Positions 1 to 61,599 of a DNA stretch of 61,599 bases are shown here, piece after piece. A program made the position numbers and the translations under genes. Source of the stretch: a virus (Duplodnaviria; Caudoviricetes); IMG/VR virus record IMGVR_UViG_3300006030_000002, positions 1 to 61,599 of that record. The stretch is one strand, 5' to 3'. The number at the start of each line of letters is the position of its first letter. Position 1 is the stretch's first letter. The notes beneath the pieces are model-generated. The model worked only from the letters and a program-made list of their open reading frames with translations. It had not been told where the DNA came from and made no database searches.

Positions 1-120
1 ATACCGCCACGCGGAGGCCCAACAACACCACCAACTTCACCACGCATTCCACCAAACCCACCATCCATACCGCCACGCGGAGGCCCAACAACACCACCAA
101 CTTCACCACGCATTCCACCA
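1..120. repeat. 66-bp tandem repeat (22-aa unit GGMRGEVGGVVGPPRGGMDGGF), left part
   Basis: Unit 1-66 is repeated at 67-120 (partial), 61495-61560 and 61561-61599. Confidence 0.95.
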
Positions 121-731
121 GCCTCACCAAACCGACCACGAATCCCGCCCATCGGGCCACCGAACGGAGAACCAAGGCCACGGCTGAACCCGCCCATCCC
201 ACCACCATACGGATCAAAGCCGCCTTTCATTCCGCCAAAACCACCACCATACGGATCAAAGCCGCCCATACCACCAAAACCAAACGGAGAACCAAAACCA
301 CCCATACCGCCGTACGGGCTAAATCCACCACCAAAACCGCCGTACGGGTTAAACCCACCACCAAATCCACCAAACGGCGAACCCATGCCCATGCCATAAC
401 CGCCGCCGTACATAGGCATGCCACCACCAAACCCGCCCATACCGCCGCCGTAGCCCATACCGCCGCCATACGGATTAAAACCGTTGGAAGGAGTCTCATA
501 AAAGCTCGGAATAGGATTGGGTTGAAACCCTGTGGATTTAGTTCCATCATCCATCCCACCCATTAAGGGACTGTTGCCCATGAATCGACCTTCACCCTCC
601 CTAATTCCCATCCCACTACCAAGACCACCGGGGCCAAAACCGCCGTTCATGAATTGACCTTCACCCTCCCTAATTCCCATCCCAACCGTGGTGCCCGTTC
701 CTTGCCCGCCACCTTGTCCGCCACCAGCCAT
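1..731 (-). CDS. 5' part of a Gly/Met/Phe/Pro-rich low-complexity virion-region protein; continues across the sequence end into 60798..61560 (~497 aa total)
   Basis: ATG at 731 with AAGGAG RBS. Manual translation (MAGGGQGGGQGTGTTVGMGIREGEGQFM...FNPYGGGMG...GGMRGEVGGVVGPPRGGM) has no stop down to base 1 and is in frame with ORF 60798..61562 if base 1 = 61561. Missed by the ORF track because it runs off the end. Confidence 0.85.
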   Translation of the reverse strand, partial: MAGGGQGGGQGTGTTVGMGIREGEGQFMNGGFGPGGLGSGMGIREGEGRFMGNSPLMGGMDDGTKSTGFQPNPIPSFYETPSNGFNPYGGGMGYGGGMGGFGGGMPMYGGGYGMGMGSPFGGFGGGFNPYGGFGGGFSPYGGMGGFGSPFGFGGMGGFDPYGGGFGGMKGGFDPYGGGMGGFSRGLGSPFGGPMGGIRGRFGEAGGMRGEVGGVVGPPRGGMDGGFGGMRGEVGGVVGPPRGG

Positions 732-745
732 GATAGTTCTCCTTC

Positions 746-1855
746 TTAAGCAGGCATGAACCTGCGGGGGTTAATCTGCCTGCCTTGTTTTTTAGTGCCG
801 GTACGCGCAGAGCGAACCTTATCCATCATCTTGTAAAGCTGCTTGGCACCCGCATCGGTTGAACCGTTACCAAGGTGGGACACCACATCGGCGGGCACAA
901 CAAACTCACCGTCCGCAAGACGCGCAGGACGCTTGTTGGCAATCACGCCGGGAATACTGTCGGACATACCATCGCCCGGACCCTTGAGCATCCGACCACC
1001 ATCCGAGTACGTGCCAAGATCCGAGACACCGCCACGCGCATAAGGCTGCGGGTACATATGCTGCTCACCAACCGCCATGTCATAACCGGGAGGTTTAACA
1101 GAAGCAATTCCGCCGTCAGCGTAGGTAGATGGAAGTTGCCATTGCAGCCCCATCCATGGTTCTTTTTTCTTTGGCTTCTTTGGTTGTTGTGAAGCCGTAA
1201 GCCCAGCGAGCCCCGAAGCAAGCGCAGTCGTTTTGTTCTGCATTACGTATTTGAGCGGATCATCAAACAACGTGGGGGCGCTTGGTGCCCCCAAAACAGA
1301 AGACGCGTCCTTCATAAAGTTGGATACGCCTGTTGGACCCGCGTTAGCCATACCAGAACTAAACGTCGTAGCGGCTGGAGTAGACGCTTGGGAAATGATT
1401 GGGTTAATTGAACCCGGTGCCGCTGCGCTAGGACCAATCTCTGCTCCAAGTTTTGCCAACGACAGTGGATCACCACCCATAATATTGGTAGCAACAGAAG
1501 GCGCAGTAGAACCCGTAGCCGCAAATGGGGCAGTCTTTCCTACAAGTTCTGTTCCTTTAATAATGCTTGGGATGCCTTCGGTAGCTGGAAGCGCAGCACT
1601 GGCAGCACCCGCACCCGCCGTAGCAGCGTTACTTGCCCCAAAAAGTTGAGCCAAACTTTGCCCACCAGCAAGTCCGCTGATACCTGCTCCCAAACCACCA
1701 GTTAACGCTCCACCAAGCGCGGCTTTACCAATATCTGAACCTTTTGCGCCTGTTAGTGCTGCAATACCACCACTAAGAGCGGAACCCATCAATGCGCCTT
1801 GTACCAACGTGCTGGTGCCAAGTGCTGAAAGGAGGGGCAATAAAAATGGAAGCAT
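746..1855 (-). CDS. putative internal virion/ejection-associated protein
   Basis: 369 aa; hydrophobic Gly/Ala N-terminus; C-terminal GPGDGMSDSIP...LADGEFVVPADVV motif typical of phage internal virion and tape-measure-type proteins. Confidence 0.6.
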   Translation of the reverse strand: MLPFLLPLLSALGTSTLVQGALMGSALSGGIAALTGAKGSDIGKAALGGALTGGLGAGISGLAGGQSLAQLFGASNAATAGAGAASAALPATEGIPSIIKGTELVGKTAPFAATGSTAPSVATNIMGGDPLSLAKLGAEIGPSAAAPGSINPIISQASTPAATTFSSGMANAGPTGVSNFMKDASSVLGAPSAPTLFDDPLKYVMQNKTTALASGLAGLTASQQPKKPKKKEPWMGLQWQLPSTYADGGIASVKPPGYDMAVGEQHMYPQPYARGGVSDLGTYSDGGRMLKGPGDGMSDSIPGVIANKRPARLADGEFVVPADVVSHLGNGSTDAGAKQLYKMMDKVRSARTGTKKQGRQINPRRFMPA

Positions 1856-1883
1856 GGTCTACTCCTTCTAACCCAAACTTATT

Positions 1884-3257
1884 TTAGTCTGTCAAGTCGA
1901 TAAAAGCCAGCGTGCCAAGGGCATCCCCGGTGGTAGCGCCAGATACCGTCCGAATGGCAACCGTGTAAATGTCGCTTACCCCCGCCAAAGACACGCCCAA
2001 TTGCAGGTCAAAGTTATACCCGGTGGGGGCCAAAACCGTCGCCCGACCCTGCGCCGAGGACGTTACATACTGCTGCTGGACGATTGTGCCCCCGGACATG
2101 GCGGTTGCCGATACGTCGTAATCCACGTTATTGAACGTGGTGGTGTTCCAAGAAGCAGCCGTTAGGGTAGCGTTTTTAACCAACACAACCTCATAGTTTT
2201 GGTTGGTCGTTGGTACTACTTGGAATTGCTGGGGAAGAACAACCGCCCCCAAAGAACTTGCATTAAGGCGAATAGATACAAGAGGTAGAAAAGTTGTACT
2301 AATTGTAGTTAAAATGCTTGTTCTACGGGCAAACAACTCCGCAGCCGCTTGTTCGTAGCCCCCCTCAGAAATTACTGAGGCGCAAATCTGCTTCATGCTG
2401 GCGCTGCCAGACAGGGTGTTGGTGGCTTTTATCCTGTAGCGAATCGGCAGGATCGCCGTGGTCATGTAAACGCTGGTGATGTCGTTGGCGTTTTCAAATG
2501 TGTGGCAAATAATGTATTGCCCGTTGATTACAAATCCACAACGCACCGAGCCCACACCGAGCCACTCAAAATCCAAAAACAGGATCTGAGCCTTGGAGGT
2601 ATCAAGCGTGAACCCACTCTCCCCCGTACCATCCAGTTTGTCCCCGTTCCAATCAGCCTGATCTACCGTCCGAGCGTCGCTGGGGGTGCCGGTGATATTG
2701 CTGCGCAGCACAAATTGGTTGGTGGTGCCCGTCTTTTGGAAAAACACCCCGTTGTCATCGTTAAAGTATCCAGCTTGCTGGAGCAGGTTGGTTTTGCCTG
2801 CATCCATCACAAACGTCGCCAGCATCAAGAGGCTTTTACCCGGCTGATACGGAAACACCCGATACGTCTGGCGAACTACCTCAGAACCTGAAGTCGTAGT
2901 AACCGCCATTTGCACCGAAGACTCGTTTGGCAGATACGTGCTCGTGCCACCAGTAGCCGTAGACTCATCAAACTGCGGGTCTTTACCGTACCGGTTTTGG
3001 CTATCAAAGAGGGAGAATGGGTTGCTGACGCGCAACCGCCCAAACGCGTCCACCTCCATACCGGGGAACGTAACTGGGATACTGGTTCCGTCTGCCATAA
3101 GTTTTGCCAAAAAGTTGTCTAGCCGGTTGAAATAAAGGCGCAGGATGTTGTTGAATGACTCGTGATACCGAGAGTCGTACTGCACCGGGGCAAGCGGTAG
3201 GTTGGGTGGTGGCACCCGCTCAAGCGTAAACTCGGTCGTGACAATCTTGTTGGTCAT
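1884..3257 (-). CDS. virion structural protein (tail-associated)
   Basis: 457 aa; PPPNLPLAP...LRLYFNRLD N-terminus then a beta-rich DAFGRLRVS domain; directly follows the nozzle-like gene. Confidence 0.55.
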   Translation of the reverse strand: MTNKIVTTEFTLERVPPPNLPLAPVQYDSRYHESFNNILRLYFNRLDNFLAKLMADGTSIPVTFPGMEVDAFGRLRVSNPFSLFDSQNRYGKDPQFDESTATGGTSTYLPNESSVQMAVTTTSGSEVVRQTYRVFPYQPGKSLLMLATFVMDAGKTNLLQQAGYFNDDNGVFFQKTGTTNQFVLRSNITGTPSDARTVDQADWNGDKLDGTGESGFTLDTSKAQILFLDFEWLGVGSVRCGFVINGQYIICHTFENANDITSVYMTTAILPIRYRIKATNTLSGSASMKQICASVISEGGYEQAAAELFARRTSILTTISTTFLPLVSIRLNASSLGAVVLPQQFQVVPTTNQNYEVVLVKNATLTAASWNTTTFNNVDYDVSATAMSGGTIVQQQYVTSSAQGRATVLAPTGYNFDLQLGVSLAGVSDIYTVAIRTVSGATTGDALGTLAFIDLTD

Positions 3258-5572
3258 TAACGCCTGCCGTCAGGACGAATATCGATTCGCGGAGCGCCAA
3301 GCTGCCACGTGGTGCCTACCTGATCAGACGAAATCTTGAAGATCAACTGCCGCCCACGCACGCGCGTGTAGATCTGTCCGGTAAATTCTTCGGTGATGTT
3401 GTAGGTAGAACCCTTTATCACGTCTTGAGAGCCGGGGTAGCCAGTGCCCGAACCTGAGTTCCGCATGGGGTAAAGCGTCATGGATACTTCCGGCGTCGGG
3501 TATGTCACGCTACCAAACGCAGACCCAGCAGGCTCAGACCCAGTAAACGTAAGGTCAGGCAGCACACGCCACACGTAGCCAAAGTTGTGCCCATCGCCAA
3601 TATCAAACTCGGACGAAGATATGTTGGCTTCGATGGCTACCGGCGACCCCGTTTCAAAGTCATCCACGCCGACTTCATGCTGCACGAGGTGGTTGTTGTA
3701 CGTAGCCGCAATCGGATAAGGCAGCAAGCCAGAATCCAGCCAAGCCGTCCGGGCCATCGTGCCGTAGTACCAGATACGTTCCAAGTAGTTATAGATTACG
3801 TACCGGTCAACCGTGTTGCTATTTTCAGAACAGTAGAACCACCAGACTTCGTTGAAGCCCTCGTTGGTACCACAGAAGATTTGCTGGGTCTGGTACTGGT
3901 TGAAGTCGCTGAAAACGAACCGGCGCAAGTCGCAGTTGAGCGTTTGCACACGCCCGTCGTACGCGTAGAACTTGTCTACACCCATCCAGTACACCACGCC
4001 AGAAGCAATGGTGGCAGCGTTCGGGCCGATAATCGATAGGTTGTCCCCCAACAACTGAGACTGCCAAACAAACGGTGGCCCGAGATATTGAAGCGAATAG
4101 AGCGAGGAATCGGTAAAGACTACGATTTCCTGACGGGTTTGCAGCGCCGTGATGATTTCTGAACCATGCGACAACTTGAGGCTACCGGCTTGGTTAGTGG
4201 CAGCAGGCGTCCACGTGAACGGGTCTTCTTGATCAGACCACCGGATAAGCATCGGGTCAATTTCAGTAGATCCGTAGTCGTTCGTGCCAAACACAAGCAC
4301 AAACCGGGAAGCGTCAGAAACGGTTAAGTAGTTTTGGTAAATCGGGGTATCCGCATCCCCAAGATCCACCAAGTTGATCCCACGGGGGGAGATAGAGTGA
4401 GTGCCGGATTGCGTGCCGGTTGTGGTGATGGCAGTGCCGCCACGGGTGGTGGCTAGGTTGAACGTACCCGACGAATAATTCACCACAAAATAAGTAGTAC
4501 CAACGCTCAACCCGGTTGGCAGCGCACCCGTAGTCGTAAGCTGAACCGCCGTGTCATCAGCCAGCACCGCGTTGCCCCCAAGCGTAAACACCCCCGGAGA
4601 GGCAATTGTCACGGTTACGTCGGATGACACCAACCCAATATTTGCGTTCCAGTAATAAACGCCACCACCACGCGGGCCGTAGATCAGGTCTTGCCCAAAG
4701 TTGATCTGATTCCACAGGAGCAGCGGGTCTTGCGTAATGGTGCCAACACCCCACGGGCCAGTACCCCAACCACCCGCACCCCAGCCAACCACCGGAACCT
4801 CAACGTCGCCGCTGGTGTTCACCTGATACTGAGTTACAACCGTGCCGCCATTACCCGTATCAGAGGCGTTTGAATAGGTTGAAGCGTTGATCGTGTACGT
4901 ATTGCCATCCACGTACGTCAGTTGAAACTCATTTTTCAGCACGGTGGCTGTAATGTTGCCGCCAAGGCTGGTGATGCCAGACCCGCTGTAGGTAACAAAG
5001 TCACCATCCACCGCACCATGTGCGCTATCTGTTACCGTAATTGTGTAGCTGCCAACCCCGTCCCCGTTGGAATGCGCAGCAGCCGTAGTGCCGTTGTACC
5101 CACGCGTAAGCCCAGACAGGACGTTGCCAACCTTGTTGGTGTATCGGATGTCTTCTGAATTGATACGTAAAACACCAACCGTAGCGAAATTGGTTGCGGA
5201 GGTAAGCGTGAGCGACGTGGCAGTATCCGAGATGCCGCCGTTCAACGTAGAGTAAGCAGCCTGAAACGGGTTGGTCAGAGTGACCGTGCTACGGATCGGC
5301 GTGATGTCGTAATACAGACCACCGCTCTGAATATAAAACTTAAGGTTGGTGCCGACGCCAATAAGATTCAGGTATGCAAGCGTGATCCAGTTCCAAAGCG
5401 ACCGACACAGCCCCAAGAACGTGTTGGGAGTAAGCAGGTTCCAGCCCCCGATCTTCTCCGGGTTGCCTTGACGGAAACGAACCTTGTCGCACTCATACCA
5501 CCCGCCTTCGGTGGTGTATCGAGTGTTTTCCCGATTTACACCGGGTTTGAATGCAATTTTCTGGAGCGGCAC
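3257..5572 (-). CDS. tail nozzle / DNA-stabilization-like protein (P22 gp10 / T7 gp12 position)
   Basis: GTG at 5572 after GAGGTG; beta-propeller-like segments (IRWSDQEDP, VVFTDSSLY, VYWMGVDKFYAYDG, EVWWFY) with inserted beta domains. Confidence 0.65.
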   Translation of the reverse strand: MPLQKIAFKPGVNRENTRYTTEGGWYECDKVRFRQGNPEKIGGWNLLTPNTFLGLCRSLWNWITLAYLNLIGVGTNLKFYIQSGGLYYDITPIRSTVTLTNPFQAAYSTLNGGISDTATSLTLTSATNFATVGVLRINSEDIRYTNKVGNVLSGLTRGYNGTTAAAHSNGDGVGSYTITVTDSAHGAVDGDFVTYSGSGITSLGGNITATVLKNEFQLTYVDGNTYTINASTYSNASDTGNGGTVVTQYQVNTSGDVEVPVVGWGAGGWGTGPWGVGTITQDPLLLWNQINFGQDLIYGPRGGGVYYWNANIGLVSSDVTVTIASPGVFTLGGNAVLADDTAVQLTTTGALPTGLSVGTTYFVVNYSSGTFNLATTRGGTAITTTGTQSGTHSISPRGINLVDLGDADTPIYQNYLTVSDASRFVLVFGTNDYGSTEIDPMLIRWSDQEDPFTWTPAATNQAGSLKLSHGSEIITALQTRQEIVVFTDSSLYSLQYLGPPFVWQSQLLGDNLSIIGPNAATIASGVVYWMGVDKFYAYDGRVQTLNCDLRRFVFSDFNQYQTQQIFCGTNEGFNEVWWFYCSENSNTVDRYVIYNYLERIWYYGTMARTAWLDSGLLPYPIAATYNNHLVQHEVGVDDFETGSPVAIEANISSSEFDIGDGHNFGYVWRVLPDLTFTGSEPAGSAFGSVTYPTPEVSMTLYPMRNSGSGTGYPGSQDVIKGSTYNITEEFTGQIYTRVRGRQLIFKISSDQVGTTWQLGAPRIDIRPDGRR

Positions 5573-5584
5573 GTCACACCTCAA

Positions 5585-6088
5585 TCAAGACAAGAACAGG
5601 GCAATCTCAGCTTCTCGTCGCCTTACCAACCCCGGCAATACTTTACCCCCACCAATTGTCCACTGCCGGAACGCCTCTGCTGCACCCTCCCAATCCTCCC
5701 TATTAGCACGCATCCGGATCTGGCTGCGTTGAAGATTGCCTAACCCGGCGTTATAGGAAAAACTGACCAAAGCGTCAAAGCTGCCTTGACGCCCAGATAC
5801 GCCGGGAACAAGTCGAAGAACACCACGTTCAAAATTCTGTACGTCAAGTCGGAATAGTTCGTCGATCTCGTTCTTCGTCCAGACACGGTTATCCTCCGGC
5901 TTCAAGGGATACTCTTTACGAATCATGCCGGTATAACCCTCCTTGCGAACCACCGGCAGGTTGATTTGCTGCTGATAAAGCACGTGCCCATAACCGATAG
6001 TCCAGATGTGCGCCGGACACAGGTACGGTTTGCTGCGAAACCCCTCAAACTCGTGCATCAGGGCTTCGCCACGCGGGCTTAATTTCAT
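5585..6088 (-). CDS. endolysin, GH24 phage lysozyme
   Basis: FEGFRSKPYLCPAHIWTIGYGH catalytic loop, FDALVSFSYNAG, GLVRRREAE. Confidence 0.93.
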   Translation of the reverse strand: MKLSPRGEALMHEFEGFRSKPYLCPAHIWTIGYGHVLYQQQINLPVVRKEGYTGMIRKEYPLKPEDNRVWTKNEIDELFRLDVQNFERGVLRLVPGVSGRQGSFDALVSFSYNAGLGNLQRSQIRMRANREDWEGAAEAFRQWTIGGGKVLPGLVRRREAEIALFLS

Positions 6089-6588
6089 TTTTTATTCCAC
6101 TGACGCGACCCAAACCAGAACCCAATTATCCCCCCAAGCATCGCCATCTCGTCGCTGGAGAAAATCAATTCAGAGTACTGAATCACGTCATGAATGCTGC
6201 GGATAAGTTCCGGGTGCTGCCACAGGTAAAACGCCATAAACGCGTTAAGCCCAATCAACTCAAACACAAACAAGTATGTAACCGTAGGACGCACCGTTCC
6301 GACGTAGTTGGCAACCCAGCGGGAAGCCCGCTCAAGCACCTTTTTGTCATGGGCAAGCGCGGCCTCCGTCATCCGAGCATCAGTCTCCATTGCAACCTGT
6401 TCGGTACGGATCTCTTCCATCTTGGCTTGAGCCGCAAACCCAGCAGCCGCCAGTTGCAGTTCCCGTTCGGTCTGCATCTTGACCAACTCAAGTTCGTGCT
6501 TCTGGTCGGCACGAGTTTGAAAATAATCCAGCAGCTTGGGCAAGCCGGAGATAAGAAGACCACCAAGAGTTGAAAGTAGGGAGAGCAT
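6085..6588 (-). CDS. putative holin (3-TM, GTA-holin-like)
   Basis: Hydrophobic N-terminus, coiled segment, VRPTVTY, C-terminal IIGFWFGSR; overlaps the lysozyme start. Confidence 0.7.
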   Translation of the reverse strand: MLSLLSTLGGLLISGLPKLLDYFQTRADQKHELELVKMQTERELQLAAAGFAAQAKMEEIRTEQVAMETDARMTEAALAHDKKVLERASRWVANYVGTVRPTVTYLFVFELIGLNAFMAFYLWQHPELIRSIHDVIQYSELIFSSDEMAMLGGIIGFWFGSRQWNKK

Positions 6589-7016
6589 TATTTTTCCTTT
6601 TTCGCCGTAATGATGTCTTCACCTTTGCGTACAGTGACCTTATCGCCTTCCACATCCACACGCATTGGCAGTTCCTGACGGTCCAGTTTGTCCAACTTCT
6701 CGATCAGGTGCTTGATAACTTCAAACTCAGGCTTTTCCTGCTTGGGAGAGGCACCGGCAATTCCGTTCAACATCGAGATCAACGCCGTAAGAGCGGCACC
6801 CAGCAAGCCCATAACGGCCGCAATCTTGTCAGCTTCAAGGAAGATACTGGCACCCACGCCGATCACGACAATAAGCGTGATATAGGCAAGTCCGTTACGA
6901 CCAATTGCTTTACCAGCTACTTCCTTGGCGCTGCTCTGCGCTTCCAGCCTTCCAAGTTCTGCCTTGACCTGCGCCTTGAAAAACGCAAGTTCGCTGTTGT
7001 CTGCGTCTTTATCCAT
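6588..7016 (-). CDS. 2-TM membrane protein in lysis cassette
   Basis: Two hydrophobic helices; ATG at 7016 directly after the upstream stop. Confidence 0.6.
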   Translation of the reverse strand: MDKDADNSELAFFKAQVKAELGRLEAQSSAKEVAGKAIGRNGLAYITLIVVIGVGASIFLEADKIAAVMGLLGAALTALISMLNGIAGASPKQEKPEFEVIKHLIEKLDKLDRQELPMRVDVEGDKVTVRKGEDIITAKKEK

Positions 7017-7017
7017 A

Positions 7018-7869
7018 TCAGCCCACATTGCCCTTCACCTGCGAAGCGTTGTTACCACCAAGCCAAGTCAGTGAGTTGCCGTTTTGGCGAACTGCGTAGC
7101 CTGCATCACCACCGACACCGGGATTGGTTTGTTGGGTATTTGAAATTCCGGACGTAGACGAACCTGCCGAACCATTTTGACCCCAATCTCCACCCGCACC
7201 GCCATCACTACTTTGACACTGGAACAGACCACCAACAACACCTGAACCTCCGGCACCAGCCCCAGAACTGCTTCCGGCAGAACCGCTTAAACCGGGGTAC
7301 CCGGCACCTCCACTATTAAAATCAGGATCAGCGCTACCTCCGGAACCTCCAGCCGCGTTATTAAATCCACGCCCGCCACCCCCGCCGCCACCGGAAGCAC
7401 GGTAATAAGGAGCATTTCCACTGGCCCACTGGCTCACTGTGTACAGACCGGTCGCGGCAAAACCACCACCGCCACCTCCACCACCGCCAAAGATATAACC
7501 GCCAGTGTTGTCAATTGTTGTGGGTATGGAAAGAGACAGCGCATCACCACCGCTATTACCACCCACACCATCAGTAAAAAATTTAGTAACTACGTTGATA
7601 AAAATGGCGCTACCTCCACTACCACCACCCCCACCTTCCCCGTAGATACCAGCGTTGTTAACTATTTTGCACGTGCTGCCAGACGCCCAGCCGGAGCCTT
7701 GAACAATCCCAGCCTGACAATCGGCATTGACCGTCAGATTCACTTCTACGGGGTTAGCAGGGCTACCAACCGCTACAAACAAATTGTAGGGGGTTATCTG
7801 AGTGGCGGTTAGGTTCACATTAATGACCTGTATGCCACCCCCGGAAAAGAGCATCTGTTGAATGCTCAT
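7018..7869 (-). CDS. glycine-rich receptor-binding adhesin (T-even gp38-like)
   Basis: ATG at 7869 overlaps the upstream TGA; polyglycine tracts (IYGEGGGGG, IFGGGGGGGG, GGDWGQNG, GGDAGYAV...LTW) downstream of a fiber gene. Confidence 0.65.
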   Translation of the reverse strand: MSIQQMLFSGGGIQVINVNLTATQITPYNLFVAVGSPANPVEVNLTVNADCQAGIVQGSGWASGSTCKIVNNAGIYGEGGGGGSGGSAIFINVVTKFFTDGVGGNSGGDALSLSIPTTIDNTGGYIFGGGGGGGGGFAATGLYTVSQWASGNAPYYRASGGGGGGGRGFNNAAGGSGGSADPDFNSGGAGYPGLSGSAGSSSGAGAGGSGVVGGLFQCQSSDGGAGGDWGQNGSAGSSTSGISNTQQTNPGVGGDAGYAVRQNGNSLTWLGGNNASQVKGNVG

Positions 7870-9269
7870 GACAAACCGGCTCCAGAGATCACGAAGGTAT
7901 TGGAAGCAACGCATAGGATTGTGCACACTCCATATTGAGCAAGGGTTCTGTTGCCTGTGCTTGACACCCCAGCAAACCGGAGAGTCGTACCACCCCCCTG
8001 CGTGATTGTCTGGTTAGAACCCGAGTTGTTATAGATCGTGACCGCGTTACCCACAGAAAATACGCCAGACGGCACCGTTACCCCACCTGACGAGATGGAG
8101 ATGTGCTTGCCGTTGTCCGTTGCAACCAGCACGTAGGCAGAGCTTTGGGAGTTCTGGGGGATGCTTCGGACGTTACCAGCCGAGTCAGAAAGCGTGGTGA
8201 ACGTGCCTGCCGCAGCACTGCTACCCCCGATAACCGCACCGTCTACAGTCCCACCGCTAATAGTTACGTTGCTGGCGTTCTGCGTGGACATCGTGCCAAG
8301 GCCGCTAACCGCCGTGTTGGCAATTGCAATGCTGGTGTTTCCAGCCGCAGTCAGACGCCCCTGCGCATCAACCGTAAACGTGCCAACCTGCGTGGCAGAG
8401 CCGTAAGCACCGGGGGTAACTGCCGTATTGGCAAGGCTGATCGTGCCAGTGGTTGTGATCGGACCACCCGTAAGCCCCGTGCCAGTAGCAACACTCGTTA
8501 CCGTCCCTCCACCACCGCCACCACCCGTAGCAGCAATCGTAATCGACCCAGCACCGTTGGTAATCGTGACGTTGGAGCCAGCAGTCAGCGTGGTGCGGGT
8601 AAATCCAGAGCCGTTACCGATATCAATCTCGCCGTTAGCAGGAGAAGCAGTCAGGCCCGTACCCCCATTCGCAATAGGCAGCGTACCCGTCACCCCTGTG
8701 GAAAGAGGCAGGCCAGTCGCATTGGTCAAAGTGCCAGACGAGGGGGTTCCAAGCGCACCACCATTGACTACAAACGCTCCTGCGGAGCCGACGTTAACCC
8801 CCAGCGCCGTAGCAACACCCGTGCCAAGCCCGGTCAGGTTAGAGATATTGGTTGCCGAAGCCGCTACGTAATCGGTCCCGTTGAAGACCACCAAGCCCCG
8901 AGAATTGGCAGAGATGGTAGTGCCTGTCTGCCCAGACGCCTTGACCGTGACCCCGTAGGTGGAATCCGTGTTGATGACGAGGTAGGTCTTGCTGGTGCTG
9001 GGGGCCGTGATGACCTTGGTCGCAGTCAGGGGCCCGACGATCTTCAGGATGTAGTACTGGGCAGTCGTGGAGCCGATGTTGGTTGCGGAGTTGGTGCCCT
9101 GCGTGTTGGTAAGAGTTACTGCACCGTCCCCTGTCAACGTCAACGTGCCAGCAATAGCGATGTCCAGATAGGCAGTAACGGCGTTGTTTACGTCATTGCC
9201 CCACGTGCCAGACTCCGTACCAGTGACGGGCTGACCAAGGGAAAGCAGCGTTGTGTAGTTGACGGTCAT
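7866..9269 (-). CDS. tail fiber protein
   Basis: 467 aa Thr/Gly/Ser-rich with fiber motifs TGTLPIANGGTG, GTVTSVATGTGLTGGPIT, VDAQGRLTAA. Confidence 0.75.
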   Translation of the reverse strand: MTVNYTTLLSLGQPVTGTESGTWGNDVNNAVTAYLDIAIAGTLTLTGDGAVTLTNTQGTNSATNIGSTTAQYYILKIVGPLTATKVITAPSTSKTYLVINTDSTYGVTVKASGQTGTTISANSRGLVVFNGTDYVAASATNISNLTGLGTGVATALGVNVGSAGAFVVNGGALGTPSSGTLTNATGLPLSTGVTGTLPIANGGTGLTASPANGEIDIGNGSGFTRTTLTAGSNVTITNGAGSITIAATGGGGGGGTVTSVATGTGLTGGPITTTGTISLANTAVTPGAYGSATQVGTFTVDAQGRLTAAGNTSIAIANTAVSGLGTMSTQNASNVTISGGTVDGAVIGGSSAAAGTFTTLSDSAGNVRSIPQNSQSSAYVLVATDNGKHISISSGGVTVPSGVFSVGNAVTIYNNSGSNQTITQGGGTTLRFAGVSSTGNRTLAQYGVCTILCVASNTFVISGAGLS

Positions 9270-9281
9270 TTAAAACTCCTT

Positions 9282-9602
9282 CTACGCCTGCCAAGGAAGC
9301 GGAAGTTGCACCACAGGCGGGTTAATTTGATCTTGAATCTGTTCCGATACACAAGCCTCGGCAGCGGTTTTATTTACTCCGTTTGCCCAGCACCAGCCCA
9401 GAACTTGGTCTTGGGTCAGATCAGCGTAGGGGGTAAACGGATCTCCGGGGCTGGGGAAGCTGCAAGTGCCATACACGGAGGCAGAATAATTCTCGTCCAC
9501 ACCGCTACACCGCCAGCCAGCCGTGATGACCACATCCTGAAGGTTGCCCTCTACAGGTTTGCACTGCATCCACTCAATAATCCACGTAAATTGCGTTGCC
9601 AT
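9282..9602 (-). CDS. tail fiber-associated small protein
   Basis: 106 aa ending FTPYADLTQDQVLGW...INPPVVQLPLPW, typical of genes next to fibers. Confidence 0.55.
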   Translation of the reverse strand: MATQFTWIIEWMQCKPVEGNLQDVVITAGWRCSGVDENYSASVYGTCSFPSPGDPFTPYADLTQDQVLGWCWANGVNKTAAEACVSEQIQDQINPPVVQLPLPWQA

Positions 9603-9604
9603 TA

Positions 9605-9868
9605 TTAAATTCCTTTCAGCGCGGCCACTTCGGCCTTAAGTGCTTCAATCTGTGCTTGCTGCTGCGCTAAAACGTCCTGAACACTAGGCTGCGCTTGCTG
9701 CGGGTACGCGGGTGCTGGGCTGTTCAGGAAATTAATGTGGTGTTCAACCAGACCGGGTATCTCGGATTCATCGACGGCGCAAACAACATTAAACTCAATT
9801 TTCTTTCCGTCGAGTTCAGTCTTAATGTGGTAAGACTTATCTGCAAATTGTTCTACTGTGTAGTCCAT
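9605..9868 (-). CDS. hypothetical fiber-associated protein with C-terminal coiled coil
   Basis: 87 aa; GAGGA RBS; QQQAQIEALKAEVAALK end. Confidence 0.55.
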   Translation of the reverse strand: MDYTVEQFADKSYHIKTELDGKKIEFNVVCAVDESEIPGLVEHHINFLNSPAPAYPQQAQPSVQDVLAQQQAQIEALKAEVAALKGI

Positions 9869-9876
9869 TTAATTCC

Positions 9877-11823
9877 TCAAGCATTTGCGCGGGTGCGTAC
9901 GAAGAAAAACCCAAAAGTTGCCGTTGACCCAAAAGTGTTCGTCCACCGATATCCATTCACGCTAGATTGATATGCAAGCGTTCCAACTTGAGCAATAACG
10001 GAACTTACCGCAAGTGTGCTGCCGCCACCACAAATGTATATTGTTACACCACCATTGTTAAAATTATTAACAACAAGCATACCGGAGGCGGTTGAAAAAT
10101 CTACTGTTCCATTATTAGCAATTGAAGTTGCGCCACCATCTACGTCAATTGTGTATGATCCCGGCGCTTGTGTTATTCGGACGTTGCCGGAGGTGTCAAT
10201 CCTCATGCGCTCGGTGCCAGCAGGCTCAAACGTAATTGCTGCACCAGTTTTAGAACGCAACCCAAGGACTGAAGAACCAAAGATTAAATGATCTCCGTTT
10301 GTTGCTCTGTCGCTGTTTCCAAGCCGAAGTGCAGAGTATCCACTTGCGTTGGGGTTGTTAATAAACTCCCCAATTTCACCAGCAAAATTCTTTTCTAAGT
10401 GAAGCAAAGCAGCGGGCGAACTTGTCCCGATCCCGACGTTGCCGGAGGAGTCGATACGCATCCTCTCAGACCCGGCGGTTTCAAAAATCATATTGCTAGA
10501 ACCTTCGCCATAAATCGACGATTTTTTGGTTCCGCCAATGTTGAAATCGACGCGGCTGTAACTCGCGCCATTGATTGTCAAACAGGTCTGACTGCCGTAA
10601 CTATTGGGCGTCCCGCCAATCCCGAAGTTGCCGGAGGAGTCAAACCGTGCATACTCTGAAGAGTAGCCTTCAAACGCCAAATAGCCGTTGGCAGTAACCG
10701 CAGCGTTGAACGCGGAAATCCTCATGCCACCGGCAGTATTGCCGTTGGATATGTCTAGGACGCCATTGCTGCCCGATGTCCTTGTGCTGCCGCCTGATAC
10801 ATGAAGTTTTGTGTTTGGCGAACTCGTCCCAATGCCGACGTTGCCGCCGTTAGGGTTCAGCAGTAATGAATAGTTAGTTGCTAGATTCCCCGTGTCAGTA
10901 GACTGAATCCATGCGTAGTCGCCGCCGTTTGTTCCAAAGTCAAGGCACGAAGTAAAGGTAGTGCCACGCAGGCGAAGCAGCCCATATGTTTGCGTTGTGC
11001 CGGAAGTTTGTGGAGCGCCCCCTGTTTGGGCTCCCTGAATAACTGTGCGAACTCCGTCGAATGTACTCGTCCCAATCCCCACATCCCCGGAGTTATTAAT
11101 GTACAGACGTGTTGCGCTGTTGCTAATGTCGTAGATGTAAAAGCCGGTGTTGGTGTAGTCGTAGGAAACGCGAAACTTGTTGGTGACTACACCGCTCTGC
11201 CGATACGCCCAGATAACCGAGGTGTCTTGGTACGAAGTTGAAACGCGCAGTGAATCGCCAAAGAACGGAGTTATGTCCAGCGCACAAGTCGGGCTGCTCT
11301 GGTTGATGCCAAAGTTAGTCCCGTCGTAATACATGTTGCTAGAAGAGAACGTTCCAGACCCACTGCTGTAATAAGGGACGATGTTCCCCGTAAAGAATGT
11401 TTGCCCGGTGCCGCCATTAGCTACAGGCAAAGTACCAGTCACACCGGTAGAAAGAGGCAGTCCCGTTGCGTTGGTAAGTGTGCCGGAAGAAGGGGTACCG
11501 AGCGGGCCACCATCGTAGATAGCTTTGCTGGACGGGTACGTAACAAACACGTCCTTAGTGCCCGCCGTAAATACGACTTTATTACCAGAGTTGCTGGAAG
11601 ACAGCACCGTGTCTCTGGAGAGCGTCGTACCCGACGAAGTGTACGTACCAATACCAACTTCCCACTCGCTGGTAGTCTGCCCCGCAATACAGTAGTACGT
11701 GGTGTTTCCGTTGCCGATAGCGGCAAAAGACTGATACCCGAGAGACGCACCAAGAAGCGTAACCGTGCCGTTACCGGTCGTAGTGGTAGTTTCTTTTACA
11801 CGATCTGCGATTACGAAGGCCAT
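9877..11823 (-). CDS. tail fiber protein
   Basis: 648 aa; ADRVKETTTTTG N-terminus; repeated (ERM)RIDSSGNVGIGT units. Confidence 0.8.
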   Translation of the reverse strand: MAFVIADRVKETTTTTGNGTVTLLGASLGYQSFAAIGNGNTTYYCIAGQTTSEWEVGIGTYTSSGTTLSRDTVLSSSNSGNKVVFTAGTKDVFVTYPSSKAIYDGGPLGTPSSGTLTNATGLPLSTGVTGTLPVANGGTGQTFFTGNIVPYYSSGSGTFSSSNMYYDGTNFGINQSSPTCALDITPFFGDSLRVSTSYQDTSVIWAYRQSGVVTNKFRVSYDYTNTGFYIYDISNSATRLYINNSGDVGIGTSTFDGVRTVIQGAQTGGAPQTSGTTQTYGLLRLRGTTFTSCLDFGTNGGDYAWIQSTDTGNLATNYSLLLNPNGGNVGIGTSSPNTKLHVSGGSTRTSGSNGVLDISNGNTAGGMRISAFNAAVTANGYLAFEGYSSEYARFDSSGNFGIGGTPNSYGSQTCLTINGASYSRVDFNIGGTKKSSIYGEGSSNMIFETAGSERMRIDSSGNVGIGTSSPAALLHLEKNFAGEIGEFINNPNASGYSALRLGNSDRATNGDHLIFGSSVLGLRSKTGAAITFEPAGTERMRIDTSGNVRITQAPGSYTIDVDGGATSIANNGTVDFSTASGMLVVNNFNNGGVTIYICGGGSTLAVSSVIAQVGTLAYQSSVNGYRWTNTFGSTATFGFFFVRTRANA

Positions 11824-11830
11824 AGTTTCC

Positions 11831-12985
11831 TCACACCATCATTTCTACGTCTTCCCAATTCGGGCTTTGATCAGTATCGATAATCTGCCAAGTTGGAGTT
11901 TGCGCAGTGTTTATGATATTCCAATTCGGGTTCTGGCTGTCATCAATAAGCGTCCAGTAGGCGACCCCAAACGCATTTACTTCCCCACGAGCCTGCACCC
12001 CTGTGAGCGACACCAACCTCGGCCCCACAGCAACACTACCAACCGCCCCAGTAGCCGGTACCCCAGTCAGGTTGACTACTTTGGTAAAGACAACCGATCC
12101 AACCGCCCCCGACGCCGCTACCCCCGTCAAGGCAACAGTCAGATTGGCCCCTACAGTTCCAACTTCTCCATACCCAGCATTACCACTAATCCCGAACGCT
12201 TTGCCTACGTTCCCAACTTCACCGGAGGCAACCACCCCCGTCAACCCAACGCTGAAAGCCGATTTGACCGTACCCGACAGCCCAGAGGCCAGCACCCCCG
12301 ACAAGAACTGCTCAAACGCCGCATCAACCGACCCAACCGCACCGGACGCGCCCACTCCGGTCAGGGCTATAAACCGTTCACCAACCGCAACAGACCCAAC
12401 CTGACCAGCCGCCTCAACCCCAGCCAGCGGGATCTGCGGGTTTGCTGTAACGCTGCCAACCGCGCCAGAAGAATCAACTCCAGTTATAGAAACCGTATGG
12501 ACTGGAGTTACAGTGCCTACATAAAGATCTGCGTGATTCCCGTATAACGTGGTGTTGGGGAAAATACTTTCATCCCCGACAAACCCTTCCGCAGAGGCGC
12601 TGGTCAGCGCGGGAGCGATTGTTACGTTGGTGATTGACCCAACGGCCCCTGACGCCGAAACCCCAGAAACAGACTGGGTGGGGTTAGCTACCGCATTACC
12701 AACTTCACCAGCCGCCGCAACCCCGGTCAGAGCTACCGTAAGCGAGGCAGTTACTGAACCAACCGCACCCGAAGCAACAACACCCGTTACGTTTTGGGGG
12801 AAAGCAAAATTAACGCTACCAACCGCACCAGAAGCGCCGACACCAGTCAGGGCAACAGTGCGCGACTGGGTTACTGAACCAACGGCTTCAGTAGAAGAAA
12901 CCCCCGTTAGGGCGACATCAACCGGTGCCCCTCCCGCAAGAGAGGCAAACGGAGCGCCCGAGAACGGAGCTATTCCAAACGTCAT
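11831..12985 (-). CDS. repetitive tail structural protein
   Basis: 384 aa built from ~20-aa LTGVxASGAVGSV repeats. Confidence 0.65.
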   Translation of the reverse strand: MTFGIAPFSGAPFASLAGGAPVDVALTGVSSTEAVGSVTQSRTVALTGVGASGAVGSVNFAFPQNVTGVVASGAVGSVTASLTVALTGVAAAGEVGNAVANPTQSVSGVSASGAVGSITNVTIAPALTSASAEGFVGDESIFPNTTLYGNHADLYVGTVTPVHTVSITGVDSSGAVGSVTANPQIPLAGVEAAGQVGSVAVGERFIALTGVGASGAVGSVDAAFEQFLSGVLASGLSGTVKSAFSVGLTGVVASGEVGNVGKAFGISGNAGYGEVGTVGANLTVALTGVAASGAVGSVVFTKVVNLTGVPATGAVGSVAVGPRLVSLTGVQARGEVNAFGVAYWTLIDDSQNPNWNIINTAQTPTWQIIDTDQSPNWEDVEMMV

Positions 12986-13016
12986 AGCTACTCAGCGGGC
13001 ATAGCCCGCCGCCTTA

Positions 13017-13475
13017 TCAGGTTGTAGCCAGACGCAGGAGCGCGTTCGTCGTGTTGTTGGTGGGCATGGTCAGAGTGAACGTCCCCGCAGTGATCGTCTG
13101 CGAACCGAACGTGTGCACGCTGACAGCCTTGTCCGACTTGCTGGAGTTATAGATCAACACCGCATCAAACGGCGTAGTCAACGTCACGTTGGTATACGTG
13201 ATCGAAGCGGAAGGAGTCCAGTACGCCACACCAGCCGTAGCCGAAGTATTGGTCGAGAGCGGAGAAGTTCCGTTCGTAACCGCTACACCACCAGCCGTGT
13301 AGTTAGTCCCAGTTACTTCACCAGACGTGGAATAAACAGTCGTAGCGGCGTTGTACGTAGCAGAAGCCTCATACAGTGCAGCTTTGAACGTGTCACCAGT
13401 ACCAGTCGTAAAATCATGCGTGGCAGTCAAAAGCTGCTGCATGAAGGAAGTGCACATGCTTTGGGTATTCGCCAC
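13017..13475 (-). CDS. tail structural protein, paralog of 13684..14130
   Basis: TSFMQQLL.ATHDF...DTFKAALY...AVLIYNSS. Confidence 0.65.
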   Translation of the reverse strand: MANTQSMCTSFMQQLLTATHDFTTGTGDTFKAALYEASATYNAATTVYSTSGEVTGTNYTAGGVAVTNGTSPLSTNTSATAGVAYWTPSASITYTNVTLTTPFDAVLIYNSSKSDKAVSVHTFGSQTITAGTFTLTMPTNNTTNALLRLATT

Positions 13476-13489
13476 AGTAATCTCCTTTA

Positions 13490-13684
13490 CTAACCAATCG
13501 AAGCCGCTTCAGCAAACAGCGGCGGAACTTTTTTCAGGGTCACATGTGCCGAACGATGCACAAGCTCTCCTTCATGCCAATATTCAACCCAAGTCGTAAA
13601 CTCATTCTCGTTATCGACGACCCCTTCTTTCTTTTCCAGAAGAGCCTCGTCCATCTGACCTTTGGTGGTGTTAACCAGAGCCAT
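13490..13684 (-). CDS. hypothetical protein
   Basis: 64 aa; translationally coupled in the tail operon. Confidence 0.6.
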   Translation of the reverse strand: MALVNTTKGQMDEALLEKKEGVVDNENEFTTWVEYWHEGELVHRSAHVTLKKVPPLFAEAASIG

Positions 13685-14130
13685 TAAGAAATCCTAACGA
13701 TAGCGTCGTTGGCCGTAACAGCCGGGAACGTAATTGTAAATGTTTGGTTTACTACAGTCTTGTCCGAACCAAAATTAAGCACCGCCACCGACTTGTTGCC
13801 TTGGGTCTGGTTGTAGATCAAAGCACCACGGGCAATAAACGTAGCCCCCGCCCACACCGCCGGGTCAAACGAAATGTAGGCAGTCGGCACCTGCTGGTTA
13901 TTAATCCCAGAAGTCGGCGTTTGGGAAATCGTAAGTGCAATCCCCCCAGCCACATACCCCGTGCCAGTCACCTCGTTATCCGTCGTATATGCAGTAGTGC
14001 TCGGACCAAGCGCGGCATTACCCGTATACAAGGCAATCTTGAACGTATCTGCCCCAGTCGGGCCAAAGTTGTGCACCGCCTGAAGAAGCTCGACTTTGAA
14101 GCTGGTAGTGGCTGTTTGGAACAGTGCCAT
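13684..14130 (-). CDS. tail structural protein
   Basis: TSFKVELLQAVHNF...DTFKIALY...GALIYNQT. Confidence 0.65.
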   Translation of the reverse strand: MALFQTATTSFKVELLQAVHNFGPTGADTFKIALYTGNAALGPSTTAYTTDNEVTGTGYVAGGIALTISQTPTSGINNQQVPTAYISFDPAVWAGATFIARGALIYNQTQGNKSVAVLNFGSDKTVVNQTFTITFPAVTANDAIVRIS

Positions 14131-14131
14131 A

Positions 14132-14848
14132 TCAAGTCACTTTAATCTTTACCTGCCCGTCACGGTACGCATCTCCGCGCTCCATGCCGTCACCAAGGCG
14201 CTTCGCAAGCCCCAATGCTTCTTTGTATTTGGCGTCATAGAACGCCATAACATCTTGCTCGCCTTTCATGTAGGTGTACGCCTCAACAAGTGACCCGTAG
14301 AGCAGCACCGAATCAAAGTTATCACCCAGCCAAGAAGACCCCGCCGTCACGATGGACTCGGGGTAATAGTAATAATGAAGCTCCAACTTGTAGTTACCGT
14401 TTGGCGTCGGCCCGAGAAGGAAAGTCAGTTCGTTGGTAATCGTAGAACCACTAATTGCGGGGCCGAACAGCGCATAGTACCGGGGAACACCAGTATCGTC
14501 GGGGGTCGGGAACGACTGGCGGATGAAGTTCACATCCTTGTTCAACAGGTACTCATAGGTGCCGGTATCAATATCACCACCCGTCACGTCGGTAACAACA
14601 GCAAACGAGTACGCCGCCAGAAAATCATTCGGTGCAGCAACGTACTTGTTGTTGGTTGTCGTAGTGCCAACCATGTTTTTACGCAAAGACGGGAACTGCA
14701 CCGTGTTATAGATGCGCTGTTCGGCCTGACGAATAAACCGGTTGATTTGTTCGGTCGTGGTGTCCTGCGACCCATCAGAAAGGTCGAAAGCCGGAAAGTT
14801 GTTTTCCGTATACGACTGAATTGAATCAAAAAGTTCGGTGTAGTTCAT
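14132..14848 (-). CDS. head-tail adaptor / tail tubular-like protein
   Basis: 238 aa; FIRQAEQRI...GPTP...LLYGSLVEAY pattern; position in operon. Confidence 0.6.
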   Translation of the reverse strand: MNYTELFDSIQSYTENNFPAFDLSDGSQDTTTEQINRFIRQAEQRIYNTVQFPSLRKNMVGTTTTNNKYVAAPNDFLAAYSFAVVTDVTGGDIDTGTYEYLLNKDVNFIRQSFPTPDDTGVPRYYALFGPAISGSTITNELTFLLGPTPNGNYKLELHYYYYPESIVTAGSSWLGDNFDSVLLYGSLVEAYTYMKGEQDVMAFYDAKYKEALGLAKRLGDGMERGDAYRDGQVKIKVT

Positions 14849-14866
14849 TCGTCAGTTCCGGGTTTT

Positions 14867-15127
14867 TTACGCCATCGGGCCACGAGCCATAGTGCCCTTG
14901 GTAGCGGCACCGGTACCACGGATCTTGATCCCGGTCGTTTTAGCTTCCGGGCTGTATCCTTCACGATCAATGTTGCCAACCGACATGTTGACGGAGTTGG
15001 CTTTGGTAGGCTCGGCTTGGTAGCCGTTGCAAATATCTACCTTGCCACCTTCCATTGTGTGCGGCTTGGCATACACTTCGGCAGCACCAACTTCCTTGCC
15101 GCCAACCTTCTTGCTGAATTTAGCCAT
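14867..15127 (-). CDS. small basic Lys/Gly-rich protein
   Basis: 86 aa; GGAG RBS; ends RGTGAATKGTMARGPMA. Confidence 0.65.
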   Translation of the reverse strand: MAKFSKKVGGKEVGAAEVYAKPHTMEGGKVDICNGYQAEPTKANSVNMSVGNIDREGYSPEAKTTGIKIRGTGAATKGTMARGPMA

Positions 15128-15129
15128 GA

Positions 15130-15312
15130 TTACTTGCTCCGGCCAGACTTCTTGTAGGTGAACGAAGAGATCTTCTGGTTGGCAACCTTTGCCAGACCAC
15201 GGCCCAGCTTCTTCATGTCAGCGTTAGTCTTGCCACCCTTACGCAGCTTGGTCAGCGGCTTGCCGGGGTGCATCGCCTTTTCGTGCTTGTGCACGGCTTT
15301 CTTGGCATCCAT
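15130..15312 (-). CDS. small basic protein
   Basis: 60 aa; AAGGAG RBS. Confidence 0.65.
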   Translation of the reverse strand: MDAKKAVHKHEKAMHPGKPLTKLRKGGKTNADMKKLGRGLAKVANQKISSFTYKKSGRSK

Positions 15313-15323
15313 GTCTTACTCCT

Positions 15324-15755
15324 TCAAGTTGTACTAACTGTTACGTTACCGATCTGGGCTTGCAGGATCAGGTAGTTAGGCGTCAATGCGGAGTCAAACT
15401 CCCTCGCCCCACCCACCGGACCCCAACCCCACTGAAACACCCGGCTACCACCTTCCGGCGTACCGGTTTGATTCTCTGCGATACCCACCGTGTCCAGCAC
15501 CTGCAACCCGTTCAGACCAGACTGCTGGTAGCTCACATCTGGACGCGGCTCCCGCAACGCTTGCGGGTCATACACCGGGTACATACCAAGCTGCAACTGC
15601 GGTTGATCGGGTTCCCAGCACTCCGGGCAAACTTTGATGCTAACCAGCTTCGTCTTGATCGTCAGCTTCTTTAGTTCCTTCAGCTTGTACCTCTGCCCGC
15701 AGCGGTCACACTCCGCGATAGCGTACTTGCCAGAAGCAAACTTAGGACCAGCCAT
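15324..15755 (-). CDS. CxxC-CxxC zinc-binding virion-region protein
   Basis: ECDRCG...VCPECWEPDQPQL. Confidence 0.6.
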   Translation of the reverse strand: MAGPKFASGKYAIAECDRCGQRYKLKELKKLTIKTKLVSIKVCPECWEPDQPQLQLGMYPVYDPQALREPRPDVSYQQSGLNGLQVLDTVGIAENQTGTPEGGSRVFQWGWGPVGGAREFDSALTPNYLILQAQIGNVTVSTT

Positions 15756-15757
15756 GA

Positions 15758-16687
15758 TCAGCTATAAAACAACACACGTGGTACGTAACGGTTAGCAGCC
15801 TTCTCGCGGTCTTCTTCAGACGCAAGCAACCATTGTTTCTCGTACTCAGCCTGCAACATCGGAATACGTCCGGGGTCCACGTTCGGCAGCTTGGCAGACA
15901 ACTTATACGCCAACCCCGCAATCATGCACTCAAGGAACCGGAACGGAATGTCCTGATCCTTCACCCCAGTACCCGTATCTTGAACGCGCCGCATGCGCCA
16001 GTACACAAACGTGTAATACGGATTGCCCACCGAACCCTGATCCGGCATCGGCCAGATGTTGATGTTTGGCAGGTTTTGAAGCGTTATCGTCGCCCCAGCA
16101 CTGTGGGAGGTAGCCGTCGTACCATGCGCACCGCGCCCGCAATACACCAGATCGGTGCCGTTAATAGCCGAATAAGCAATCGTCTCGTTGTCGATCTTGA
16201 TGAACCCAGCGGACGGAAGCTGCCCGATCCCCGTAATGGGAATCGTCGTAATCGTGCTGTCAATGTTGGAAGTCAGCGTTGCCGTAGTGGCGTTTGACTG
16301 CCCGGACTGACGGTTGATCCAAACCTGAATCGGACGCCCGGAAGCGTTCTTGTTGGGAATCGTGGAGTACGTGGACTCGCTGATCCGGTTGATGTTGATG
16401 TCAGTCTGGTTTTGCCCCACGCCCGTGCGCGTGACCTGATCGAGCAGGTCAATGGTGTCAACAGGAAGCGCGTAAATAGACTGGTTGGGGTACAGCGGGA
16501 TCTGCCCCTGCTCAATCGTCCACAGGTTGATACCCCGGTTTGCCCACTCAATCGCAAGCAAATTGAGGCTGCGCCGCGCCGTACGGAAATCATAGCCCGT
16601 GCGCAGTTCTTGGCCGCAGCGCTCGAACGCCTCTTCCACGATGTCATTAACATCTAGGTTGAAAACTGAGGTGCCGGTGGTGGTCAT
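15758..16687 (-). CDS. putative head-to-tail connector protein
   Basis: 309 aa; IVEEAFERCG...ARRSLNLL..EWANRG; carries an inserted beta domain. Confidence 0.6.
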   Translation of the reverse strand: MTTTGTSVFNLDVNDIVEEAFERCGQELRTGYDFRTARRSLNLLAIEWANRGINLWTIEQGQIPLYPNQSIYALPVDTIDLLDQVTRTGVGQNQTDININRISESTYSTIPNKNASGRPIQVWINRQSGQSNATTATLTSNIDSTITTIPITGIGQLPSAGFIKIDNETIAYSAINGTDLVYCGRGAHGTTATSHSAGATITLQNLPNINIWPMPDQGSVGNPYYTFVYWRMRRVQDTGTGVKDQDIPFRFLECMIAGLAYKLSAKLPNVDPGRIPMLQAEYEKQWLLASEEDREKAANRYVPRVLFYS

Positions 16688-16923
16688 TACCTAAACCTCG
16701 CTGTCTTCTTTGCTATGCCCTTGGGCTGTGCTACGAATTGCTTCCCTTTAGCTTTGCCAGCACGTTTCGCACGCGTTGTCGCAGCGTATTCAGAAGCGCT
16801 GAGACTTTTAATCGCAGCTTCTGGAAGATATCTTTCACCCGTGTCAGAAGATCGTTTACCACTTTTAGTCCTCCATTTTTGGGCAGTCCAGTTCTTGAGG
16901 GACTGTTGCGGGTTCTTAGCCAC
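16687..16923 (-). CDS. small basic conserved phage protein
   Basis: GTG at 16923; QQSLKNWTAQKWRTKSGK...TGERYLP. Confidence 0.65.
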   Translation of the reverse strand: MAKNPQQSLKNWTAQKWRTKSGKRSSDTGERYLPEAAIKSLSASEYAATTRAKRAGKAKGKQFVAQPKGIAKKTARFR

Positions 16924-17200
16924 GATACCCGCCGCCTTTTGCTTTGTACTGCTTTGCCAGCAACTGGGCCTTCCTCGCGGACCACTGACCCGCCTTGGTG
17001 CCCTGCACAGCGCGAGACTTGATTGATTCAAACAAAGACTTCCGCATGCCCGGCTTGGTGTAGACACCAGCCTGATTGACCTTGGAAACCTTGCCGCCCT
17101 CCTTGTACTGCGTGAAGTCGGTATTGTCCCTACGGGCCTTTTTCTTGGCACCGGGCATTTTGGACGGGCTGATATCACCCATCCCGCGAGAAGCCATCAT
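16916..17200 (-). CDS. small basic protein
   Basis: 94 aa; GQWSARKAQLLAKQYKAKGGGY. Confidence 0.65.
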   Translation of the reverse strand: MMASRGMGDISPSKMPGAKKKARRDNTDFTQYKEGGKVSKVNQAGVYTKPGMRKSLFESIKSRAVQGTKAGQWSARKAQLLAKQYKAKGGGYRG

Positions 17201-17463
17201 ACGAACCTACCCCTAGTCTTACCCTTCTTGGCGATACCGTCTGCACGCTTGGAAGCGGAAGAAGCCTTGGCTTTAACTTTTCCGCCTTTTTTCATGCCGG
17301 GAGCACCCATGGAAGCCATGCCAGCCTCTTGCATTTGCTTGCGTTTTTTCTCTTCTTCGCTTTCCGCACGTTTATCATCACGGTACTCTTTATATAAATT
17401 ATATAAAGACGGAATTGCCCCACCAAATAACGGCATAAATTTTTTAATGTTGTCGTCCATCAC
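17197..17463 (-). CDS. small basic protein
   Basis: 88 aa; ends ASKRADGIAKKGKTRGRFV. Confidence 0.6.
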   Translation of the reverse strand: MMDDNIKKFMPLFGGAIPSLYNLYKEYRDDKRAESEEEKKRKQMQEAGMASMGAPGMKKGGKVKAKASSASKRADGIAKKGKTRGRFV

Positions 17464-17888
17464 ACAATCCTCCCCTTCGTCTTACCGCGCATGGCACAGC
17501 CATCGGCACGCTTGGAAGCGGAACCAACCTTGCCGCCTTTCTTGTACCCCAACTGTTTTCTAGCTTCATCATCCATCGGGGCCACAAGGCTGTCCATGTA
17601 GCTGCCTTTTTTCATCCGCTCAAACAGATGACCCCCGTAGGCCATTTTCTTTACTTTTCCGCCCTTCTTGTACCCAGCGCCTTGATACGCCTCGTACTCA
17701 CGAGCAGCTTCGGGAACCGACTCCCGCATCTTCTTTGCAGCGCGAATATCATCCCGAGCGGACTTAGCCATCGTCGTGGAGATCTTGGAGAGGATGTCCT
17801 TCTCCCCTTCGATACCCTTCTGGTACATCCGACGAGACTGTTCCAGAGTTTCTTCCTCTTTCCGAGTCGGTTTCCGAATGTCAGCCAT
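17460..17888 (-). CDS. small basic protein
   Basis: ATG at 17888 after GGAG; ends ASKRADGCAMRGKTKGRIV. Confidence 0.6.
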   Translation of the reverse strand: MADIRKPTRKEEETLEQSRRMYQKGIEGEKDILSKISTTMAKSARDDIRAAKKMRESVPEAAREYEAYQGAGYKKGGKVKKMAYGGHLFERMKKGSYMDSLVAPMDDEARKQLGYKKGGKVGSASKRADGCAMRGKTKGRIV

Positions 17889-17897
17889 GTTCAACTC

Positions 17898-18365
17898 CTA
17901 GCAGGCGCGACCGCCCTTTTTCATGGTGATCATCTTGCCCTTGGTCTTGCCCTTGACGGCAACGCCATCACGGCTCGGGGCAGCGGTCTTGACCTTGCCC
18001 ATCGGGGTCATCGGGAACTTGCCCATCGCCTTGCCGCCTTTTTTCATGCCCTTCATTTCTTTCTCCTCGTGTTTGACCATGGACTTCGGGGCACCTTTCT
18101 TTTTCAGAAAGGCAAGTTCTTTCTTCTCCATCTTCATTTCTCCACCCTCCTTAAATAATTCCATCTTGCCGTGCTTCGTATCCGGCCTGTTTACTTTCTG
18201 AAGATCCGGGCGGCTTCTCATACCCCCCGAACCAAACTTGCGCCCCTTGTCGGCCTTCATAAACTCCTGACCCACCGACTGGGGAACACCAACACGCTTG
18301 GCTGCTTTCGGGTCATTGGCAACCATAGCCATCAAGTTATGCTGCTTTTGGGACTTGCTAGGCAT
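17898..18365 (-). CDS. small basic Lys/Met/Gly-rich protein
   Basis: 155 aa; MPSKSQKQHNLM...RDGVAVKGKTKGKM. Confidence 0.65.
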   Translation of the reverse strand: MPSKSQKQHNLMAMVANDPKAAKRVGVPQSVGQEFMKADKGRKFGSGGMRSRPDLQKVNRPDTKHGKMELFKEGGEMKMEKKELAFLKKKGAPKSMVKHEEKEMKGMKKGGKAMGKFPMTPMGKVKTAAPSRDGVAVKGKTKGKMITMKKGGRAC

Positions 18366-19126
18366 CAGCAGGTTGCTCCACCGCCAGCAGCACCCGAGCC
18401 ACCAGTAGCACCGTTGCCACCCGTAGCACCGTTACCACCAGCACCACCCGTGGTCGTGCCAGCACCACCCGTCCCACCACTGCCACCCACTGCGCCGTTA
18501 CCGCCCGTAGCGCCGTTACCACCAACCCCGCCAGTGCAAGTGCGGTTGTTGCTGTTGGTGTTCGTCGTAGTAGTTGTGGTCGTATTCGTGGTGTTGCTGT
18601 ACGAACCGTTGCCAATCACGCCCGTGCCGCTGAGAGTGATGTTGGGCTGCGGGGCTTGAATAAACCCGGCAATCGAAGCGTTGGAGTTGAAGCCAGCCGT
18701 CGCCGTGTTCTGAAGCGCGGTCAAACCGCCTGTGGCAATCGCAGCATAAGAGTTATGGGCTGCAATCGTAGTGTCCTTGTTATTGTTGCTCTGCGTCACC
18801 CCAAGCCGGTATCCAAAATACCCGGAGCCAAGATTAGTAACAGCAGGCATCAAAATACTTGCCCACTGAAGCATCTCGTTCTGCGGAGGTGCCGGGGGAG
18901 TAGCTTGGTTCTCGGACTTGACCATGGCAAGGGCCATGACAGCCGCCGTCCGGGCAGCAGGATCTTGGGAATTCTTGGCAATCTCGGCAATTGCTTCAAA
19001 ACGGGCCTTATCGGCAGCAGCACGCGACTCATGTGCGGCTTGGTGTGCGGCCAAGTACGACGTGTATTCCTTGGACGTTGCACATCCCGTCAATACAGCT
19101 AATCCTGCTACGGCAAGCACTCTCAT
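18365..19126 (-). CDS. predicted lipoprotein with Thr tract and GGNGATGG repeats
   Basis: AGGAG RBS; signal peptide MRVLAVAGLAVLTG-C (lipobox); PGRS-like Gly-rich C-terminus. Confidence 0.7.
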   Translation of the reverse strand: MRVLAVAGLAVLTGCATSKEYTSYLAAHQAAHESRAAADKARFEAIAEIAKNSQDPAARTAAVMALAMVKSENQATPPAPPQNEMLQWASILMPAVTNLGSGYFGYRLGVTQSNNNKDTTIAAHNSYAAIATGGLTALQNTATAGFNSNASIAGFIQAPQPNITLSGTGVIGNGSYSNTTNTTTTTTTNTNSNNRTCTGGVGGNGATGGNGAVGGSGGTGGAGTTTGGAGGNGATGGNGATGGSGAAGGGATC

Positions 19127-19134
19127 AAATTCTC

Positions 19135-19383
19135 CTAGTTGATTACGCTTCGTTGTTCTTTCATGAACGCGTCTAGTTTTTCGTCCATCCGATCCAAACG
19201 CTGAAGTACGCGGTTGATATCGTTATGCATGTCCTGCTTGGTAACAAACTTGTCCGAGTGCTCCTCACGGGTACGGCTGATGAGGATGCTCAAACGCTTC
19301 AGTTCTTCGTTCGTAGACTTGACCCACATAACCGTTCCACCAGCAACAATAGACAGCACCATGTTCCAAATAGCGAGTTCCAT
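19135..19383 (-). CDS. small protein with N-terminal TM and coiled coil
   Basis: 82 aa; hydrophobic residues 3-20. Confidence 0.6.
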   Translation of the reverse strand: MELAIWNMVLSIVAGGTVMWVKSTNEELKRLSILISRTREEHSDKFVTKQDMHNDINRVLQRLDRMDEKLDAFMKEQRSVIN

Positions 19384-19384
19384 G

Positions 19385-19639
19385 TCAGCAATTCCACGCC
19401 CGCAGGCTTTTATTGATCCGCGAGTTAGGATCGTTCGCCGTTTTGGAAGACGTGAGCTTCTTCTTCATCCCCTTCATCCGGGCACAGAATGAATCCCGGC
19501 GGGAACCGCCTTCTGGTTGGGGGCGTTTAAGCCCCGGCTTACCGGGATTGGCAGCGTTATAAGAGGCCCGTCCCTTGGCATTAAGACCGCCCTTGGGGTT
19601 CTTACCTTCCTTACGTTGCCAAGCCGGGGTCTTAGCCAT
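19385..19639 (-). CDS. small basic conserved phage protein
   Basis: ATG at 19639; MAKTPAWQRKEGKNPKGGLNAKGRASY...SFCARM...SLRAWNC. Confidence 0.7.
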   Translation of the reverse strand: MAKTPAWQRKEGKNPKGGLNAKGRASYNAANPGKPGLKRPQPEGGSRRDSFCARMKGMKKKLTSSKTANDPNSRINKSLRAWNC

Positions 19640-19904
19640 AGAACGCCACCGCAGATACGCCAGCCGAACAAACAATAACCAAGCTGGTTTCGCAAAGCAC
19701 CCCTTCACCCGGAATGATCACATTCATCGGGCCCGTGGTAGTAGCGGTAAAGGTAAAAAGAGTAGTAGAGCCGTCTTTTACAACGACTGTAGCAGCAGCC
19801 GTGCCCGCATTAATCGCAATACCGCGCAGCCGCGTACGGCCGTTAAAAGCTGTGGTAGTGCCGTTCGCCGCGCACGTTGCCCCTTTAACATCTGTCTGCA
19901 TCAT
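19632..19904 (-). CDS. small beta-rich structural protein
   Basis: 90 aa; coupled in the head operon. Confidence 0.6.
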   Translation of the reverse strand: MMQTDVKGATCAANGTTTAFNGRTRLRGIAINAGTAAATVVVKDGSTTLFTFTATTTGPMNVIIPGEGVLCETSLVIVCSAGVSAVAFYG

Positions 19905-20058
19905 GATCGGACTCCGGTTCTGGTGCGTCTAACCTGTTGATGAGCATTTTGTAGGCTTGGATCGTGGCTTGAGCCTGAATCTGGAAGGTCACTGCCTTCT
20001 GAAACTCCTGCTCAAGACTCACGATCTCGGCCTGCAAAAATTCCTTGGTTATCTGCAT
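19885..20058 (-). CDS. hypothetical coiled-coil protein
   Basis: ATG at 20058 overlaps the upstream stop. Confidence 0.5.
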   Translation of the reverse strand: MQITKEFLQAEIVSLEQEFQKAVTFQIQAQATIQAYKMLINRLDAPEPESDHDADRC

Positions 20059-20660
20059 TAGGACCAAGTAGTAGCGGCGAGGACGTAGTACGTAACGCCA
20101 CCGATCTGGATTTGAATCTTCTTGATCGTGCCACCCGGAGTAGCCGCACCCGCCGAAACGATGGTAGCCGCAGGGCCAGTCTCGATGTTGAAGAGGTTCT
20201 GAACCTTGCCGGTGCCAGCGCCACTATCCGAAACGCGCACAAACGCCGAAGAAGCAGGCAGCGTCACACCCGAAGCGAAATCGGTGTCAAGTTGCAGTGC
20301 AGCAAGCGTACCGCCGGGGGTAGCCGAAGTGCCGCCAATCGTGGCGCGGAGCGCGTTCGCAGCACCAGAAATCGTGCCGGGGGTGTTAACCGAGGTGGAA
20401 ATATGCGCACCGTTGATCGTGCCAGCCGTGGCTGCACCAACACCAGTCACAACCGAGAACGCACGCAGCGTCTCGCCGGAACCAGTCGAGGTGAAATTCA
20501 GACGCTCATAAAAAAGACGAGTGTCGCCCGAAGTGGCAGAAGTCGTGCCGTAGGCCGCGTTGATGTTCTGGGCCGTGGTAACAGCGATGGGGGAAGTTGC
20601 AGTGCCCGAAATAAAGCCGTTGTCCGACTTTACTGGGCCCGAAAAGGTGGTCAGAGCCAT
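20058..20660 (-). CDS. putative head fiber/decoration protein
   Basis: 200 aa Thr/Gly/Ala-rich; MALTTFSGPVKS; GAGGA RBS; follows the major capsid gene. Confidence 0.55.
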   Translation of the reverse strand: MALTTFSGPVKSDNGFISGTATSPIAVTTAQNINAAYGTTSATSGDTRLFYERLNFTSTGSGETLRAFSVVTGVGAATAGTINGAHISTSVNTPGTISGAANALRATIGGTSATPGGTLAALQLDTDFASGVTLPASSAFVRVSDSGAGTGKVQNLFNIETGPAATIVSAGAATPGGTIKKIQIQIGGVTYYVLAATTWS

Positions 20661-20669
20661 TATGTCCTC

Positions 20670-20738
20670 ACATGCGAGTTAAGCGTATCTGTCTGCATGT
20701 CGTCAGCCGGGACTGTCAGATACGCCGGATTTACCCGG
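20670..20738 (-). promoter_or_regulatory. structured RNA leader (predicted pseudoknot) upstream of 20058..20660
   Basis: 9-bp stem 20683-20691/20717-20725; 6-bp pairing 20670-20675/20695-20700 abutting the RBS. Confidence 0.45.
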
Positions 20739-20764
20739 AATAACCTCAATATACCCTAAAAATT

Positions 20765-20794
20765 AAAAAAGAAAAGGGGGGCCGTAGCCCCCCT
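20765..20794 (-). terminator. rho-independent terminator after major capsid gene
   Basis: 8-bp GC stem 20775-20782/20787-20794 followed by a U-tract on the minus strand. Confidence 0.85.
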
Positions 20795-20799
20795 CTCCA

Positions 20800-21708
20800 T
20801 TAGGCTCCTTGCGAGCCGTACATCCCCAGCGGGTCAGACCAGCCGAAGCTGTAACGCTCACGGGACTTGTACCGCACGTTGCCCGTGTCAAAGTCACCAT
20901 CCATCGACTGCGAAAGCGGCGTACGAACAAAGTGCTTCATGCCGTTCGGAACGTCCGTGGTCAGGAACCAAGCGTTCGTGTCGGTCAGGAAGTGGTTGAT
21001 CGTGTAGCCTTCCGGAATCGAGCCGTTGTTCTTGATGGCGTTGATGTCGTTGTCAGCCGTCGAAACGCGGAGTTCAGTCTCCAGCAGACGAGTTGCAACG
21101 AATTGCAGCGCCGGGGGAACAACCAGCTTCTTCGGCTTGGCAGCAATCAGCAGTCCACGCTCGTCCGTCCACGCAGCGATTTGAATCACGGCGTTTTCAA
21201 GCGAGGTTTCGTTCAGGTCGGCTGCGACCGAAGGGATGTTGCTGTTGGTGCCGCCAGACACCAGCGGGTGCGAGGCCGAGAACAGGGCAACACCGTCACC
21301 ACCGGGGTAGGACGAGGAGAAGCCGTTGTTCAGAACAGCAGCAGCCTTAACCTGCTTGGTGTACGCCATGGCACGAGCCAGCGCCTTGGTGTAACGCGCG
21401 GACAGGGAGTCGTAGAGGTTGTCCTCAATCGCCTCTTCCGTCAGCGAGAAACCCAGAGCAATAGTTTCGTGGTTATAGCGGGCAGTCCATGCTTCCTGCG
21501 CGTTGTCGTAGGCGATGGCAGAACCTTCAGCCTTGACCGGCGCGGCAGAGAAGCCCGACAGCTTGGTTTCTTCTTCAAAAGAACGCTCGGAAGTCTCAGT
21601 TTCGTAGATTTCCTTGTGCTCTTCGCCGTAGCGAGCATACTCCAGACCAAACAATGCGTTCAGGCCGGGGAGCAGCTCTTTCAGTAGTTGTGCACGTGAA
21701 ATAGCCAT
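20800..21708 (-). CDS. major capsid protein
   Basis: 302 aa; MAISRAQLLKELLPGLNALFGLEY...KPKKLVVPPAL...RERYSFGWSDP; AAGGAG RBS; terminator follows. Confidence 0.88.
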   Translation of the reverse strand: MAISRAQLLKELLPGLNALFGLEYARYGEEHKEIYETETSERSFEEETKLSGFSAAPVKAEGSAIAYDNAQEAWTARYNHETIALGFSLTEEAIEDNLYDSLSARYTKALARAMAYTKQVKAAAVLNNGFSSSYPGGDGVALFSASHPLVSGGTNSNIPSVAADLNETSLENAVIQIAAWTDERGLLIAAKPKKLVVPPALQFVATRLLETELRVSTADNDINAIKNNGSIPEGYTINHFLTDTNAWFLTTDVPNGMKHFVRTPLSQSMDGDFDTGNVRYKSRERYSFGWSDPLGMYGSQGA

Positions 21709-21718
21709 TTATAGCTCC

Positions 21719-22363
21719 TTAAATGCCCGAGGCGTTGTAGTACGAGTGGTAGCCAAAGTTGAACTTAACGATAAATTCAACAAAGTTACCAGACGAGTTG
21801 GCGGTATCAGGCACCACATCAACGACACGGAAGGGCAGGCTGCTGGTAGCACCAGCGATATAAATGCCAGTCTTCGAGTCGCCAGTGGTCGTGCTGCCGG
21901 TGTTCAGAACCAGACGGCAGTTGTTACCGATAGCGGTAAGCCCAACAAAGGCCGGGAGAAGGCCAGACGTGGCGTCATCAGAGGTCGTGCCCGTGACGTT
22001 GACCGCCTTGAACAGTTGATCAGGATCATCTGCAACGAAGGCAACCGCGTCAGTCACGCCAGAGGCGTAACCGGGCCAGTACTGCTGAAACACCTTTTGC
22101 TTCGTGGCGGGGTTGGTGTAGGAACAGCCAAGGAAAACACCAACAACACCAGCGAGAGGCGAAGTATCTGCCGCGAGGGGCGAAACCTCAACCACACCAT
22201 TAGCCGTCAGCGTAACCACATCACCGTAGAAAATCGGGGTGTTGTAGTTGACGGAAGACGTGGTGATGGCAAGTTGACGAGTCGACCCGGCAAACACCTG
22301 CCCGCCGATCAGATTGATCGGTTTCAGCCCATAAGGGGCTGGTACAGACGGGTAAGCAGCCAT
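21719..22363 (-). CDS. capsid cement/decoration-like protein
   Basis: 214 aa immediately upstream of the capsid gene; PYGLKP...IFYGDVV...GVFLGC. Confidence 0.55.
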   Translation of the reverse strand: MAAYPSVPAPYGLKPINLIGGQVFAGSTRQLAITTSSVNYNTPIFYGDVVTLTANGVVEVSPLAADTSPLAGVVGVFLGCSYTNPATKQKVFQQYWPGYASGVTDAVAFVADDPDQLFKAVNVTGTTSDDATSGLLPAFVGLTAIGNNCRLVLNTGSTTTGDSKTGIYIAGATSSLPFRVVDVVPDTANSSGNFVEFIVKFNFGYHSYYNASGI

Positions 22364-22381
22364 TTATAAACTCCTAAAAGA

Positions 22382-22831
22382 TTAATTGCCTTTACCAAAA
22401 CTGGTCGAAGACTTTCCTTCTTTAAAGAGGGGCATCCTCGCGTCGTTCTGGCGCATGAAGTTGTTGTCTACAGCCTCCGTCTGAGCAGCGGTCTGGCGGG
22501 CGAAATATTCGTTTCGCTGCTGGACAAACTCTTTGGGAGTCTTGCAGAGCAACAGTCCCCCAATCTCAATCGCGTCTTTGAAGCGCGAGTTGGGGTCAAG
22601 AAGCAGTCTGAATTTGGGTTGTTCTTCGACAGGCACCGGTTCCCAACCTTCTCGCATTTTGGAGGAGAGGTTACGGGCGTCGGCTTGCCCCAAAGTTGAA
22701 ACACGAACCCAGCGATAGGCGTAATCCGGATTTTTGTCCGGCTCCGGCAATAGTTCAGGTTGCTGCCACTGCTTGGGCCGCTCTGCTATCGCACGTGTTT
22801 CAAGTTCTCTTGCCAAACGATTCTCAGCCAT
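22382..22831 (-). CDS. conserved head-module protein
   Basis: 149 aa; YRWVR...REGWEPV...IGGLLLCK. Confidence 0.65.
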   Translation of the reverse strand: MAENRLARELETRAIAERPKQWQQPELLPEPDKNPDYAYRWVRVSTLGQADARNLSSKMREGWEPVPVEEQPKFRLLLDPNSRFKDAIEIGGLLLCKTPKEFVQQRNEYFARQTAAQTEAVDNNFMRQNDARMPLFKEGKSSTSFGKGN

Positions 22832-23780
22832 TGCGGGCCTCCTTCATGTACTCCTTCACATATTGTTCAGGAGTGATACCCAGTTTTTTGATCAGGGTGA
22901 GTTGGCTCGTCTTCAGCCGCACCTTCTGAGGTGCCGTGCTGCGAGTTGCCGGGGCCACTACAGTAGTCGGTTTTGGCCGAGTCGTTTCGCGGCTTTGCTG
23001 CTCTTCTTCCCCTTCAAACGCTTCGGGGAATCGCTTCCGCATGGTTTTGTCAAGCGTAGCGTAATACTCATCAGATCCAACTACTACACCATTACGCCGG
23101 AGTTTTTCGTGTAACCCAAGCGCACTGGCAGTCATTTCTTCATCCTGTCCAAACCACGGATTGCGTTGTTGCCACGCTTCCGCACGGGGGTCAGCCCGTT
23201 GTACAGGTTGTGGTTGTTGAAACTGTTGCGGTTGTTCTACCTCAAAATTATCGGTTTGTAAAGGAGATCTGAAATTGTTTACCTGCATCAATTTCATGTT
23301 GGCGTTCTGCATCGCCTGCTGGGCTTCTACGATCTTGTCCGTATCCCCAGCGTCGTACGCCTCTTTATAAGCCTTCTTCGCCATCTGAAGCTCAAGTTCG
23401 GCGGAATGCTTAAAGTTAGAAATATACTCCTTTTCCCCAACAGTATAAATTTCTTTAATCTTTTTATTTTCTTGTAGCAACCGTTGGGCTACAGCGATAG
23501 CTTCCTGCTGCTCCCGAAGGGCTGCTTCTTTTTCCCTGCGCTCGTCGTGCCAGACCTTGCGCATTTGCCTGAGTTTTTCCTTAACGGAATCGTCGTACTG
23601 CTCAAGCTCGTCCTTCTCCAGCGCCTCGACGATGGGTTTAGGCATTGGAGCCTTGTCACGATCCTCTACCGGGGTATCGTCTTCAATCTCAATTTCGATC
23701 TCCGGCTGGGTTTTGGCCTGCACCGGCTTCTGTTCCACCTCATCGGGGAATTTAAATTCGGTCTGTTCCATTTGGGACAT
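22824..23780 (-). CDS. scaffolding protein (putative)
   Basis: 318 aa, acidic and coiled-coil; AEAWQQRNPWFG; ends KLGITPEQYVKE; lies between portal and capsid genes. Confidence 0.7.
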   Translation of the reverse strand: MSQMEQTEFKFPDEVEQKPVQAKTQPEIEIEIEDDTPVEDRDKAPMPKPIVEALEKDELEQYDDSVKEKLRQMRKVWHDERREKEAALREQQEAIAVAQRLLQENKKIKEIYTVGEKEYISNFKHSAELELQMAKKAYKEAYDAGDTDKIVEAQQAMQNANMKLMQVNNFRSPLQTDNFEVEQPQQFQQPQPVQRADPRAEAWQQRNPWFGQDEEMTASALGLHEKLRRNGVVVGSDEYYATLDKTMRKRFPEAFEGEEEQQSRETTRPKPTTVVAPATRSTAPQKVRLKTSQLTLIKKLGITPEQYVKEYMKEARNG

Positions 23781-23791
23781 TTTGGTTTCCC

Positions 23792-24154
23792 TTATTTACG
23801 TTTAATACCGCGTGGGTCTTGTACCACTCCCTCAACCGAATCGTCGTTGATGATTCGGAATTCCTTGCCATGGATGACAAGACGGGAACCTGTGAACGGA
23901 CGGATCAATACAAAGTCGCCCTCTTTGCACCACGGCCCGGTTGGGAATCGTTTTGCGTCCCTGTAGCAGTCCGGCCCGAGCTTCACGACAAACAACACCG
24001 TCGTGAGGGTTTCTTCGCTGCTGATTGTGATATCAGCCTTCACCAACCCGCTTTCAAACTCCTTCTCAATATCCGGAATGGCGCAGAGGATTCTGTATCC
24101 AACGGGTTCCGGCAACTGCCGAGCTTTGTCTTCGGCGTTGATTTCTTCACTCAT
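23792..24154 (-). CDS. groES: GroES-like co-chaperonin
   Basis: PVGYRILC...SGLV...VVKLGPDCY...CKEGDFVL...GKEFRIINDDSVEGVV. Confidence 0.8.
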   Translation of the reverse strand: MSEEINAEDKARQLPEPVGYRILCAIPDIEKEFESGLVKADITISSEETLTTVLFVVKLGPDCYRDAKRFPTGPWCKEGDFVLIRPFTGSRLVIHGKEFRIINDDSVEGVVQDPRGIKRK

Positions 24155-24338
24155 CCATCGTCTCCATTCTTTCTTCTAGGTCTTTAATTACTGCGCACGC
24201 GGCTTCAAGACCTCGTAACTGGCCACATGTAAATTTGTACTCCTCATAGCTGGTGCACATCCCACGAGACATGGCTTGGGACAGCATGTCCATGCGCTCG
24301 CGGTACTCCCGCTTCAAGTAGTCAAGGGTCGTATCCAT
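24147..24338 (-). CDS. hypothetical protein
   Basis: 63 aa; coupled to the portal gene. Confidence 0.65.
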   Translation of the reverse strand: MDTTLDYLKREYRERMDMLSQAMSRGMCTSYEEYKFTCGQLRGLEAACAVIKDLEERMETMDE

Positions 24339-26941
24339 CAGTCACCTTTTTGTGGTTTAGATTTATCGGCCTTCTTGCTATTTATTTCTTTCATCACGTC
24401 CATGCTCAACTGCGCCATCAACTTCTCGCGCTCACGAGCACCCAGAGCAGCCGCTTTCAGCATGTCGGCTTTTTCACGGTTGTTGTCAGCGATTGTCTTG
24501 GCGGTCAACTCAGCAGACATCTTCATAGCACCAAGCTGGGCGCGTTCTTTCTCTGCCTGAATTTCAGCAGCCATCTTCATCGCGTCAAGCTGCATGCGTT
24601 GGGCGTCGGTCGCGGCCTGTGCTTGGATGCGTTGCTGCTCGATCTGAAGCTGCTGTGCGCGGGCCTGCATGTCCATCTGATCCTTCTGGGCCTTGCGCTG
24701 CTGTTCCTGCTGCTTGATCTGAAGCTCCTGCATCTGCATCTGGATGAGCGGATCCTGCGCCTGCTGCTGGGCTTGTTTCTGCGCCGCCTCCTGCTGGTTT
24801 TGCATGAGTAGCCTTTGAGCCGCTTGAGCCAGTAGGGGGGACAGACGCGCTTCGACTTCGGGGATCAGGTGGTTGTCTTCACCTTCCTCATCCTTCTCCG
24901 GCGGCAGCGGCATGCCAAGCTGCTGTTCAATCTGGCGACGATATTCAAAGGCCGTGTGCTCGTTGATGTGCGCCATCATTGACTGCATCATTGCCTGTGC
25001 CCCCGGATTCTGTTGCATAAGTTGCTGAATCTTCGGGTCTTGCATGGCAGACATGTGCACCATGATGTGAGCCTGATGGTCTTGGTACAGGAACGCCTTG
25101 ACCGGCTTCATGGTGATGATGTTCTGGTTCTCAGTCACCGGGTCGAGCGGCTTCTGGTCCTCATCCATCGGCACCAGCTTGTCCGCATCCTTGATACCCA
25201 GCACGTCGAGCATCTGGCGGTTCAGGAGCGGCATGTTGTAGAGCGTGGGGTTTGCCTGCGCCAACTGCTGCACTGCCTGCATCTGCACGATCTTCTGCGC
25301 CATGGTGGCCGCGTTCGGATCAGATACCGGGATCACGTCAACGTTGTCGTAGTCGCTGCGTTTGGCGAACCTATTGCCCACCTCCGGCTCGTACTCGTAC
25401 TCCTCCGGCGTATAGTCGGCAATGATCTCCTTCAGCAGCCCCAACTCCTGCTTCATCGAGTAGTGGATGCGTGCTTGGATAGCCGACATGTTCTTGAGGG
25501 TGCGCTCCAGAATTGCCAGCGTGGTGCCTACCGGGGCTTGGGCAGACATGTCAGACAGGCTTAGATCTGCGGTGTTAGCGAACCGACGCCCCTCCTCCAT
25601 GATCTTGTCCATGAGGCCAGCCAACACCTGCGACGGCTCCTTGTACGGCAGAGGCAGCAGGTTGTCCCGCAGCGTGCCAGACGGCACGTCTACATCGCGC
25701 CATTCACCGGGGGAGATCGGGGTGTCATCACCCTTTACCCGCATCCCGCGCGTTTTAAAGCCCCCCGGAAGGTTAGACAGGGTGCCCGCGTCCACCAACT
25801 GACGGATAAGACTTGTGCCGCTCTTGGCGAACGCACCGATCAGGTGGATCAAACCGAAGCAGTAGAACCCGAAGCCGGGGACGTATCCGTAGTGCACGAA
25901 GTGTTGCCGGGGCTGGTGCGAGTCATCATCAGGCTCCCAGTTACGCCGAACCGCCAGTACCTTCCCAGACCCCTTCTCCAGCGTCACCACGTATGGCAGC
26001 GCGATCCCAGTCTCCTTGCCGTCCTCCTTGTGCTCAAACCCTTTCAGGTCCAAGTGCACGTGCATCTCAAGGATCTTGTACCGGTCATCCGAGATAGCCC
26101 TGAACCCCAGCTTCTCGGCAATCTTCTTCTCCACCTCGTCCAACACGTTGTCGGGAGCGCCAAGCTCAATGTCCCGGTAGAACCCCGCGTGCTGCAACCG
26201 CTTCAACTCGTTCTCGGTCTTTCGCATCACGTGCGTGACCCGTTCAGCAGCCGCCAGATCACTTGCGCCATATGGCACCACGAGGTCTTCAGCAGGCACG
26301 AACATTGACACCTGACGCTGGAGGTGCGGGTCGAAGTAGACCTTCTTGAACGCGTTGCCCGCGAGGCCAAGCCCCCAGAGCATTCGCTCGTGCTCGGGAC
26401 GGAACTCCTTCATCACGTCCGTCAACTGGTAGTTCATGTCCTCCGCAACCCGTTCTGCGGCGGCTTTCTTGTCGGTGGTTTCCTTGCCAATGATTTTGGT
26501 CTTGACCGGCCCGCTCGCAGGGAACGTAGCCATCATCGTTTCAGACTGGAACTTTACGAGGGCTTCTGCAAGGATTGGGTGGTACACCCCGCAAGCGCCC
26601 TGCCACGGCTCGGACCGCTCCTCGATCTTGAGCCCCAACAACTCCAGCCCATCTACATACGTCTGCATCCAGTCCCGACGGGACGCAATGTCATCAGTGA
26701 AATCGCCAAGCAACTCGCCTGCAAGCGACTCAAGCGCCTGCTCATCCATGTGTTCGGCAAGGTTGTCTTCAAACTCCGGGCTGTCTTCCGTCTGCTCAAT
26801 TTGCAGTAACGGCTCCCCGTCAATCCCAATAGTTACGCTTTCCGGATCTTCAACCTCGATCTCGATGGCAGGGCCAGCTTCCTCACCCATCAACTCTTCG
26901 ATGCCTTGCGGCGCGGCGTACAGCGATTTCTCGATAGCCAT
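24338..26941 (-). CDS. portal protein
   Basis: 867 aa directly after terL; long Gln-rich C-terminal coiled coil as in P22-type portals. Confidence 0.85.
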   Translation of the reverse strand: MAIEKSLYAAPQGIEELMGEEAGPAIEIEVEDPESVTIGIDGEPLLQIEQTEDSPEFEDNLAEHMDEQALESLAGELLGDFTDDIASRRDWMQTYVDGLELLGLKIEERSEPWQGACGVYHPILAEALVKFQSETMMATFPASGPVKTKIIGKETTDKKAAAERVAEDMNYQLTDVMKEFRPEHERMLWGLGLAGNAFKKVYFDPHLQRQVSMFVPAEDLVVPYGASDLAAAERVTHVMRKTENELKRLQHAGFYRDIELGAPDNVLDEVEKKIAEKLGFRAISDDRYKILEMHVHLDLKGFEHKEDGKETGIALPYVVTLEKGSGKVLAVRRNWEPDDDSHQPRQHFVHYGYVPGFGFYCFGLIHLIGAFAKSGTSLIRQLVDAGTLSNLPGGFKTRGMRVKGDDTPISPGEWRDVDVPSGTLRDNLLPLPYKEPSQVLAGLMDKIMEEGRRFANTADLSLSDMSAQAPVGTTLAILERTLKNMSAIQARIHYSMKQELGLLKEIIADYTPEEYEYEPEVGNRFAKRSDYDNVDVIPVSDPNAATMAQKIVQMQAVQQLAQANPTLYNMPLLNRQMLDVLGIKDADKLVPMDEDQKPLDPVTENQNIITMKPVKAFLYQDHQAHIMVHMSAMQDPKIQQLMQQNPGAQAMMQSMMAHINEHTAFEYRRQIEQQLGMPLPPEKDEEGEDNHLIPEVEARLSPLLAQAAQRLLMQNQQEAAQKQAQQQAQDPLIQMQMQELQIKQQEQQRKAQKDQMDMQARAQQLQIEQQRIQAQAATDAQRMQLDAMKMAAEIQAEKERAQLGAMKMSAELTAKTIADNNREKADMLKAAALGAREREKLMAQLSMDVMKEINSKKADKSKPQKGD

Positions 26942-26950
26942 AATCGTTCC

Positions 26951-28459
26951 TTAATAGTATTCCCGTTTTCTCGGGTACATCGGCTCGTCTTCCTCGTCCG
27001 TGTGAAGCCGAATAAGCCCACCCTTCCGATAACGCAGCAGTGCCTGCGTCATGGAGTCAACCAAGTCATCATGCTCCCCAGACGGGAATGATGCCACTTC
27101 TTCAACCAGTTCTTCCGCCCAGCGAGTCTCCGGCACCCAAACACGTCCAGAGGCAAACAGATCCGCAACCGCGTTCAAACGGGCAATCTTATCGTTTCCT
27201 TTACTGGGCGTGAACTCCTGAACCGGCAACCCCATGGCCCGAAGCTCAAAAATCAAAGGCGAGCCCGCTGCCTTGGCTTCAATAATGGTTGCGTCCGGGT
27301 TCCACTCCTTATATTCCTCGTACGCCTTCTGCTTCAGTTCCGGAAACTCCATCCGCCGCTTGAAGGCATTTAGAAGAATAATGTTGGATTGCGGGCGACC
27401 ATTATCATCATCCTTTTGGAACACACCCCACGTGGTGCACGCGGAATAATCCGACCGCTCGGTCTTCAAAAATGCCGTATCCCACGACTGGATAATGAAT
27501 TCACAGTACGGCGGGTCTTCCTTGTCCCATATTTGCCACCATTCCCGCTTGATAATCGCAGACACGTCCGAAGTCGGTGCCTGCATGTACTGTGCCTGCC
27601 ATTTAGCGACAGGAAGTTCGTTTTTTAGAGCCTCAAGCTCCTCGATTTTCCAAAACTCAGGCCAAAGTGACCGCCCAGAAGGCAGAATTGCCGGAAATTC
27701 GATGACTCTCCACTCTTCCCCGTCTCGCTGGGACGCAGCCTTGACTACTTGCCCGGTCAGATCCTTCTTTGACCACCGCGTCATCACGACAACGATGGCT
27801 CCACCCGGTTGCAGACGCTGACGAGGACCAGATGTGTACCACTCGTAGGTCTTGTCATAAATCTCGGGGCTAGTTTCCGCTAGGGTCGCTTCCTGTTCCG
27901 AGTGAGGGTCGTCAATAATGAGGAGATCCGCGCCTTTACCCGTAACTGCACCGCCCACACCGATAGCGAAATACTCTCCAGCATGGTTAGTGGCCCACCG
28001 GCCAGCAGCTTTAGAGTCAGCTTGTAGCGAAACCTCTGGAAAAATGTCCTTATATTTGTCGGAATCAACGAGGTTCCTCACTTTCCGACCAAAACCCACG
28101 GCCAGTTCCGCTGTGTGCGACGTTTGAATGATTTTCTTGCCCGGATACATCCCCAAAAACCAAGCCGGGAGCAGGTAAGAGGCAAACTCCGACTTCGTAT
28201 GCCGTGGCGGCATATTAATAATGAGTCTTTTCAGCTTGCCCTCGGCCACCTGCTGGAACGCTTCGGCCATTTTCTCGTGGTGCGCACCGTGAATGAAGCT
28301 CGGCCACACGTATTTCACGAATGCCATGAAGTCTTTGGCTACTAACTCCTTGGTTTTTGCCTTTCTCGCCTCCGCAATTAATTGACCAACCTTCTGCTGC
28401 GCCGCTGGCGGCAGTTTTGGCAACGCCTTTTCCGCTTTTTCAAGCAGTTGGGGGTTCAT
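26951..28459 (-). CDS. terL: terminase large subunit
   Basis: INMPPRHTKS (Walker A), LLIIDDP (Walker B), VMTRW, SWDTA and FPSGEHDDLVDS nuclease motifs. Confidence 0.95.
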   Translation of the reverse strand: MNPQLLEKAEKALPKLPPAAQQKVGQLIAEARKAKTKELVAKDFMAFVKYVWPSFIHGAHHEKMAEAFQQVAEGKLKRLIINMPPRHTKSEFASYLLPAWFLGMYPGKKIIQTSHTAELAVGFGRKVRNLVDSDKYKDIFPEVSLQADSKAAGRWATNHAGEYFAIGVGGAVTGKGADLLIIDDPHSEQEATLAETSPEIYDKTYEWYTSGPRQRLQPGGAIVVVMTRWSKKDLTGQVVKAASQRDGEEWRVIEFPAILPSGRSLWPEFWKIEELEALKNELPVAKWQAQYMQAPTSDVSAIIKREWWQIWDKEDPPYCEFIIQSWDTAFLKTERSDYSACTTWGVFQKDDDNGRPQSNIILLNAFKRRMEFPELKQKAYEEYKEWNPDATIIEAKAAGSPLIFELRAMGLPVQEFTPSKGNDKIARLNAVADLFASGRVWVPETRWAEELVEEVASFPSGEHDDLVDSMTQALLRYRKGGLIRLHTDEEDEPMYPRKREYY

Positions 28460-29042
28460 CGGCGGGGGTTTCTGTACCTAATTCAGCATCGAGATCGATT
28501 TCGGCCACGGCTTTCGGGGCTTCTTGCAGGGCATTCAACTCTTCCACGTCCACCACGTCTCCACCAAACAACTCCAGAGTCTTCTTCAACTCGTTTTCGA
28601 TGTCGTTTATGGTTCTGTGGGTCACGTTTACGTCAATCCGCTCACTGAAAAGACCAACAGACGAGACTTTTCCAAGCAGTTCCAACGCTCTGAGCCGCAC
28701 TTTTGAGTCCGGATCTGCCGTTTCGAGGAGCAATTTGTTTGTGACGTAGTTTCTGAGGCGACGGCCTACGTCCAGCACCTCGTGGTCCCACTCAGAAAGC
28801 ATGGCTTCCAAGTGAACTATTGCACCGGGCGTTGCATTTTTGGGTAACGGTTTGGAAGCGGCGAAGGCAAGGTGCGCTTCTTTTTTATCCGCTTCGGTTA
28901 CTTCGATAGGTAAACCGTTCTTATGCAGTTCCTCAACGGTGAGGAACATGGCGTGCGCCTTCTGCCGAAAGTCATCAATTTCTTCGGGCGTTGTGTTGAA
29001 GGGCAGCGGGATACCGACTTCTGGTGTTGCAACGATTGGCAT
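28440..29042 (-). CDS. terminase small subunit (putative)
   Basis: 200 aa overlapping the terL start; RLRALELLGK...LFSER motif. Confidence 0.65.
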   Translation of the reverse strand: MPIVATPEVGIPLPFNTTPEEIDDFRQKAHAMFLTVEELHKNGLPIEVTEADKKEAHLAFAASKPLPKNATPGAIVHLEAMLSEWDHEVLDVGRRLRNYVTNKLLLETADPDSKVRLRALELLGKVSSVGLFSERIDVNVTHRTINDIENELKKTLELFGGDVVDVEELNALQEAPKAVAEIDLDAELGTETPADEPPTA

Positions 29043-29077
29043 GGGCGTTGTGGTGCTCCACTACCTTAAGTGCGCGG

Positions 29078-29107
29078 AAAGTAACAGAAATATATGTATA
29101 TGCGCAA
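29078..29107 (-). promoter_or_regulatory. candidate promoter of the morphogenesis arm
   Basis: Minus strand TTGCGC-18 nt-TACTTT with TG extension, ~35 nt upstream of the terS ATG. Confidence 0.4.
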
Positions 29108-29286
29108 GAGGAGGTTGAGACTCCTTACCGGGGGGTCTTCTTAGTTTTAATAGTTATAACAGTTCCAGAAAAATGAAGTGGGGGAGGGGGGTCTGAAAAG
29201 TTGTGGATTGGTTGTGCAAATTATTGTGTGTAGCCGAGCGTAGGTACCATCAAAGCAATTCTGGGGGGTGGGGATGCCACCGGGGG

Positions 29287-29372
29287 TGTCCGATTATCTC
29301 GCGTGTCCGATTATCTCGCGCCGATTATATATTATTGATTATGTGCGCCGGATTATCTCGCGCTGATTACAT
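29287..29372. repeat. GATTA(TCTCGCG) direct-repeat cluster
   Basis: Exact 17-bp tandem TGTCCGATTATCTCGCG at 29287-29303 and 29304-29320; GATTATCTCGCG at 29351-29362; three more degenerate GATTA copies. Confidence 0.85.
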
Positions 29373-29464
29373 ATAACCCATTATTAATCGCATTTAATAA
29401 ACCCACCACGCAAATGGGCCGCGCGTTATTCAATGCTTTTAATAAATTGGACGGTTACATATAC

Positions 29465-29493
29465 TTGACATGACGCTAGGGGGAGCGTATGAT
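29465..29493 (+). promoter_or_regulatory. sigma70 promoter
   Basis: TTGACA-17-TATGAT. Confidence 0.85.
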
Positions 29494-29548
29494 TGCAATT
29501 GCTGCACCGTGTTTTTATCCATTAACTTTTTATCAGGAGATTCCAGCA

Positions 29549-30325
29549 ATGAAAAAAGCCACGAAGAAGATCGACCCGAAGTTCGCCGCCGCCGTGAAGC
29601 CCCTTGTTAGCATCACGCATAAAGCCCTCGAAGCCGTCGCAGAGGGTGAAAAGCATTTGAAAGCCCTCGGAGCGAAAGTGAAAAAAGCATTTCCCGAGCG
29701 TGGATTGTTCGAAGAGGGGAAAACCGCATTTATTGAAACGTGTCTCTGGACTGCGCCCCGCTATGCTGACCATGCCGCCGCATTGAAGGTCAAAATCAGC
29801 CCCAAGGATAAGAGCGCGAAAGCCAATGCGCAGCGCGACGCGAAAGCCGCCGCCCGTTCGTGCTTCGGTATGGCATTTTTGAATATCGCTGATTATGCAT
29901 ATGGCAAAAAAGGTAGAAGCGGCGAAACACGGGGACGCAAAGCCGCCGCCGCCCATGAGAAAATCCGAAAGCACCTCGAAGCCGCGAAGAAAATCGCGCA
30001 AGAGGCAGAAGCCCCTGCCTTCGTCCCGGCAGACGTTGTGAAGGGCTTGGATGCCGTGGTCGCCATGTTGCCGAATGCAATCAAGCCCGAGACGGCGAAG
30101 CCCGGACGACGCAAGCCCCAAGCCCCCACCAAGCCCACAACGGCGAAGCCCAAGGGGCGTAGCAAGGTCGCCACGCGCCGCGCCAAGGTAGCGGGAAAAC
30201 TGCAACCGGGAACGGTAGGGCTTGGCGACGCGAAACAGACTCTTGCCGGAGTGAAGCCCCGCCGCACCAAGGCAAAGCCCTCAACCAAACGTGACGCCCG
30301 TGACATGGTGGGCGCAGTAGGCTAA
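29549..30325 (+). CDS. Lys/Ala-rich early protein with histone-like basic tail
   Basis: ATG at 29549 after AGGAG; own promoter and terminators. Confidence 0.8.
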   Translation: MKKATKKIDPKFAAAVKPLVSITHKALEAVAEGEKHLKALGAKVKKAFPERGLFEEGKTAFIETCLWTAPRYADHAAALKVKISPKDKSAKANAQRDAKAAARSCFGMAFLNIADYAYGKKGRSGETRGRKAAAAHEKIRKHLEAAKKIAQEAEAPAFVPADVVKGLDAVVAMLPNAIKPETAKPGRRKPQAPTKPTTAKPKGRSKVATRRAKVAGKLQPGTVGLGDAKQTLAGVKPRRTKAKPSTKRDARDMVGAVG

Positions 30326-30342
30326 CCCTCCCCGCTCCACGC

Positions 30343-30368
30343 AGCCCCGCTTCGGCGGGGCTTTTTTT
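30343..30368 (+). terminator. rho-independent terminator
   Basis: AGCCCCGC-TTCG-GCGGGGCT plus T-tract. Confidence 0.9.
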
Positions 30369-30369
30369 C

Positions 30370-30413
30370 GCCCCGAGTTTATTAAGCGGTTTTAATAGAC
30401 TCGGGGCTTTTTT
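30370..30413 (+). terminator. second tandem terminator containing the 20-bp palindrome
   Basis: GCCCCGAGTTTATTAA...TTAATAGACTCGGGGC plus T6. Confidence 0.8.
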
Positions 30414-30490
30414 GAGCACTACTGTCACGATGAAGATGATGCAGCAGCAGCAGCACGACGCGCGGAGAGGGCACGAGCGGCTCACCGACT

Positions 30491-30795
30491 TTGTTCCGCT
30501 TTGTTCCTTTTGTTCCATTATCCGGAACACGCAAAAACGCGTGCAAGTCCTTGTTCTTGTTCATGTTCTTCTTAATTTATTTAGTTTGTTCCTTTGTTCC
30601 TTTAATATACGACGGGCTACGATTTCCCTTTACATTGTCCAAAAAAACGTGTTTATACGTGTTGGAGGGAGGCTTGCGGCAACCGACGTATACCGCGTTT
30701 TTCACCGGTACAAGACAACGAAGCGCCTAAACTATTGATTTCAATCATGTTCCCGTGTATTCTCGTTTTGCAACAAAGGAACAAACTATGGAACA
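30491..30795. repeat. TGTTC(C)/GGAACA iteron-like cluster, candidate replication origin
   Basis: About 12 copies in both orientations around an AT-rich patch in a gene-free interval. Confidence 0.6.
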
Positions 30796-30903
30796 TATAA
30801 CTATGCTAGAAAGGAGACGCTGATAATGTGAGCCACGTGAGCCAGTAGAACAGCCACACCAAAACAAGTTTTTATTAAACGCATTTAATCAATGGAGAAA
30901 GCC

Positions 30904-31212
30904 ATGAGCAACGACAAGCCCATCACCCTCGGAGAACTTCACCGCCTGAAAGGCAACCCCCTGCGCACCCCCGTTGCGCATCCCCCTTGCACCCCCACGC
31001 GCATCCCCCCGTACAACACGGGCAAGGTCAAGATCGGCATCTACTACGTGCCGCCGCAACGGGATCTGAACACCGAGGAAACCGACCATTGGCAGAACGT
31101 GTATTTGGGTGACTACAAGCGAAGCAAGCGAGCCGAGATCGGGTTGCGCCTGTACGTGATCGTGCTCGTTGTCGGGTTCGCCATTGGGTACTGGTTCCTG
31201 CGTGGCGTGTGA
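30904..31212 (+). CDS. hypothetical protein with C-terminal TM
   Basis: ATG at 30904 after GGAG; PYNTGKVKIGIYYVPP. Confidence 0.7.
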   Translation: MSNDKPITLGELHRLKGNPLRTPVAHPPCTPTRIPPYNTGKVKIGIYYVPPQRDLNTEETDHWQNVYLGDYKRSKRAEIGLRLYVIVLVVGFAIGYWFLRGV

Positions 31213-31236
31213 GACGGGTATGACAAGTTGAATAGT

Positions 31237-31265
31237 TTGACTTTCTAGTAGCGTTGTGGTATCAT
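31237..31265 (+). promoter_or_regulatory. sigma70 promoter
   Basis: TTGACT-17-TATCAT with extended TG. Confidence 0.75.
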
Positions 31266-31327
31266 ATGGGTGTAGTCGATGAAGCGTTTGGAGTTTTTAT
31301 TAAACGTGTTTAATGAAAGGGAGAGCC

Positions 31328-31591
31328 ATGCATTGGAACCATAGGGTCGTGAAGGTTGAAGAAGATTGCTACGTGTTCGCTGAAGTGTTTTACAACGACG
31401 AAACCAAGAAGCCCTACACGTGGACGGATGCGTTCCTCACGGGTGAAACGGTTGCTGATTTGAAAGAGTTGGTGGGTAGGCTGAACGAAGCGCTGAATGC
31501 GCCCGTACTGGATGAGAGCGAAATGACCGACAAGTCCAAGCCGAACCCGGAGATTGAAAGGCTGTTGCAGCAGATGGGGGACGACGCATGA
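31328..31591 (+). CDS. hypothetical protein
   Basis: ATG at 31328 after GGGAG; MHWNHRVVK. Confidence 0.75.
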   Translation: MHWNHRVVKVEEDCYVFAEVFYNDETKKPYTWTDAFLTGETVADLKELVGRLNEALNAPVLDESEMTDKSKPNPEIERLLQQMGDDA

Positions 31592-31806
31592 TGTACGAGC
31601 GAAACGGCAAGCGGTACGAAGTGGGTGATCGGATCTCGGTGCGGGAAGGTACGCGTGTGAAGTGGTATGAGATTGCCGACTTCAAGTTGAACGGCTCAAT
31701 ACTGGTGAAGTATTGGGAGAACGACGGCCCACCACGGTACGAACGTGCCGTGTTTCGGGTGGTGCAGCCTGACACGTTGGGGCTGACACCAATTAAAAGC
31801 GTTTAA
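31588..31806 (+). CDS. hypothetical protein
   Basis: 72 aa; ATGA overlap with upstream gene. Confidence 0.65.
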   Translation: MMYERNGKRYEVGDRISVREGTRVKWYEIADFKLNGSILVKYWENDGPPRYERAVFRVVQPDTLGLTPIKSV

Positions 31807-32043
31807 TAAATAGGACGACCCCAAATCAGCGATTTCACACGGAAACACGGGCAAACATGTTTACACAAGCCTCGTTCCAAAAAGTCCAAACCACACACGA
31901 AAACAATTTTGGACTTTTACCCTCGGAGAACACCACGGAAACCAAATGGAGGGCATCACAGAAATCAAACGAAGCACAAGCAGCAAACATCTTTCCACAA
32001 ACGACAACGGTATTTGCTAGCAAATACCCATAGGGAGATCACC

Positions 32044-32457
32044 ATGCAGACGTTCCTGCCATACCCTGACTTCACCCAAACTGCAAAAGCCCTTGATTAC
32101 CGACGGCTCGGTAAGCAACGGGTGGAAACCAAGCAACTGATACTTGCCCTGACACAACCCAAGTATGGGTGGAAGAACCATCCCGCTGCGAAGATGTGGG
32201 CAGGATACGTGCCGCTGCTTGCCGAGTACGGGCGCGTGATGTGTGAGGAGTGGCGCAGCCGTGGGTACAACGACTCGTTGTTGCCGTTCTTTTGTGGGTT
32301 TGATGAAGTGCGTGTGGCACAGGATGTACCTGCTTGGTTAGGGCTTGATTCTTTTCATGCCTCACACCGTAGCAACCTGTTGCGGAAGGACTTTGACTTT
32401 TATTCTCGGTTCGGTTGGAGCGAAGCGCCTGACCTGCCGTATGTGTGGCCTGTGTAA
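32044..32457 (+). CDS. pyrimidine-dimer DNA glycosylase/endonuclease V-like protein (MSMEG_6728 family)
   Basis: MQTFLPYPDF...LDYRRLGKQRVE...GWKNHPAAKMW...HASHRSNLLRK...LPYVWP. Confidence 0.8.
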   Translation: MQTFLPYPDFTQTAKALDYRRLGKQRVETKQLILALTQPKYGWKNHPAAKMWAGYVPLLAEYGRVMCEEWRSRGYNDSLLPFFCGFDEVRVAQDVPAWLGLDSFHASHRSNLLRKDFDFYSRFGWSEAPDLPYVWPV

Positions 32458-32486
32458 TTAAACCCGTTTAATAAATGGAGAGTGCG

Positions 32487-32693
32487 ATGAAAATTAATGG
32501 TTTTTCTGTTGTTGAGTGTCCGACTGCGGGTGATGGTGGCGTATCGCTGCGCCCGTTGAAGAAGAATGGAAATACGAAAGACCCCGAGATAACCGTCGTG
32601 ATTGACGGCGGGTACGTGGAGATTGGGTTGCACGTGGACGGAAGTGATGAACCCATGTGCGTGTTTAGGTCAGCAATCAGGGGGAGGTTGTGA
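32487..32693 (+). CDS. hypothetical protein
   Basis: ATG at 32487 after GGAGAGTG. Confidence 0.6.
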   Translation: MKINGFSVVECPTAGDGGVSLRPLKKNGNTKDPEITVVIDGGYVEIGLHVDGSDEPMCVFRSAIRGRL

Positions 32694-32863
32694 TGAAAAC
32701 GATGCGGGAAAAGGAGTTGGAGGATGCGTTGCGTGTTGCGATTGCCGTGATCCGGCACGGGAAACTGCACGAGGAGTTTAGTGGTGACAAGGAGTTCAAG
32801 GCGCGTAGGGGTTTCCCCCAAATCGTGGAGCATTTGCAGAACGTGTTGAAGCGAGTTGTGTAA
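32693..32863 (+). CDS. hypothetical protein (56 aa, below ORF-track cutoff)
   Basis: GGAGG RBS; TGATG coupling; MKTMREKELEDALRV...LKRVV. Confidence 0.65.
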   Translation: MKTMREKELEDALRVAIAVIRHGKLHEEFSGDKEFKARRGFPQIVEHLQNVLKRVV

Positions 32864-32892
32864 TTAAACCCGTTTAATAAAAGGAGAGTGTG

Positions 32893-33831
32893 ATGAGCCT
32901 GATCAAACCGATGCATTACTACGAGCGCATGGCGAAGCAATGGGAGATCACGAAGCCCATACGTGGGCGTGGTGTGGACACGCGCCCCATCGGTAAGCGT
33001 AGCCGTGACTGGGAGTTGATCGTGCGCATGTTGGGAGCCGACGGCATCGTGACGTACGGTGCGAAACTTTATAACACCGTGTGCGTGGAGTATTTCCCCG
33101 ACAGTTCATTCATCGTGCGGCATGATGACTGGGCTACGGCAAAGACCGCCGAGTTCATATCTGCCACGAGTCCATTCAGGTGCCGCAAGGTGCATAACTT
33201 TTTGTGGATGTTCGCCCATGACGGCGACGGGGTGAAGGCAATACCCGTAACCAAGGACGGCATAAAGTTCATGCACGATGGGACAACGTGGCGGTGCGTC
33301 AACATGCCCAGTATGAAGCGTAGGAAAGTCGGCTCCTACAAGGCGAAGCAAGCGCGTAAGCCACTCGCACCGTTCCTGAAGTTCGCTAAAACATTCTTGC
33401 GCATGAGCGATGGGTGGGTGATGCACGAGACATGCAAGCATGTGTTGGGTTGGAAACACGACAATCACGGGTACGGTGAGAGCATTCGCTCGGATGAAGA
33501 GCGCGTATACAAGATGCTCACCGACTCCACCGACCCGCTGATGACATTGCCCGAGGACGAGCGACACTTGTTCATGCTGTGCCTGATGTCGAGAATGAGT
33601 TGGTTCAATGACTCATACGATAACAAGCGCAGGGTTGCCGAACGGTTTGAATATGTCGAGAACTACAACGGGACTTCGTGGCCGCGTGTATCGGAATTCT
33701 ACGATGTGCGCGTGGAGTACGAACGTCTCAAGCACGTGCTGTATCGGTGGGTCAATCGGTTTGAGGATGTTCACGTGTACGTTGATGCGGAGATTGGCAG
33801 CAAGCCGATCTTGAATGCTTGCATTGCCTAG
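32893..33831 (+). CDS. hypothetical protein
   Basis: 312 aa; AAGGAGAGTG RBS. Confidence 0.8.
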   Translation: MSLIKPMHYYERMAKQWEITKPIRGRGVDTRPIGKRSRDWELIVRMLGADGIVTYGAKLYNTVCVEYFPDSSFIVRHDDWATAKTAEFISATSPFRCRKVHNFLWMFAHDGDGVKAIPVTKDGIKFMHDGTTWRCVNMPSMKRRKVGSYKAKQARKPLAPFLKFAKTFLRMSDGWVMHETCKHVLGWKHDNHGYGESIRSDEERVYKMLTDSTDPLMTLPEDERHLFMLCLMSRMSWFNDSYDNKRRVAERFEYVENYNGTSWPRVSEFYDVRVEYERLKHVLYRWVNRFEDVHVYVDAEIGSKPILNACIA

Positions 33832-33847
33832 TGCGTTGTGTTACAAT
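33819..33847 (+). promoter_or_regulatory. sigma70 promoter
   Basis: TTGCAT-17-TACAAT with extended TG. Confidence 0.7.
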
Positions 33848-33913
33848 GTAACTTGTTGGTAGGTGTTGTCTTTGTTCGTTTCTATTAAACCTGTTTAATA
33901 AAAGGAGAGTGCA

Positions 33914-34987
33914 ATGGCTGTTCTTAACTTTGGTCACAGCGTTTCCCTCAACGAGTTTGCCCATGCAATTCAAACCGTGGGTACTCAAGTAACCATCATC
34001 GGGCAAGGTGAGATGGGCATCGGTAAATCTACCGTGCTGAAGATTCTCGCCAAGCGTATGCCCGAGTATGAAACTGCGTATATTGATTGCACCCTGCTCG
34101 ACTTGGGTGACTTCGCGCTGCCGTATGTGGTCGAGGAGAACGGAGTCAAGGTCACGCACTTTGCACCCAACGCACGGTTCAAGTTCCATACCGGCAAGCC
34201 CGTGCTCATTATGTTGGACGAGATCGGCAAGGCGATGAAGGCAGTCAAGAATGTGCTGTTGACTCTCATACTGGAGAAGCGCATCGGGGATCATTACTTG
34301 CCCAAGGGTTCGATTGTGTTTGCCACTACTAACCTTGCAGCCGAGGGACTGGGCGACATGTTGGAGGCGCATGCCCGGAACCGTGCGGTAGTGGTGAAGA
34401 TTCGCAAGTCTGACGTTGATGAATGGATCGAGTGGGCTATCGGTAATGGGATTGCGCCCGAGATCATTGCGTGGGTTAAGCAGTTCCCGCAATCGCTTGC
34501 GTCATTTACTGACTCGTCGCAGAAGGACAACCCATACATTCCGAATCCCACCCGTGCGGGTGATGGTGCAGTGGTCACGCCCCGGTCATTGGAGAAGGCA
34601 AGTCACATTGCTAAACAAAGAGCCACGCTTGGCGATGCGCTGACCATCTCCCTGCTGACTGGCACTATTGGTGAGAGCGCAGCCCGAGACATGCAAGCAT
34701 TCTTCACCGTGGTGGACAAGTTGCCCACGTGGGAGCAGATTACCAAGACACCCGACACGGCTAAACTTCCTGACGATGCGGTGGCACGGTGCATCCTTGT
34801 GTTCAGCGCGATCACTCGGGTTGAGAAGGAGACGCTCGGCAAGTGGATGGACTATCTCAAGCGCATGGACAAGGAGTGGCAAGCCCTGTTCGCCACTAGC
34901 GTGATGAAGTCCACGCTGAAACAGCCGTTCTGTATCAGCAACAAGGAGTTCAAGGACTGGGCGATTGCTAACCAATGGTTGTTTTAA
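33914..34987 (+). CDS. MoxR/dynein-related AAA+ ATPase
   Basis: GEMGIGKS (Walker A), IMLDE (Walker B), ATTN sensor, TPRS. Confidence 0.85.
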   Translation: MAVLNFGHSVSLNEFAHAIQTVGTQVTIIGQGEMGIGKSTVLKILAKRMPEYETAYIDCTLLDLGDFALPYVVEENGVKVTHFAPNARFKFHTGKPVLIMLDEIGKAMKAVKNVLLTLILEKRIGDHYLPKGSIVFATTNLAAEGLGDMLEAHARNRAVVVKIRKSDVDEWIEWAIGNGIAPEIIAWVKQFPQSLASFTDSSQKDNPYIPNPTRAGDGAVVTPRSLEKASHIAKQRATLGDALTISLLTGTIGESAARDMQAFFTVVDKLPTWEQITKTPDTAKLPDDAVARCILVFSAITRVEKETLGKWMDYLKRMDKEWQALFATSVMKSTLKQPFCISNKEFKDWAIANQWLF

Positions 34988-34999
34988 TAGGAGAGTGAC

Positions 35000-35215
35000 A
35001 TGTACGTACCAATGCTTAACCTGAAGGGGAGCAAGACGAAGTACAGGAAGTACGTGCGTAGGGGTATCCGTATGCGTGAGCCGAAGTTCAAGGAGTTGCG
35101 CGAGTCGATGTCGGATCGTCAGGCACGTAACGCACGGGAGTACAAGTATGTGTGCCATCAAGTGATGGTGTGGCCCCCGTTCGGTAGCGCGTGGCGAAAC
35201 GAATGGAGCATGTAA
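35000..35215 (+). CDS. hypothetical basic protein
   Basis: 71 aa; GGAGAGTGAC RBS. Confidence 0.6.
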   Translation: MYVPMLNLKGSKTKYRKYVRRGIRMREPKFKELRESMSDRQARNAREYKYVCHQVMVWPPFGSAWRNEWSM

Positions 35216-35243
35216 TTAAACATGTTTAATAAAGGAGAGTGAC

Positions 35244-36485
35244 ATGGGTAAGTTGACTGTTGAGCAGATGGTTCAGAAGGAGCACGTGTGGCTGATGAAG
35301 AACCCGAAGTATTGCCTGTACTCGGGGATCATCATGGTTGGCAAGACCGAAGTGTGTGATGACGTTCCGACTGCGTGTACCAACGGGCGCGACACGTTCT
35401 ATGGGCGCAAGTTCATGAGCAAGTTGTCGGTGAAGGAAGCCCGTGCCGTGATCTTGCATGAGAATCTGCACAAGGCGTTCCGGCATACAACTTTGTGGAA
35501 GCATCTATACAAGGACTGGCCCATGTTGGCGAACATGGCATGCGACTACGTGATCAACATCCTGATCCACGACTCTGACCCGCAAGGTTTGGAGGTGAAG
35601 TTGCCTGACTGTGCGCTGCTCGACTTTGATTACCGTGGGCTCGATGCGGGTGAGGTGTTTCGTAGGTTGAAGAAGCAAGCCGAGGGTATCGGCCCGAGCG
35701 GTGCGGGTGGGTCGGGGTCGATCCGCGTCAAGACTGTGGGGGATCAGGTCGGCAAGGACATTCCAGTTGTCAAGGGTGACAGCGTTGGTGATGGGTTCGA
35801 CGAGCACGACTGGGAAGGCGCGGAGGAGATGACGCAGGAAGAGAAGGAGACGCTTGCGAAGGACATCGATCAGGCGCTGCGTCAGGGTGCGATCCTCGCA
35901 GGAAAGATGTCTGCCGATGTGCCACGTGAGATCGGTGAGTTGACCGAGGCGAAGGTGGACTGGCGCGAGGCGCTGCGTGAGTTCGTGACTTCCTTCTGTC
36001 AGGAGCGCGATACGAGCACGTGGCGCAGACCATCCCGTAGGTGGATCGGACAAGATGTTTACATGCCGAGCAGCATCGGTGAGTCAGTTGGTCGCATGAC
36101 GGTGGCTATCGATATGTCCGGGTCTATCGGGCAGGAGGAGATCGGTGCGTTCCTGTCCGAGTTGCGTGAGATCTGCAAGACGGTGACGCCGGAGGGTATC
36201 GACCTGCTGTATTGGGATACGCAAGTGTGTCAGCACGAGAAGTACGAGCGTGACCAGTTGGAGAACCTGTTGAGCACGACAAAGCCGCGAGGCGGTGGCG
36301 GGACTGCGCCGCAATGCATCGTGAACTACATGAAGGCGAAGCGACTCAAGCCCGAGTGTGCGGTGATCCTGACCGACGGGTATGTGGGTGATGACTGGGG
36401 TAAGGGGTGGGAGTGTCCGACGTTGTGGGGTATCACGACGAAGGGTATCTCGTCGAGTGTTGGCAAGACGGTGCATGTGTCGTGA
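35244..36485 (+). CDS. DUF2201-type metallopeptidase-VWA protein
   Basis: TACTNG, HENLH (HExxH), MIDAS residues DMSGS...GGGT...LTDG. Confidence 0.85.
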   Translation: MGKLTVEQMVQKEHVWLMKNPKYCLYSGIIMVGKTEVCDDVPTACTNGRDTFYGRKFMSKLSVKEARAVILHENLHKAFRHTTLWKHLYKDWPMLANMACDYVINILIHDSDPQGLEVKLPDCALLDFDYRGLDAGEVFRRLKKQAEGIGPSGAGGSGSIRVKTVGDQVGKDIPVVKGDSVGDGFDEHDWEGAEEMTQEEKETLAKDIDQALRQGAILAGKMSADVPREIGELTEAKVDWREALREFVTSFCQERDTSTWRRPSRRWIGQDVYMPSSIGESVGRMTVAIDMSGSIGQEEIGAFLSELREICKTVTPEGIDLLYWDTQVCQHEKYERDQLENLLSTTKPRGGGGTAPQCIVNYMKAKRLKPECAVILTDGYVGDDWGKGWECPTLWGITTKGISSSVGKTVHVS

Positions 36486-36670
36486 AGCATGCGTGGGGTA
36501 TTTGTCAGGTGGGTGACTTTTTCATGCCTGCTCGGGCTTTCAATTGGAGTGGGATGAGTGAGTGGAGTTATATGCAGGAGTACGGCACCATGAGTTACGA
36601 AGAAGCACACGCAATTTCAAAACTACTTAACGCAACCAACCAAGGAGAGTGCAATCATGATTCAGAATAG
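36482..36670 (+). CDS. hypothetical protein
   Basis: GTGA overlap with the VWA gene stop; fills the gap. Confidence 0.45.
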   Translation: MKHAWGICQVGDFFMPARAFNWSGMSEWSYMQEYGTMSYEEAHAISKLLNATNQGECNHDSE

Positions 36671-37523
36671 TTCTGTATTGGTCGATGTGAACGTGTCGGT
36701 GTGGACGGGTCGCAAGATGGACAAGAAGGTGTCCGACGAGATCGACGCCGCGAAGAACACCAAGGTACGTGGCGGTAACTACCACAAGCATCTGCTTGCC
36801 GGTGCGTTGCAGTTGGAGAACATTCAGAAGTTGGTGGGTGGTGTGCGCATGTGGCACTACAATCAGACGTTGCCGTGGGCTGATAGCGGTGCGCGTCTGT
36901 TACCCATGAAAAACTTCTTTGACTACAAGGCCATGCTCGGTAACTTTGAGAAGCAGTTCGATGACCTTGTGCAGAAGTTTCTTGCTGACTACCCGACGCT
37001 TGTCTCTGCGGCTGCGTTCCAGTTGGGTGACTTGTTCGATGCGGGTGAGTACCCTGATGTGGAGAAGTTGCGTGACAAGTTTCGGTTCCGCTACGTGTTC
37101 ATGCCCGTGCCCGAGGTGGGTGACTTCCGCGTAGATGTGAGCGAGGCAAGCAAGAAGGAGTTGCAATCACAGTACGAGAAGTTTTACGAAGAGCGCTTGG
37201 CTTCCGCCACGAAAGACGCATGGGACAGGCTGCATGAGTGCGTCAAGCATATGAGCGAGAAGTTGGCTGACGCAGAAGTTCCACGTGAAACGAAGTATGG
37301 GGCGAATCACACGAAGATTTTCCGCGATTCCCTCATCGACAACGCCAACGAGTTGTGTGCGCTGCTGACCAAACTTAACGTGGCTAACGATCCCAAGTTG
37401 GAGCAAGCCCGTCAGGAGTTGGAGCGCACCATCAACGGCAAGTCTGCGGATGCGCTGCGTAACAGCGATGATCTGCGCCGTGACACCAAGGCCAAGGTGG
37501 ACAAGATCTTGGAAATGTTTTGA
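36657..37523 (+). CDS. DUF3150-like protein
   Basis: LVDVNVSVWTGRKMDK...TLPW...RLLP pattern; usual partner of AAA-VWA pairs. Confidence 0.6.
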   Translation: MIQNSSVLVDVNVSVWTGRKMDKKVSDEIDAAKNTKVRGGNYHKHLLAGALQLENIQKLVGGVRMWHYNQTLPWADSGARLLPMKNFFDYKAMLGNFEKQFDDLVQKFLADYPTLVSAAAFQLGDLFDAGEYPDVEKLRDKFRFRYVFMPVPEVGDFRVDVSEASKKELQSQYEKFYEERLASATKDAWDRLHECVKHMSEKLADAEVPRETKYGANHTKIFRDSLIDNANELCALLTKLNVANDPKLEQARQELERTINGKSADALRNSDDLRRDTKAKVDKILEMF

Positions 37524-37560
37524 GAGTTATTAAACCCTTTTAATAAATTGGGAGAGTGAC

Positions 37561-38418
37561 ATGCTAGTTTTTGAGAAACCGAACGCGAGTGTCGTGCCTG
37601 AAATTAGTTTGGTGACGATGCTCAACGCATTGAGTGTCGGGCACGTGAGCCGGTATCCGATCAACGTCAAGTATCGTATGGCGAGTGAGGCGTGGCTCGT
37701 GGATAGCCGCCTACCATTCAACGAGTGGACGAAGGAAGAGGCGATTGCAATCATTAATCTTTCAAAGAACGACGATGGCAAGGATGAATATCACCTGTAT
37801 AGCAAACGCATCAAGAATGAGAAGTTCAATAATTTCTCACCCGGATACAACACTCGCCAAACCTCCGATGCGAAGAAAGCCTTGAGGCAACTGAAAGATA
37901 TTGCTACGTCCTTGGAGCCGAAAGAACTTGCACGGCGTAGCGAAAGTATCTATATGGAAATGAATTCGTGGGCGCGTGAACCCGTAGGCGAAATAAACAG
38001 CCTTGTCTCGCAAGTGCGTCGTGAAGATGTGCTCAACGAAGTGCTGTATCTCGCCTCTGTGGGTGTTCAGTTCAAGTCAGACATATTCAAGAAAATCAGC
38101 GTACACGGGCGAGAATTGCAACTGGAAGCGATACGCAGGGAGAAAGCCGCGTCATCTGAAAACACGTTTGTTCTTTACGTGTACCAACAACCTGATGGGA
38201 TCGTTAGTGTTATCGCGGATGGCAGGATGAATTCGGGCATGGCAAACCTGTCATGGACTTACGAGAACATGGAGTCCGTGCCTGATGTCATACGGCAACA
38301 AATTGCTCTGTTGAATCTGTGCGAAGAGGACAAGTACGTTCCCGAGGTCGGCAAGCGCGATCCGCAGAAAGGCTACTGGGTTCAGGTGGACAGGGAAAAA
38401 TTCACGCCCTCCACTTGA
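37561..38418 (+). CDS. hypothetical protein
   Basis: 285 aa; GGGAGAGTGAC RBS. Confidence 0.8.
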   Translation: MLVFEKPNASVVPEISLVTMLNALSVGHVSRYPINVKYRMASEAWLVDSRLPFNEWTKEEAIAIINLSKNDDGKDEYHLYSKRIKNEKFNNFSPGYNTRQTSDAKKALRQLKDIATSLEPKELARRSESIYMEMNSWAREPVGEINSLVSQVRREDVLNEVLYLASVGVQFKSDIFKKISVHGRELQLEAIRREKAASSENTFVLYVYQQPDGIVSVIADGRMNSGMANLSWTYENMESVPDVIRQQIALLNLCEEDKYVPEVGKRDPQKGYWVQVDREKFTPST

Positions 38419-38443
38419 CGCATGCCTCATGCTTCCATATATT
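38415..38443 (+). promoter_or_regulatory. sigma70 promoter
   Basis: TTGACG-17-TATATT. Confidence 0.65.
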
Positions 38444-38467
38444 GAAAGGGTTGGACTAACTGTAACT

Positions 38468-38770
38468 ATGCTTCAATCAAATAACTTACGGTACGTAGTC
38501 ATTGCGCATGTGTGGGACAACGGGGACATCGACTACATCAACGTGCTCGACAACAAGATGCTGACCACAGAGGTACTGGACGGACGGTTGGTGCCTGACT
38601 GGGTGCGTGAGCGTGTAGCGTTGTTGCGGTTGTGTGATGTCAACAAAACAGGACAAGGAGAAATTCTCGGCAGAAAATTTACAGACCATATGATCTACGT
38701 GTACCTGAACCACAAAGAACATAAGCAACTAACAAAGATATCCAACTCAACTCAAGGAGCAGAGCAGTGA
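38468..38770 (+). CDS. hypothetical protein
   Basis: Start placed after the promoter; VPDWVRERVALLRLC resembles VPDVIRQQIALLNLC of the upstream gene. Confidence 0.6.
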   Translation: MLQSNNLRYVVIAHVWDNGDIDYINVLDNKMLTTEVLDGRLVPDWVRERVALLRLCDVNKTGQGEILGRKFTDHMIYVYLNHKEHKQLTKISNSTQGAEQ

Positions 38771-39174
38771 AACTCACCAAAATACAGAAGATCACCAACT
38801 ACGCAAAGAACCACCCTGAAGGGTTCTCCCCCAAGCAACTCATGGAGGACACGAAAATCAAGGACAAAAACATTTGGGTTACTCTGTCCAAGATGAAGAA
38901 GCAGGGCTTGCTGAAGCACAATACCAAGACGCGCAAGTACAAACTATTAAATACGTTTAATAAACCGGGGAAGGTGAAACTTGATCCGGCGCGTGAGAAC
39001 GATGTGCAAACCATCTCCTACTTGGTGGATCAGACGGTTGACTTGGCCACCGCTAGGGATGAAGCCAACAAGAAGTATGAGGATGCGCTTGCCATCATCC
39101 GCTACTTGGAGCACAAGTTGATCACCTCCATCCAGTACGCTACGCGCAGCGATGACGCCCGAGGCAAAGGTTAA
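38767..39174 (+). CDS. winged-helix DNA-binding protein (putative)
   Basis: FSPKQLMEDT.IKDKNIWVTLSKMKKQGLLKH...YKL pattern plus C-terminal coiled coil; AAGGAG RBS. Confidence 0.6.
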   Translation: MKLTKIQKITNYAKNHPEGFSPKQLMEDTKIKDKNIWVTLSKMKKQGLLKHNTKTRKYKLLNTFNKPGKVKLDPARENDVQTISYLVDQTVDLATARDEANKKYEDALAIIRYLEHKLITSIQYATRSDDARGKG

Positions 39175-39445
39175 GAAGAAGGTCGTTGCCATACTGAAAG
39201 AGTGTGGCGCGTACTACTTCTACCCAGTCACGGGTGGCTATGGTCGCTCGGGGGTTCCTGACATTGTGGCGTGTTGGAAGGGACGGTTCATCGGCATCGA
39301 GTGTAAAGCCGGGGACAACACCACCACACCGCTGCAAGAGAAGAACCTCCGAGAGATCAGAGAAAGCGGTGGTACAGCCTTGGTCATCACAGAGAAAGAA
39401 ATACCTTGGCTCACGAACGCAGTACGAAACAACCTTCTCTTCTAA
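39152..39445 (+). CDS. VRR-NUC domain nuclease
   Basis: PEAKVK...GVPDIVAC..GRFIGIECKAG....TPLQ. Confidence 0.85.
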   Translation: MTPEAKVKKKVVAILKECGAYYFYPVTGGYGRSGVPDIVACWKGRFIGIECKAGDNTTTPLQEKNLREIRESGGTALVITEKEIPWLTNAVRNNLLF

Positions 39446-39660
39446 AGCCCCGTGCTAGGCCAAGCGATGGGAAGCGGCTTCGGACATTACGATTTGTTCG
39501 GAGTCGTTTCTCTGCTTGCGCATCAGACGTTGCGGCTTACTTGCGCGTGAGCAAGCGTCAGGCATCCCGTTACCTCCTCCACCTGACGAACGAGAATCTC
39601 ATTTATCCCCGACACCAAGTCGGTAATGCCATATACTTTTCCCAACGGAGAAAACAATGA
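39406..39660 (+). CDS. HTH protein (start uncertain)
   Basis: ASDVAAYLRVSKRQASRYLLHL. Confidence 0.5.
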   Translation: MAHERSTKQPSLLKPRARPSDGKRLRTLRFVRSRFSACASDVAAYLRVSKRQASRYLLHLTNENLIYPRHQVGNAIYFSQRRKQ

Positions 39661-39950
39661 AGTTCCAAAACCTCATGCTTGCCATGCAACTGGCTCGGGT
39701 GAACAACCTTAACACTACCGACATCTTTATTCTTAACGAGGTCTTTTGCGCCGATAACAACACAACTACTGTCATGAAGATTGTGGAGCAGAAGTTTGCG
39801 TCACACGTTACAATCCATAACCACCTCAAAAAACTATGCAAAGCGGGGTTCCTCATCAAAAAAGAGCACCCCAAAAACATGCGGTTCAAAAGCGTCGAAC
39901 CGGGCGAAGAATTTGTAACCTTCCTACGTAAGTTGGGGGAAATCGAATGA
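39657..39950 (+). CDS. MarR-like winged-helix protein
   Basis: SHVTIHNHLKKLCKAGFL...NMRFKSV; GGAG RBS. Confidence 0.6.
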   Translation: MKFQNLMLAMQLARVNNLNTTDIFILNEVFCADNNTTTVMKIVEQKFASHVTIHNHLKKLCKAGFLIKKEHPKNMRFKSVEPGEEFVTFLRKLGEIE

Positions 39951-40063
39951 ACAAGTTCACGCCAAGAACGCGCCGACTTACCCCACGTGAAGAGCAACTG
40001 ACCAAGCGCAAGCGGCGCATCAAAGATCGGATGGCAAACGAAAGCCGGAAAAAGAACAGATGA
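39947..40063 (+). CDS. 38-aa Arg/Lys-rich peptide
   Basis: ATGA overlaps at both ends; MNKFTPRTRRLTPREEQLTKRKRRIKDRMANESRKKNR. Confidence 0.5.
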   Translation: MNKFTPRTRRLTPREEQLTKRKRRIKDRMANESRKKNR

Positions 40064-40380
40064 AATGCATGAAGTGTAGTTACGCCACAGAAGTTATTGA
40101 GACGCAGAAGTTTGATACGTTTGTTTGGCGTCGGCGTAGGTGCATGAAGTGCGATCATCGGTTCTCAACCCACGAGACATTTGTCGAGACAGCGCAGACA
40201 ACAAGACTGTCAACCAAGCCAAAGCCTGATCAAAAGCCGAAGGTAATAAGAAGGGTAGTCCCCGTTCCAAAAAACAACATCACCAAGTTGCCGGTGGTGA
40301 ATAAGCGCAGACTGATTGAATCCCTACGAGAAGAACTAGAAAGAAAAAACCGAGAATGTGATGGCGATACTGACGATTGA
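40060..40380 (+). CDS. NrdR-N-like zinc-ribbon protein
   Basis: MKCMKC...RRRRCMKCDHRFSTHE. Confidence 0.7.
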   Translation: MKCMKCSYATEVIETQKFDTFVWRRRRCMKCDHRFSTHETFVETAQTTRLSTKPKPDQKPKVIRRVVPVPKNNITKLPVVNKRRLIESLREELERKNRECDGDTDD

Positions 40381-42187
40381 CTTTGAAACTTATTACGACA
40401 AGGCTTTCAGCCTCTCGAAGCTAACCACAGAAGAATACGTACGCCACGATTTGTTTGAGGTTATTGGCGTAGCCATAGCCGAGGACAAGAATGAACCGCA
40501 GTGGTTTAGCGGAACACACCAAGAAGTTGCTGCGTGGCTGCGGCAGTTTGACTGGGCGAACTCGTTTGTTCTTGCGCACAACACCCAATTCGATGGGGCA
40601 ATCCTGTCATGGAAGTTTGGCATCAAGCCGAAGGCGTGGCTCGATACGCTGTGCATGGCGCGGGCGATACATGGGGTGGATGCGGGCGGTAGTCTCAAGG
40701 CACTTGCCGAACGCTACAACATAGGAGTCAAAGGGGATGAAGTTATTAGTGCGATTGGCAAACGGCGTACTGATTTTGATTCTGAAAGCCTTGCTGCTTA
40801 CGGTAACTATTGCATCAATGATGTTGGTCTTACCTTTAGTTTGTTTAATAAGTTTCTTGACGGGTTTCCCTCCAAGGAACTCAAGGTCATAGACTGCACC
40901 CTGCGCATGTTCATCGAGCCGAAGTTGGTGTTGGACACGGCGCTCTTGAAGCAGCACTTGGAGAACGTAAAAACAAACAAGGCAAAGTTGCTTGAGGCTG
41001 CGGCCACCGACCGAGACATCCTCATGTCTAACGACAAGTTTGCAGAACTTCTTCTCAAGCTCGGCGTAGACCCACCCAAGAAGATCTCTGCCCGTACTGG
41101 CAAGGAAGCATGGGCATTCGCCAAAACCGATGAGAACTTCAAGGCGTTGCTTGAGCATCCTGATCCGAAGATACAGACCTTGGTCGGTGCTCGGTTGGGG
41201 ACCAAGACCACTCTTGAGGAAACACGTACAGAGAGGTTTATACAAATCTCCGAACGTGGTCCTTTGCCGGTACCTATTAAATACTACGCAGCCCATACTG
41301 GGCGGTGGGGCGGTGATGACAAGATCAATCTTCAGAATCTTCCGAGCCGTGGGCAGAACGCCGGTAAGTTGAAGAAAGCCATTCAAGCCCCCGAGGGCTA
41401 CGTGGTCATCGATTGCGACTCCAGTCAGATCGAAGCGCGGACGGTGGCGTGGTTGGCGGGGCAGGATGACTTGGTTGAAGCGTTCGCCAAGGGTGAAGAT
41501 GTTTATAAGATCATGGCCTCTGCCATCTACAACAAACCCGCCGAAGAAGTAACCAAGGAAGAACGGTTCGTCGGCAAGACTACGATTCTTGGCGCGGGGT
41601 ACGGCATGGGCGCCAAGAAGTTTCAGGCGCAGTTAAAGACATTCGGTGTGGACATAGAAGAGCAGGAAGCCCAACGCATCATCAGCGTCTATCGGGGTAC
41701 GTACAAGCACATCCCCGCGTTGTGGAAACAAGGACAGCGGTGCATCGAGGCAATGGTCACGAACAATGCGGCTGACTACGGGGTTGTTGATGCCGTAAAG
41801 TTTGACGCCCGTAGACAGGGGTTTCTCCTACCAAGTGGTTTATGGCAGCGGTATGAAGGTGTACGTACAACTACTACCCCTGAAGGCAACGAGGAATATG
41901 TTTATGACACACGGCGAGGCGCGGTCAAGATCTATGGTGGCAAGCTGACCGAGAACATCTGCCAAGCCTTGGCACGGTGCGTGATTGCCGAACAGATGCT
42001 GAAAATCGGCAATAAGTATCAGGTGGTCTTGACAGTACACGACGCTGTGTGCTGTGTTGCACCCGAAGAAGAAGCCGACGAGGCTCGGGCGTACGTTGAG
42101 GAGTGCATGCGTTGGCGTCCCGATTGGGCGCAGACGTTACCTTTGAATTGTGAATCGGGAATGGGGAAGAGTTATGGAGAGTGCTAA
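40361..42187 (+). CDS. polA: DNA polymerase family A with 3'-5' exonuclease
   Basis: IDFET, AHNTQFD, NLQNLP, motif A DSSQIEAR, motif B RFVGKTTILGAGYG, motif C TVHD. Confidence 0.95.
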   Translation: MAILTIDFETYYDKAFSLSKLTTEEYVRHDLFEVIGVAIAEDKNEPQWFSGTHQEVAAWLRQFDWANSFVLAHNTQFDGAILSWKFGIKPKAWLDTLCMARAIHGVDAGGSLKALAERYNIGVKGDEVISAIGKRRTDFDSESLAAYGNYCINDVGLTFSLFNKFLDGFPSKELKVIDCTLRMFIEPKLVLDTALLKQHLENVKTNKAKLLEAAATDRDILMSNDKFAELLLKLGVDPPKKISARTGKEAWAFAKTDENFKALLEHPDPKIQTLVGARLGTKTTLEETRTERFIQISERGPLPVPIKYYAAHTGRWGGDDKINLQNLPSRGQNAGKLKKAIQAPEGYVVIDCDSSQIEARTVAWLAGQDDLVEAFAKGEDVYKIMASAIYNKPAEEVTKEERFVGKTTILGAGYGMGAKKFQAQLKTFGVDIEEQEAQRIISVYRGTYKHIPALWKQGQRCIEAMVTNNAADYGVVDAVKFDARRQGFLLPSGLWQRYEGVRTTTTPEGNEEYVYDTRRGAVKIYGGKLTENICQALARCVIAEQMLKIGNKYQVVLTVHDAVCCVAPEEEADEARAYVEECMRWRPDWAQTLPLNCESGMGKSYGEC

Positions 42188-42581
42188 AAGAAACGAGACA
42201 AAAATTAGACGGCGCTTTGCTCTTTATCTACGACGGCAAAGTTATACATACGAAGAGATCGGTAAGTTTTTTCGCGTAAGCACTAGTCGGGCATATGAAT
42301 TGGTAGCTGCGGGTAAAAAGCAGATATTGTCGGACATATGGGAAACAGACTTGGCTCACGAAAAAGCCATCGAACTGACGGGGCAAATCTTTCACGGATT
42401 GCCGTTACTTGTGCGGTATCAAAAAGAAATTGAACATTTATTTGAGGATATGAATGAGCGACATCATCGACTACGCAATGCCGTGCATGAAAGCGGAACG
42501 AGCACTGAAGAAGCTGCACGACGCGATGTTGGCACGGGATTACAACGAGGCACTAATACAAGCGACTCACGCAATCGTTGA
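42174..42581 (+). CDS. sigma region 4-like HTH protein
   Basis: YTYEEIGKFFRVSTSRAYELV. Confidence 0.5.
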   Translation: MESAKRNETKIRRRFALYLRRQSYTYEEIGKFFRVSTSRAYELVAAGKKQILSDIWETDLAHEKAIELTGQIFHGLPLLVRYQKEIEHLFEDMNERHHRLRNAVHESGTSTEEAARRDVGTGLQRGTNTSDSRNR

Positions 42582-42654
42582 AGCAAGACTCGCACGTACC
42601 GCAATCCTTCACGAAAAGGAGCAACATGAGCAAAGACGAGGAATACCTACGTGA
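42454..42654 (+). CDS. hypothetical protein
   Basis: 66 aa; GAGGA RBS. Confidence 0.6.
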   Translation: MSDIIDYAMPCMKAERALKKLHDAMLARDYNEALIQATHAIVEARLARTAILHEKEQHEQRRGIPT

Positions 42655-42832
42655 CTTCATGGCGATGTTTGCCATGTTGGGGTTGATAGGAAAAAATTTA
42701 CCTGACGATGAATTTGTTTCGGTACGGGCTTATGAAATGGCAGATGCCATGATGACCGCACGGGCTATCACGCCCGACAAAGAGGGTATCGCTGCCATCA
42801 AGCCGAGAAAAAAATATGAGCGCAAAGCCTAG
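42626..42832 (+). CDS. hypothetical protein
   Basis: AAGGAG RBS; LRDFMAMFAM...AYEMADAMM. Confidence 0.7.
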   Translation: MSKDEEYLRDFMAMFAMLGLIGKNLPDDEFVSVRAYEMADAMMTARAITPDKEGIAAIKPRKKYERKA

Positions 42833-43499
42833 TTACACATGGTCTTACTCGTCTCTTGACCTGTTCAAGCAGTGTCCGCACAAGTATTACCGACTCAAAG
42901 TTAAGAAGGACATAACCGAACCGCTATCGGATGCCATCATCTATGGAAACCGTGCGCACAAGGCTGCGGAGGAATACATCAAGAACGACACCCCGATCCC
43001 CAAAGAGTTTGAATTCATGCAGCGTCCATTGCAGACGCTGAAGGAGAAGGAGGGGGAAAAGCTGTGCGAGTTTCGCATGGGGTTGACATACCAGTTGGAG
43101 CCGTGCAAATTCTTGGATCAGAACGTGTGGTGGCGGGGTATCGCGGATCTAATTGTGCTTCAGCCTGACCGCGCTTGGATCGTGGACTACAAAACGGGCA
43201 AGTCATCCAAGTATGCAGATGTGAAGCAGTTGGAGTTGATGGCGCTGTCGGTGTTCAAGCACTTCCCACAAGTGCAGAAAGTAAAAGCAGGACTTCTGTT
43301 TGTTGTGGCAAATGATTTTGTAAAAGCCGACTTCCATGCACGCGATGAGTTTGTGATGTGGCGTCCATGGTTTGAAGACACCGAGCGGTTGGAGAAGGCG
43401 TTGGAACTGGATGTATGGAACCCACGCCCAAACTTCACATGCAAGGGGTGGTGTCCTGTTACCGACTGTACTCATTGGGAACCAAAGAGGGGTAAGTAA
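42816..43499 (+). CDS. PD-(D/E)XK Cas4-like exonuclease
   Basis: SYSSL...CP, GIADL, IVDYKTG, QLEL, C-terminal CKGWCPVTDC. Confidence 0.85.
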   Translation: MSAKPSYTWSYSSLDLFKQCPHKYYRLKVKKDITEPLSDAIIYGNRAHKAAEEYIKNDTPIPKEFEFMQRPLQTLKEKEGEKLCEFRMGLTYQLEPCKFLDQNVWWRGIADLIVLQPDRAWIVDYKTGKSSKYADVKQLELMALSVFKHFPQVQKVKAGLLFVVANDFVKADFHARDEFVMWRPWFEDTERLEKALELDVWNPRPNFTCKGWCPVTDCTHWEPKRGK

Positions 43500-43664
43500 A
43501 TGACCCGAGCGGATGCGATGCAGATTGCTCTTGATGCGCTTTTGACTTGCCGCCTTGAAGGGGATGGATGGTCGGGACCGAATCAGGTCTATGACGAAGC
43601 CAAGGTGCAAGCGGCGATCAAGGCGCTCGATACTTTCTTGAAGGATGAGGAAAAGTCAGCATGA
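43500..43664 (+). CDS. hypothetical protein (54 aa, below ORF-track cutoff)
   Basis: GAGGGG RBS; fills the gap; ATGA overlap with next gene. Confidence 0.55.
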   Translation: MTRADAMQIALDALLTCRLEGDGWSGPNQVYDEAKVQAAIKALDTFLKDEEKSA

Positions 43665-43906
43665 AAGAGCAGACCTTGAGGGATGTAATCCACGACGCGG
43701 TTGAACGCCCCAAGCACTATACGAACCATCCTAGCGGGGTGGAATGTGTGGACATTACAGAACATATGAACTTCTGCCTTGGAAACGCTGTAAAATATAT
43801 TTGGAGAGCCGATCTTAAAAACGATGCTATCGAAGATCTGCGTAAGGCGGCTTGGTACATCCAAAGAGAAATTGCACGAAGGGAGAAATTAAATGGCAAA
43901 GCGTAA
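43661..43906 (+). CDS. DUF3310 (T7 gp1.7-like nucleotide kinase family)
   Basis: V.RPKHY...ECVD...FCLGNAVKYIWRA..K...EDLRKAAWY. Confidence 0.85.
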   Translation: MKEQTLRDVIHDAVERPKHYTNHPSGVECVDITEHMNFCLGNAVKYIWRADLKNDAIEDLRKAAWYIQREIARREKLNGKA

Positions 43907-44177
43907 CTACGCGCAGGAGTACGAGCGGTATCAAGGGACTCCCGAACAGGTCAAGAAGCGCATGGCACGTAACCGTGCGCGGTACAAGCTGATGAAAGAG
44001 GGCAAGGTCCGCAAGGGTGATGGCATGGACGTTGCCCACGTGAAAGCACTCGACAAGGGCGGCACGAACGGTGACGGGTTGAAGGTGCAGTCTCGGTCAG
44101 CCAACCGTTCGTTCAAGCGTGACAGCAAAGGCAACCTTGTGTCCGAGGTCAGCAAAAAAGAACGCAAACGGGGTTGA
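43893..44177 (+). CDS. small HNH-like protein
   Basis: DGMDVAHVKALDKGGTN...ANRS. Confidence 0.6.
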   Translation: MAKRNYAQEYERYQGTPEQVKKRMARNRARYKLMKEGKVRKGDGMDVAHVKALDKGGTNGDGLKVQSRSANRSFKRDSKGNLVSEVSKKERKRG

Positions 44178-44202
44178 CACGGTGCAGCCTCGGCGGTAAA
44201 TT
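44174..44202 (+). promoter_or_regulatory. sigma70 promoter
   Basis: TTGACA-17-TAAATT. Confidence 0.75.
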
Positions 44203-44204
44203 GT

Positions 44205-44396
44205 AGTCTCGTTGGAAGTGCGTTTCGGATTCAGGTGTGAGTGTATGAAACGCATCGTGACCCAAAGTCACTCTCCCAAGAACCACACCAGTCTGCGCGT
44301 TATTTAGGAGCGTGAGCAGACCGAGTGGCTACCGTAAGTAGCCAAGAATTTTCAACTCAAAAGACCACTTTTGGGTGTTTTACCATTGGAGAGTGT
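44205..44396 (+). ncRNA. putative structured sRNA / long 5' leader with anti-GGAGAGTG seed
   Basis: Five predicted hairpins plus a possible pseudoknot downstream of a consensus promoter; GTCACTCTCCCAA at 44267-44279. Confidence 0.55.
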
Positions 44397-45953
44397 GTGC
44401 AGATAATAGAAAACAAAGCGCTGCTGCTGAAGGTACGTGAGCCAAGCCGTATCACTGCGGTGATCCCGAAGTCAAAGCAGATCAGCGAACACGAAGTGTT
44501 GGTGAAGTGGGGACTGGAAGAAGTACAAGTCCTCAAGAACATGCGCATGAAGAACGTGCCCTCCCCCATCGAGGCGCATTACGATTGGCCCGGACTGTAC
44601 AGGCCGTTCGCCCACCAACGCACCACATCTGCCTTCCTCACCATGCACCGCCGTGCGTTCTGCTTCAACGAGCAGGGCACGGGCAAGACTTCAAGCGTGA
44701 TATGGGCGTCCGACTACTTGATGAAGATCGGCGCTATACGCAGGGTGCTCGTCATCTGCCCCCTGTCAATCATGTCATCCGCATGGGAAGCAGACCTGTT
44801 CAAGTTTGCCATGCACCGCACGGTGGCTATCGCCCACAGTTATTCACGAGACAAGCGTATTGACGCAGTGCAGTCCGAAGCTGAATACGTGATCATCAAC
44901 TACGACGGTTTGGGAATCATTGCGGACGCCGTAAAAGAAGCAGCGTTCGATTTAATCGTGGTAGACGAAGCCAACGCCTACAAAAATGTCAGCACGAGAC
45001 GTTGGAAAGTGTTGAATTCACTGATCAAGCCCGAGACTTGGGTATGGATGCTGACAGGAACACCCGCTGCCCAGTCACCTGTTGATGCGTACGGACTGGC
45101 AAAGATCGTCAACCCCAACGGCGTACCAAAGTTTTTTGGGTCATTCCGTGATCAGGTGATGAGCAAGATCACACAGTTCAAGTGGATACCAAAGAAGTCA
45201 GCCGAGCGTACGGTTCACGAAGCCCTGCAACCCGCGATCCGGTTCACCAAAGAAGAATGCCTTGACCTACCGGAGATGACGTACACGACGCGGGAAGTCC
45301 CCCTGACTCCACAGCAACAGAAGTATTACGAAATACTTCGCAAGAACATGGCGACGCACGCAGCCGGGGAGGAGATTACAACAATCAATGCTGCTGCCAA
45401 TCTTAATAAATTACTTCAATTGTCGTGTGGCGCGGTCTACTCGGATACTGGTGAGACTGTGGCGTTCGACGCCAAGAACAGGATGAGTGCGCTACTTGAG
45501 GTCATCGAGGAAGCAAGCCACAAAGTTATTGTATTTGCCCCGTTCAGACATGCCATCGAGATCATCACTTCAGAGCTTCGTGTAAACAAAATTGAATGTG
45601 AAATGATTCACGGCGGGGTGCCAGTCAACAAACGTACAGATATTTTTAATTCGTTCCAAACCACAGCATCACCACACGTTCTCGTCATTCAGCCCCAAGC
45701 TGCCGCGCACGGGGTAACTCTCCACGCTGCCAACGTGGTGGTGTGGTGGGGACCGATCACATCTACGGAAACTTATCTACAGGCGAACGCTCGTGTGCAT
45801 CGCGCTGGTCAACGTAACCCATGCACTGTTGTGCACATTGAAGGCAGCCCTGTCGAGAAGCGTATATATAAGATGTTGTCAGAGAAGATGGATATCCACA
45901 ACCGACTCGTTGAACTTTACAAAAATGAAATCGAAGAGGACTTGACAGTGTAA
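44397..45953 (+). CDS. SNF2-family (SF2) helicase
   Basis: GTG at 44397 after GGAGAGTG; EQGTGKT, VVDEA, LTGTP, QANARVHRAGQ. Confidence 0.9.
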   Translation: MQIIENKALLLKVREPSRITAVIPKSKQISEHEVLVKWGLEEVQVLKNMRMKNVPSPIEAHYDWPGLYRPFAHQRTTSAFLTMHRRAFCFNEQGTGKTSSVIWASDYLMKIGAIRRVLVICPLSIMSSAWEADLFKFAMHRTVAIAHSYSRDKRIDAVQSEAEYVIINYDGLGIIADAVKEAAFDLIVVDEANAYKNVSTRRWKVLNSLIKPETWVWMLTGTPAAQSPVDAYGLAKIVNPNGVPKFFGSFRDQVMSKITQFKWIPKKSAERTVHEALQPAIRFTKEECLDLPEMTYTTREVPLTPQQQKYYEILRKNMATHAAGEEITTINAAANLNKLLQLSCGAVYSDTGETVAFDAKNRMSALLEVIEEASHKVIVFAPFRHAIEIITSELRVNKIECEMIHGGVPVNKRTDIFNSFQTTASPHVLVIQPQAAAHGVTLHAANVVVWWGPITSTETYLQANARVHRAGQRNPCTVVHIEGSPVEKRIYKMLSEKMDIHNRLVELYKNEIEEDLTV

Positions 45954-45970
45954 TACACAGCCCCCATACT
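45942..45970 (+). promoter_or_regulatory. sigma70 promoter
   Basis: TTGACA-17-CATACT; spacer holds inverted repeat GTGTA-A-TACAC. Confidence 0.65.
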
Positions 45971-45999
45971 TAATTCAATCTGACAAAAGGAGAGTGCGA

Positions 46000-46383
46000 A
46001 TGAGCGACAAACCGACAGCCGAAAAACTGGCACGGGTATACACCAAGATCCGCGACAAGCGCCGTGAATTGGCGAAGCAAGACGAAGAACTAAAAGAACA
46101 GTTGGATCTTGTGGCGAACGAACTGCTTGCAATCTGCAAAGAGCAAGGTGCATCCACCATCCGTACTCAATACGGCACTGTCTCCCGCAGGGTCAGCAAG
46201 AACTTTTGGACTTCTGACTGGGATTCTTTCTACAAATTCATCAAGGAGAATGACGCTTTCTCACTCATGCATCAGCGTATCAACAACACAAACATGTCGC
46301 AGTTTCTTGAGGAGAACCCGCACTTGCTTCCCCCCGGCTTGAATGCTGAAGTAAACCAAACCGTAACCATCATCAAACGATAA
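46000..46383 (+). CDS. conserved replication-module protein
   Basis: ATG at 46000 after AAGGAGAGTG; IRTQYGTV...DWDSFYKFI...PPGLN. Confidence 0.75.
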   Translation: MSDKPTAEKLARVYTKIRDKRRELAKQDEELKEQLDLVANELLAICKEQGASTIRTQYGTVSRRVSKNFWTSDWDSFYKFIKENDAFSLMHQRINNTNMSQFLEENPHLLPPGLNAEVNQTVTIIKR

Positions 46384-46392
46384 GGAGCAACA

Positions 46393-47271
46393 ATGAGCAA
46401 CGAACTTGCAGTGTTGGACACAGGGCTTCCTTCCTATCTCAAGGAACTGGAAATCGACGATGTAACCAAGTCGCTGATGGGTGGCGGCGGTGGGGGCATG
46501 AAGCGCATCTCCATCCGTGGCGGTGTGTGGCGCATGATGGTCAACGGCAAAGAGATTGCCAAGAACGAAGAGCGCACCATGAATGTGGTGATCGTCAACG
46601 CCGCTGCCAAAGTGTCTCGCAGCTTCTACCTCAAGCAGTACACAGAGGGTGGTGATGTCACCATACCGGATTGTTGGTCTGCTGATGGCGAAGTGCCTGA
46701 TTCCAAGTCGGCCAATCCGCAAGCCAAACGCTGCGTGGACTGCCCCCAAAACGTCAAAGGATCAGGTCAAGGCGACAGCCGCGCTTGCCGCTTTAGTCAG
46801 CGTCTGGCAGTCGTCCTCGCTAACGACGTAAAGGGAGATGTTTTCCAGTTGACGCTTCCTGCTGCGTCGATCTTTGGCGAAGGTTCCCCCGGCAAGTGGC
46901 CCCTGCAAACTTATGCCAAGATGATTGGCAGCAAAGGTATCCCCATCACGGCGGTCGTTACCGAGATGCGGTTTGACACCGACAGCGCCACGCCCAAGAT
47001 CACGTTCAAACCGTTGCGTGTTTTGGATGCGCAGGAGCATGCGGTTGCCATCGAGCAAGGCAGGACAGACACCGCGAGACGCGCCATTACGATGACGGTT
47101 GCCGAGGCAGACGGTGCGAAGGCTCCCAAACTGGCAGCACCCAAGGAAGAAAAGAAGGCTGAACCCGAGGTGCAGATCGAAGAACCAGTAAAGCGCAGCA
47201 GCAAGAAGGAAGAGCCTGTTGCGGACAAAAAAGATCTGTCCAAGGTGCTGTCTGACTGGGACGATGAGTGA
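46393..47271 (+). CDS. putative ssDNA-binding/annealing protein
   Basis: RISIRGG...PDCWS...CVDCPQN...AC; acidic C-terminus DWDDE; position before primase. Confidence 0.6.
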   Translation: MSNELAVLDTGLPSYLKELEIDDVTKSLMGGGGGGMKRISIRGGVWRMMVNGKEIAKNEERTMNVVIVNAAAKVSRSFYLKQYTEGGDVTIPDCWSADGEVPDSKSANPQAKRCVDCPQNVKGSGQGDSRACRFSQRLAVVLANDVKGDVFQLTLPAASIFGEGSPGKWPLQTYAKMIGSKGIPITAVVTEMRFDTDSATPKITFKPLRVLDAQEHAVAIEQGRTDTARRAITMTVAEADGAKAPKLAAPKEEKKAEPEVQIEEPVKRSSKKEEPVADKKDLSKVLSDWDDE

Positions 47272-47501
47272 TGGCAAAGGGATATTCCACACTCTTTATA
47301 CAAAGCGTCAAGAACGCCAATCCGAATCTCATCGGGGTTCAGTTGGCGAAGGCATGCATCAAGAACGACATTCCTGTTATTGATATCGCCAATTACTTCA
47401 AAGTCAGCCGCATGTCAGTATATGCATGGTTCCGTGGTGAACGACACGTGGCTGACAAACATCTTGACAGGATGAATAAGTTGATTGAGAAGTTGTCGTA
47501 A
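47271..47501 (+). CDS. Cro/XRE-like HTH protein
   Basis: VIDIANYFKVSRMSVYAWFRG. Confidence 0.7.
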   Translation: MAKGYSTLFIQSVKNANPNLIGVQLAKACIKNDIPVIDIANYFKVSRMSVYAWFRGERHVADKHLDRMNKLIEKLS

Positions 47502-47506
47502 CGGTT

Positions 47507-47591
47507 TGAGGGGGGCTAGGGTCGCACCCGAAAAGGATGCGCCGTCACATCCCTGCCCTACTCATCTTTTGACGGCTATTCCAAAGGCGGC
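47507..47591 (+). ncRNA. structured RNA element upstream of primase (C4/CI-antisense-like architecture)
   Basis: Two hairpins inside a closing stem; loop GCCGTCA is complementary to TGACGGC at 47570-47576. Confidence 0.5.
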
Positions 47592-47593
47592 TA

Positions 47594-50461
47594 ATGACAA
47601 CACGGGAGCAGTTTCTCTCAGCGGTGCTTCCACCCTTGTCGGAGGGTGAGCATTACTGCAACTGGGGGAATACAAAGGACAAGGTCCGGCAGCGGTTCGC
47701 AACATCTGTAGAACAACTTAGTGCGCAATCAAACGAACTACAAAGCGCTGGTTTCAATTCTTTCTTCGCCTTGGCGAAGTTTGGCCCCAAAGAGAGCGGA
47801 CGCTATGCAACCAACGCGCTTGCTCTCAAGTCTTTCTTCATCGACCTTGATTGCGGTGAAGGCAAACCGTACCCCACGTTGGATGATGGACTCGTTGCGC
47901 TCAAGAACTTCTGCAAGGCAACTGGCTTACCCAAGCCCACCATCGTTCGATCAGGGCGCGGGGCACACGTGTACTGGATTCTTGAGGAGCAGATGCTCCG
48001 TCAGGACTGGAAGCCATACGCCGAGCGCCTGAAGAACCTGTGCACCGAGCACAAGTTTGAGATTGACTACGCAGTACCGGCCGATGCAGCGCGTGTCTTG
48101 CGCATGGTGGGGTCTGATCATGTCAAAGACCCGACTAACCCGATCCCTGTAGAGATCCTGTATTTCGCGCCGCTTGTGCCCAACGAGCGGATGAAGCAGT
48201 TGTTGGAACCCACGCAGGACATTCTCTCGGCACTAGACCGCAAGGACTTCAAGCGTCCGATGGATGCCGTGACTGCGGCGTTGATGGGGGCCACCGAGTC
48301 AAAGTTTAAGACAATCCTCATCAAGTCTGTGGAGGGCAAAGGTTGCGCACAGATTGCCCACATCTACGACAACCAAGCCACTATTGAGGAGCCACTGTGG
48401 AGAGCCGGGTTGTCGATTGCGCAGCATTGTGTTGACCGGGACAAGGGCATTCACGCGATATCAAAGCAGCATCCGGAGTACAACGCTGAGACTACAGACA
48501 AGAAAGCACGAGAAACCAAAGGACCGTACACCTGCGATACGTTCAAGAAGCTGAACCCGAGTGGCTGCGAAGGGTGCAAGCAGAGGATCACTTCCCCGAT
48601 TCAGATTGGCAAGGAGATCGTCGAGGCTACCGAAGCAGACAACATCGTTACGGGTCTGCAAATCATCAACGGAGATGTGAAAGAAGAAACCGTCTACCAC
48701 ATCCCCAAGTATCCGTTTCCATTCTTCCGTGGCAAAAACGGCGGCATTTTCAGACACAACAAGGAAGGCGAGGACAAAGACGAACCGGCTGATGAGTTGA
48801 TCTATGCGTACGACTTTTACGTGGTCAAGCGCATGAAAGACCCTGACTTGGGCGAGACAATTCAACTCCGTCTGCACTTACCCCAAGATGGTGTGCGGGA
48901 CTTCATCATGTCCCTGAAGGACGCTATGTCCAAGGAGAAGTTTGTGGGCACTGTTGCCTCTCATGGCATAACGGTGCTTGGGAAGAAACAGGAAAAACTT
49001 ATGCAATACATTGCCCGATGGGTGGAAGAATTACAGATGAGAATGATTGCCGAGAACGCACACAAACAGTTTGGTTGGACAGAGAACAACGATGCCATCA
49101 TTGTCGGAGATCGAGAGATTCGGGCAGACAAGATCGGATTCAACCCTCCGGCTGCGCCCACCATGCCGCACATACCGCTATTCAAGCCAAAGGGTGACTT
49201 CCAAGTATGGAAAGATGTCATCAACATCTACGCCAACCCCGGCATGGAGCGCAAGGCGTTTGCTTTCTTCCTTGGGTTTGGCAGTCTACTGATGAAGTTC
49301 ACCGTGCTTGATGGGTTCCTTCTCAACCTCGTCAGTCGGGAATCAGGATCAGGCAAGACCACCGTTCTACAAGCCATCAACAGCATCTACGGGCGTCCCA
49401 AAGAGTTAATGCTCACCCGTAAAGACACGCTCAACGCCTGTATGCAGCGACTTGGCACTATGCAGAACCTGTGCGTGACTATGGATGAGATAACCAACAT
49501 GCCTCCCGAGCACTTGTCACAACTTGTTTATGACGTAAGTTCGGGTCGTGGCAAGAACCGCATGCGGCAGCATGAGAACGCAGAGCGCTTGAACCACGCC
49601 AAGTGGCAGACTGGTATGGTTACTTCATCCAACCGCTACATCACTGACGTACTGCTATCGCTCAAGAATTATCCTGATGGTGAGTTGAAGCGGATTCTTG
49701 AGATCCCCATGAAAGCCACCGGGGAAGAAGATGCCACGTGGTCACGCTTGCACTTTGAGCGACTGTTCCATAACTACGGGCATGCCGTGGACATACTGGC
49801 GCAGAACATGGTGACTCAACTGCCCGACATTCAGAAGGTGTTGGCAGACACGCAGTTGCGCATGGATCAGGTGGCAAAGGTAAAGAATGCCGAGCGCTTT
49901 TGGGCAGGCATGGCTTCGCTGTCAATCGCAGGAGGCACCCTTGCCAAGCACTGGGGACTGCATGACATCCCCATCAAACCCGTGTTCAACTATGCAGTCT
50001 CATTGATCGAGGAAGCCCGTGGGCGCTCTAGTGAGTACGCCTTTGATACGGATGAATTCCTTGGCGCGTTCCTGCAACGACACTTCCACGAGATTCTCGT
50101 CATCAACGGCGACAGGGATAACCGCACGGGACTGGAGCATGCCCCCATCCGTGAACCCCGTGGAGCGCTGACCATTCGGTATGAGCCTGACACCAAGATG
50201 CTGTTTATTGTGGCTCGGGCGTTCCGCGAGGACTGCGCCAAGGTGATGGCAAACTACGAGGAGACGATTGCCCCCTACCGAAAGAACGGGTCGCTACTTG
50301 GGGTCAAGAAGAAACGCATGACAACTGGCACCGTTGCCAACGCTCAAGCCCCCGTCAATGCCCTGTGTTTTGATACCAAGAAATTAGGGTTCTTCAAAGA
50401 TCCAGTACTGCTAAAGCCCGATGAAGATAATGGGGATCCCCCTCCTGATCCAGTGGAATAA
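47594..50461 (+). CDS. primase-helicase (AEP/RepB-like primase, Zn region, DUF927-type helicase)
   Basis: FIDLD, SGRGAHVYW, EPLWRAGLS, C..F...CEGC, ESGSGKTT, VTMDEIT. Confidence 0.88.
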   Translation: MTTREQFLSAVLPPLSEGEHYCNWGNTKDKVRQRFATSVEQLSAQSNELQSAGFNSFFALAKFGPKESGRYATNALALKSFFIDLDCGEGKPYPTLDDGLVALKNFCKATGLPKPTIVRSGRGAHVYWILEEQMLRQDWKPYAERLKNLCTEHKFEIDYAVPADAARVLRMVGSDHVKDPTNPIPVEILYFAPLVPNERMKQLLEPTQDILSALDRKDFKRPMDAVTAALMGATESKFKTILIKSVEGKGCAQIAHIYDNQATIEEPLWRAGLSIAQHCVDRDKGIHAISKQHPEYNAETTDKKARETKGPYTCDTFKKLNPSGCEGCKQRITSPIQIGKEIVEATEADNIVTGLQIINGDVKEETVYHIPKYPFPFFRGKNGGIFRHNKEGEDKDEPADELIYAYDFYVVKRMKDPDLGETIQLRLHLPQDGVRDFIMSLKDAMSKEKFVGTVASHGITVLGKKQEKLMQYIARWVEELQMRMIAENAHKQFGWTENNDAIIVGDREIRADKIGFNPPAAPTMPHIPLFKPKGDFQVWKDVINIYANPGMERKAFAFFLGFGSLLMKFTVLDGFLLNLVSRESGSGKTTVLQAINSIYGRPKELMLTRKDTLNACMQRLGTMQNLCVTMDEITNMPPEHLSQLVYDVSSGRGKNRMRQHENAERLNHAKWQTGMVTSSNRYITDVLLSLKNYPDGELKRILEIPMKATGEEDATWSRLHFERLFHNYGHAVDILAQNMVTQLPDIQKVLADTQLRMDQVAKVKNAERFWAGMASLSIAGGTLAKHWGLHDIPIKPVFNYAVSLIEEARGRSSEYAFDTDEFLGAFLQRHFHEILVINGDRDNRTGLEHAPIREPRGALTIRYEPDTKMLFIVARAFREDCAKVMANYEETIAPYRKNGSLLGVKKKRMTTGTVANAQAPVNALCFDTKKLGFFKDPVLLKPDEDNGDPPPDPVE

Positions 50462-50663
50462 GTTCCACCCCGGCACCTCTTTCTTCATACCATGCGTTGA
50501 GCGCCGTGCCGTGGAGAAGTACGTGCTGGCAGAGGCAAAACGGCTGAAGATACCCGTGCTTACCAAACAGGTGGTGGAGCACAACATATTGGGATTGCGA
50601 GTATGGCGGGTCGATGCTACAGTCCCTCCGCATTCTCCAATTGAGTTGATTAGCCCCGGTTAA
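50421..50663 (+). CDS. hypothetical protein
   Basis: 80 aa; GTSFFIPC...GLRVWR. Confidence 0.65.
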   Translation: MKIMGIPLLIQWNKFHPGTSFFIPCVERRAVEKYVLAEAKRLKIPVLTKQVVEHNILGLRVWRVDATVPPHSPIELISPG

Positions 50664-50680
50664 ACACCGGGGCTTTTTTT
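50652..50680 (+). terminator. rho-independent terminator where the two arms converge
   Basis: AGCCCCGGT-TAAAC-ACCGGGGCT plus T-tract. Confidence 0.85.
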
Positions 50681-53600
50681 ATTCCTCGTCTCCGAATATT
50701 TCCCTACGAAGTTCCGGTATCAGGTTTTTATTGAATCGAACCCCGTAGATAGTGTTCTTTTCTGCTGCCTTGGTGGCCCGATCAGAACGCTGAAGACTCT
50801 CTTCAGTGATGGCAAACTCCGGATGCGCATCGTTGAATTTTTGGATGCGGTCCATGGCTTCATAATACGTAGCCACACTTCCTGATTTGACTGCCATCTC
50901 AAACAACCGCAGCGCCCCTTGCCTACGTTCTTGCGTCTCTCGCTGGTATTGTCTACCCGAAGAAAGCATCTCATAACGGTTTGACAAATCTGCCGGTGCA
51001 AATCCAACCACCTGCATAGCGACGTTATAAGCGTTGATATCTTCCATGATTGGCAAGCCGTCGCGTGTTACCACACCTTCTTGCGAGTACCTCCAAGCCT
51101 TCAGCGGGTTACGCAACGCGCTTGGCAGGATGGCTTCCAAACCACGCTGTATTTCCCCATTTTTGAAGTACTTGATAGACCGTTCTGTATTGATACCAAT
51201 TGACCCAAGGGGGCCAGCAGCTTGCTGCATTGCAGAAAGAAAATACCCGTTTTCGGCTATCCCGCGCGGGTCATCACGGAAAATTATGTCGGACGCAAGT
51301 GCCGCACGGCTTGAGATCTCCGCGTTCAACAAGTAGTTGGCAAACCCCTTGTACAACCACATTGGGAGGTTTTCGCGCAAAATATCATCAAGGTTAAAGG
51401 GTTTCTCATCATCACCAAACAAACTAGCAATCATTTCTATGATTAGCGATGTAGCCCCGTAGAACGGCATTCCCTTGACACCAACAAACGCCGTTGCCAT
51501 TCCATACATAGCCACCAACTGTTTACGTGCGGCGTTTCTTACGTCAGCATCTTTGCCTGCCGCCGCTTCATAGAATGCACGTGCAATCACAAACGCGTGT
51601 TGCCAAATAATTGCTTTGAACGTCCCGAAGATACGCCCAATCGGAGTCTGAAACCACCGCGAACCCGTAACAGCCATACCCGACGTATGCGCAGTGCGGA
51701 CGGTATCTAGTGCGTACTTGATTGCCGCTTCCTTGTCTTTGGTGCGCTCATACTCAAGGTTGTAGGCAGCGATTGCCGTGGAAGCACGGTTGAACTTCTC
51801 GCTCACGGTGAACGGAATGGACACCAACTCCATTACCTTTGCGCCAAAACTGTTGAATTCACCCGTGGTTTTGCGCCGACCTTCCAGTACTTCACGGGCT
51901 ACCGTGTGCTCAAGCTGCCCGTGTTCCATCAACGCAGAATAAAGCGCAGCGTACTTGGGATTGCTTGCCCAGTCATTACCCGGAGCGGCTTCCCGCATGG
52001 CAGAGATGAGAGCACCCGGTGCCTGTAATCCAAACCGTCCCGACAGTATCGGAAACACCATCAACGGCAGCGAAGTCAGGTTGATAATGCCTGACGAGAT
52101 GTTTCCAGCCATGAACTCGTAGTAGCTCAGAGCCGTGGCACCATGAACGATCTTTCCATAAGTCGGATTGTGGAAGAAGTCTTTCTGGCGCAGGATGCTT
52201 TTCGCCACAGCCACAACCGAAGGTGACTGCTCACTGGCTTCTTGTGCAAGCTGGATGAGGGCTTGGTCAATCTGCGGCAAAAACTCCGAGTTGTTCAGTT
52301 TGCGCGTCCAACGCACCATGAGGTCGCCATAGCCTTGGATGAGATCCTTGTTCATCCCTTCGACACCACGCCGGGTCATGAACTGCTTGGCAATTGACTC
52401 CGCAGGGAACGCAGCCAAGTATGCTTGATATACGCTGTTGATGTGCTCTTGGCTGGCCCCCTTGCTCTGCAATCCGGCAATAACTTTTGAAATAAAGTGG
52501 GTAGGGGGCACACGATTAGCGCTATATGCGATGTCCTCAAGGCGTTGGAACTTGCGGTGGTCAATACCTTTCAGGTTCTGCGCAATAAATTGGTCGCGTT
52601 CGCGCACGGTATCGAACACCATGCTTACCGGAGCGTCGTTCTCCGGATTGACAAACTCAAGCCAAAAGTCACCTTTACCACGCAGGAATGGCACGTACCC
52701 CGTCAGCGGATGGTTTAACTCAAACTCGTCTTTCAGGGTTGCAGTCAGGCTCTCATTCCCTTCGGCTGCTTTTTCGAGCAACTGCCGGTACCGGTAGAAC
52801 GCTTCGTCGTACTCCTGACGAATGGTTTCATACACCTTGCGCACTTCGGGTGGCAGCTTCAGGTACTGGTCGCGCAGCAACCGGTGCTCGTCCTCCCGCT
52901 TGGCTTCAGCAGAGTTGAATACGTTTAGCTGAGTCGGAGACATGCGCTCCAAGCGCTTCGGAGAAAGCTGTTTCTTTTTGAACGGCTTGGTGATATCAAC
53001 TTCTTTTTTGCTGGCTTCTATGGAAAGCTCGTCCATCTTGCGCATTTGTGCGGGAAACTTCTGCTGCACGGCAACGGCATCGGTGTAAGTCTTGTTGACT
53101 CCACGGATATCGAGTTCCTCGCGTGCGGCTCGCTTTTCAAGCACATCCTGCAACGTGCTAATGGAAGGCAGTTCCTTGCCGTACATCTTGATGAGGTTAT
53201 CCAGCCGGAAAGCGCCAAGCGCTTCTTCAAGCAACGTGCCACTCTCGGTCAGTTTGGATATGAGATTGCGAGTGGATTCTACGGTGCGTCCAACAAGCGG
53301 GGGCATTGCGTTGCCAGCCTTGGCAACAAGCGACATGTCTCCATCCCCGAGGAACATACGCTCGCCCAAAGATGCTTCGATACCGTTGGTGATATCGATG
53401 GTGTCGTGAATGAACTTGAGGCCGGTATCGAACGCAGTTGTCCCACGCGCAAACCCAAAGAACTCCGCGATCTTGCGGAGGAAAGCCATGAACAAGCTCT
53501 CGCTCTTCGGTGTCTTGATGGTCTTGAGCAGCGCTTGGAATGATGGGTTGCTTATCAACTCAGCCGCAAACTCCTGCAAATTTGTGCCACCGTACGCACC

Positions 53601-56600
53601 GCCCATCCTGTCCTTGATGGACAAGAAGAACTTTTCAAAGTCCTTGGTCAGCGGGTGGTTGGAGTTAGCCAATACTTTGGAGACAGCAGCGTGCATAACC
53701 TCATGGATAAAGGTGTGCGCGTTCATCCCGCCCTTGGGATCGAGCATGATGGTGTCGGTAGCGGGATCGTAGGAACCGGATTTGTTTGCTGCGTATCGGA
53801 TGTCTGGGTTGGTTGGGTCGTAGGTGCCAATATTGCCGATGGCGGATTTGATTTGTTCAGGGCGGAAGGCGACTACTTCCATCTTTTTACCCGAAGCAAT
53901 AATTATTCCATCATATCCTTGAGCTTCTAATTCTCTGGAAAGAGCTTCAGCTTCAGAACGACTACGAACAACTCTTTTTTCTTCGGGCCAATAGTACGGA
54001 TTTTTTATAGCAACGAATACGGGAAGAACTTTTGCCCCGGAGTTATCTGCTGCATACGCGTTTGCAGTGCTTGGGTCCGCCGCAAAATAAATCCCACGCC
54101 CATATATCCCAAAGTCAGTATTTTCCCCCGCGCGAGCTACATCAAAAGAAACAAAATCTTTGTCGGTACCGTGATACACCCGCAACGGGTTCCCATTCTC
54201 ATCAACAACTTTGCTATCACCAAACCACGCACGGAACGCAGGATTCTCAAGCGACAACGGCCCAGTCGGGTCGCCAATCACCAGTTTTGTCTTGAGATTC
54301 AAAGAGCGCAGGCGGCGTAGCACCTGCTTGATGGCAGGATCTCTGGTGGAGTCGAGTAAGTTACGCAGAAGCCCATTAATGTCTCCGCGCTCTGCAAACG
54401 CACGCTGGGTGGCGTCAAACTCCGGCCCTTGATACTTTGGCAAGTACAGGTGCGAATCCGGGTCAAGGTAGTGCTCGCCTATAACTTCTTTAGCGGCTTT
54501 TCTCTGTTCCTTGCTTGAAAGAGGCTCTACTGGTGCTTCACTCGCAGCCGCTTCAGCTTCAAGCGCTTTAATTTCTTCGGGCGTGAGGTTTTTGCGCCTG
54601 CTCAACTGGCTGCGAAGGTCTTCAATCTTCTCTTCAACTGGTACTTCTTCCTCGACTAGTGCACCCGGCTGCGTTTCTTTTCCTCCAACAATCCGTCGAG
54701 GAGTGACTTCAGGAGCACCCACTCCACCTCGTTCAGTCGGTTCAGCGGGTACGGCAGCACCTCCGGGGGTTCCTCCAGCGACAGGAGCTTCAACGCCTGC
54801 TCCACCTGCTTCTGTGTCAATTCCTGTAACACGTTGTTCTCCTTCAGCACTGGGGAGTCTGGAAAGCAGCCGTTCAAGTTTTTCGGACGCGCCTTCAACG
54901 GTAGTGCGGTTACGGTATTCGCTTCCCTCCAAAAGTCCCTCAAGCACAGCACGAATTTGAGGAGCATGCTCGGGATTTGCCAGATCCAAACCAGCGATAC
55001 CGCCTTCCCCAATATTCTTTCCGGGGGGTTGCCGCAGAAAACTGGCGCTCGCACCAACTCCAAACACTTCCTTGGAGATCTTGCGCAGGTCATCAATCTT
55101 GGTAGAAGTGATGTCTGGATATGAATACTTGGCAGACTTGGGAACGATGGGCGTGCCGTCAGGCAGGGTTGCCTTCTTTGCAGCCTCAATGATTCCTTGT
55201 CGGGTTTCAACCGGGATGGTTACGTCACTGGTAAGCGCCTTCCGAAATTCGGGCTGTCTGAGTTCTGCAATGTTGGGTACGAGAGCATTCCAGTCTTCGT
55301 TCCACCCGATATCCCGCATTTGCTCAAGGCCCAACTCACCCTTGCGCATGCCTCGTTGTTGAAGTTGATCAAGCGGAGACTCGGCTTTCTGGAGCGTTTG
55401 CTCAATCGGACTGGGTTGTTGGGCGAGGCCAGCAAGATCCAACTCACCTTTTTTGACCAGCGGCTTGCCTTCCTCAGAGACAAACGATTCAGGCGTGTAC
55501 TCGGCAAGGCGCTCTTTAAGTGCTTGCTGATCTTTCTTGAACTGCGCTTCTTGCTTCTTAAATTCTTGCGGCGTAATTGCGCCAAACTGCTGAACAGGGC
55601 TGTATGGGCCAGTTGTTTCACCAACACCGTAGGCTTCTTGCTCTGCTTCTGTAGTGGGGCGTTGCGCGGCTTCGATCTGGGCGCTGGCAGCTTCCGCTTC
55701 CTGTTCAATACGTGCAGCTTCTTGCCGCAGTTGTTCTGCTTCTTGCGCCCTTCCTTCGGCTTCAGCCTTTGCTGCTTCTTGACGTTTCTGCTCGGCGCTC
55801 TCGCGCAGTTTTTCTACGCTTCTACCCGCCGTGCTGAACGCGCCACCTGCAACTGCGCCAGCAACGGCGCTCTCCATGATGCGGTTCCATTCCTTGCTAC
55901 CAAACACCAACGGGTTATCGCCTACAAACTTTTCGGCAGCAATGCTGATGGCTTCCTGTGCACCTTCCGTAAGGCCTTCGGTAGTAGCACCTTTTACAAA
56001 TGCGGTGGTGAGCGGACGCACCAAGCCCTTGTCCATGCCGGATTTCTCCAGCACTTTGCCGACAATCGCAGCCCGCATTGGGCCGCTAACCTGTTTTGAA
56101 AGTTGGGCAGGGAGAATGGAATCAAGTGCGGCCGACCCCAAAGAAAAAAGTGCAGCCGCTCCGGGCGCTAACTCGCCCCCTGTTTCTTCATAGATGTTCT
56201 GAAATATTTCAGGAGCATTGAGCGCATAAGACCCAAGGTACGTTCCTGCTAACTGCCCACGAGCAACTGCTGTCCCAACTTCTGGAGACGTAGTAATAGC
56301 AGTCCGCAACCCTTGTTTGACGTATTGCTCTGCGGCTTCTTTGGCCAACCCTTTTTCTGCTGCTTCAGCAGCAAGCCTACGAGTGATGGGCGCTACGGCA
56401 GCCCGACCGGCGAGAGAGCCAACGCCAACACCGGGAATAACAGCAGCGGCGATATTGGCACCCTGCTCACTGATCTTTTCAGTCGCATACTTTGCAAAGT
56501 CGCCAAGCCCCTCAATTTCTTTGTAGGAGCGGAACAGTGTGGGGTATTTCTGTTCGCGGGCGGCTTCTTTCTCCGCGTACTCCTGCATCTGTTCTTTGGC

Positions 56601-56858
56601 GTAATCTGTGAAGCCGAGTTTGGCCCCCACCATGGCTGGTATGAGGTCCGTGCCGGTAGAAAGAAGTTGCCCTGCGCCACGGGCAAGACCTTGACCAGCC
56701 GTCTGGAAGAAGCCCGTATTTTCTTTGAGCAGCCGCTGACCTTCTTCTTGGTCTAGCTGTTGTTGAACAACGGAAAAAAGTTGTTCTGGCGGGGTGTTAT
56801 CCGGGGCTTCGATACGATGGATACGTCCATCCGGCCCTTTGATACGGTGGATTGCCAT
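50679..56858 (-). CDS. large polyvalent ejection protein with ART-PolyVal ADP-ribosyltransferase, zincin metallopeptidase and PLxRFG-like region
   Basis: 2059 aa; AFRAWFGDSKVVDENGNPLRVYHGT...GIYF...GYDGII...EVVAFRPEQIKS; HEVMH; GYVPFLRGKGDFW; last gene of the virion arm. Confidence 0.8.
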   Translation of the reverse strand: MAIHRIKGPDGRIHRIEAPDNTPPEQLFSVVQQQLDQEEGQRLLKENTGFFQTAGQGLARGAGQLLSTGTDLIPAMVGAKLGFTDYAKEQMQEYAEKEAAREQKYPTLFRSYKEIEGLGDFAKYATEKISEQGANIAAAVIPGVGVGSLAGRAAVAPITRRLAAEAAEKGLAKEAAEQYVKQGLRTAITTSPEVGTAVARGQLAGTYLGSYALNAPEIFQNIYEETGGELAPGAAALFSLGSAALDSILPAQLSKQVSGPMRAAIVGKVLEKSGMDKGLVRPLTTAFVKGATTEGLTEGAQEAISIAAEKFVGDNPLVFGSKEWNRIMESAVAGAVAGGAFSTAGRSVEKLRESAEQKRQEAAKAEAEGRAQEAEQLRQEAARIEQEAEAASAQIEAAQRPTTEAEQEAYGVGETTGPYSPVQQFGAITPQEFKKQEAQFKKDQQALKERLAEYTPESFVSEEGKPLVKKGELDLAGLAQQPSPIEQTLQKAESPLDQLQQRGMRKGELGLEQMRDIGWNEDWNALVPNIAELRQPEFRKALTSDVTIPVETRQGIIEAAKKATLPDGTPIVPKSAKYSYPDITSTKIDDLRKISKEVFGVGASASFLRQPPGKNIGEGGIAGLDLANPEHAPQIRAVLEGLLEGSEYRNRTTVEGASEKLERLLSRLPSAEGEQRVTGIDTEAGGAGVEAPVAGGTPGGAAVPAEPTERGGVGAPEVTPRRIVGGKETQPGALVEEEVPVEEKIEDLRSQLSRRKNLTPEEIKALEAEAAASEAPVEPLSSKEQRKAAKEVIGEHYLDPDSHLYLPKYQGPEFDATQRAFAERGDINGLLRNLLDSTRDPAIKQVLRRLRSLNLKTKLVIGDPTGPLSLENPAFRAWFGDSKVVDENGNPLRVYHGTDKDFVSFDVARAGENTDFGIYGRGIYFAADPSTANAYAADNSGAKVLPVFVAIKNPYYWPEEKRVVRSRSEAEALSRELEAQGYDGIIIASGKKMEVVAFRPEQIKSAIGNIGTYDPTNPDIRYAANKSGSYDPATDTIMLDPKGGMNAHTFIHEVMHAAVSKVLANSNHPLTKDFEKFFLSIKDRMGGAYGGTNLQEFAAELISNPSFQALLKTIKTPKSESLFMAFLRKIAEFFGFARGTTAFDTGLKFIHDTIDITNGIEASLGERMFLGDGDMSLVAKAGNAMPPLVGRTVESTRNLISKLTESGTLLEEALGAFRLDNLIKMYGKELPSISTLQDVLEKRAAREELDIRGVNKTYTDAVAVQQKFPAQMRKMDELSIEASKKEVDITKPFKKKQLSPKRLERMSPTQLNVFNSAEAKREDEHRLLRDQYLKLPPEVRKVYETIRQEYDEAFYRYRQLLEKAAEGNESLTATLKDEFELNHPLTGYVPFLRGKGDFWLEFVNPENDAPVSMVFDTVRERDQFIAQNLKGIDHRKFQRLEDIAYSANRVPPTHFISKVIAGLQSKGASQEHINSVYQAYLAAFPAESIAKQFMTRRGVEGMNKDLIQGYGDLMVRWTRKLNNSEFLPQIDQALIQLAQEASEQSPSVVAVAKSILRQKDFFHNPTYGKIVHGATALSYYEFMAGNISSGIINLTSLPLMVFPILSGRFGLQAPGALISAMREAAPGNDWASNPKYAALYSALMEHGQLEHTVAREVLEGRRKTTGEFNSFGAKVMELVSIPFTVSEKFNRASTAIAAYNLEYERTKDKEAAIKYALDTVRTAHTSGMAVTGSRWFQTPIGRIFGTFKAIIWQHAFVIARAFYEAAAGKDADVRNAARKQLVAMYGMATAFVGVKGMPFYGATSLIIEMIASLFGDDEKPFNLDDILRENLPMWLYKGFANYLLNAEISSRAALASDIIFRDDPRGIAENGYFLSAMQQAAGPLGSIGINTERSIKYFKNGEIQRGLEAILPSALRNPLKAWRYSQEGVVTRDGLPIMEDINAYNVAMQVVGFAPADLSNRYEMLSSGRQYQRETQERRQGALRLFEMAVKSGSVATYYEAMDRIQKFNDAHPEFAITEESLQRSDRATKAAEKNTIYGVRFNKNLIPELRREIFGDEE

Positions 56859-56898
56859 ATTTTCCTTTCCGGCACTTCATGGCGTGCCTGCCAAAAAG

Positions 56899-58929
56899 TT
56901 ACTCTCTACCTAAATACTCAAATGGTGGACGCCCAGCCTGTTGTTGCTGACCAGTTGGCGCACCAAACGCACCAAAATTCCCGCTACGAGTATTTTGCAT
57001 ATCAGTGATGAACTCTACCATCTTTTTACGGCGGTACTCTTCAAACTGTTTGTCAAAGTCTGTGTTCTGACCGGGTTTTGGAGCGTTTCTTGGGTCGCCC
57101 TTACCTTGAGTCTTACTCACAAAAAACTCTCCACGCATTTTTGGTTCGTTGGTTTTACCCAAGAATCTATCTTCAATCTTCATCATATCGCTTGCACTAA
57201 GTTTGGGAGCACCCGCACCCCCTGCAATACGGGCAAGCGTTGCTGCCATTTTGGCATCAGACCCATACATGCTGGTAGCGCCGACAATACTCTTACCGAG
57301 AAGATCCACGGCTTGCTCTTCAGTTCTAACACCAGCGTTAATTGCTGAAGTGAACATAAATTGGTTACGAGCGGCACGGCGGTCAAGCGCTTTGTCCATC
57401 TCCGCAATTTGTTTGTCGCGGTCGCCAATCTTTTCAGCACGACGAGCCTGTTCGATATGGGCCAGCATGCGCTGGTTTTCTTTCTGCGCTTTCTTCATAT
57501 CGGCAGCGGCTTTTTGCCAGTCTTCAGCGCCAACCATAGCACCCGCCCCAATATTCTGAAGTGCGTACCGGGACGTACCTGCCATCATGGCAAGGCCAGC
57601 CTTGAAGATAGCCATGTTTTTGGCTTGTTCTCTTTCAACGCCCATGCCTTCTGCTTCTTTAAGAAGATCTTTTTCAAGCCTTTCATACGCCTGACCGGGC
57701 ACCGTCCCCATCAAACGCTCGCGTTCAGCCTTTCTTTCGTCTGCAATCTTGGCTTCCTCGGCCTCAAACTTAGGCCGTTCTGTTTCAAAAATACTTGTGG
57801 GGGTTTTGATCTTTGCCCGTTCGGTGGCAACCGCACGTTGTATCTGCGAAAAAAGATCCCCAAAGCTGGAACCTTCAGCCCCAGCACCAGCCCCAGCGCC
57901 AACGCCCGTTCCACCAGCACCCGGACCAGCACCCGGCCCACCAGTACCCGCTCCACCAGCACCTTCATCTTTTGGAGCACCTTGTCCAGCAGCGGCAGCG
58001 GCTTCTGCTTGCCTTCTTTTCTCTGCAATCGCCGCAATTCCGGCTTGAGTATTACCAAACGGATTCAGCATACCAAGGGCTGCACGCGAACGAACCCCAA
58101 CGTCCCCCAAAAAGCTAGGCTCTTCACCGGGTTTAAGTTGCATGCCGTAGTATTCACGCGCTGCATCCGTATCAAGGTTTGCCACATCTACTCCGGTTGA
58201 CACAAGATCTGCTAGTGCAAGAGGACCGGCAAATTTTCCTGCTAACCGTGCACCGCCCTTTAGAATTCCAGAGCCGCCTTCCATCGAGGGCAACCGAATG
58301 TCGGGGTTAAACATCTTTGGCTGCATACCACGCCTAATTGATTCAAACCTTGACGGCCCACTCGCAGCCTGACTAGCAGTTTGAGCAGCGGCTTCAGCGG
58401 CAGCAGCCCCCGGTCCAGCGGTTTTAGCGGCTTCGGCAGCAGCCTTGGCTGCATCTCTCGCTGCCCTTATTTTGTCAAGTTGTTGCTGGCGAATAAGGTC
58501 GTCCATTATTGCTTCTGCAAGCGGATCCCCACCCTTAGAAAGTGCAACAACGCCGCCTCCCGCATAATGGTCCACCATCCCACCATCTTCAAACGCAACA
58601 ATTCCACCTTCTGCATAATTTTGAGGCAGGTTAGACGGTAGCTGCTCAACGCCACCAGCACCACTATTCATTTCTGCACCCATCAAGCTGCCCATGCCTT
58701 GGGCTTCCTGCATCACCTGTTCGGCAACCGTGGGCATTTCTTTGGGTGATGGCTGTTGCAGTGCTTTCTGTTGCTCAAATTGTTTTTGCATCCGAGTCTT
58801 TAACTCGATTGCTGGAATAGCCAGATAGGCGGGGAACCGCCCCAGCTTCATCCCTTGCTGAATTTGAGATATGGAGAGTTTATCCAACAGCCCCATCATT
58901 TGCCGCATACCGCCAGCCATTATGCTCAT
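56899..58929 (-). CDS. internal virion/ejection protein
   Basis: 676 aa, Ala/Gly/Gln-rich and helical; position before the large ejection protein. Confidence 0.6.
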   Translation of the reverse strand: MSIMAGGMRQMMGLLDKLSISQIQQGMKLGRFPAYLAIPAIELKTRMQKQFEQQKALQQPSPKEMPTVAEQVMQEAQGMGSLMGAEMNSGAGGVEQLPSNLPQNYAEGGIVAFEDGGMVDHYAGGGVVALSKGGDPLAEAIMDDLIRQQQLDKIRAARDAAKAAAEAAKTAGPGAAAAEAAAQTASQAASGPSRFESIRRGMQPKMFNPDIRLPSMEGGSGILKGGARLAGKFAGPLALADLVSTGVDVANLDTDAAREYYGMQLKPGEEPSFLGDVGVRSRAALGMLNPFGNTQAGIAAIAEKRRQAEAAAAAGQGAPKDEGAGGAGTGGPGAGPGAGGTGVGAGAGAGAEGSSFGDLFSQIQRAVATERAKIKTPTSIFETERPKFEAEEAKIADERKAERERLMGTVPGQAYERLEKDLLKEAEGMGVEREQAKNMAIFKAGLAMMAGTSRYALQNIGAGAMVGAEDWQKAAADMKKAQKENQRMLAHIEQARRAEKIGDRDKQIAEMDKALDRRAARNQFMFTSAINAGVRTEEQAVDLLGKSIVGATSMYGSDAKMAATLARIAGGAGAPKLSASDMMKIEDRFLGKTNEPKMRGEFFVSKTQGKGDPRNAPKPGQNTDFDKQFEEYRRKKMVEFITDMQNTRSGNFGAFGAPTGQQQQAGRPPFEYLGRE

Positions 58930-58930
58930 C

Positions 58931-60373
58931 TCAGTCTCCTGCCAACGCTTTGTTCAGCGCGAGGGTATCAATACCATCCCCACCCGACATCAGGCCACCC
59001 GCTTTTGCACCTCTACCCATCAATCCGGACAAACCTGCTGCGGCTGTGCCTAATCCGGCAAGTTGACCGCCCAAAGGAGGAGCGGCCTGATACTGAGTTG
59101 TGGTTGTACCCGGTACCGCATACCCACGCAACAACGCATTCATCATCTGAAGGTTGGTCATGGGTCGTTCTTGCGCCATTGCGTAATTCTGAATCATTTG
59201 ATTGATTCTCTGCTGTTCAAGCTGACGTTGACGCTCGCCCATACCAAACTGGAACTCAGAGACATCACGTAGCTGCCCAAACCGTTTGCCGGTAATGTCA
59301 GCCAACTGCCCACCCATCTGACCCATCAATCCGTAACCACCAAGCCCGGTTTGAACGCCTTGAAGCCCCATGCCAGCGCCTTTCATACCCAATTCAGCAC
59401 CAGCCAATTGCCTATCCAAACCTTGCAACCCCGTTTGGGCACCTTGAATACCAACCCCATAAAGTTGACCAGCTTGCCCCAAACCTTGTGATTCCAGTTG
59501 CGCCCGCTGATTAATGTTTTGCTGTGCTTGATCAAACGCCTTTTGAAGTCCTTGCGCTTGAATGTTTCCGAGTTGGCTTCCAAGCGCCTTGTCTGCTTCA
59601 GCTTGTTCAATAAAACGACGCGATCCACCAAATGCGCCAGCACGAGCAGCGGCGGCTTTACGTCCTTGCTCCATAATTTTTGCTTGGGTCGCTGCGTCTT
59701 CTTGCTGCTTGGCAACCACATTCTGCATATACGGCGACATGTACTTTTGATATTCGCCGGGGGTAGTAGCCATTTGCTCATACAACCCACCCAACCCAGC
59801 CGCACGCGGGGCAAGACCAGCAGCGGCCCCGCCGTATCCAGCACCCATGCCCCCCAGCCGCCCGCCTTCTTCGACACCAAGTTTTTGCCCAGCCGCCCCG
59901 GCTTGTTGTCCAATAACACCATACCCAAGTGCTTGGTCCCCGGCGTATTTACCTAAGTAACCCGCGTCTTCCGCAAACTGTTCCGCGCGTCCAAATTTTT
60001 CATCAATAATTGCCCGCCCTTCTGGACTACCCATCCAGTTAGCCAAATTGACAGCGTTCTCTTGCCCCGGGCGAAGCCCGGCTACGTAATCTTCACCACG
60101 AGTGCTGAATGGCACAAAAGGTTTATTGCCGGTAATAATGAAATTACCTTCAGGGTCGTTATAACCCTGAAAAAGCTCTCGCCCAGCATGCTGGAGCAAC
60201 CCACGCACCTGTGGGTAAAACTCTTCTGGGATGTTTGACTGAACAACTTGCTGGGTGCCACCACCACCGCCGCCACTGCCGCAGAAGTAACCACCGCCAA
60301 GTTTGGGAACGGTGACGCACTCACCAAGAGGTTCGCCAAGGGCTTCAAGTTCGTACTTTGAGATGTAGCTCAT
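58931..60373 (-). CDS. internal virion/ejection protein (P22 gp7-like position)
   Basis: 480 aa Gly/Gln-rich; YMSPYMQNV, GAFGGSR motifs. Confidence 0.65.
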   Translation of the reverse strand: MSYISKYELEALGEPLGECVTVPKLGGGYFCGSGGGGGGTQQVVQSNIPEEFYPQVRGLLQHAGRELFQGYNDPEGNFIITGNKPFVPFSTRGEDYVAGLRPGQENAVNLANWMGSPEGRAIIDEKFGRAEQFAEDAGYLGKYAGDQALGYGVIGQQAGAAGQKLGVEEGGRLGGMGAGYGGAAAGLAPRAAGLGGLYEQMATTPGEYQKYMSPYMQNVVAKQQEDAATQAKIMEQGRKAAAARAGAFGGSRRFIEQAEADKALGSQLGNIQAQGLQKAFDQAQQNINQRAQLESQGLGQAGQLYGVGIQGAQTGLQGLDRQLAGAELGMKGAGMGLQGVQTGLGGYGLMGQMGGQLADITGKRFGQLRDVSEFQFGMGERQRQLEQQRINQMIQNYAMAQERPMTNLQMMNALLRGYAVPGTTTTQYQAAPPLGGQLAGLGTAAAGLSGLMGRGAKAGGLMSGGDGIDTLALNKALAGD

Positions 60374-60801
60374 ATCAATACCTCTACGAGAGTGTTTCTT
60401 GGTTCAAAGTTGTAGCGTTTCCACAAACGCACGATGGCGTCACGTCCATAACCTTGAATCTTGGTTGCACCACTTGCTTTAAGGATTGTTTTCAGTTGCT
60501 GAAACGTATCGTCATTTGAAATCAGTTTGCCGCCAATTGTGGTGATAAACGCCACACGGTGCAGTGGGTAGTTGATGAAGGACACCGTGCAGGCTCCATG
60601 AATCCGTGCCTCTTCGTCTATGGCAACAATCAACGTCCACTGCCCAGACACAAGAAACTGAAGAACATGGTCAGTGTTGTACGTAGCTGCCCAATCAGGA
60701 AAATCGTGCCCTTTAGTGAGCGCGTCATCCACATACTGCCTGACGTGCGGCCACGTTTGGTTTATGTAATTGACGCCAACTGGGACTATTTTTAGGTTCA
60801 T
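60370..60801 (-). CDS. GNAT-fold-like protein (P22 gp14 / T7 gp13 position)
   Basis: 143 aa; GACTVSFINYP...TIGG...GATKIQGYGR...WKRYNF. Confidence 0.55.
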   Translation of the reverse strand: MNLKIVPVGVNYINQTWPHVRQYVDDALTKGHDFPDWAATYNTDHVLQFLVSGQWTLIVAIDEEARIHGACTVSFINYPLHRVAFITTIGGKLISNDDTFQQLKTILKASGATKIQGYGRDAIVRLWKRYNFEPRNTLVEVLI

Positions 60802-61599
60802 TTATGCTTCATGAGGGAAACGATACCGCCGCTGCGCCGTGCAAACGGGTCTTTACCCCCGTACATGTTATAAGTATTTCTGGCTTGTTCAGCGGCATAC
60901 CTAGCACCTGCTTCATCACCGGGTTTAGCCATAAACGCTCTGGTTGATGGGGCAAACGATTCAACATACCTACGGTAGTCATCCGACATAAGCCGCTGGT
61001 AAGTTCGGTCATATGCATTTTGGGCAGAAGTAAAGGGGCTGGTATCACCCGCAAATCGCGGATCCCCACCCGGCTTGGGAGCGGCGTATTGATCACGGTA
61101 AGTTCCGTACCCACCGCTTGGAACATAAGGTCTTTCAGGTGCAGCAGGTCCAAACCCATCCTTAATCTCCGAAGCAGAACGGGAAGACATAGACGGTGCC
61201 GGTTCGGGTTGAGGAATAGTCGGAACCTGTGGTGCTGCCGCCGGGATAGTGAGTGGTTTAGCGAACCCCGGTGCTGGGGTAGCAGCTTTTTGTTGAACCA
61301 CTTCCGCAGGGCCACCAGTAAGCATGTCAGGTGCCGGTTCGGGTGCCGGGGGTGGAGTTGGCGTTACCGGTTGGTTGGTAAGAAACTCGGGGGGAAGTTG
61401 GGCTGGGCCTTTGAAACCACCGAGATCTGGGGGCAATTTATTACGCATGGGGTTGTAACCAAACCCACCATCCGTACCGCCAAACCCACCATCCATACCG
61501 CCACGCGGAGGCCCAACAACACCACCAACTTCACCACGCATTCCACCAAACCCACCATCCATACCGCCACGCGGAGGCCCAACAACACCACCAACTTCA
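60798..61599 (-). CDS. 3' part of the end-spanning low-complexity protein (Gly repeats then Pro-rich region)
   Basis: In frame with the ORF starting at 731; stop overlaps the start of 60370..60801. Confidence 0.8.
   Translation of the reverse strand, partial: EVGGVVGPPRGGMDGGFGGMRGEVGGVVGPPRGGMDGGFGGTDGGFGYNPMRNKLPPDLGGFKGPAQLPPEFLTNQPVTPTPPPAPEPAPDMLTGGPAEVVQQKAATPAPGFAKPLTIPAAAPQVPTIPQPEPAPSMSSRSASEIKDGFGPAAPERPYVPSGGYGTYRDQYAAPKPGGDPRFAGDTSPFTSAQNAYDRTYQRLMSDDYRRYVESFAPSTRAFMAKPGDEAGARYAAEQARNTYNMYGGKDPFARRSGGIVSLMKHK
61495..61599. repeat. 66-bp tandem repeat, right part; last 39 nt identical to 1-39
   Basis: Direct sequence identity. Confidence 0.95.

Follow-up and report, generated by a model that had tools for sequence, protein, structure and literature searches.

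The early operon of an uncultured freshwater phage, whose complete genome is 61.6 kb, is punctuated at its gene junctions by 12 copies of an AT-rich, 20-bp palindrome that adjoin translation starts. Our preferred reading, held with slightly better than even confidence, is that these palindromes serve as double-stranded DNA operators through which a two-fold symmetric protein would control early transcription. In relatives, these junctions hold palindromes of other sequence, a pattern suggestive of a private set of DNA switches to which protein binds. In this model, a sequence-specific dimer would contact each palindrome at two half-sites of 9-10 bp, spaced by about one helical turn. The sites would mark the early operon, transcribed by the sigma-70 host RNA polymerase, from just before the first promoter to the replication-gene boundary. 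The bound protein would most likely block or occlude RNA polymerase at promoters and at every gene junction, and the consequence would be coordinated shut-off or timing of the early genes. Because the palindrome sequence is lineage-specific, each phage lineage would possess a private code. We infer the protein binding, the effect on transcription, and the coding source of the reader.

The palindrome array

The copies fit TTATTAAAC-NN-GTTTAATAA with at most 2 mismatches, and a search of the whole 61.6-kb genome returns no others. The window analyzed here is the entire stretch of 61,599 bases; the array spans 29381–38963, with all 12 copies inside. Matches to TTATTAAANNNNTTTAATAA with 0–2 mismatches start at 29381, 29426, 30379, 30872, 31297, 31790, 32455, 32861, 33882, 35213, 37527, and 38944, and chance predicts a mean of 0.01 and a maximum of 1 (100 dinucleotide shuffles) versus the 12 observed. 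A weight matrix built from the 12 window sites and then scanned over the window gives these sites 25.9–39.0 bits, on the + strand; the best score elsewhere in the window is 14.5 bits. Information content across the 12 sites reveals conserved arms and a variable center, and in a natural strain, the changes in the copies at 29381 and 29426 are all central (29392, 29433, 29434, and 29437).

A preliminary description of this DNA had listed the same 12 coordinates, every one of which holds a copy, and had reported both the contrast between arms and center, which is borne out, and a half-site near 34983, which is present as TTTAATAG at 34983–34990. Its statement that the window has no full copy elsewhere stands, given the 14.5-bit best score outside the sites. 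Its consensus, TWATTAAA-N4-TTTAATAA, holds without mismatch at only 4 of the 12 places and is mismatched at the other 8.

Placement in the early operon

Two copies precede the first early promoter, P1 (29465–29493, + strand), a sigma-70-like TTGACA-17-TATGAT (11/12) called by consensus scan only. Copy 1 (29381–29400) is centered ~110 nt before the predicted transcription start, and copy 2 (29426–29445), centered at about −65, ends 19 nt before the −35 hexamer. Equivalents of copy 2 lie 15–20 nt before TTGACA or TTGACT in relatives L039, L042, L065, L071, and L074. P1 is followed by the first early gene (29549–30325, + strand), a divergent fam9 member with a basic Lys/Ala/Pro-rich tail, and by tandem intrinsic terminators (30343–30407, + strand). 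Copy 3 (30379–30398) is the tip of the second terminator hairpin (30370–30407; −44 kcal/mol, z −7.4).

Seven copies end 11–14 nt upstream of a start codon, with GGAG in between. Copy 4 (30872–30891) ends 12 nt before ATG 30904. Copy 5 (31297–31316), 11 nt before ATG 31328, occupies roughly +24 to +43 of a second sigma-70-like promoter, P2 (31237–31265, + strand; TTGACT-17-TATCAT with TG). Copies 7 (32455–32474) and 8 (32861–32880) are identical in all 20 letters, and each ends 12 nt before an ATG, at 32487 and, for core gene fam1, at 32893; copy 7 starts with the stop codon of a Pyr_excise-like gene. Copy 9 (33882–33901) ends 12 nt before ATG 33914 of a MoxR-like AAA ATPase gene, whose stop codon is carried by the half-site, a right arm. 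Downstream of the half-site come GGAGAGTG and ATG 35000 of an inserted 71-aa ORF. Copy 10 (35213–35232) ends 11 nt before ATG 35244 of a DUF2201 (VWA-like) gene, and copy 11 (37527–37546), the sole copy without a mismatch to the symmetric consensus, ends 14 nt before ATG 37561 of core gene fam5.

The upstream stop codon is contained in four copies, namely 7, 8, 10, and copy 6 (31790–31809), which overlaps the final codons and stop of ORF 31588–31806 and has no start close downstream. Copy 12 (38944–38963), the final copy ahead of the replication module, lies in frame within a winged-helix ORF (38767–39174, codons 60–66). The placement first described, with copies before starts, over stops, ahead of the promoter, in a terminator, and in a coding sequence, is thus confirmed.

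Two other roles are rejected. The palindromes are not promoters: the sigma-70-like promoters lie elsewhere, and the Shine-Dalgarno (SD) sequence is inside or just after the palindrome, which must therefore be part of the mRNA. Nor are they the origin, for which a separate TTGTTCC iteron cluster is the better fit.

Lineage-specific palindromes across the phage family

The operator model is built on the sites themselves, on their early restriction, and on orthologous junctions at which the sequence switches with lineage. The commonest exact 6-N-6 palindrome occurs in at least 3 copies in 70 of 80 related loci (at least 5 in 48), versus 0 of 80 shuffled loci. Seven relatives that are at least 94% complete by the tool's estimate have 8–14 copies in one clustered stretch each, and a reversed control pattern gives 0 matches in the same seven. 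In relatives, the copies are restricted to the early region and occupy orthologous junctions, and their sequence differs by lineage. The array, whose conservation in relatives the preliminary description had named as a test, is therefore family-wide.

At least nine palindrome classes exist, for example, ATTAACA-NN-TGTTAAT, ATAAACA-N1-2-TGTTTAT, ATACTGTC-N-GACAGTAT, and ATAATGTC-N-GACATTAT. Loci with a copy ahead of the gene number 56 of 79 for the ATPase, 53 of 73 for DUF2201, 44 of 72 for fam1, 35 of 53 for fam8, and 29 of 54 for fam5. The corresponding counts are 0 of 54 for the Hjc-like gene, 3 of 45 for fam10, and 0 of 25 for the DNA polymerase gene. Some copies lie within the coding sequence of fam30, fam19, or fam7, and there the encoded residues follow the lineage's palindrome. 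The RBS consensus GGAGAGTG is common to all classes while the adjoining palindrome changes. The SD is in the palindrome center in class B, abuts the palindrome in classes A, C, and H, and is up to ~35 nt downstream of it in classes D and E, and the L011 palindrome comes after the ATG. This class-dependent distance counts in favor of the operator model.

The class B palindrome is invariant over loci of 40–55% GC. Close relatives in classes D and E have ATPases that are 85.5% identical and palindromes that differ by one base per half-site. L008 and L012 possess hybrid sites with a class B left arm and a class C right arm, which suggests stepwise drift of half-site specificity. In class C, the half-sites of a single genome are 0, 1, or 2 bp apart, and orthologous sites keep the 1-bp form; such variable spacing is unusual for a rigid dimer and speaks against the operator model. 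So does one relative, L016, which keeps the core genes yet has no palindrome; no further contigs of this palindrome-free lineage were found.

DNA sites or RNA hairpins

Arms conserved without covariation, and the lack of a stable RNA hairpin, also belong to the observed basis of the operator model. Specifically, among 522 sites left after de-duplication, arm changes at the six inner positions are one-sided in 282 cases (146 left-only, 136 right-only) versus 1 compensated pair. Mismatched arm pairs comprise 115 G-T, 172 A-C, and 585 others, with no G-U bias. The symmetry extends to the innermost bases, which are unable to pair in a hairpin with a 1-nt center, and RNA folds of 7 junction copies have z values of −1.6 to +0.5 versus shuffles, i.e., no extra stability. 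None of the marks of a structured RNA (compensatory changes, G-U tolerance, stability above background) is seen in the palindromes. Judging from the sequences, what is read is the palindrome's sequence, not its pairing.

These data bear on an unlikely alternative, that the element acts as RNA. The transcribed palindrome, lying shortly before each RBS of the polycistronic early mRNA, would then form a hairpin or a protein-binding site and would serve translational repression or coupling, processing to monocistronic units, or RNase protection. The 11–14-nt spacing of 7 of the 12 copies fits this notion, as do the class B SD (AGGAG/AGGTG) in the palindrome center with its + strand bias, the L011 palindrome directly after the ATG, and the copy that extends a terminator hairpin; hairpin loops would readily accommodate the variable spacing of class C half-sites. 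Against it, beyond the one-sided changes, unremarkable hairpin stability, and symmetric bases incapable of pairing, are the copies that lie before the first promoter or within ORFs, distant from any start, and the many copies in classes D and E that end 15–35 nt before the SD, beyond the ribosome footprint.

For the operator model, the copies upstream of P1 and inside coding sequence are sites where translation is not at stake. The tight link of seven copies to translation starts counts against the operator model, and genome compaction may not fully explain it. The idea, raised in the preliminary description, of operators or roadblocks bound by a dimeric protein fits the symmetry, the lack of compensation, the unstable hairpin, the copies away from translation starts, and the lineage switch.

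Candidate readers

We regard a phage protein as somewhat more likely than a host protein to be the reader. Small winged-helix genes on the + strand (38767–39174, 39406–39660, and 39657–39950, with a Hjc-like nuclease gene between) are candidates, and the preliminary description had singled them out. Their products do not co-vary with the palindrome: in fam30 (38767), fam15/41 (39406), and fam10 (39657), the recognition helices either vary inside class B, with wide differences despite a shared palindrome, or look the same in every class, and none of the three fits as the reader. Across 8 universal families in ±10-kb loci, at most 2 columns per family are conserved within classes and different between them, and the ATPase has the same count (at most 2) as the candidate families, a result that weighs against the operator model.

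A fam9 relative of the first early gene's product is predicted to fold as an all-alpha protein (pLDDT 89), and fam8, which is DUF3150-like, folds with pLDDT 75; neither predicted fold matches a PDB entry at E ≤0.001. Searches of PDB sequences gave nothing at E <0.1 for fam1, fam5, fam8, or fam9, with fam1 and fam5 searched as profiles, and a protein atlas search for the reader gave no usable lead. A literature search for DUF3150 returned a single, unrelated preprint. A ribbon-helix-helix (RHH)-looking family, fam26, is restricted to classes D and E, where 16 of 17 loci have it; the RHH assignment comes from inspection of the sequence only, and Pfam gives it no support.

In a variant of the DNA-operator reading, to which we assign a low probability, the phage would make use of a regulator or nucleoid protein of its host, and the palindrome classes would track host groups rather than a reader encoded by the phage. 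Within class B, the palindrome is better conserved than any of the phage's candidate DNA-binding proteins, co-variation with the palindrome is seen for no phage protein, and palindrome size and shape are those of ordinary HTH operators. But the persistence of class B over 40–55% GC suggests several hosts for one palindrome, the one-base differences between D and E together with the hybrids resemble drift of a private code, and twelve near-perfect copies would be unusual in a host regulon.

Possible exchange at palindromes

A dual role is conceivable, though we doubt it: the palindrome at every early-gene junction would be read by a hijacked host factor or by a DNA-binding protein of a kind not yet known, and the same palindrome-plus-RBS unit would be the joint for swapping early genes among co-infecting relatives. 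If so, a single element would tie together gene regulation, the exclusion of relatives, and the exchange of cassettes, and the early region would be integron-like, without an integrase.

That the palindromes are recombination joints in the first place, the alternative offered by the preliminary description, is very improbable but has modest support. The palindrome and adjoining consensus RBS would form a portable border for cassettes of early genes, which would come and go by exchange, either from one copy to another or among relatives infecting the same cell, and the uniform sequence within a genome would reflect such spread. Of 379 homology breakpoints among relatives, 22% lie ≤15 bp from a palindrome, versus 3.4% for random places. 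Breakpoints occur at 92 of 217 palindrome junctions versus 131 of 530 others (odds ratio 2.2), counts that are pseudo-replicated among related loci and in which the junctions without palindromes include doubtful ORF ends. Also in favor are the half-site at the ATPase stop, with a full copy behind the inserted 71-aa ORF, and the extra gene between fam8 and fam5 in L009, which has a copy on each side. Among fragmented contigs, one joint near 32493/32881 is ambiguous, with only 39 nt on one side.

Yet conserved arms around a free center indicate selection on sequence, not recent copying; the copies that precede promoters or sit in conserved genes do not border any cassette; a 20-bp stretch is short for homologous exchange; and no recombinase, integrase, or transposase family is found among the ORFs scanned (59 against PHROGs, 44 against Pfam). 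With breakpoints roughly two times commoner at palindrome junctions, the palindromes may secondarily act as recombination joints.

Comparison with known systems

The suggested analogy to L5 stoperators holds for function, and only for function because the sites here are symmetric and early-confined. Stoperators (L5, Bxb1) are 13-bp, asymmetric, transcription-oriented, genome-wide sites for a monomeric immunity repressor in temperate phages (PMC6550527, PMC9283540). As a precedent for the operator model, the 20–30 dispersed repressor sites of Cluster A phages have a consensus that changes from subcluster to subcluster together with the repressor (PMC6550527). At stoperators, the bound protein stops transcription elongation. 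The likeness is that many near-identical short sites lie at junctions, mostly outside promoters (PMC6550527, PMC9283540), and that the consensus varies between related phages and tracks private specificity (PMC6550527). Unlike the asymmetric stoperators so described, our sites are two-fold symmetric with equally conserved arms, and in place of 20–30 sites genome-wide, there are 12 in 29381–38963, with relatives clustered likewise.

IncP plasmid RK2 has about twelve OB sites. Its KorB (OB) and KorA (OA) system has a palindromic operator that recurs around the mobile element, near and far from promoters, and mediates global, coordinated repression (PMC11790492). Similarly, the palindromes here are both at promoters and at distant places (~−65 of P1, +24 of P2, and promoterless junctions). 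KorB differs in being a ParB-family CTP-dependent sliding clamp, on a plasmid; here, the phage looks virulent.

In Streptomyces phage phiC31, early-region inverted repeats (CIR) are bound by the phage repressor, and in Cluster K mycobacteriophages, SAS/ESAS are conserved motifs immediately upstream of start codons. Both belong to temperate actinophages, and SAS is asymmetric and includes the RBS; here, by contrast, the RBS consensus is constant across classes and the neighboring palindrome is variable. T4-type PeSL cassettes and integron attC sites, the latter far longer than 20 bp, are stem-loop repeats that flank small early genes or cassettes, with gene shuffling proposed or known; our 20-bp repeat contains no promoter, the PHROGs and Pfam scans find no integrase, and breakpoint support is ~twofold. 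Unlike REP/RAYT elements, which are imperfect GC-rich palindromes at gene 3' ends with a Y1 transposase, the palindromes here are AT-rich and lie by translation starts. Unlike the N4 hairpin early promoters, used by a virion RNA polymerase, the promoters here are sigma-70-like. Among window ORFs scanned (59 against PHROGs, 44 against Pfam), there is no repressor or integrase family as in temperate stoperator phages, no ParB-like family, no transposase family as in REP/RAYT, and no RNA polymerase family. A 2059-aa virion protein is polyvalent (ART-PolyVal, LPD39, DarB-like) and has a weak PHROG match (E 3.9e-4) to the N-terminal part of a vRNAP family.

Significance and relatives

Dispersed operator arrays are already known from temperate actinophages and plasmids. 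In this virulent-looking family, the sites are symmetric and early-operon-limited, with lineage-specific sequence at the same junctions. The at least nine specificity classes, the hybrids between two of them, and the one lineage that lost the system constitute a natural series usable for studying co-evolution of a cis-regulatory code and its reader. The array would offer a way into early-to-middle switching and into how co-infecting relatives interfere with one another, and short orthogonal operator/reader pairs could become synthetic-biology parts once the reader is found.

The family is abundant, uncultured, and from freshwater, and it looks virulent. Close relatives of the ATPase are present in 135 stretches of viral contigs and absent from 185,579 bacterial genomes (1 match, 24% identity). 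The phage collection contains no DNA match from a cultured relative, and ATPase identity to cultured phages reaches ~28% at most. A search for RNA runs containing the phage gave none. Among the papers listed by a literature search for the phenomenon, none describes this family. In phage DSL-LC04, the first 50 kb contain no repeated palindrome, and Pseudomonas phage Rollin has 4 palindrome copies clustered within 500 bp, in a different arrangement.

A family-wide, lineage-specific palindrome array

Twelve AT-rich 20-bp palindromes lie between 29381 and 38963, in the early region of the window. Specifically, a scan with the symmetric consensus finds 12 sites with 0–2 mismatches (0.01 expected), and every position assigned in the preliminary description proves exact. 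The literal pattern proposed there is mismatch-free at four of the twelve sites, and the others deviate from it. Its assertion that no full copy occurs elsewhere is borne out by a weight matrix: the 12 sites score 25.9–39.0 bits, versus at most 14.5 bits in the rest of the genome. The half-site placed near 34983 likewise exists, at 34983–34990.

The copies are closely associated with gene junctions. A start codon lies 11–14 nt after the end of 7/12 copies, with GGAG(AG)TG in between, and 4/12 contain the stop codon of the upstream gene. Two copies precede a strong sigma-70-like promoter (29465–29493); a second promoter of this type (31237–31265) has a copy approximately 24 nt downstream of its predicted start. 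Another copy forms the tip of a terminator, the second of a tandem pair, and one is in frame within the ORF at 38767–39174. In a natural strain, the centre is altered in two copies and the arms are unchanged.

The window carries terminal repeats and constitutes a complete virus record. Structural and packaging genes occupy the minus strand (1–29,042 and 50,679–61,562). The plus strand (29.4–50.5 kb) encodes small unknown proteins, a MoxR-like AAA ATPase, a DUF2201/VWA protein, winged-helix proteins, a family A DNA polymerase, an exonuclease, a helicase, and a DUF927 primase-helicase. On the minus strand, 50679–56858 encodes a polyvalent virion protein of 2059 aa that combines ART-PolyVal (an ADP-ribosyltransferase domain), LPD39, and a DarB-like C-terminal portion; it probably enters the cell with the injected DNA. 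RNA polymerase, integrase, transposase, and ParB families gave no match among 59 window ORFs compared with PHROGs and 44 compared with Pfam.

Searches of cultured phages with the window returned no DNA match. The terminases of Pelagibacter phage HTVC027P, phage 023Pt_psg01, and phage DSL-LC04 share 56–58% identity with that of the window, and the early-region ATPase reaches at most about 28% identity to any cultured phage. The window DNA recurs in freshwater metagenomes from 16 studies; no RNA dataset is listed as carrying the phage. A search of viral contigs with the ATPase yielded 135 stretches, from which 80 loci (identity 68–79%) were kept as the relatives analyzed here. Among 185,579 bacterial genomes, a search that detects close relatives only gave a single distant match (24% identity). 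Because no integrase was found and only that one match exists, the family looks virulent. One early gene (32045–32457) carries a pyrimidine-dimer DNA glycosylase domain (Pyr_excise, E 2.4e-22) and, among the relatives, is present in class C only.

The array is real, family-wide, and lineage-specific. The commonest exact 6-N-6 palindrome occurs at least three times in 70/80 loci (at least five in 48/80), versus 0/80 shuffled loci. Its sequence varies by lineage, and we distinguish classes A (the window) to K, labels assigned in the present analysis. The palindromes include ATTAACA-NN-TGTTAAT (37 loci), ATAAACA-N0-2-TGTTTAT (17 loci), ATACTGTC-N-GACAGTAT (11 loci), and ATAATGTC-N-GACATTAT (6 loci). 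Seven relatives have an estimated completeness of at least 94%, and in these the lineage palindrome occurs 8–14 times within a single stretch of about 8–18 kb; outside that stretch are two one-mismatch outliers, and a reversed control pattern gave 0 matches. Two loci (L008 and L012) carry hybrid sites, with a class B left arm and a class C right arm, and no repeated palindrome was found in one relative, L016. In the cultured, distantly related Pseudomonas phage Rollin (primase 28% identical), one end of the record (3–500) has four AAAGGTAG-N7-CTACCTTT copies within 500 bp, clustered rather than dispersed.

Synteny maps show that different classes carry copies at the same junctions. The start of the ATPase gene has a copy nearby in 56/79 loci, that of the DUF2201 gene in 53/73, and those of the fam1, fam8, and fam5 family genes in 44/72, 35/53, and 29/54, respectively. 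Near the Hjc-like gene, fam10, and the polymerase gene, the counts are 0/54, 3/45, and 0/25. The adjoining RBS consensus is common to all classes, although the palindrome itself changes. Its distance from the SD depends on class: the two overlap in B, and in D and E the palindrome precedes the SD by up to about 35 nt. Several classes have a copy ahead of the first promoter, with 15–20 nt between it and the −35 hexamer. Past fam5, where the region is densely packed, copies fall within coding sequence, and the encoded residues track the lineage palindrome. In locus L011, the palindrome lies just past the ATG. There, seven paralogous small ORFs (fam51) stand in tandem (5500–7600), and in five the palindrome directly follows the start codon, so their first residues are dictated by it.

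A signal probably read on DNA

We lean toward the view that the array constitutes a dispersed set of operators on DNA through which early genes would be controlled. Exchange of genes at the palindromes, also proposed in the preliminary description, is a possible secondary use rather than the primary function. Between related loci, 22% of 379 high-identity segment ends are no more than 15 bp from a palindrome, versus 3.4% for random places. Segment ends occur at 92/217 palindrome junctions versus 131/530 junctions without one, counts that come from phylogenetically non-independent loci and crude ORF calls. The window half-site adjoins an inserted 71-aa ORF, and in L009 an extra gene has a copy on each side, both of which fit such exchange. 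The array is possibly linked to gene shuffling.

The palindromes could instead act as RNA structures. Across 522 de-duplicated sites, the inner six positions depart from the class consensus on the left arm only in 146 cases and on the right arm only in 136, with 1 compensated pair. Mismatched arm pairs on the transcribed strand number 115 G-T, 172 A-C, and 585 other, with G-U not in excess. The symmetry includes innermost bases that are unable to pair around a 1-nt centre. RNA folds of seven junction copies do not exceed those of shuffles in stability (z −1.6 to +0.5), and the sole stable fold is that of the terminator copy, clamped by GC-rich flanks. On the strength of these one-sided changes, absent G-U excess, unpairable bases, and weak folds, together with the placement and the kept arms, we favor a model in which a symmetric protein recognizes the sequence of two half-sites on duplex DNA. 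Counting against duplex reading are the very tight start-codon spacing in the window and the class C half-site spacing, which varies by 0–2 bp within one genome, with the 1-bp form kept at orthologous sites.

In class C (e.g., L065 12278, 13142, and 14106), the centre is 2 bp long in the upstream copies of a genome and 1 bp long in its three copies downstream of the ATPase. Since this split is kept across L039, L042, L048, L065, and L071, it suggests either two affinity classes or a pair of readers.

Further systems compared were phiC31 CIR, Cluster K SAS/ESAS, T4 PeSL, and N4 hairpin promoters. Nearest by function are the Cluster A mycobacteriophage stoperators and the KorB/KorA operator network of RK2. 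Stoperators are defined by asymmetry and genome-wide spread (PMC6550527), and the KorB network by a ParB-family reader (PMC11790492); the window array departs from both systems on these features, with no ParB family matched among the scanned window ORFs.

Candidate readers

Winged-helix proteins encoded just past the last copy, fam30 (38767), fam15/41 (39406), and fam10 (39657), are plausible readers by fold and had been put forward as such. That proposal is unsupported: class B phages (GC 40–55%) share one palindrome, yet recognition helices vary widely among them, or do not differ between classes. In none of the universal families do class-specific conserved columns exceed the ATPase level. 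Confident or fair models of fam9 (the first early gene family) and of the conserved, DUF3150-like fam8 had no PDB match at E ≤0.001, and profiles of fam1 and fam5 had no match among PDB sequences. The reader may be encoded beyond the ±10-kb loci, be of an unrecognized kind, or be a host protein.

A C4 zinc-finger protein of roughly 70 aa (fam6, e.g., L015 5975–6250), TraR/DksA-like by eye, is common among the relatives, and some encode fam33 (e.g., L031 6915–7073 and L047 8062–8340), a protein limited to sigma-70 region 4 (Pfam Sigma70_r4, above threshold). Both likely modify host RNA polymerase; the window apparently lacks them.

Other repeats near the array

Three CCGATTATCTCGCG copies (0–1 mismatch; 0.28 expected) lie at 29290–29362, where the packaging genes and the early promoter diverge; a natural strain has a 29-nt insertion there. 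They could be sites of a second regulator or a packaging signal. Six of nine TTGTTCC copies, five direct within 110 bp and one inverted, cluster at 30491–30784, between the terminators and the next genes. This cluster may be the iteron-type origin for the DUF927 primase-helicase. L009 and L010 have a similar TGTTCC cluster after the second palindrome, and at the equivalent place L016 carries clustered GCTACTCAA repeats.

Follow-up and report, generated by a model that had tools for sequence, protein, structure and literature searches.

A conserved pseudoknotted RNA upstream of the helicase gene in uncultured phages and a lineage-restricted antisense tract within it

In the replication module of an uncultured phage, a 219-nt spacer separates a small basic ORF from a helicase gene, which raises the question of whether this DNA specifies an RNA and, if so, on what that RNA would act. 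The window analyzed here, 61,599 bp in length, is a complete virus record with terminal repeats, and near-identical DNA is found in sequencing runs labelled freshwater or aquatic metagenomes; none of the runs listed for it is an RNA run. The replication module lies on the + strand in the order DNA polymerase A, PD-(D/E)XK nuclease, 94-aa basic ORF, spacer, SNF2 helicase and more replication genes. A first-pass annotation of the window had proposed that the spacer encodes a promoter-driven, non-coding, structured RNA, and that a tract within it acts as antisense to the start regions of about nine genes. These two parts of the proposal can be judged separately, first by the conservation of the RNA and then by that of the tract.

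The promoter is of the sigma-70 type. Its -35 box (TTGACA, 44174-44179) overlaps the stop codon of the upstream ORF, which ends at 44177, and is separated by 17 nt from the -10 box (TAAATT, 44197-44202); together the hexamers match the consensus at 10 of 12 positions in our promoter scan, and from their placement we infer a transcription start near 44209. The hexamers are conserved in 24 of 27 distinct homologues, with spacers that vary, and the promoter is absent from three relatives (L006, L011 and L012). Open reading frames on the + strand after the promoter are at most 31 aa long. We considered and rejected a small protein gene inside the stretch, as these ORFs are short and the ATG at 44246 is not conserved in L002 or L005, and also a tRNA or tmRNA, none of which was detected in the window or at the RNA in nine other loci.

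Table 1. Coordinates of the RNA, its promoter and the flanking genes in the window
Feature	Position	Strand	Basis
94-aa basic ORF upstream of the RNA	43893-44177	+	ORF list
Sigma-70-type promoter, TTGACA-17-TAAATT	44174-44202	+	Sequence, promoter scan
P1 hairpin	44219-44226/44247-44254	+	Both-side changes at 8 of 8 pairs, 88% of cells paired; same helix from RNAalifold
P2 short hairpin, GTGAC/GTCAC	44257-44261/44267-44271	+	Sequence; variable region
Seed, GTCACTCTCCCAA, 3' half of P2 plus single-stranded linker	44267-44279	+	Complement of early-gene start cassette
Pseudoknot 3' strand, CACACC, within conserved AAC-CACACC-AG	44284-44289	+	Pairs with P1 loop in 27 of 27
P3 hairpin, base stem GTCTGC/GCAGAC	44291-44296/44316-44321	+	98.8% of cells paired, double changes at 5 of 6 pairs; RNAalifold
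P4 hairpin, TGGCTAC-CGTAA-GTAGCCA	44326-44332/44338-44344	+	97.5% of cells paired, double changes at 4 of 6 pairs
P5 hairpin, CTCAAAAG/CTTTTGGG, then TGTTTT	44356-44363/44368-44375, to 44381	+	Sequence; not called a terminator by the scan
Helicase Shine-Dalgarno GGAGAGTG and GTG start	44388-44399	+	Sequence, helicase alignment
SNF2-family helicase gene	44397-45953	+	Pfam SNF2-rel_dom 1.5e-24, Helicase_C 6.2e-17

Folding of the 193-nt stretch gave a z-score of -3.16 relative to shuffled sequences. We aligned 27 distinct sequences, including that of the window, with MAFFT and scored P1, the pseudoknot, P3, P4 and P5 (Table 1). Pairing was observed in 95.0% of 935 cells, compared with 29.7-40.1% when the partners were slid by 1-3 columns, and 25 of the 35 pairs showed double changes; none of 500 shuffles reached the observed pairing or covariation score. 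RNAalifold, supplied with no input structure, returned P1, P3, P4 and P5, with compensatory changes at 20 of its 26 pairs. The P1 loop carries the conserved sequence AGGTGTGAGTG, which includes the 5' strand of the pseudoknot (GGTGTG, 44234-44239). All 6 bp between this strand and its downstream partner are paired in every one of the 27 sequences, with compensatory changes at four of the six pairs (variants include GGTGCG/CGCACC, GGTACG/CGTATC, GGCGTG/CGCGCC and GGTGCA/TGCACC). A loop that pairs with a downstream strand, with compensatory change, characterizes an H-type pseudoknot, and the conserved structured domain with covariation is of the kind seen in cis-regulatory leaders and riboswitches. 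The structure belongs to the + strand, because G-U pairs are frequent (14 GU against 13 GC at one pseudoknot pair, 17 UG at one P5 pair) and would be mismatches if read on the other strand. Conservation is also strong among the unpaired nucleotides that surround the pseudoknot.

The remaining elements differ in how they are kept. P2 is replaced in relatives by a hairpin of unrelated sequence, or by none (L016, L022 and L038). P4 is preceded by a conserved CCGAG, and this segment is the most widely retained in BLAST comparisons with relatives. A hairpin at the position of P5, before the Shine-Dalgarno sequence, is also present in relatives that have 69-79-nt spacers and no RNA. Much of the first-pass annotation is borne out here: the consensus promoter with no credible gene behind it, all five hairpins and the GGTGTG/CACACC pseudoknot are present, and the stems covary, which it had named as one check. 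Promoter retention, short ORFs and covariation together support its promoter-driven, non-coding, structured RNA. The conserved pseudoknotted RNA before the helicase gene is real.

Contacts between hairpin loops were considered separately. A kissing interaction of the P3 and P4 loops was rejected for the subtype of the window, since the loops are complementary in 7 of 27 sequences against 4.4 expected, which is not significant. As a side observation, the interior of P3 is pyrimidine-biased in the 57 distinct cores of the wider family described below (among the matches listed): 25 of these contain CTCC and 24 contain CTTTC, whereas GGAG is present in 8 and GAAAG in none. One subtype has GAAAG as the loop of the hairpin that comes next, which suggests a loop-loop contact there.

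Where the transcript ends bears on what kind of RNA this is. Our terminator scan found no terminator-like site in 43500-45000, so transcription should continue into the helicase gene, and the T-run that follows P5 is absent in L107 and L004. On both grounds, the RNA most plausibly forms the 5' portion of the helicase transcript. Measured against what is expected of an Hfq-type sRNA, the stretch has no terminator with a U tail in 43500-45000, and the antisense tract is not conserved across homologues. The helicase start was assigned to the GTG at 44397, where the helicases of relatives align from residue 1.

In many relatives the RNA and the helicase gene are separated by an additional small ORF, about 69 aa long (L006, L011-L015, L017, L019, L021, L025-L031, L042, L047-L049, L052 and L061); it has no PHROG match, and in L021 it starts MTREEFEALLKIQDRY. 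The window has no such ORF, and its helicase GTG is placed on the ribosome-binding region of that ORF, as if by a precise deletion.

The tract that the first-pass annotation had singled out, hereafter the seed (Table 1), is the exact reverse complement of 37548-37560. It complements part of a repeated start cassette that runs, in order, ATTAAAC-NN-GTTTAAT (a hairpin), AAA, GGAGAGTG, two bases and ATG; the hairpin of this cassette occurs in nine copies between 30875 and 38947 (+), before early genes. The window contains 12 copies of GGAGAGTG compared with 1.83 expected, with + strand copies before the starts at 32487, 32893, 33914, 35000, 35244, 36657, 37561, 44397 and 46000 and a further copy at 42176 inside ATGGAGAGTG. 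Complementarity to the seed extends over 13 nt at 37561, 10 nt at 35000 and 35244, and 8 nt at the remaining starts, just as had been annotated. Among the cassette-bearing genes are a MoxR-like AAA ATPase (33914-34987) and a DUF2201 metallopeptidase-like plus VWA-like protein (35244-36485), which appear to form a pair.

We compared the RNA with shuffled versions against 44 Shine-Dalgarno-preceded candidate starts of + strand ORFs, leaving out the helicase's own start. The longest complement, 13 nt, was reached by 0 of 200 shuffles. A complement of 8 nt or more was present in nine start regions, whereas shuffles averaged 1.27 and never exceeded 7; the nine comprise eight with the cassette and one chance 9-nt match at 43113. 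The nine targets that had been annotated are repeats of a single cassette and do not count as independent events. Duplex energies of the whole RNA against start regions were uninformative because large loops were allowed, and a 19-nt seed segment was therefore run against the + strand genome-wide. The best duplex was with the 37561 start region (-25.2 kcal/mol), and 35000 and 35244 reached -19.6. The six 8-nt sites, at -14.0 to -14.6 kcal/mol, fell short of the 1% background tail (-15.0), and some 100 sites lay at or below -13. In the partition function the last 8 nt of the seed were unpaired with probabilities of 0.39-0.89, and its GTCAC part with a probability of 0.0.

These figures bear directly on the reading in which the RNA is a trans-acting antisense sRNA whose tract at 44267-44279 would pair with the GGAGAGTG cassettes and block early-gene ribosome-binding sites once the replication operon is on. 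The length and number of the complements in comparison with shuffles, the rank of the 37561 duplex and the largely unpaired linker part all speak for it, as does a 15-nt block that the window, L002, L005 and L107 share without change amid flanking sequence that differs. Within the same genome, however, the weakness of the 8-nt sites, the burial of the first 5 nt of the seed in P2 and the lack of a terminator or conserved U tail count against it.

The distribution of the seed among relatives weighs further against this reading. The seed (CACTCTCC) sits in P2 and the linker, the least conserved part of the fold, and is present in the spacers of only 2 of 72 relatives, L002 and L005 (86.5% and 81.2% identical to the window in the spacer), and in L107; all three are near relatives, and together with the window they are its only holders. 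It is missing from the other 70 spacers and occurs in 0 of 57 other family cores among the matches listed, of which one has CTCC in the linker. In the larger relatives G002, G003 and G004 the RNA is present with no excess of start complementarity (P = 1.0, 0.365 and 0.375, respectively). G001 and G004 instead use a different cassette, ATTAAC-AGGA-GTTAAT-AA-N-ATG, with the Shine-Dalgarno sequence in the hairpin loop and about 10 copies each, and have only 3 (G001) and 5 (G004) copies of GGAGAGTG. Their RNA shows no matching change, contrary to the expectation that seed and start motif would vary together. Conversely, L006, L011 and L012 have GGAGAGTG at the downstream start and lack the seed, which in part realizes the outcome that the first-pass annotation had named as telling against its proposal.

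What the cassettes of these genomes have in common is the AT-rich palindrome and not GGAGAGTG; this element may signal translation or processing, or serve as an operator for a protein. We found no relatives of the 37561 protein, and a metagenome scan for seed-bearing RNAs on long contigs yielded only three short contigs. Contigs from four DNA runs gave fragmentary cover of 30800-46100, from which joint variation of seed and cassette could not be read.

Taken together, a multi-target antisense sRNA is quite unlikely as the function of this RNA. The non-random complementarity on which that proposal was built stands for this genome, and its extension beyond three near relatives does not; the suggested early-to-replication or dormancy switch finds no support. 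A lineage-specific antisense role is nevertheless possible, given that the seed is statistically non-random in this genome, and for the same reason, that such complementarity is improbable by chance here, to call the seed incidental may be wrong.

The seed could also act within its own transcript. A purely cis-acting leader, in which CACTCTCC would pair with the helicase GGAGAGTG at 44388-44395 and gate translation, has in its favor a perfect 8-nt complement (-14.0 kcal/mol) on a single RNA. In the seed-bearing L002, L005 and L107, however, GGAGACAGAGTG or GGAGATCGAGTG stands at the helicase start, which leaves only about 5 nt able to pair, and the rarity of CTCC in the linker (1 of 57 family cores among the matches listed) points the same way. 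The cis block of the helicase that had been annotated is thereby lost in the very relatives that keep the seed, and we regard this mechanism as extremely improbable.

A search with the helicase recovered 80 related viral loci. In 72 of these the distance from the small ORF to the helicase was measurable, in length classes from 0 to 917 nt, and 32 of the 72 spacers hold a homologue of the structured core, giving with the window the 27 distinct sequences used above. Presence of the core is patchy among close relatives. In relatives such as L008, L009 and L067 the promoter, P4 and P5 are retained without it, and the core of P1, pseudoknot and P3 is therefore a separable accessory module.

We then searched for the family with a pattern of its two conserved strands, ignoring the helicase, which matched at least 119 viral contigs. 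Filters for P1 and P3 pairing were passed by 68 of 117 new loci among the matches listed, compared with 11% of trials with shuffled flanks, and these 68 strict loci represent 57 distinct cores, again among the matches listed. As the counts derive from a sequence pattern plus pairing filters, the set is biased towards the conserved loop sequence. A helicase lies within 1 kb downstream in 58 of the 68 strict hits (among the matches listed), and the 3' part of the RNA differs between subtypes.

Other copies lie in different gene contexts. The core also follows a primase-like ORF (L168 and L174) or a terminase-like ORF (L173), with a terminator and a convergent gene after it; in seven Xanthomonadales-type genome contigs (L232, L234, L247, L256, L264, L265 and L279) it follows a TerS-like ORF and is again succeeded by a terminator and a convergent gene; and in L253 it lies upstream of a PD-(D/E)XK nuclease gene. 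Placement before a helicase thus predominates, and 3'-terminal copies without a downstream gene occur too. The core in the Xanthomonadales-type copies is of a minimal form and immediately follows the TerS-like ORF, which is about 150 aa long; CCAAGTTGG-like repeats come after the core in five of the seven (L232, L234, L256, L265 and L279), and a terminator in all seven. Several of these sites are within a few kb of tRNA genes, and they look like phage-derived islands.

Copies at the 3' ends of operons, with nothing downstream to regulate, favor an autonomous RNA over a cis leader. The core of P1, pseudoknot and P3 would then be released or independent and would bind or titrate a phage or host protein, its position before the helicase being incidental. 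The varied neighbors just listed, the patchy occurrence among close relatives, the strong conservation of unpaired nucleotides at the pseudoknot and the RNA's own promoter in 24 of 27 homologues are all consistent with such an RNA. Against it stand the position directly upstream of a helicase in most strict hits, an orientation that is the same as that of the upstream ORF in the contexts examined, and the lack, in the window, of a recognized processing site, terminator or partner. We consider it unlikely, yet a serious rival to the cis reading.

The same compact, pseudoknotted core, with invariant junction nucleotides and a modular, largely context-independent occurrence, might instead be a self-cleaving ribozyme or another processing signal, by which the replication mRNA would be shortened at its 5' end. 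This analogy is one of resemblance: no cleavage site is inferable, and no Rfam ribozyme matched in the window (E<=10), in eight relatives (E<=1) or in other subtypes (E<=5), which makes a ribozyme very unlikely. More generally, no relevant Rfam 15 match was obtained for 43800-44800 (E<=10), for the RNA in eight relatives (E<=1), for 13 minimal-form loci (gathering score) or for five further loci (E<=5).

Cultured phages gave little more. The spacer DNA had no match among them, and the RNAs of two relatives used as queries gave matches of 21-29 nt only; a match in Vibrio phage Her was rejected as a P4-like hairpin without the pseudoknot core. The nearest cultured helicase relatives are at most 41% identical, and in Pseudomonas phage Rollin and Rhizobium phage RHph_TM3_14A, the two that were inspected, the helicase is not preceded by a spacer. 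These searches thus recovered no cultured phage with the RNA. Judged by these sequence comparisons, the RNA family appears to be new, of a known general kind, and has no Rfam entry.

The gene upstream of the RNA offers a candidate partner. The 94-aa ORF is rich in lysine and arginine; it has no Pfam family at E<=0.01, and its sole PHROG match, phrog_4590, is of unknown function, so the label "HNH" that it had been given is not upheld. Of the 68 strict family hits among the matches listed, 54 have a homologue of this ORF no more than 150 nt upstream of the RNA, and because it adjoins the RNA so often, its product is a candidate RNA-binding partner. Homologues are present also in relatives without the RNA.

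A second RNA was noted in the same module. An int-alpA RNA (Rfam RF02996) at 47509-47575 (+) scores 37.7 bits against a gathering score of 35.8 and lies directly upstream of a 955-aa DUF927 gene (47594-50461), so the replication module holds more than one leader RNA. It occupies the same relative position in five of eight scanned relatives, above the gathering score in L021 and L016 and just below it in L014, L018 and L046.

Our preferred reading, held tentatively, is that the module acts in cis, as RNA, within the transcript that contains it. The stretch would be the 5'-proximal part of a helicase or replication-operon transcript that starts from a host-type (sigma-70) promoter. Some 115 nt of it, comprising P1, the H-type pseudoknot and P3, fold into the conserved module of a widespread phage RNA family and are followed by the leader hairpins P4 and P5 and then by the helicase ribosome-binding site. 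A putative factor would recognize the conserved unpaired nucleotides that the pseudoknot displays, and processing, stability or translation of the replication genes would be controlled in this way. A search for an expression platform found no terminator, no conserved pairing between seed and Shine-Dalgarno sequence, and P4 and P5 that exist without the core. The antisense tract would be a recent acquisition in the variable P2 and linker of the window's lineage, not the function of the family, and would be either neutral or a source of an auxiliary antisense effect.

A combined reading is conceivable, in which the pseudoknotted RNA is a stable scaffold whose variable P2 and linker evolve lineage-specific antisense tracts; in this genome, where the tract matches the repeated start cassette, the onset of the replication operon would shut off no fewer than three and as many as nine early genes through base pairing. 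We consider this quite unlikely.

The analysis turns a guess from a single genome into a well-supported pseudoknotted RNA family in at least 119 viral contigs and some bacterial chromosomes, with a conserved host-type promoter and no counterpart in Rfam. In a clade of uncultured phages with near-identical DNA in freshwater metagenome runs, the RNA stands at the entry to the replication genes, which makes it a candidate control point of the phage life cycle. If the antisense tract is functional, it shows a structured scaffold gaining new regulatory targets. If it is not, the case is a caution: a variable loop can come to complement a repeated motif strikingly well without that match being what the RNA is for.

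Among known systems, the c4 RNA of phages P1 and P7 and the CI RNA of P4 are structured RNAs in a phage operon leader with tracts complementary to ribosome-binding regions. They are closest in arrangement, being likewise promoter-proximal leader RNAs with exposed complementary tracts. The RNA described here differs in having no match to Rfam C4, in its H-type pseudoknot, in putative targets that are many early genes elsewhere in the genome, and in a complementary tract that is not conserved in the family. The Rfam family C4 is named in PMC5320573. The int-alpA RNA is, like the present one, a small structured RNA of the same genome that is kept in relatives, with a different fold and family.

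The proposed antisense effect most resembles the multi-gene shut-off at start regions by T4 RegA and RegB. As described in PMC3014915, the target of RegB is GGAG, which it cuts within early-gene translation initiation regions, and RegA contends with ribosomes for about 30 mRNAs. The two are proteins, whereas a putative RNA base pairing would act here, and if silencing in trans proved true the RNA would be their RNA counterpart.

A 2023 survey of IMG/VR predicted 8,495 new RNA motifs (PMC10690425), supported by covariation, from uncultured phage contigs and in many cases upstream of particular genes, as is the RNA of the window. In the main text of that paper "helicase" and "HNH" have 0 occurrences each, and the RNA may already be among its motifs.

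Closest in placement is the leader of T4 gene 32, where a pseudoknot serves translational control and nucleates binding of the gene's own product (PMC3014915). There, as here, a pseudoknot lies in the 5' leader of a phage replication gene; unlike that of gene 32, the module described here is also found away from replication genes.
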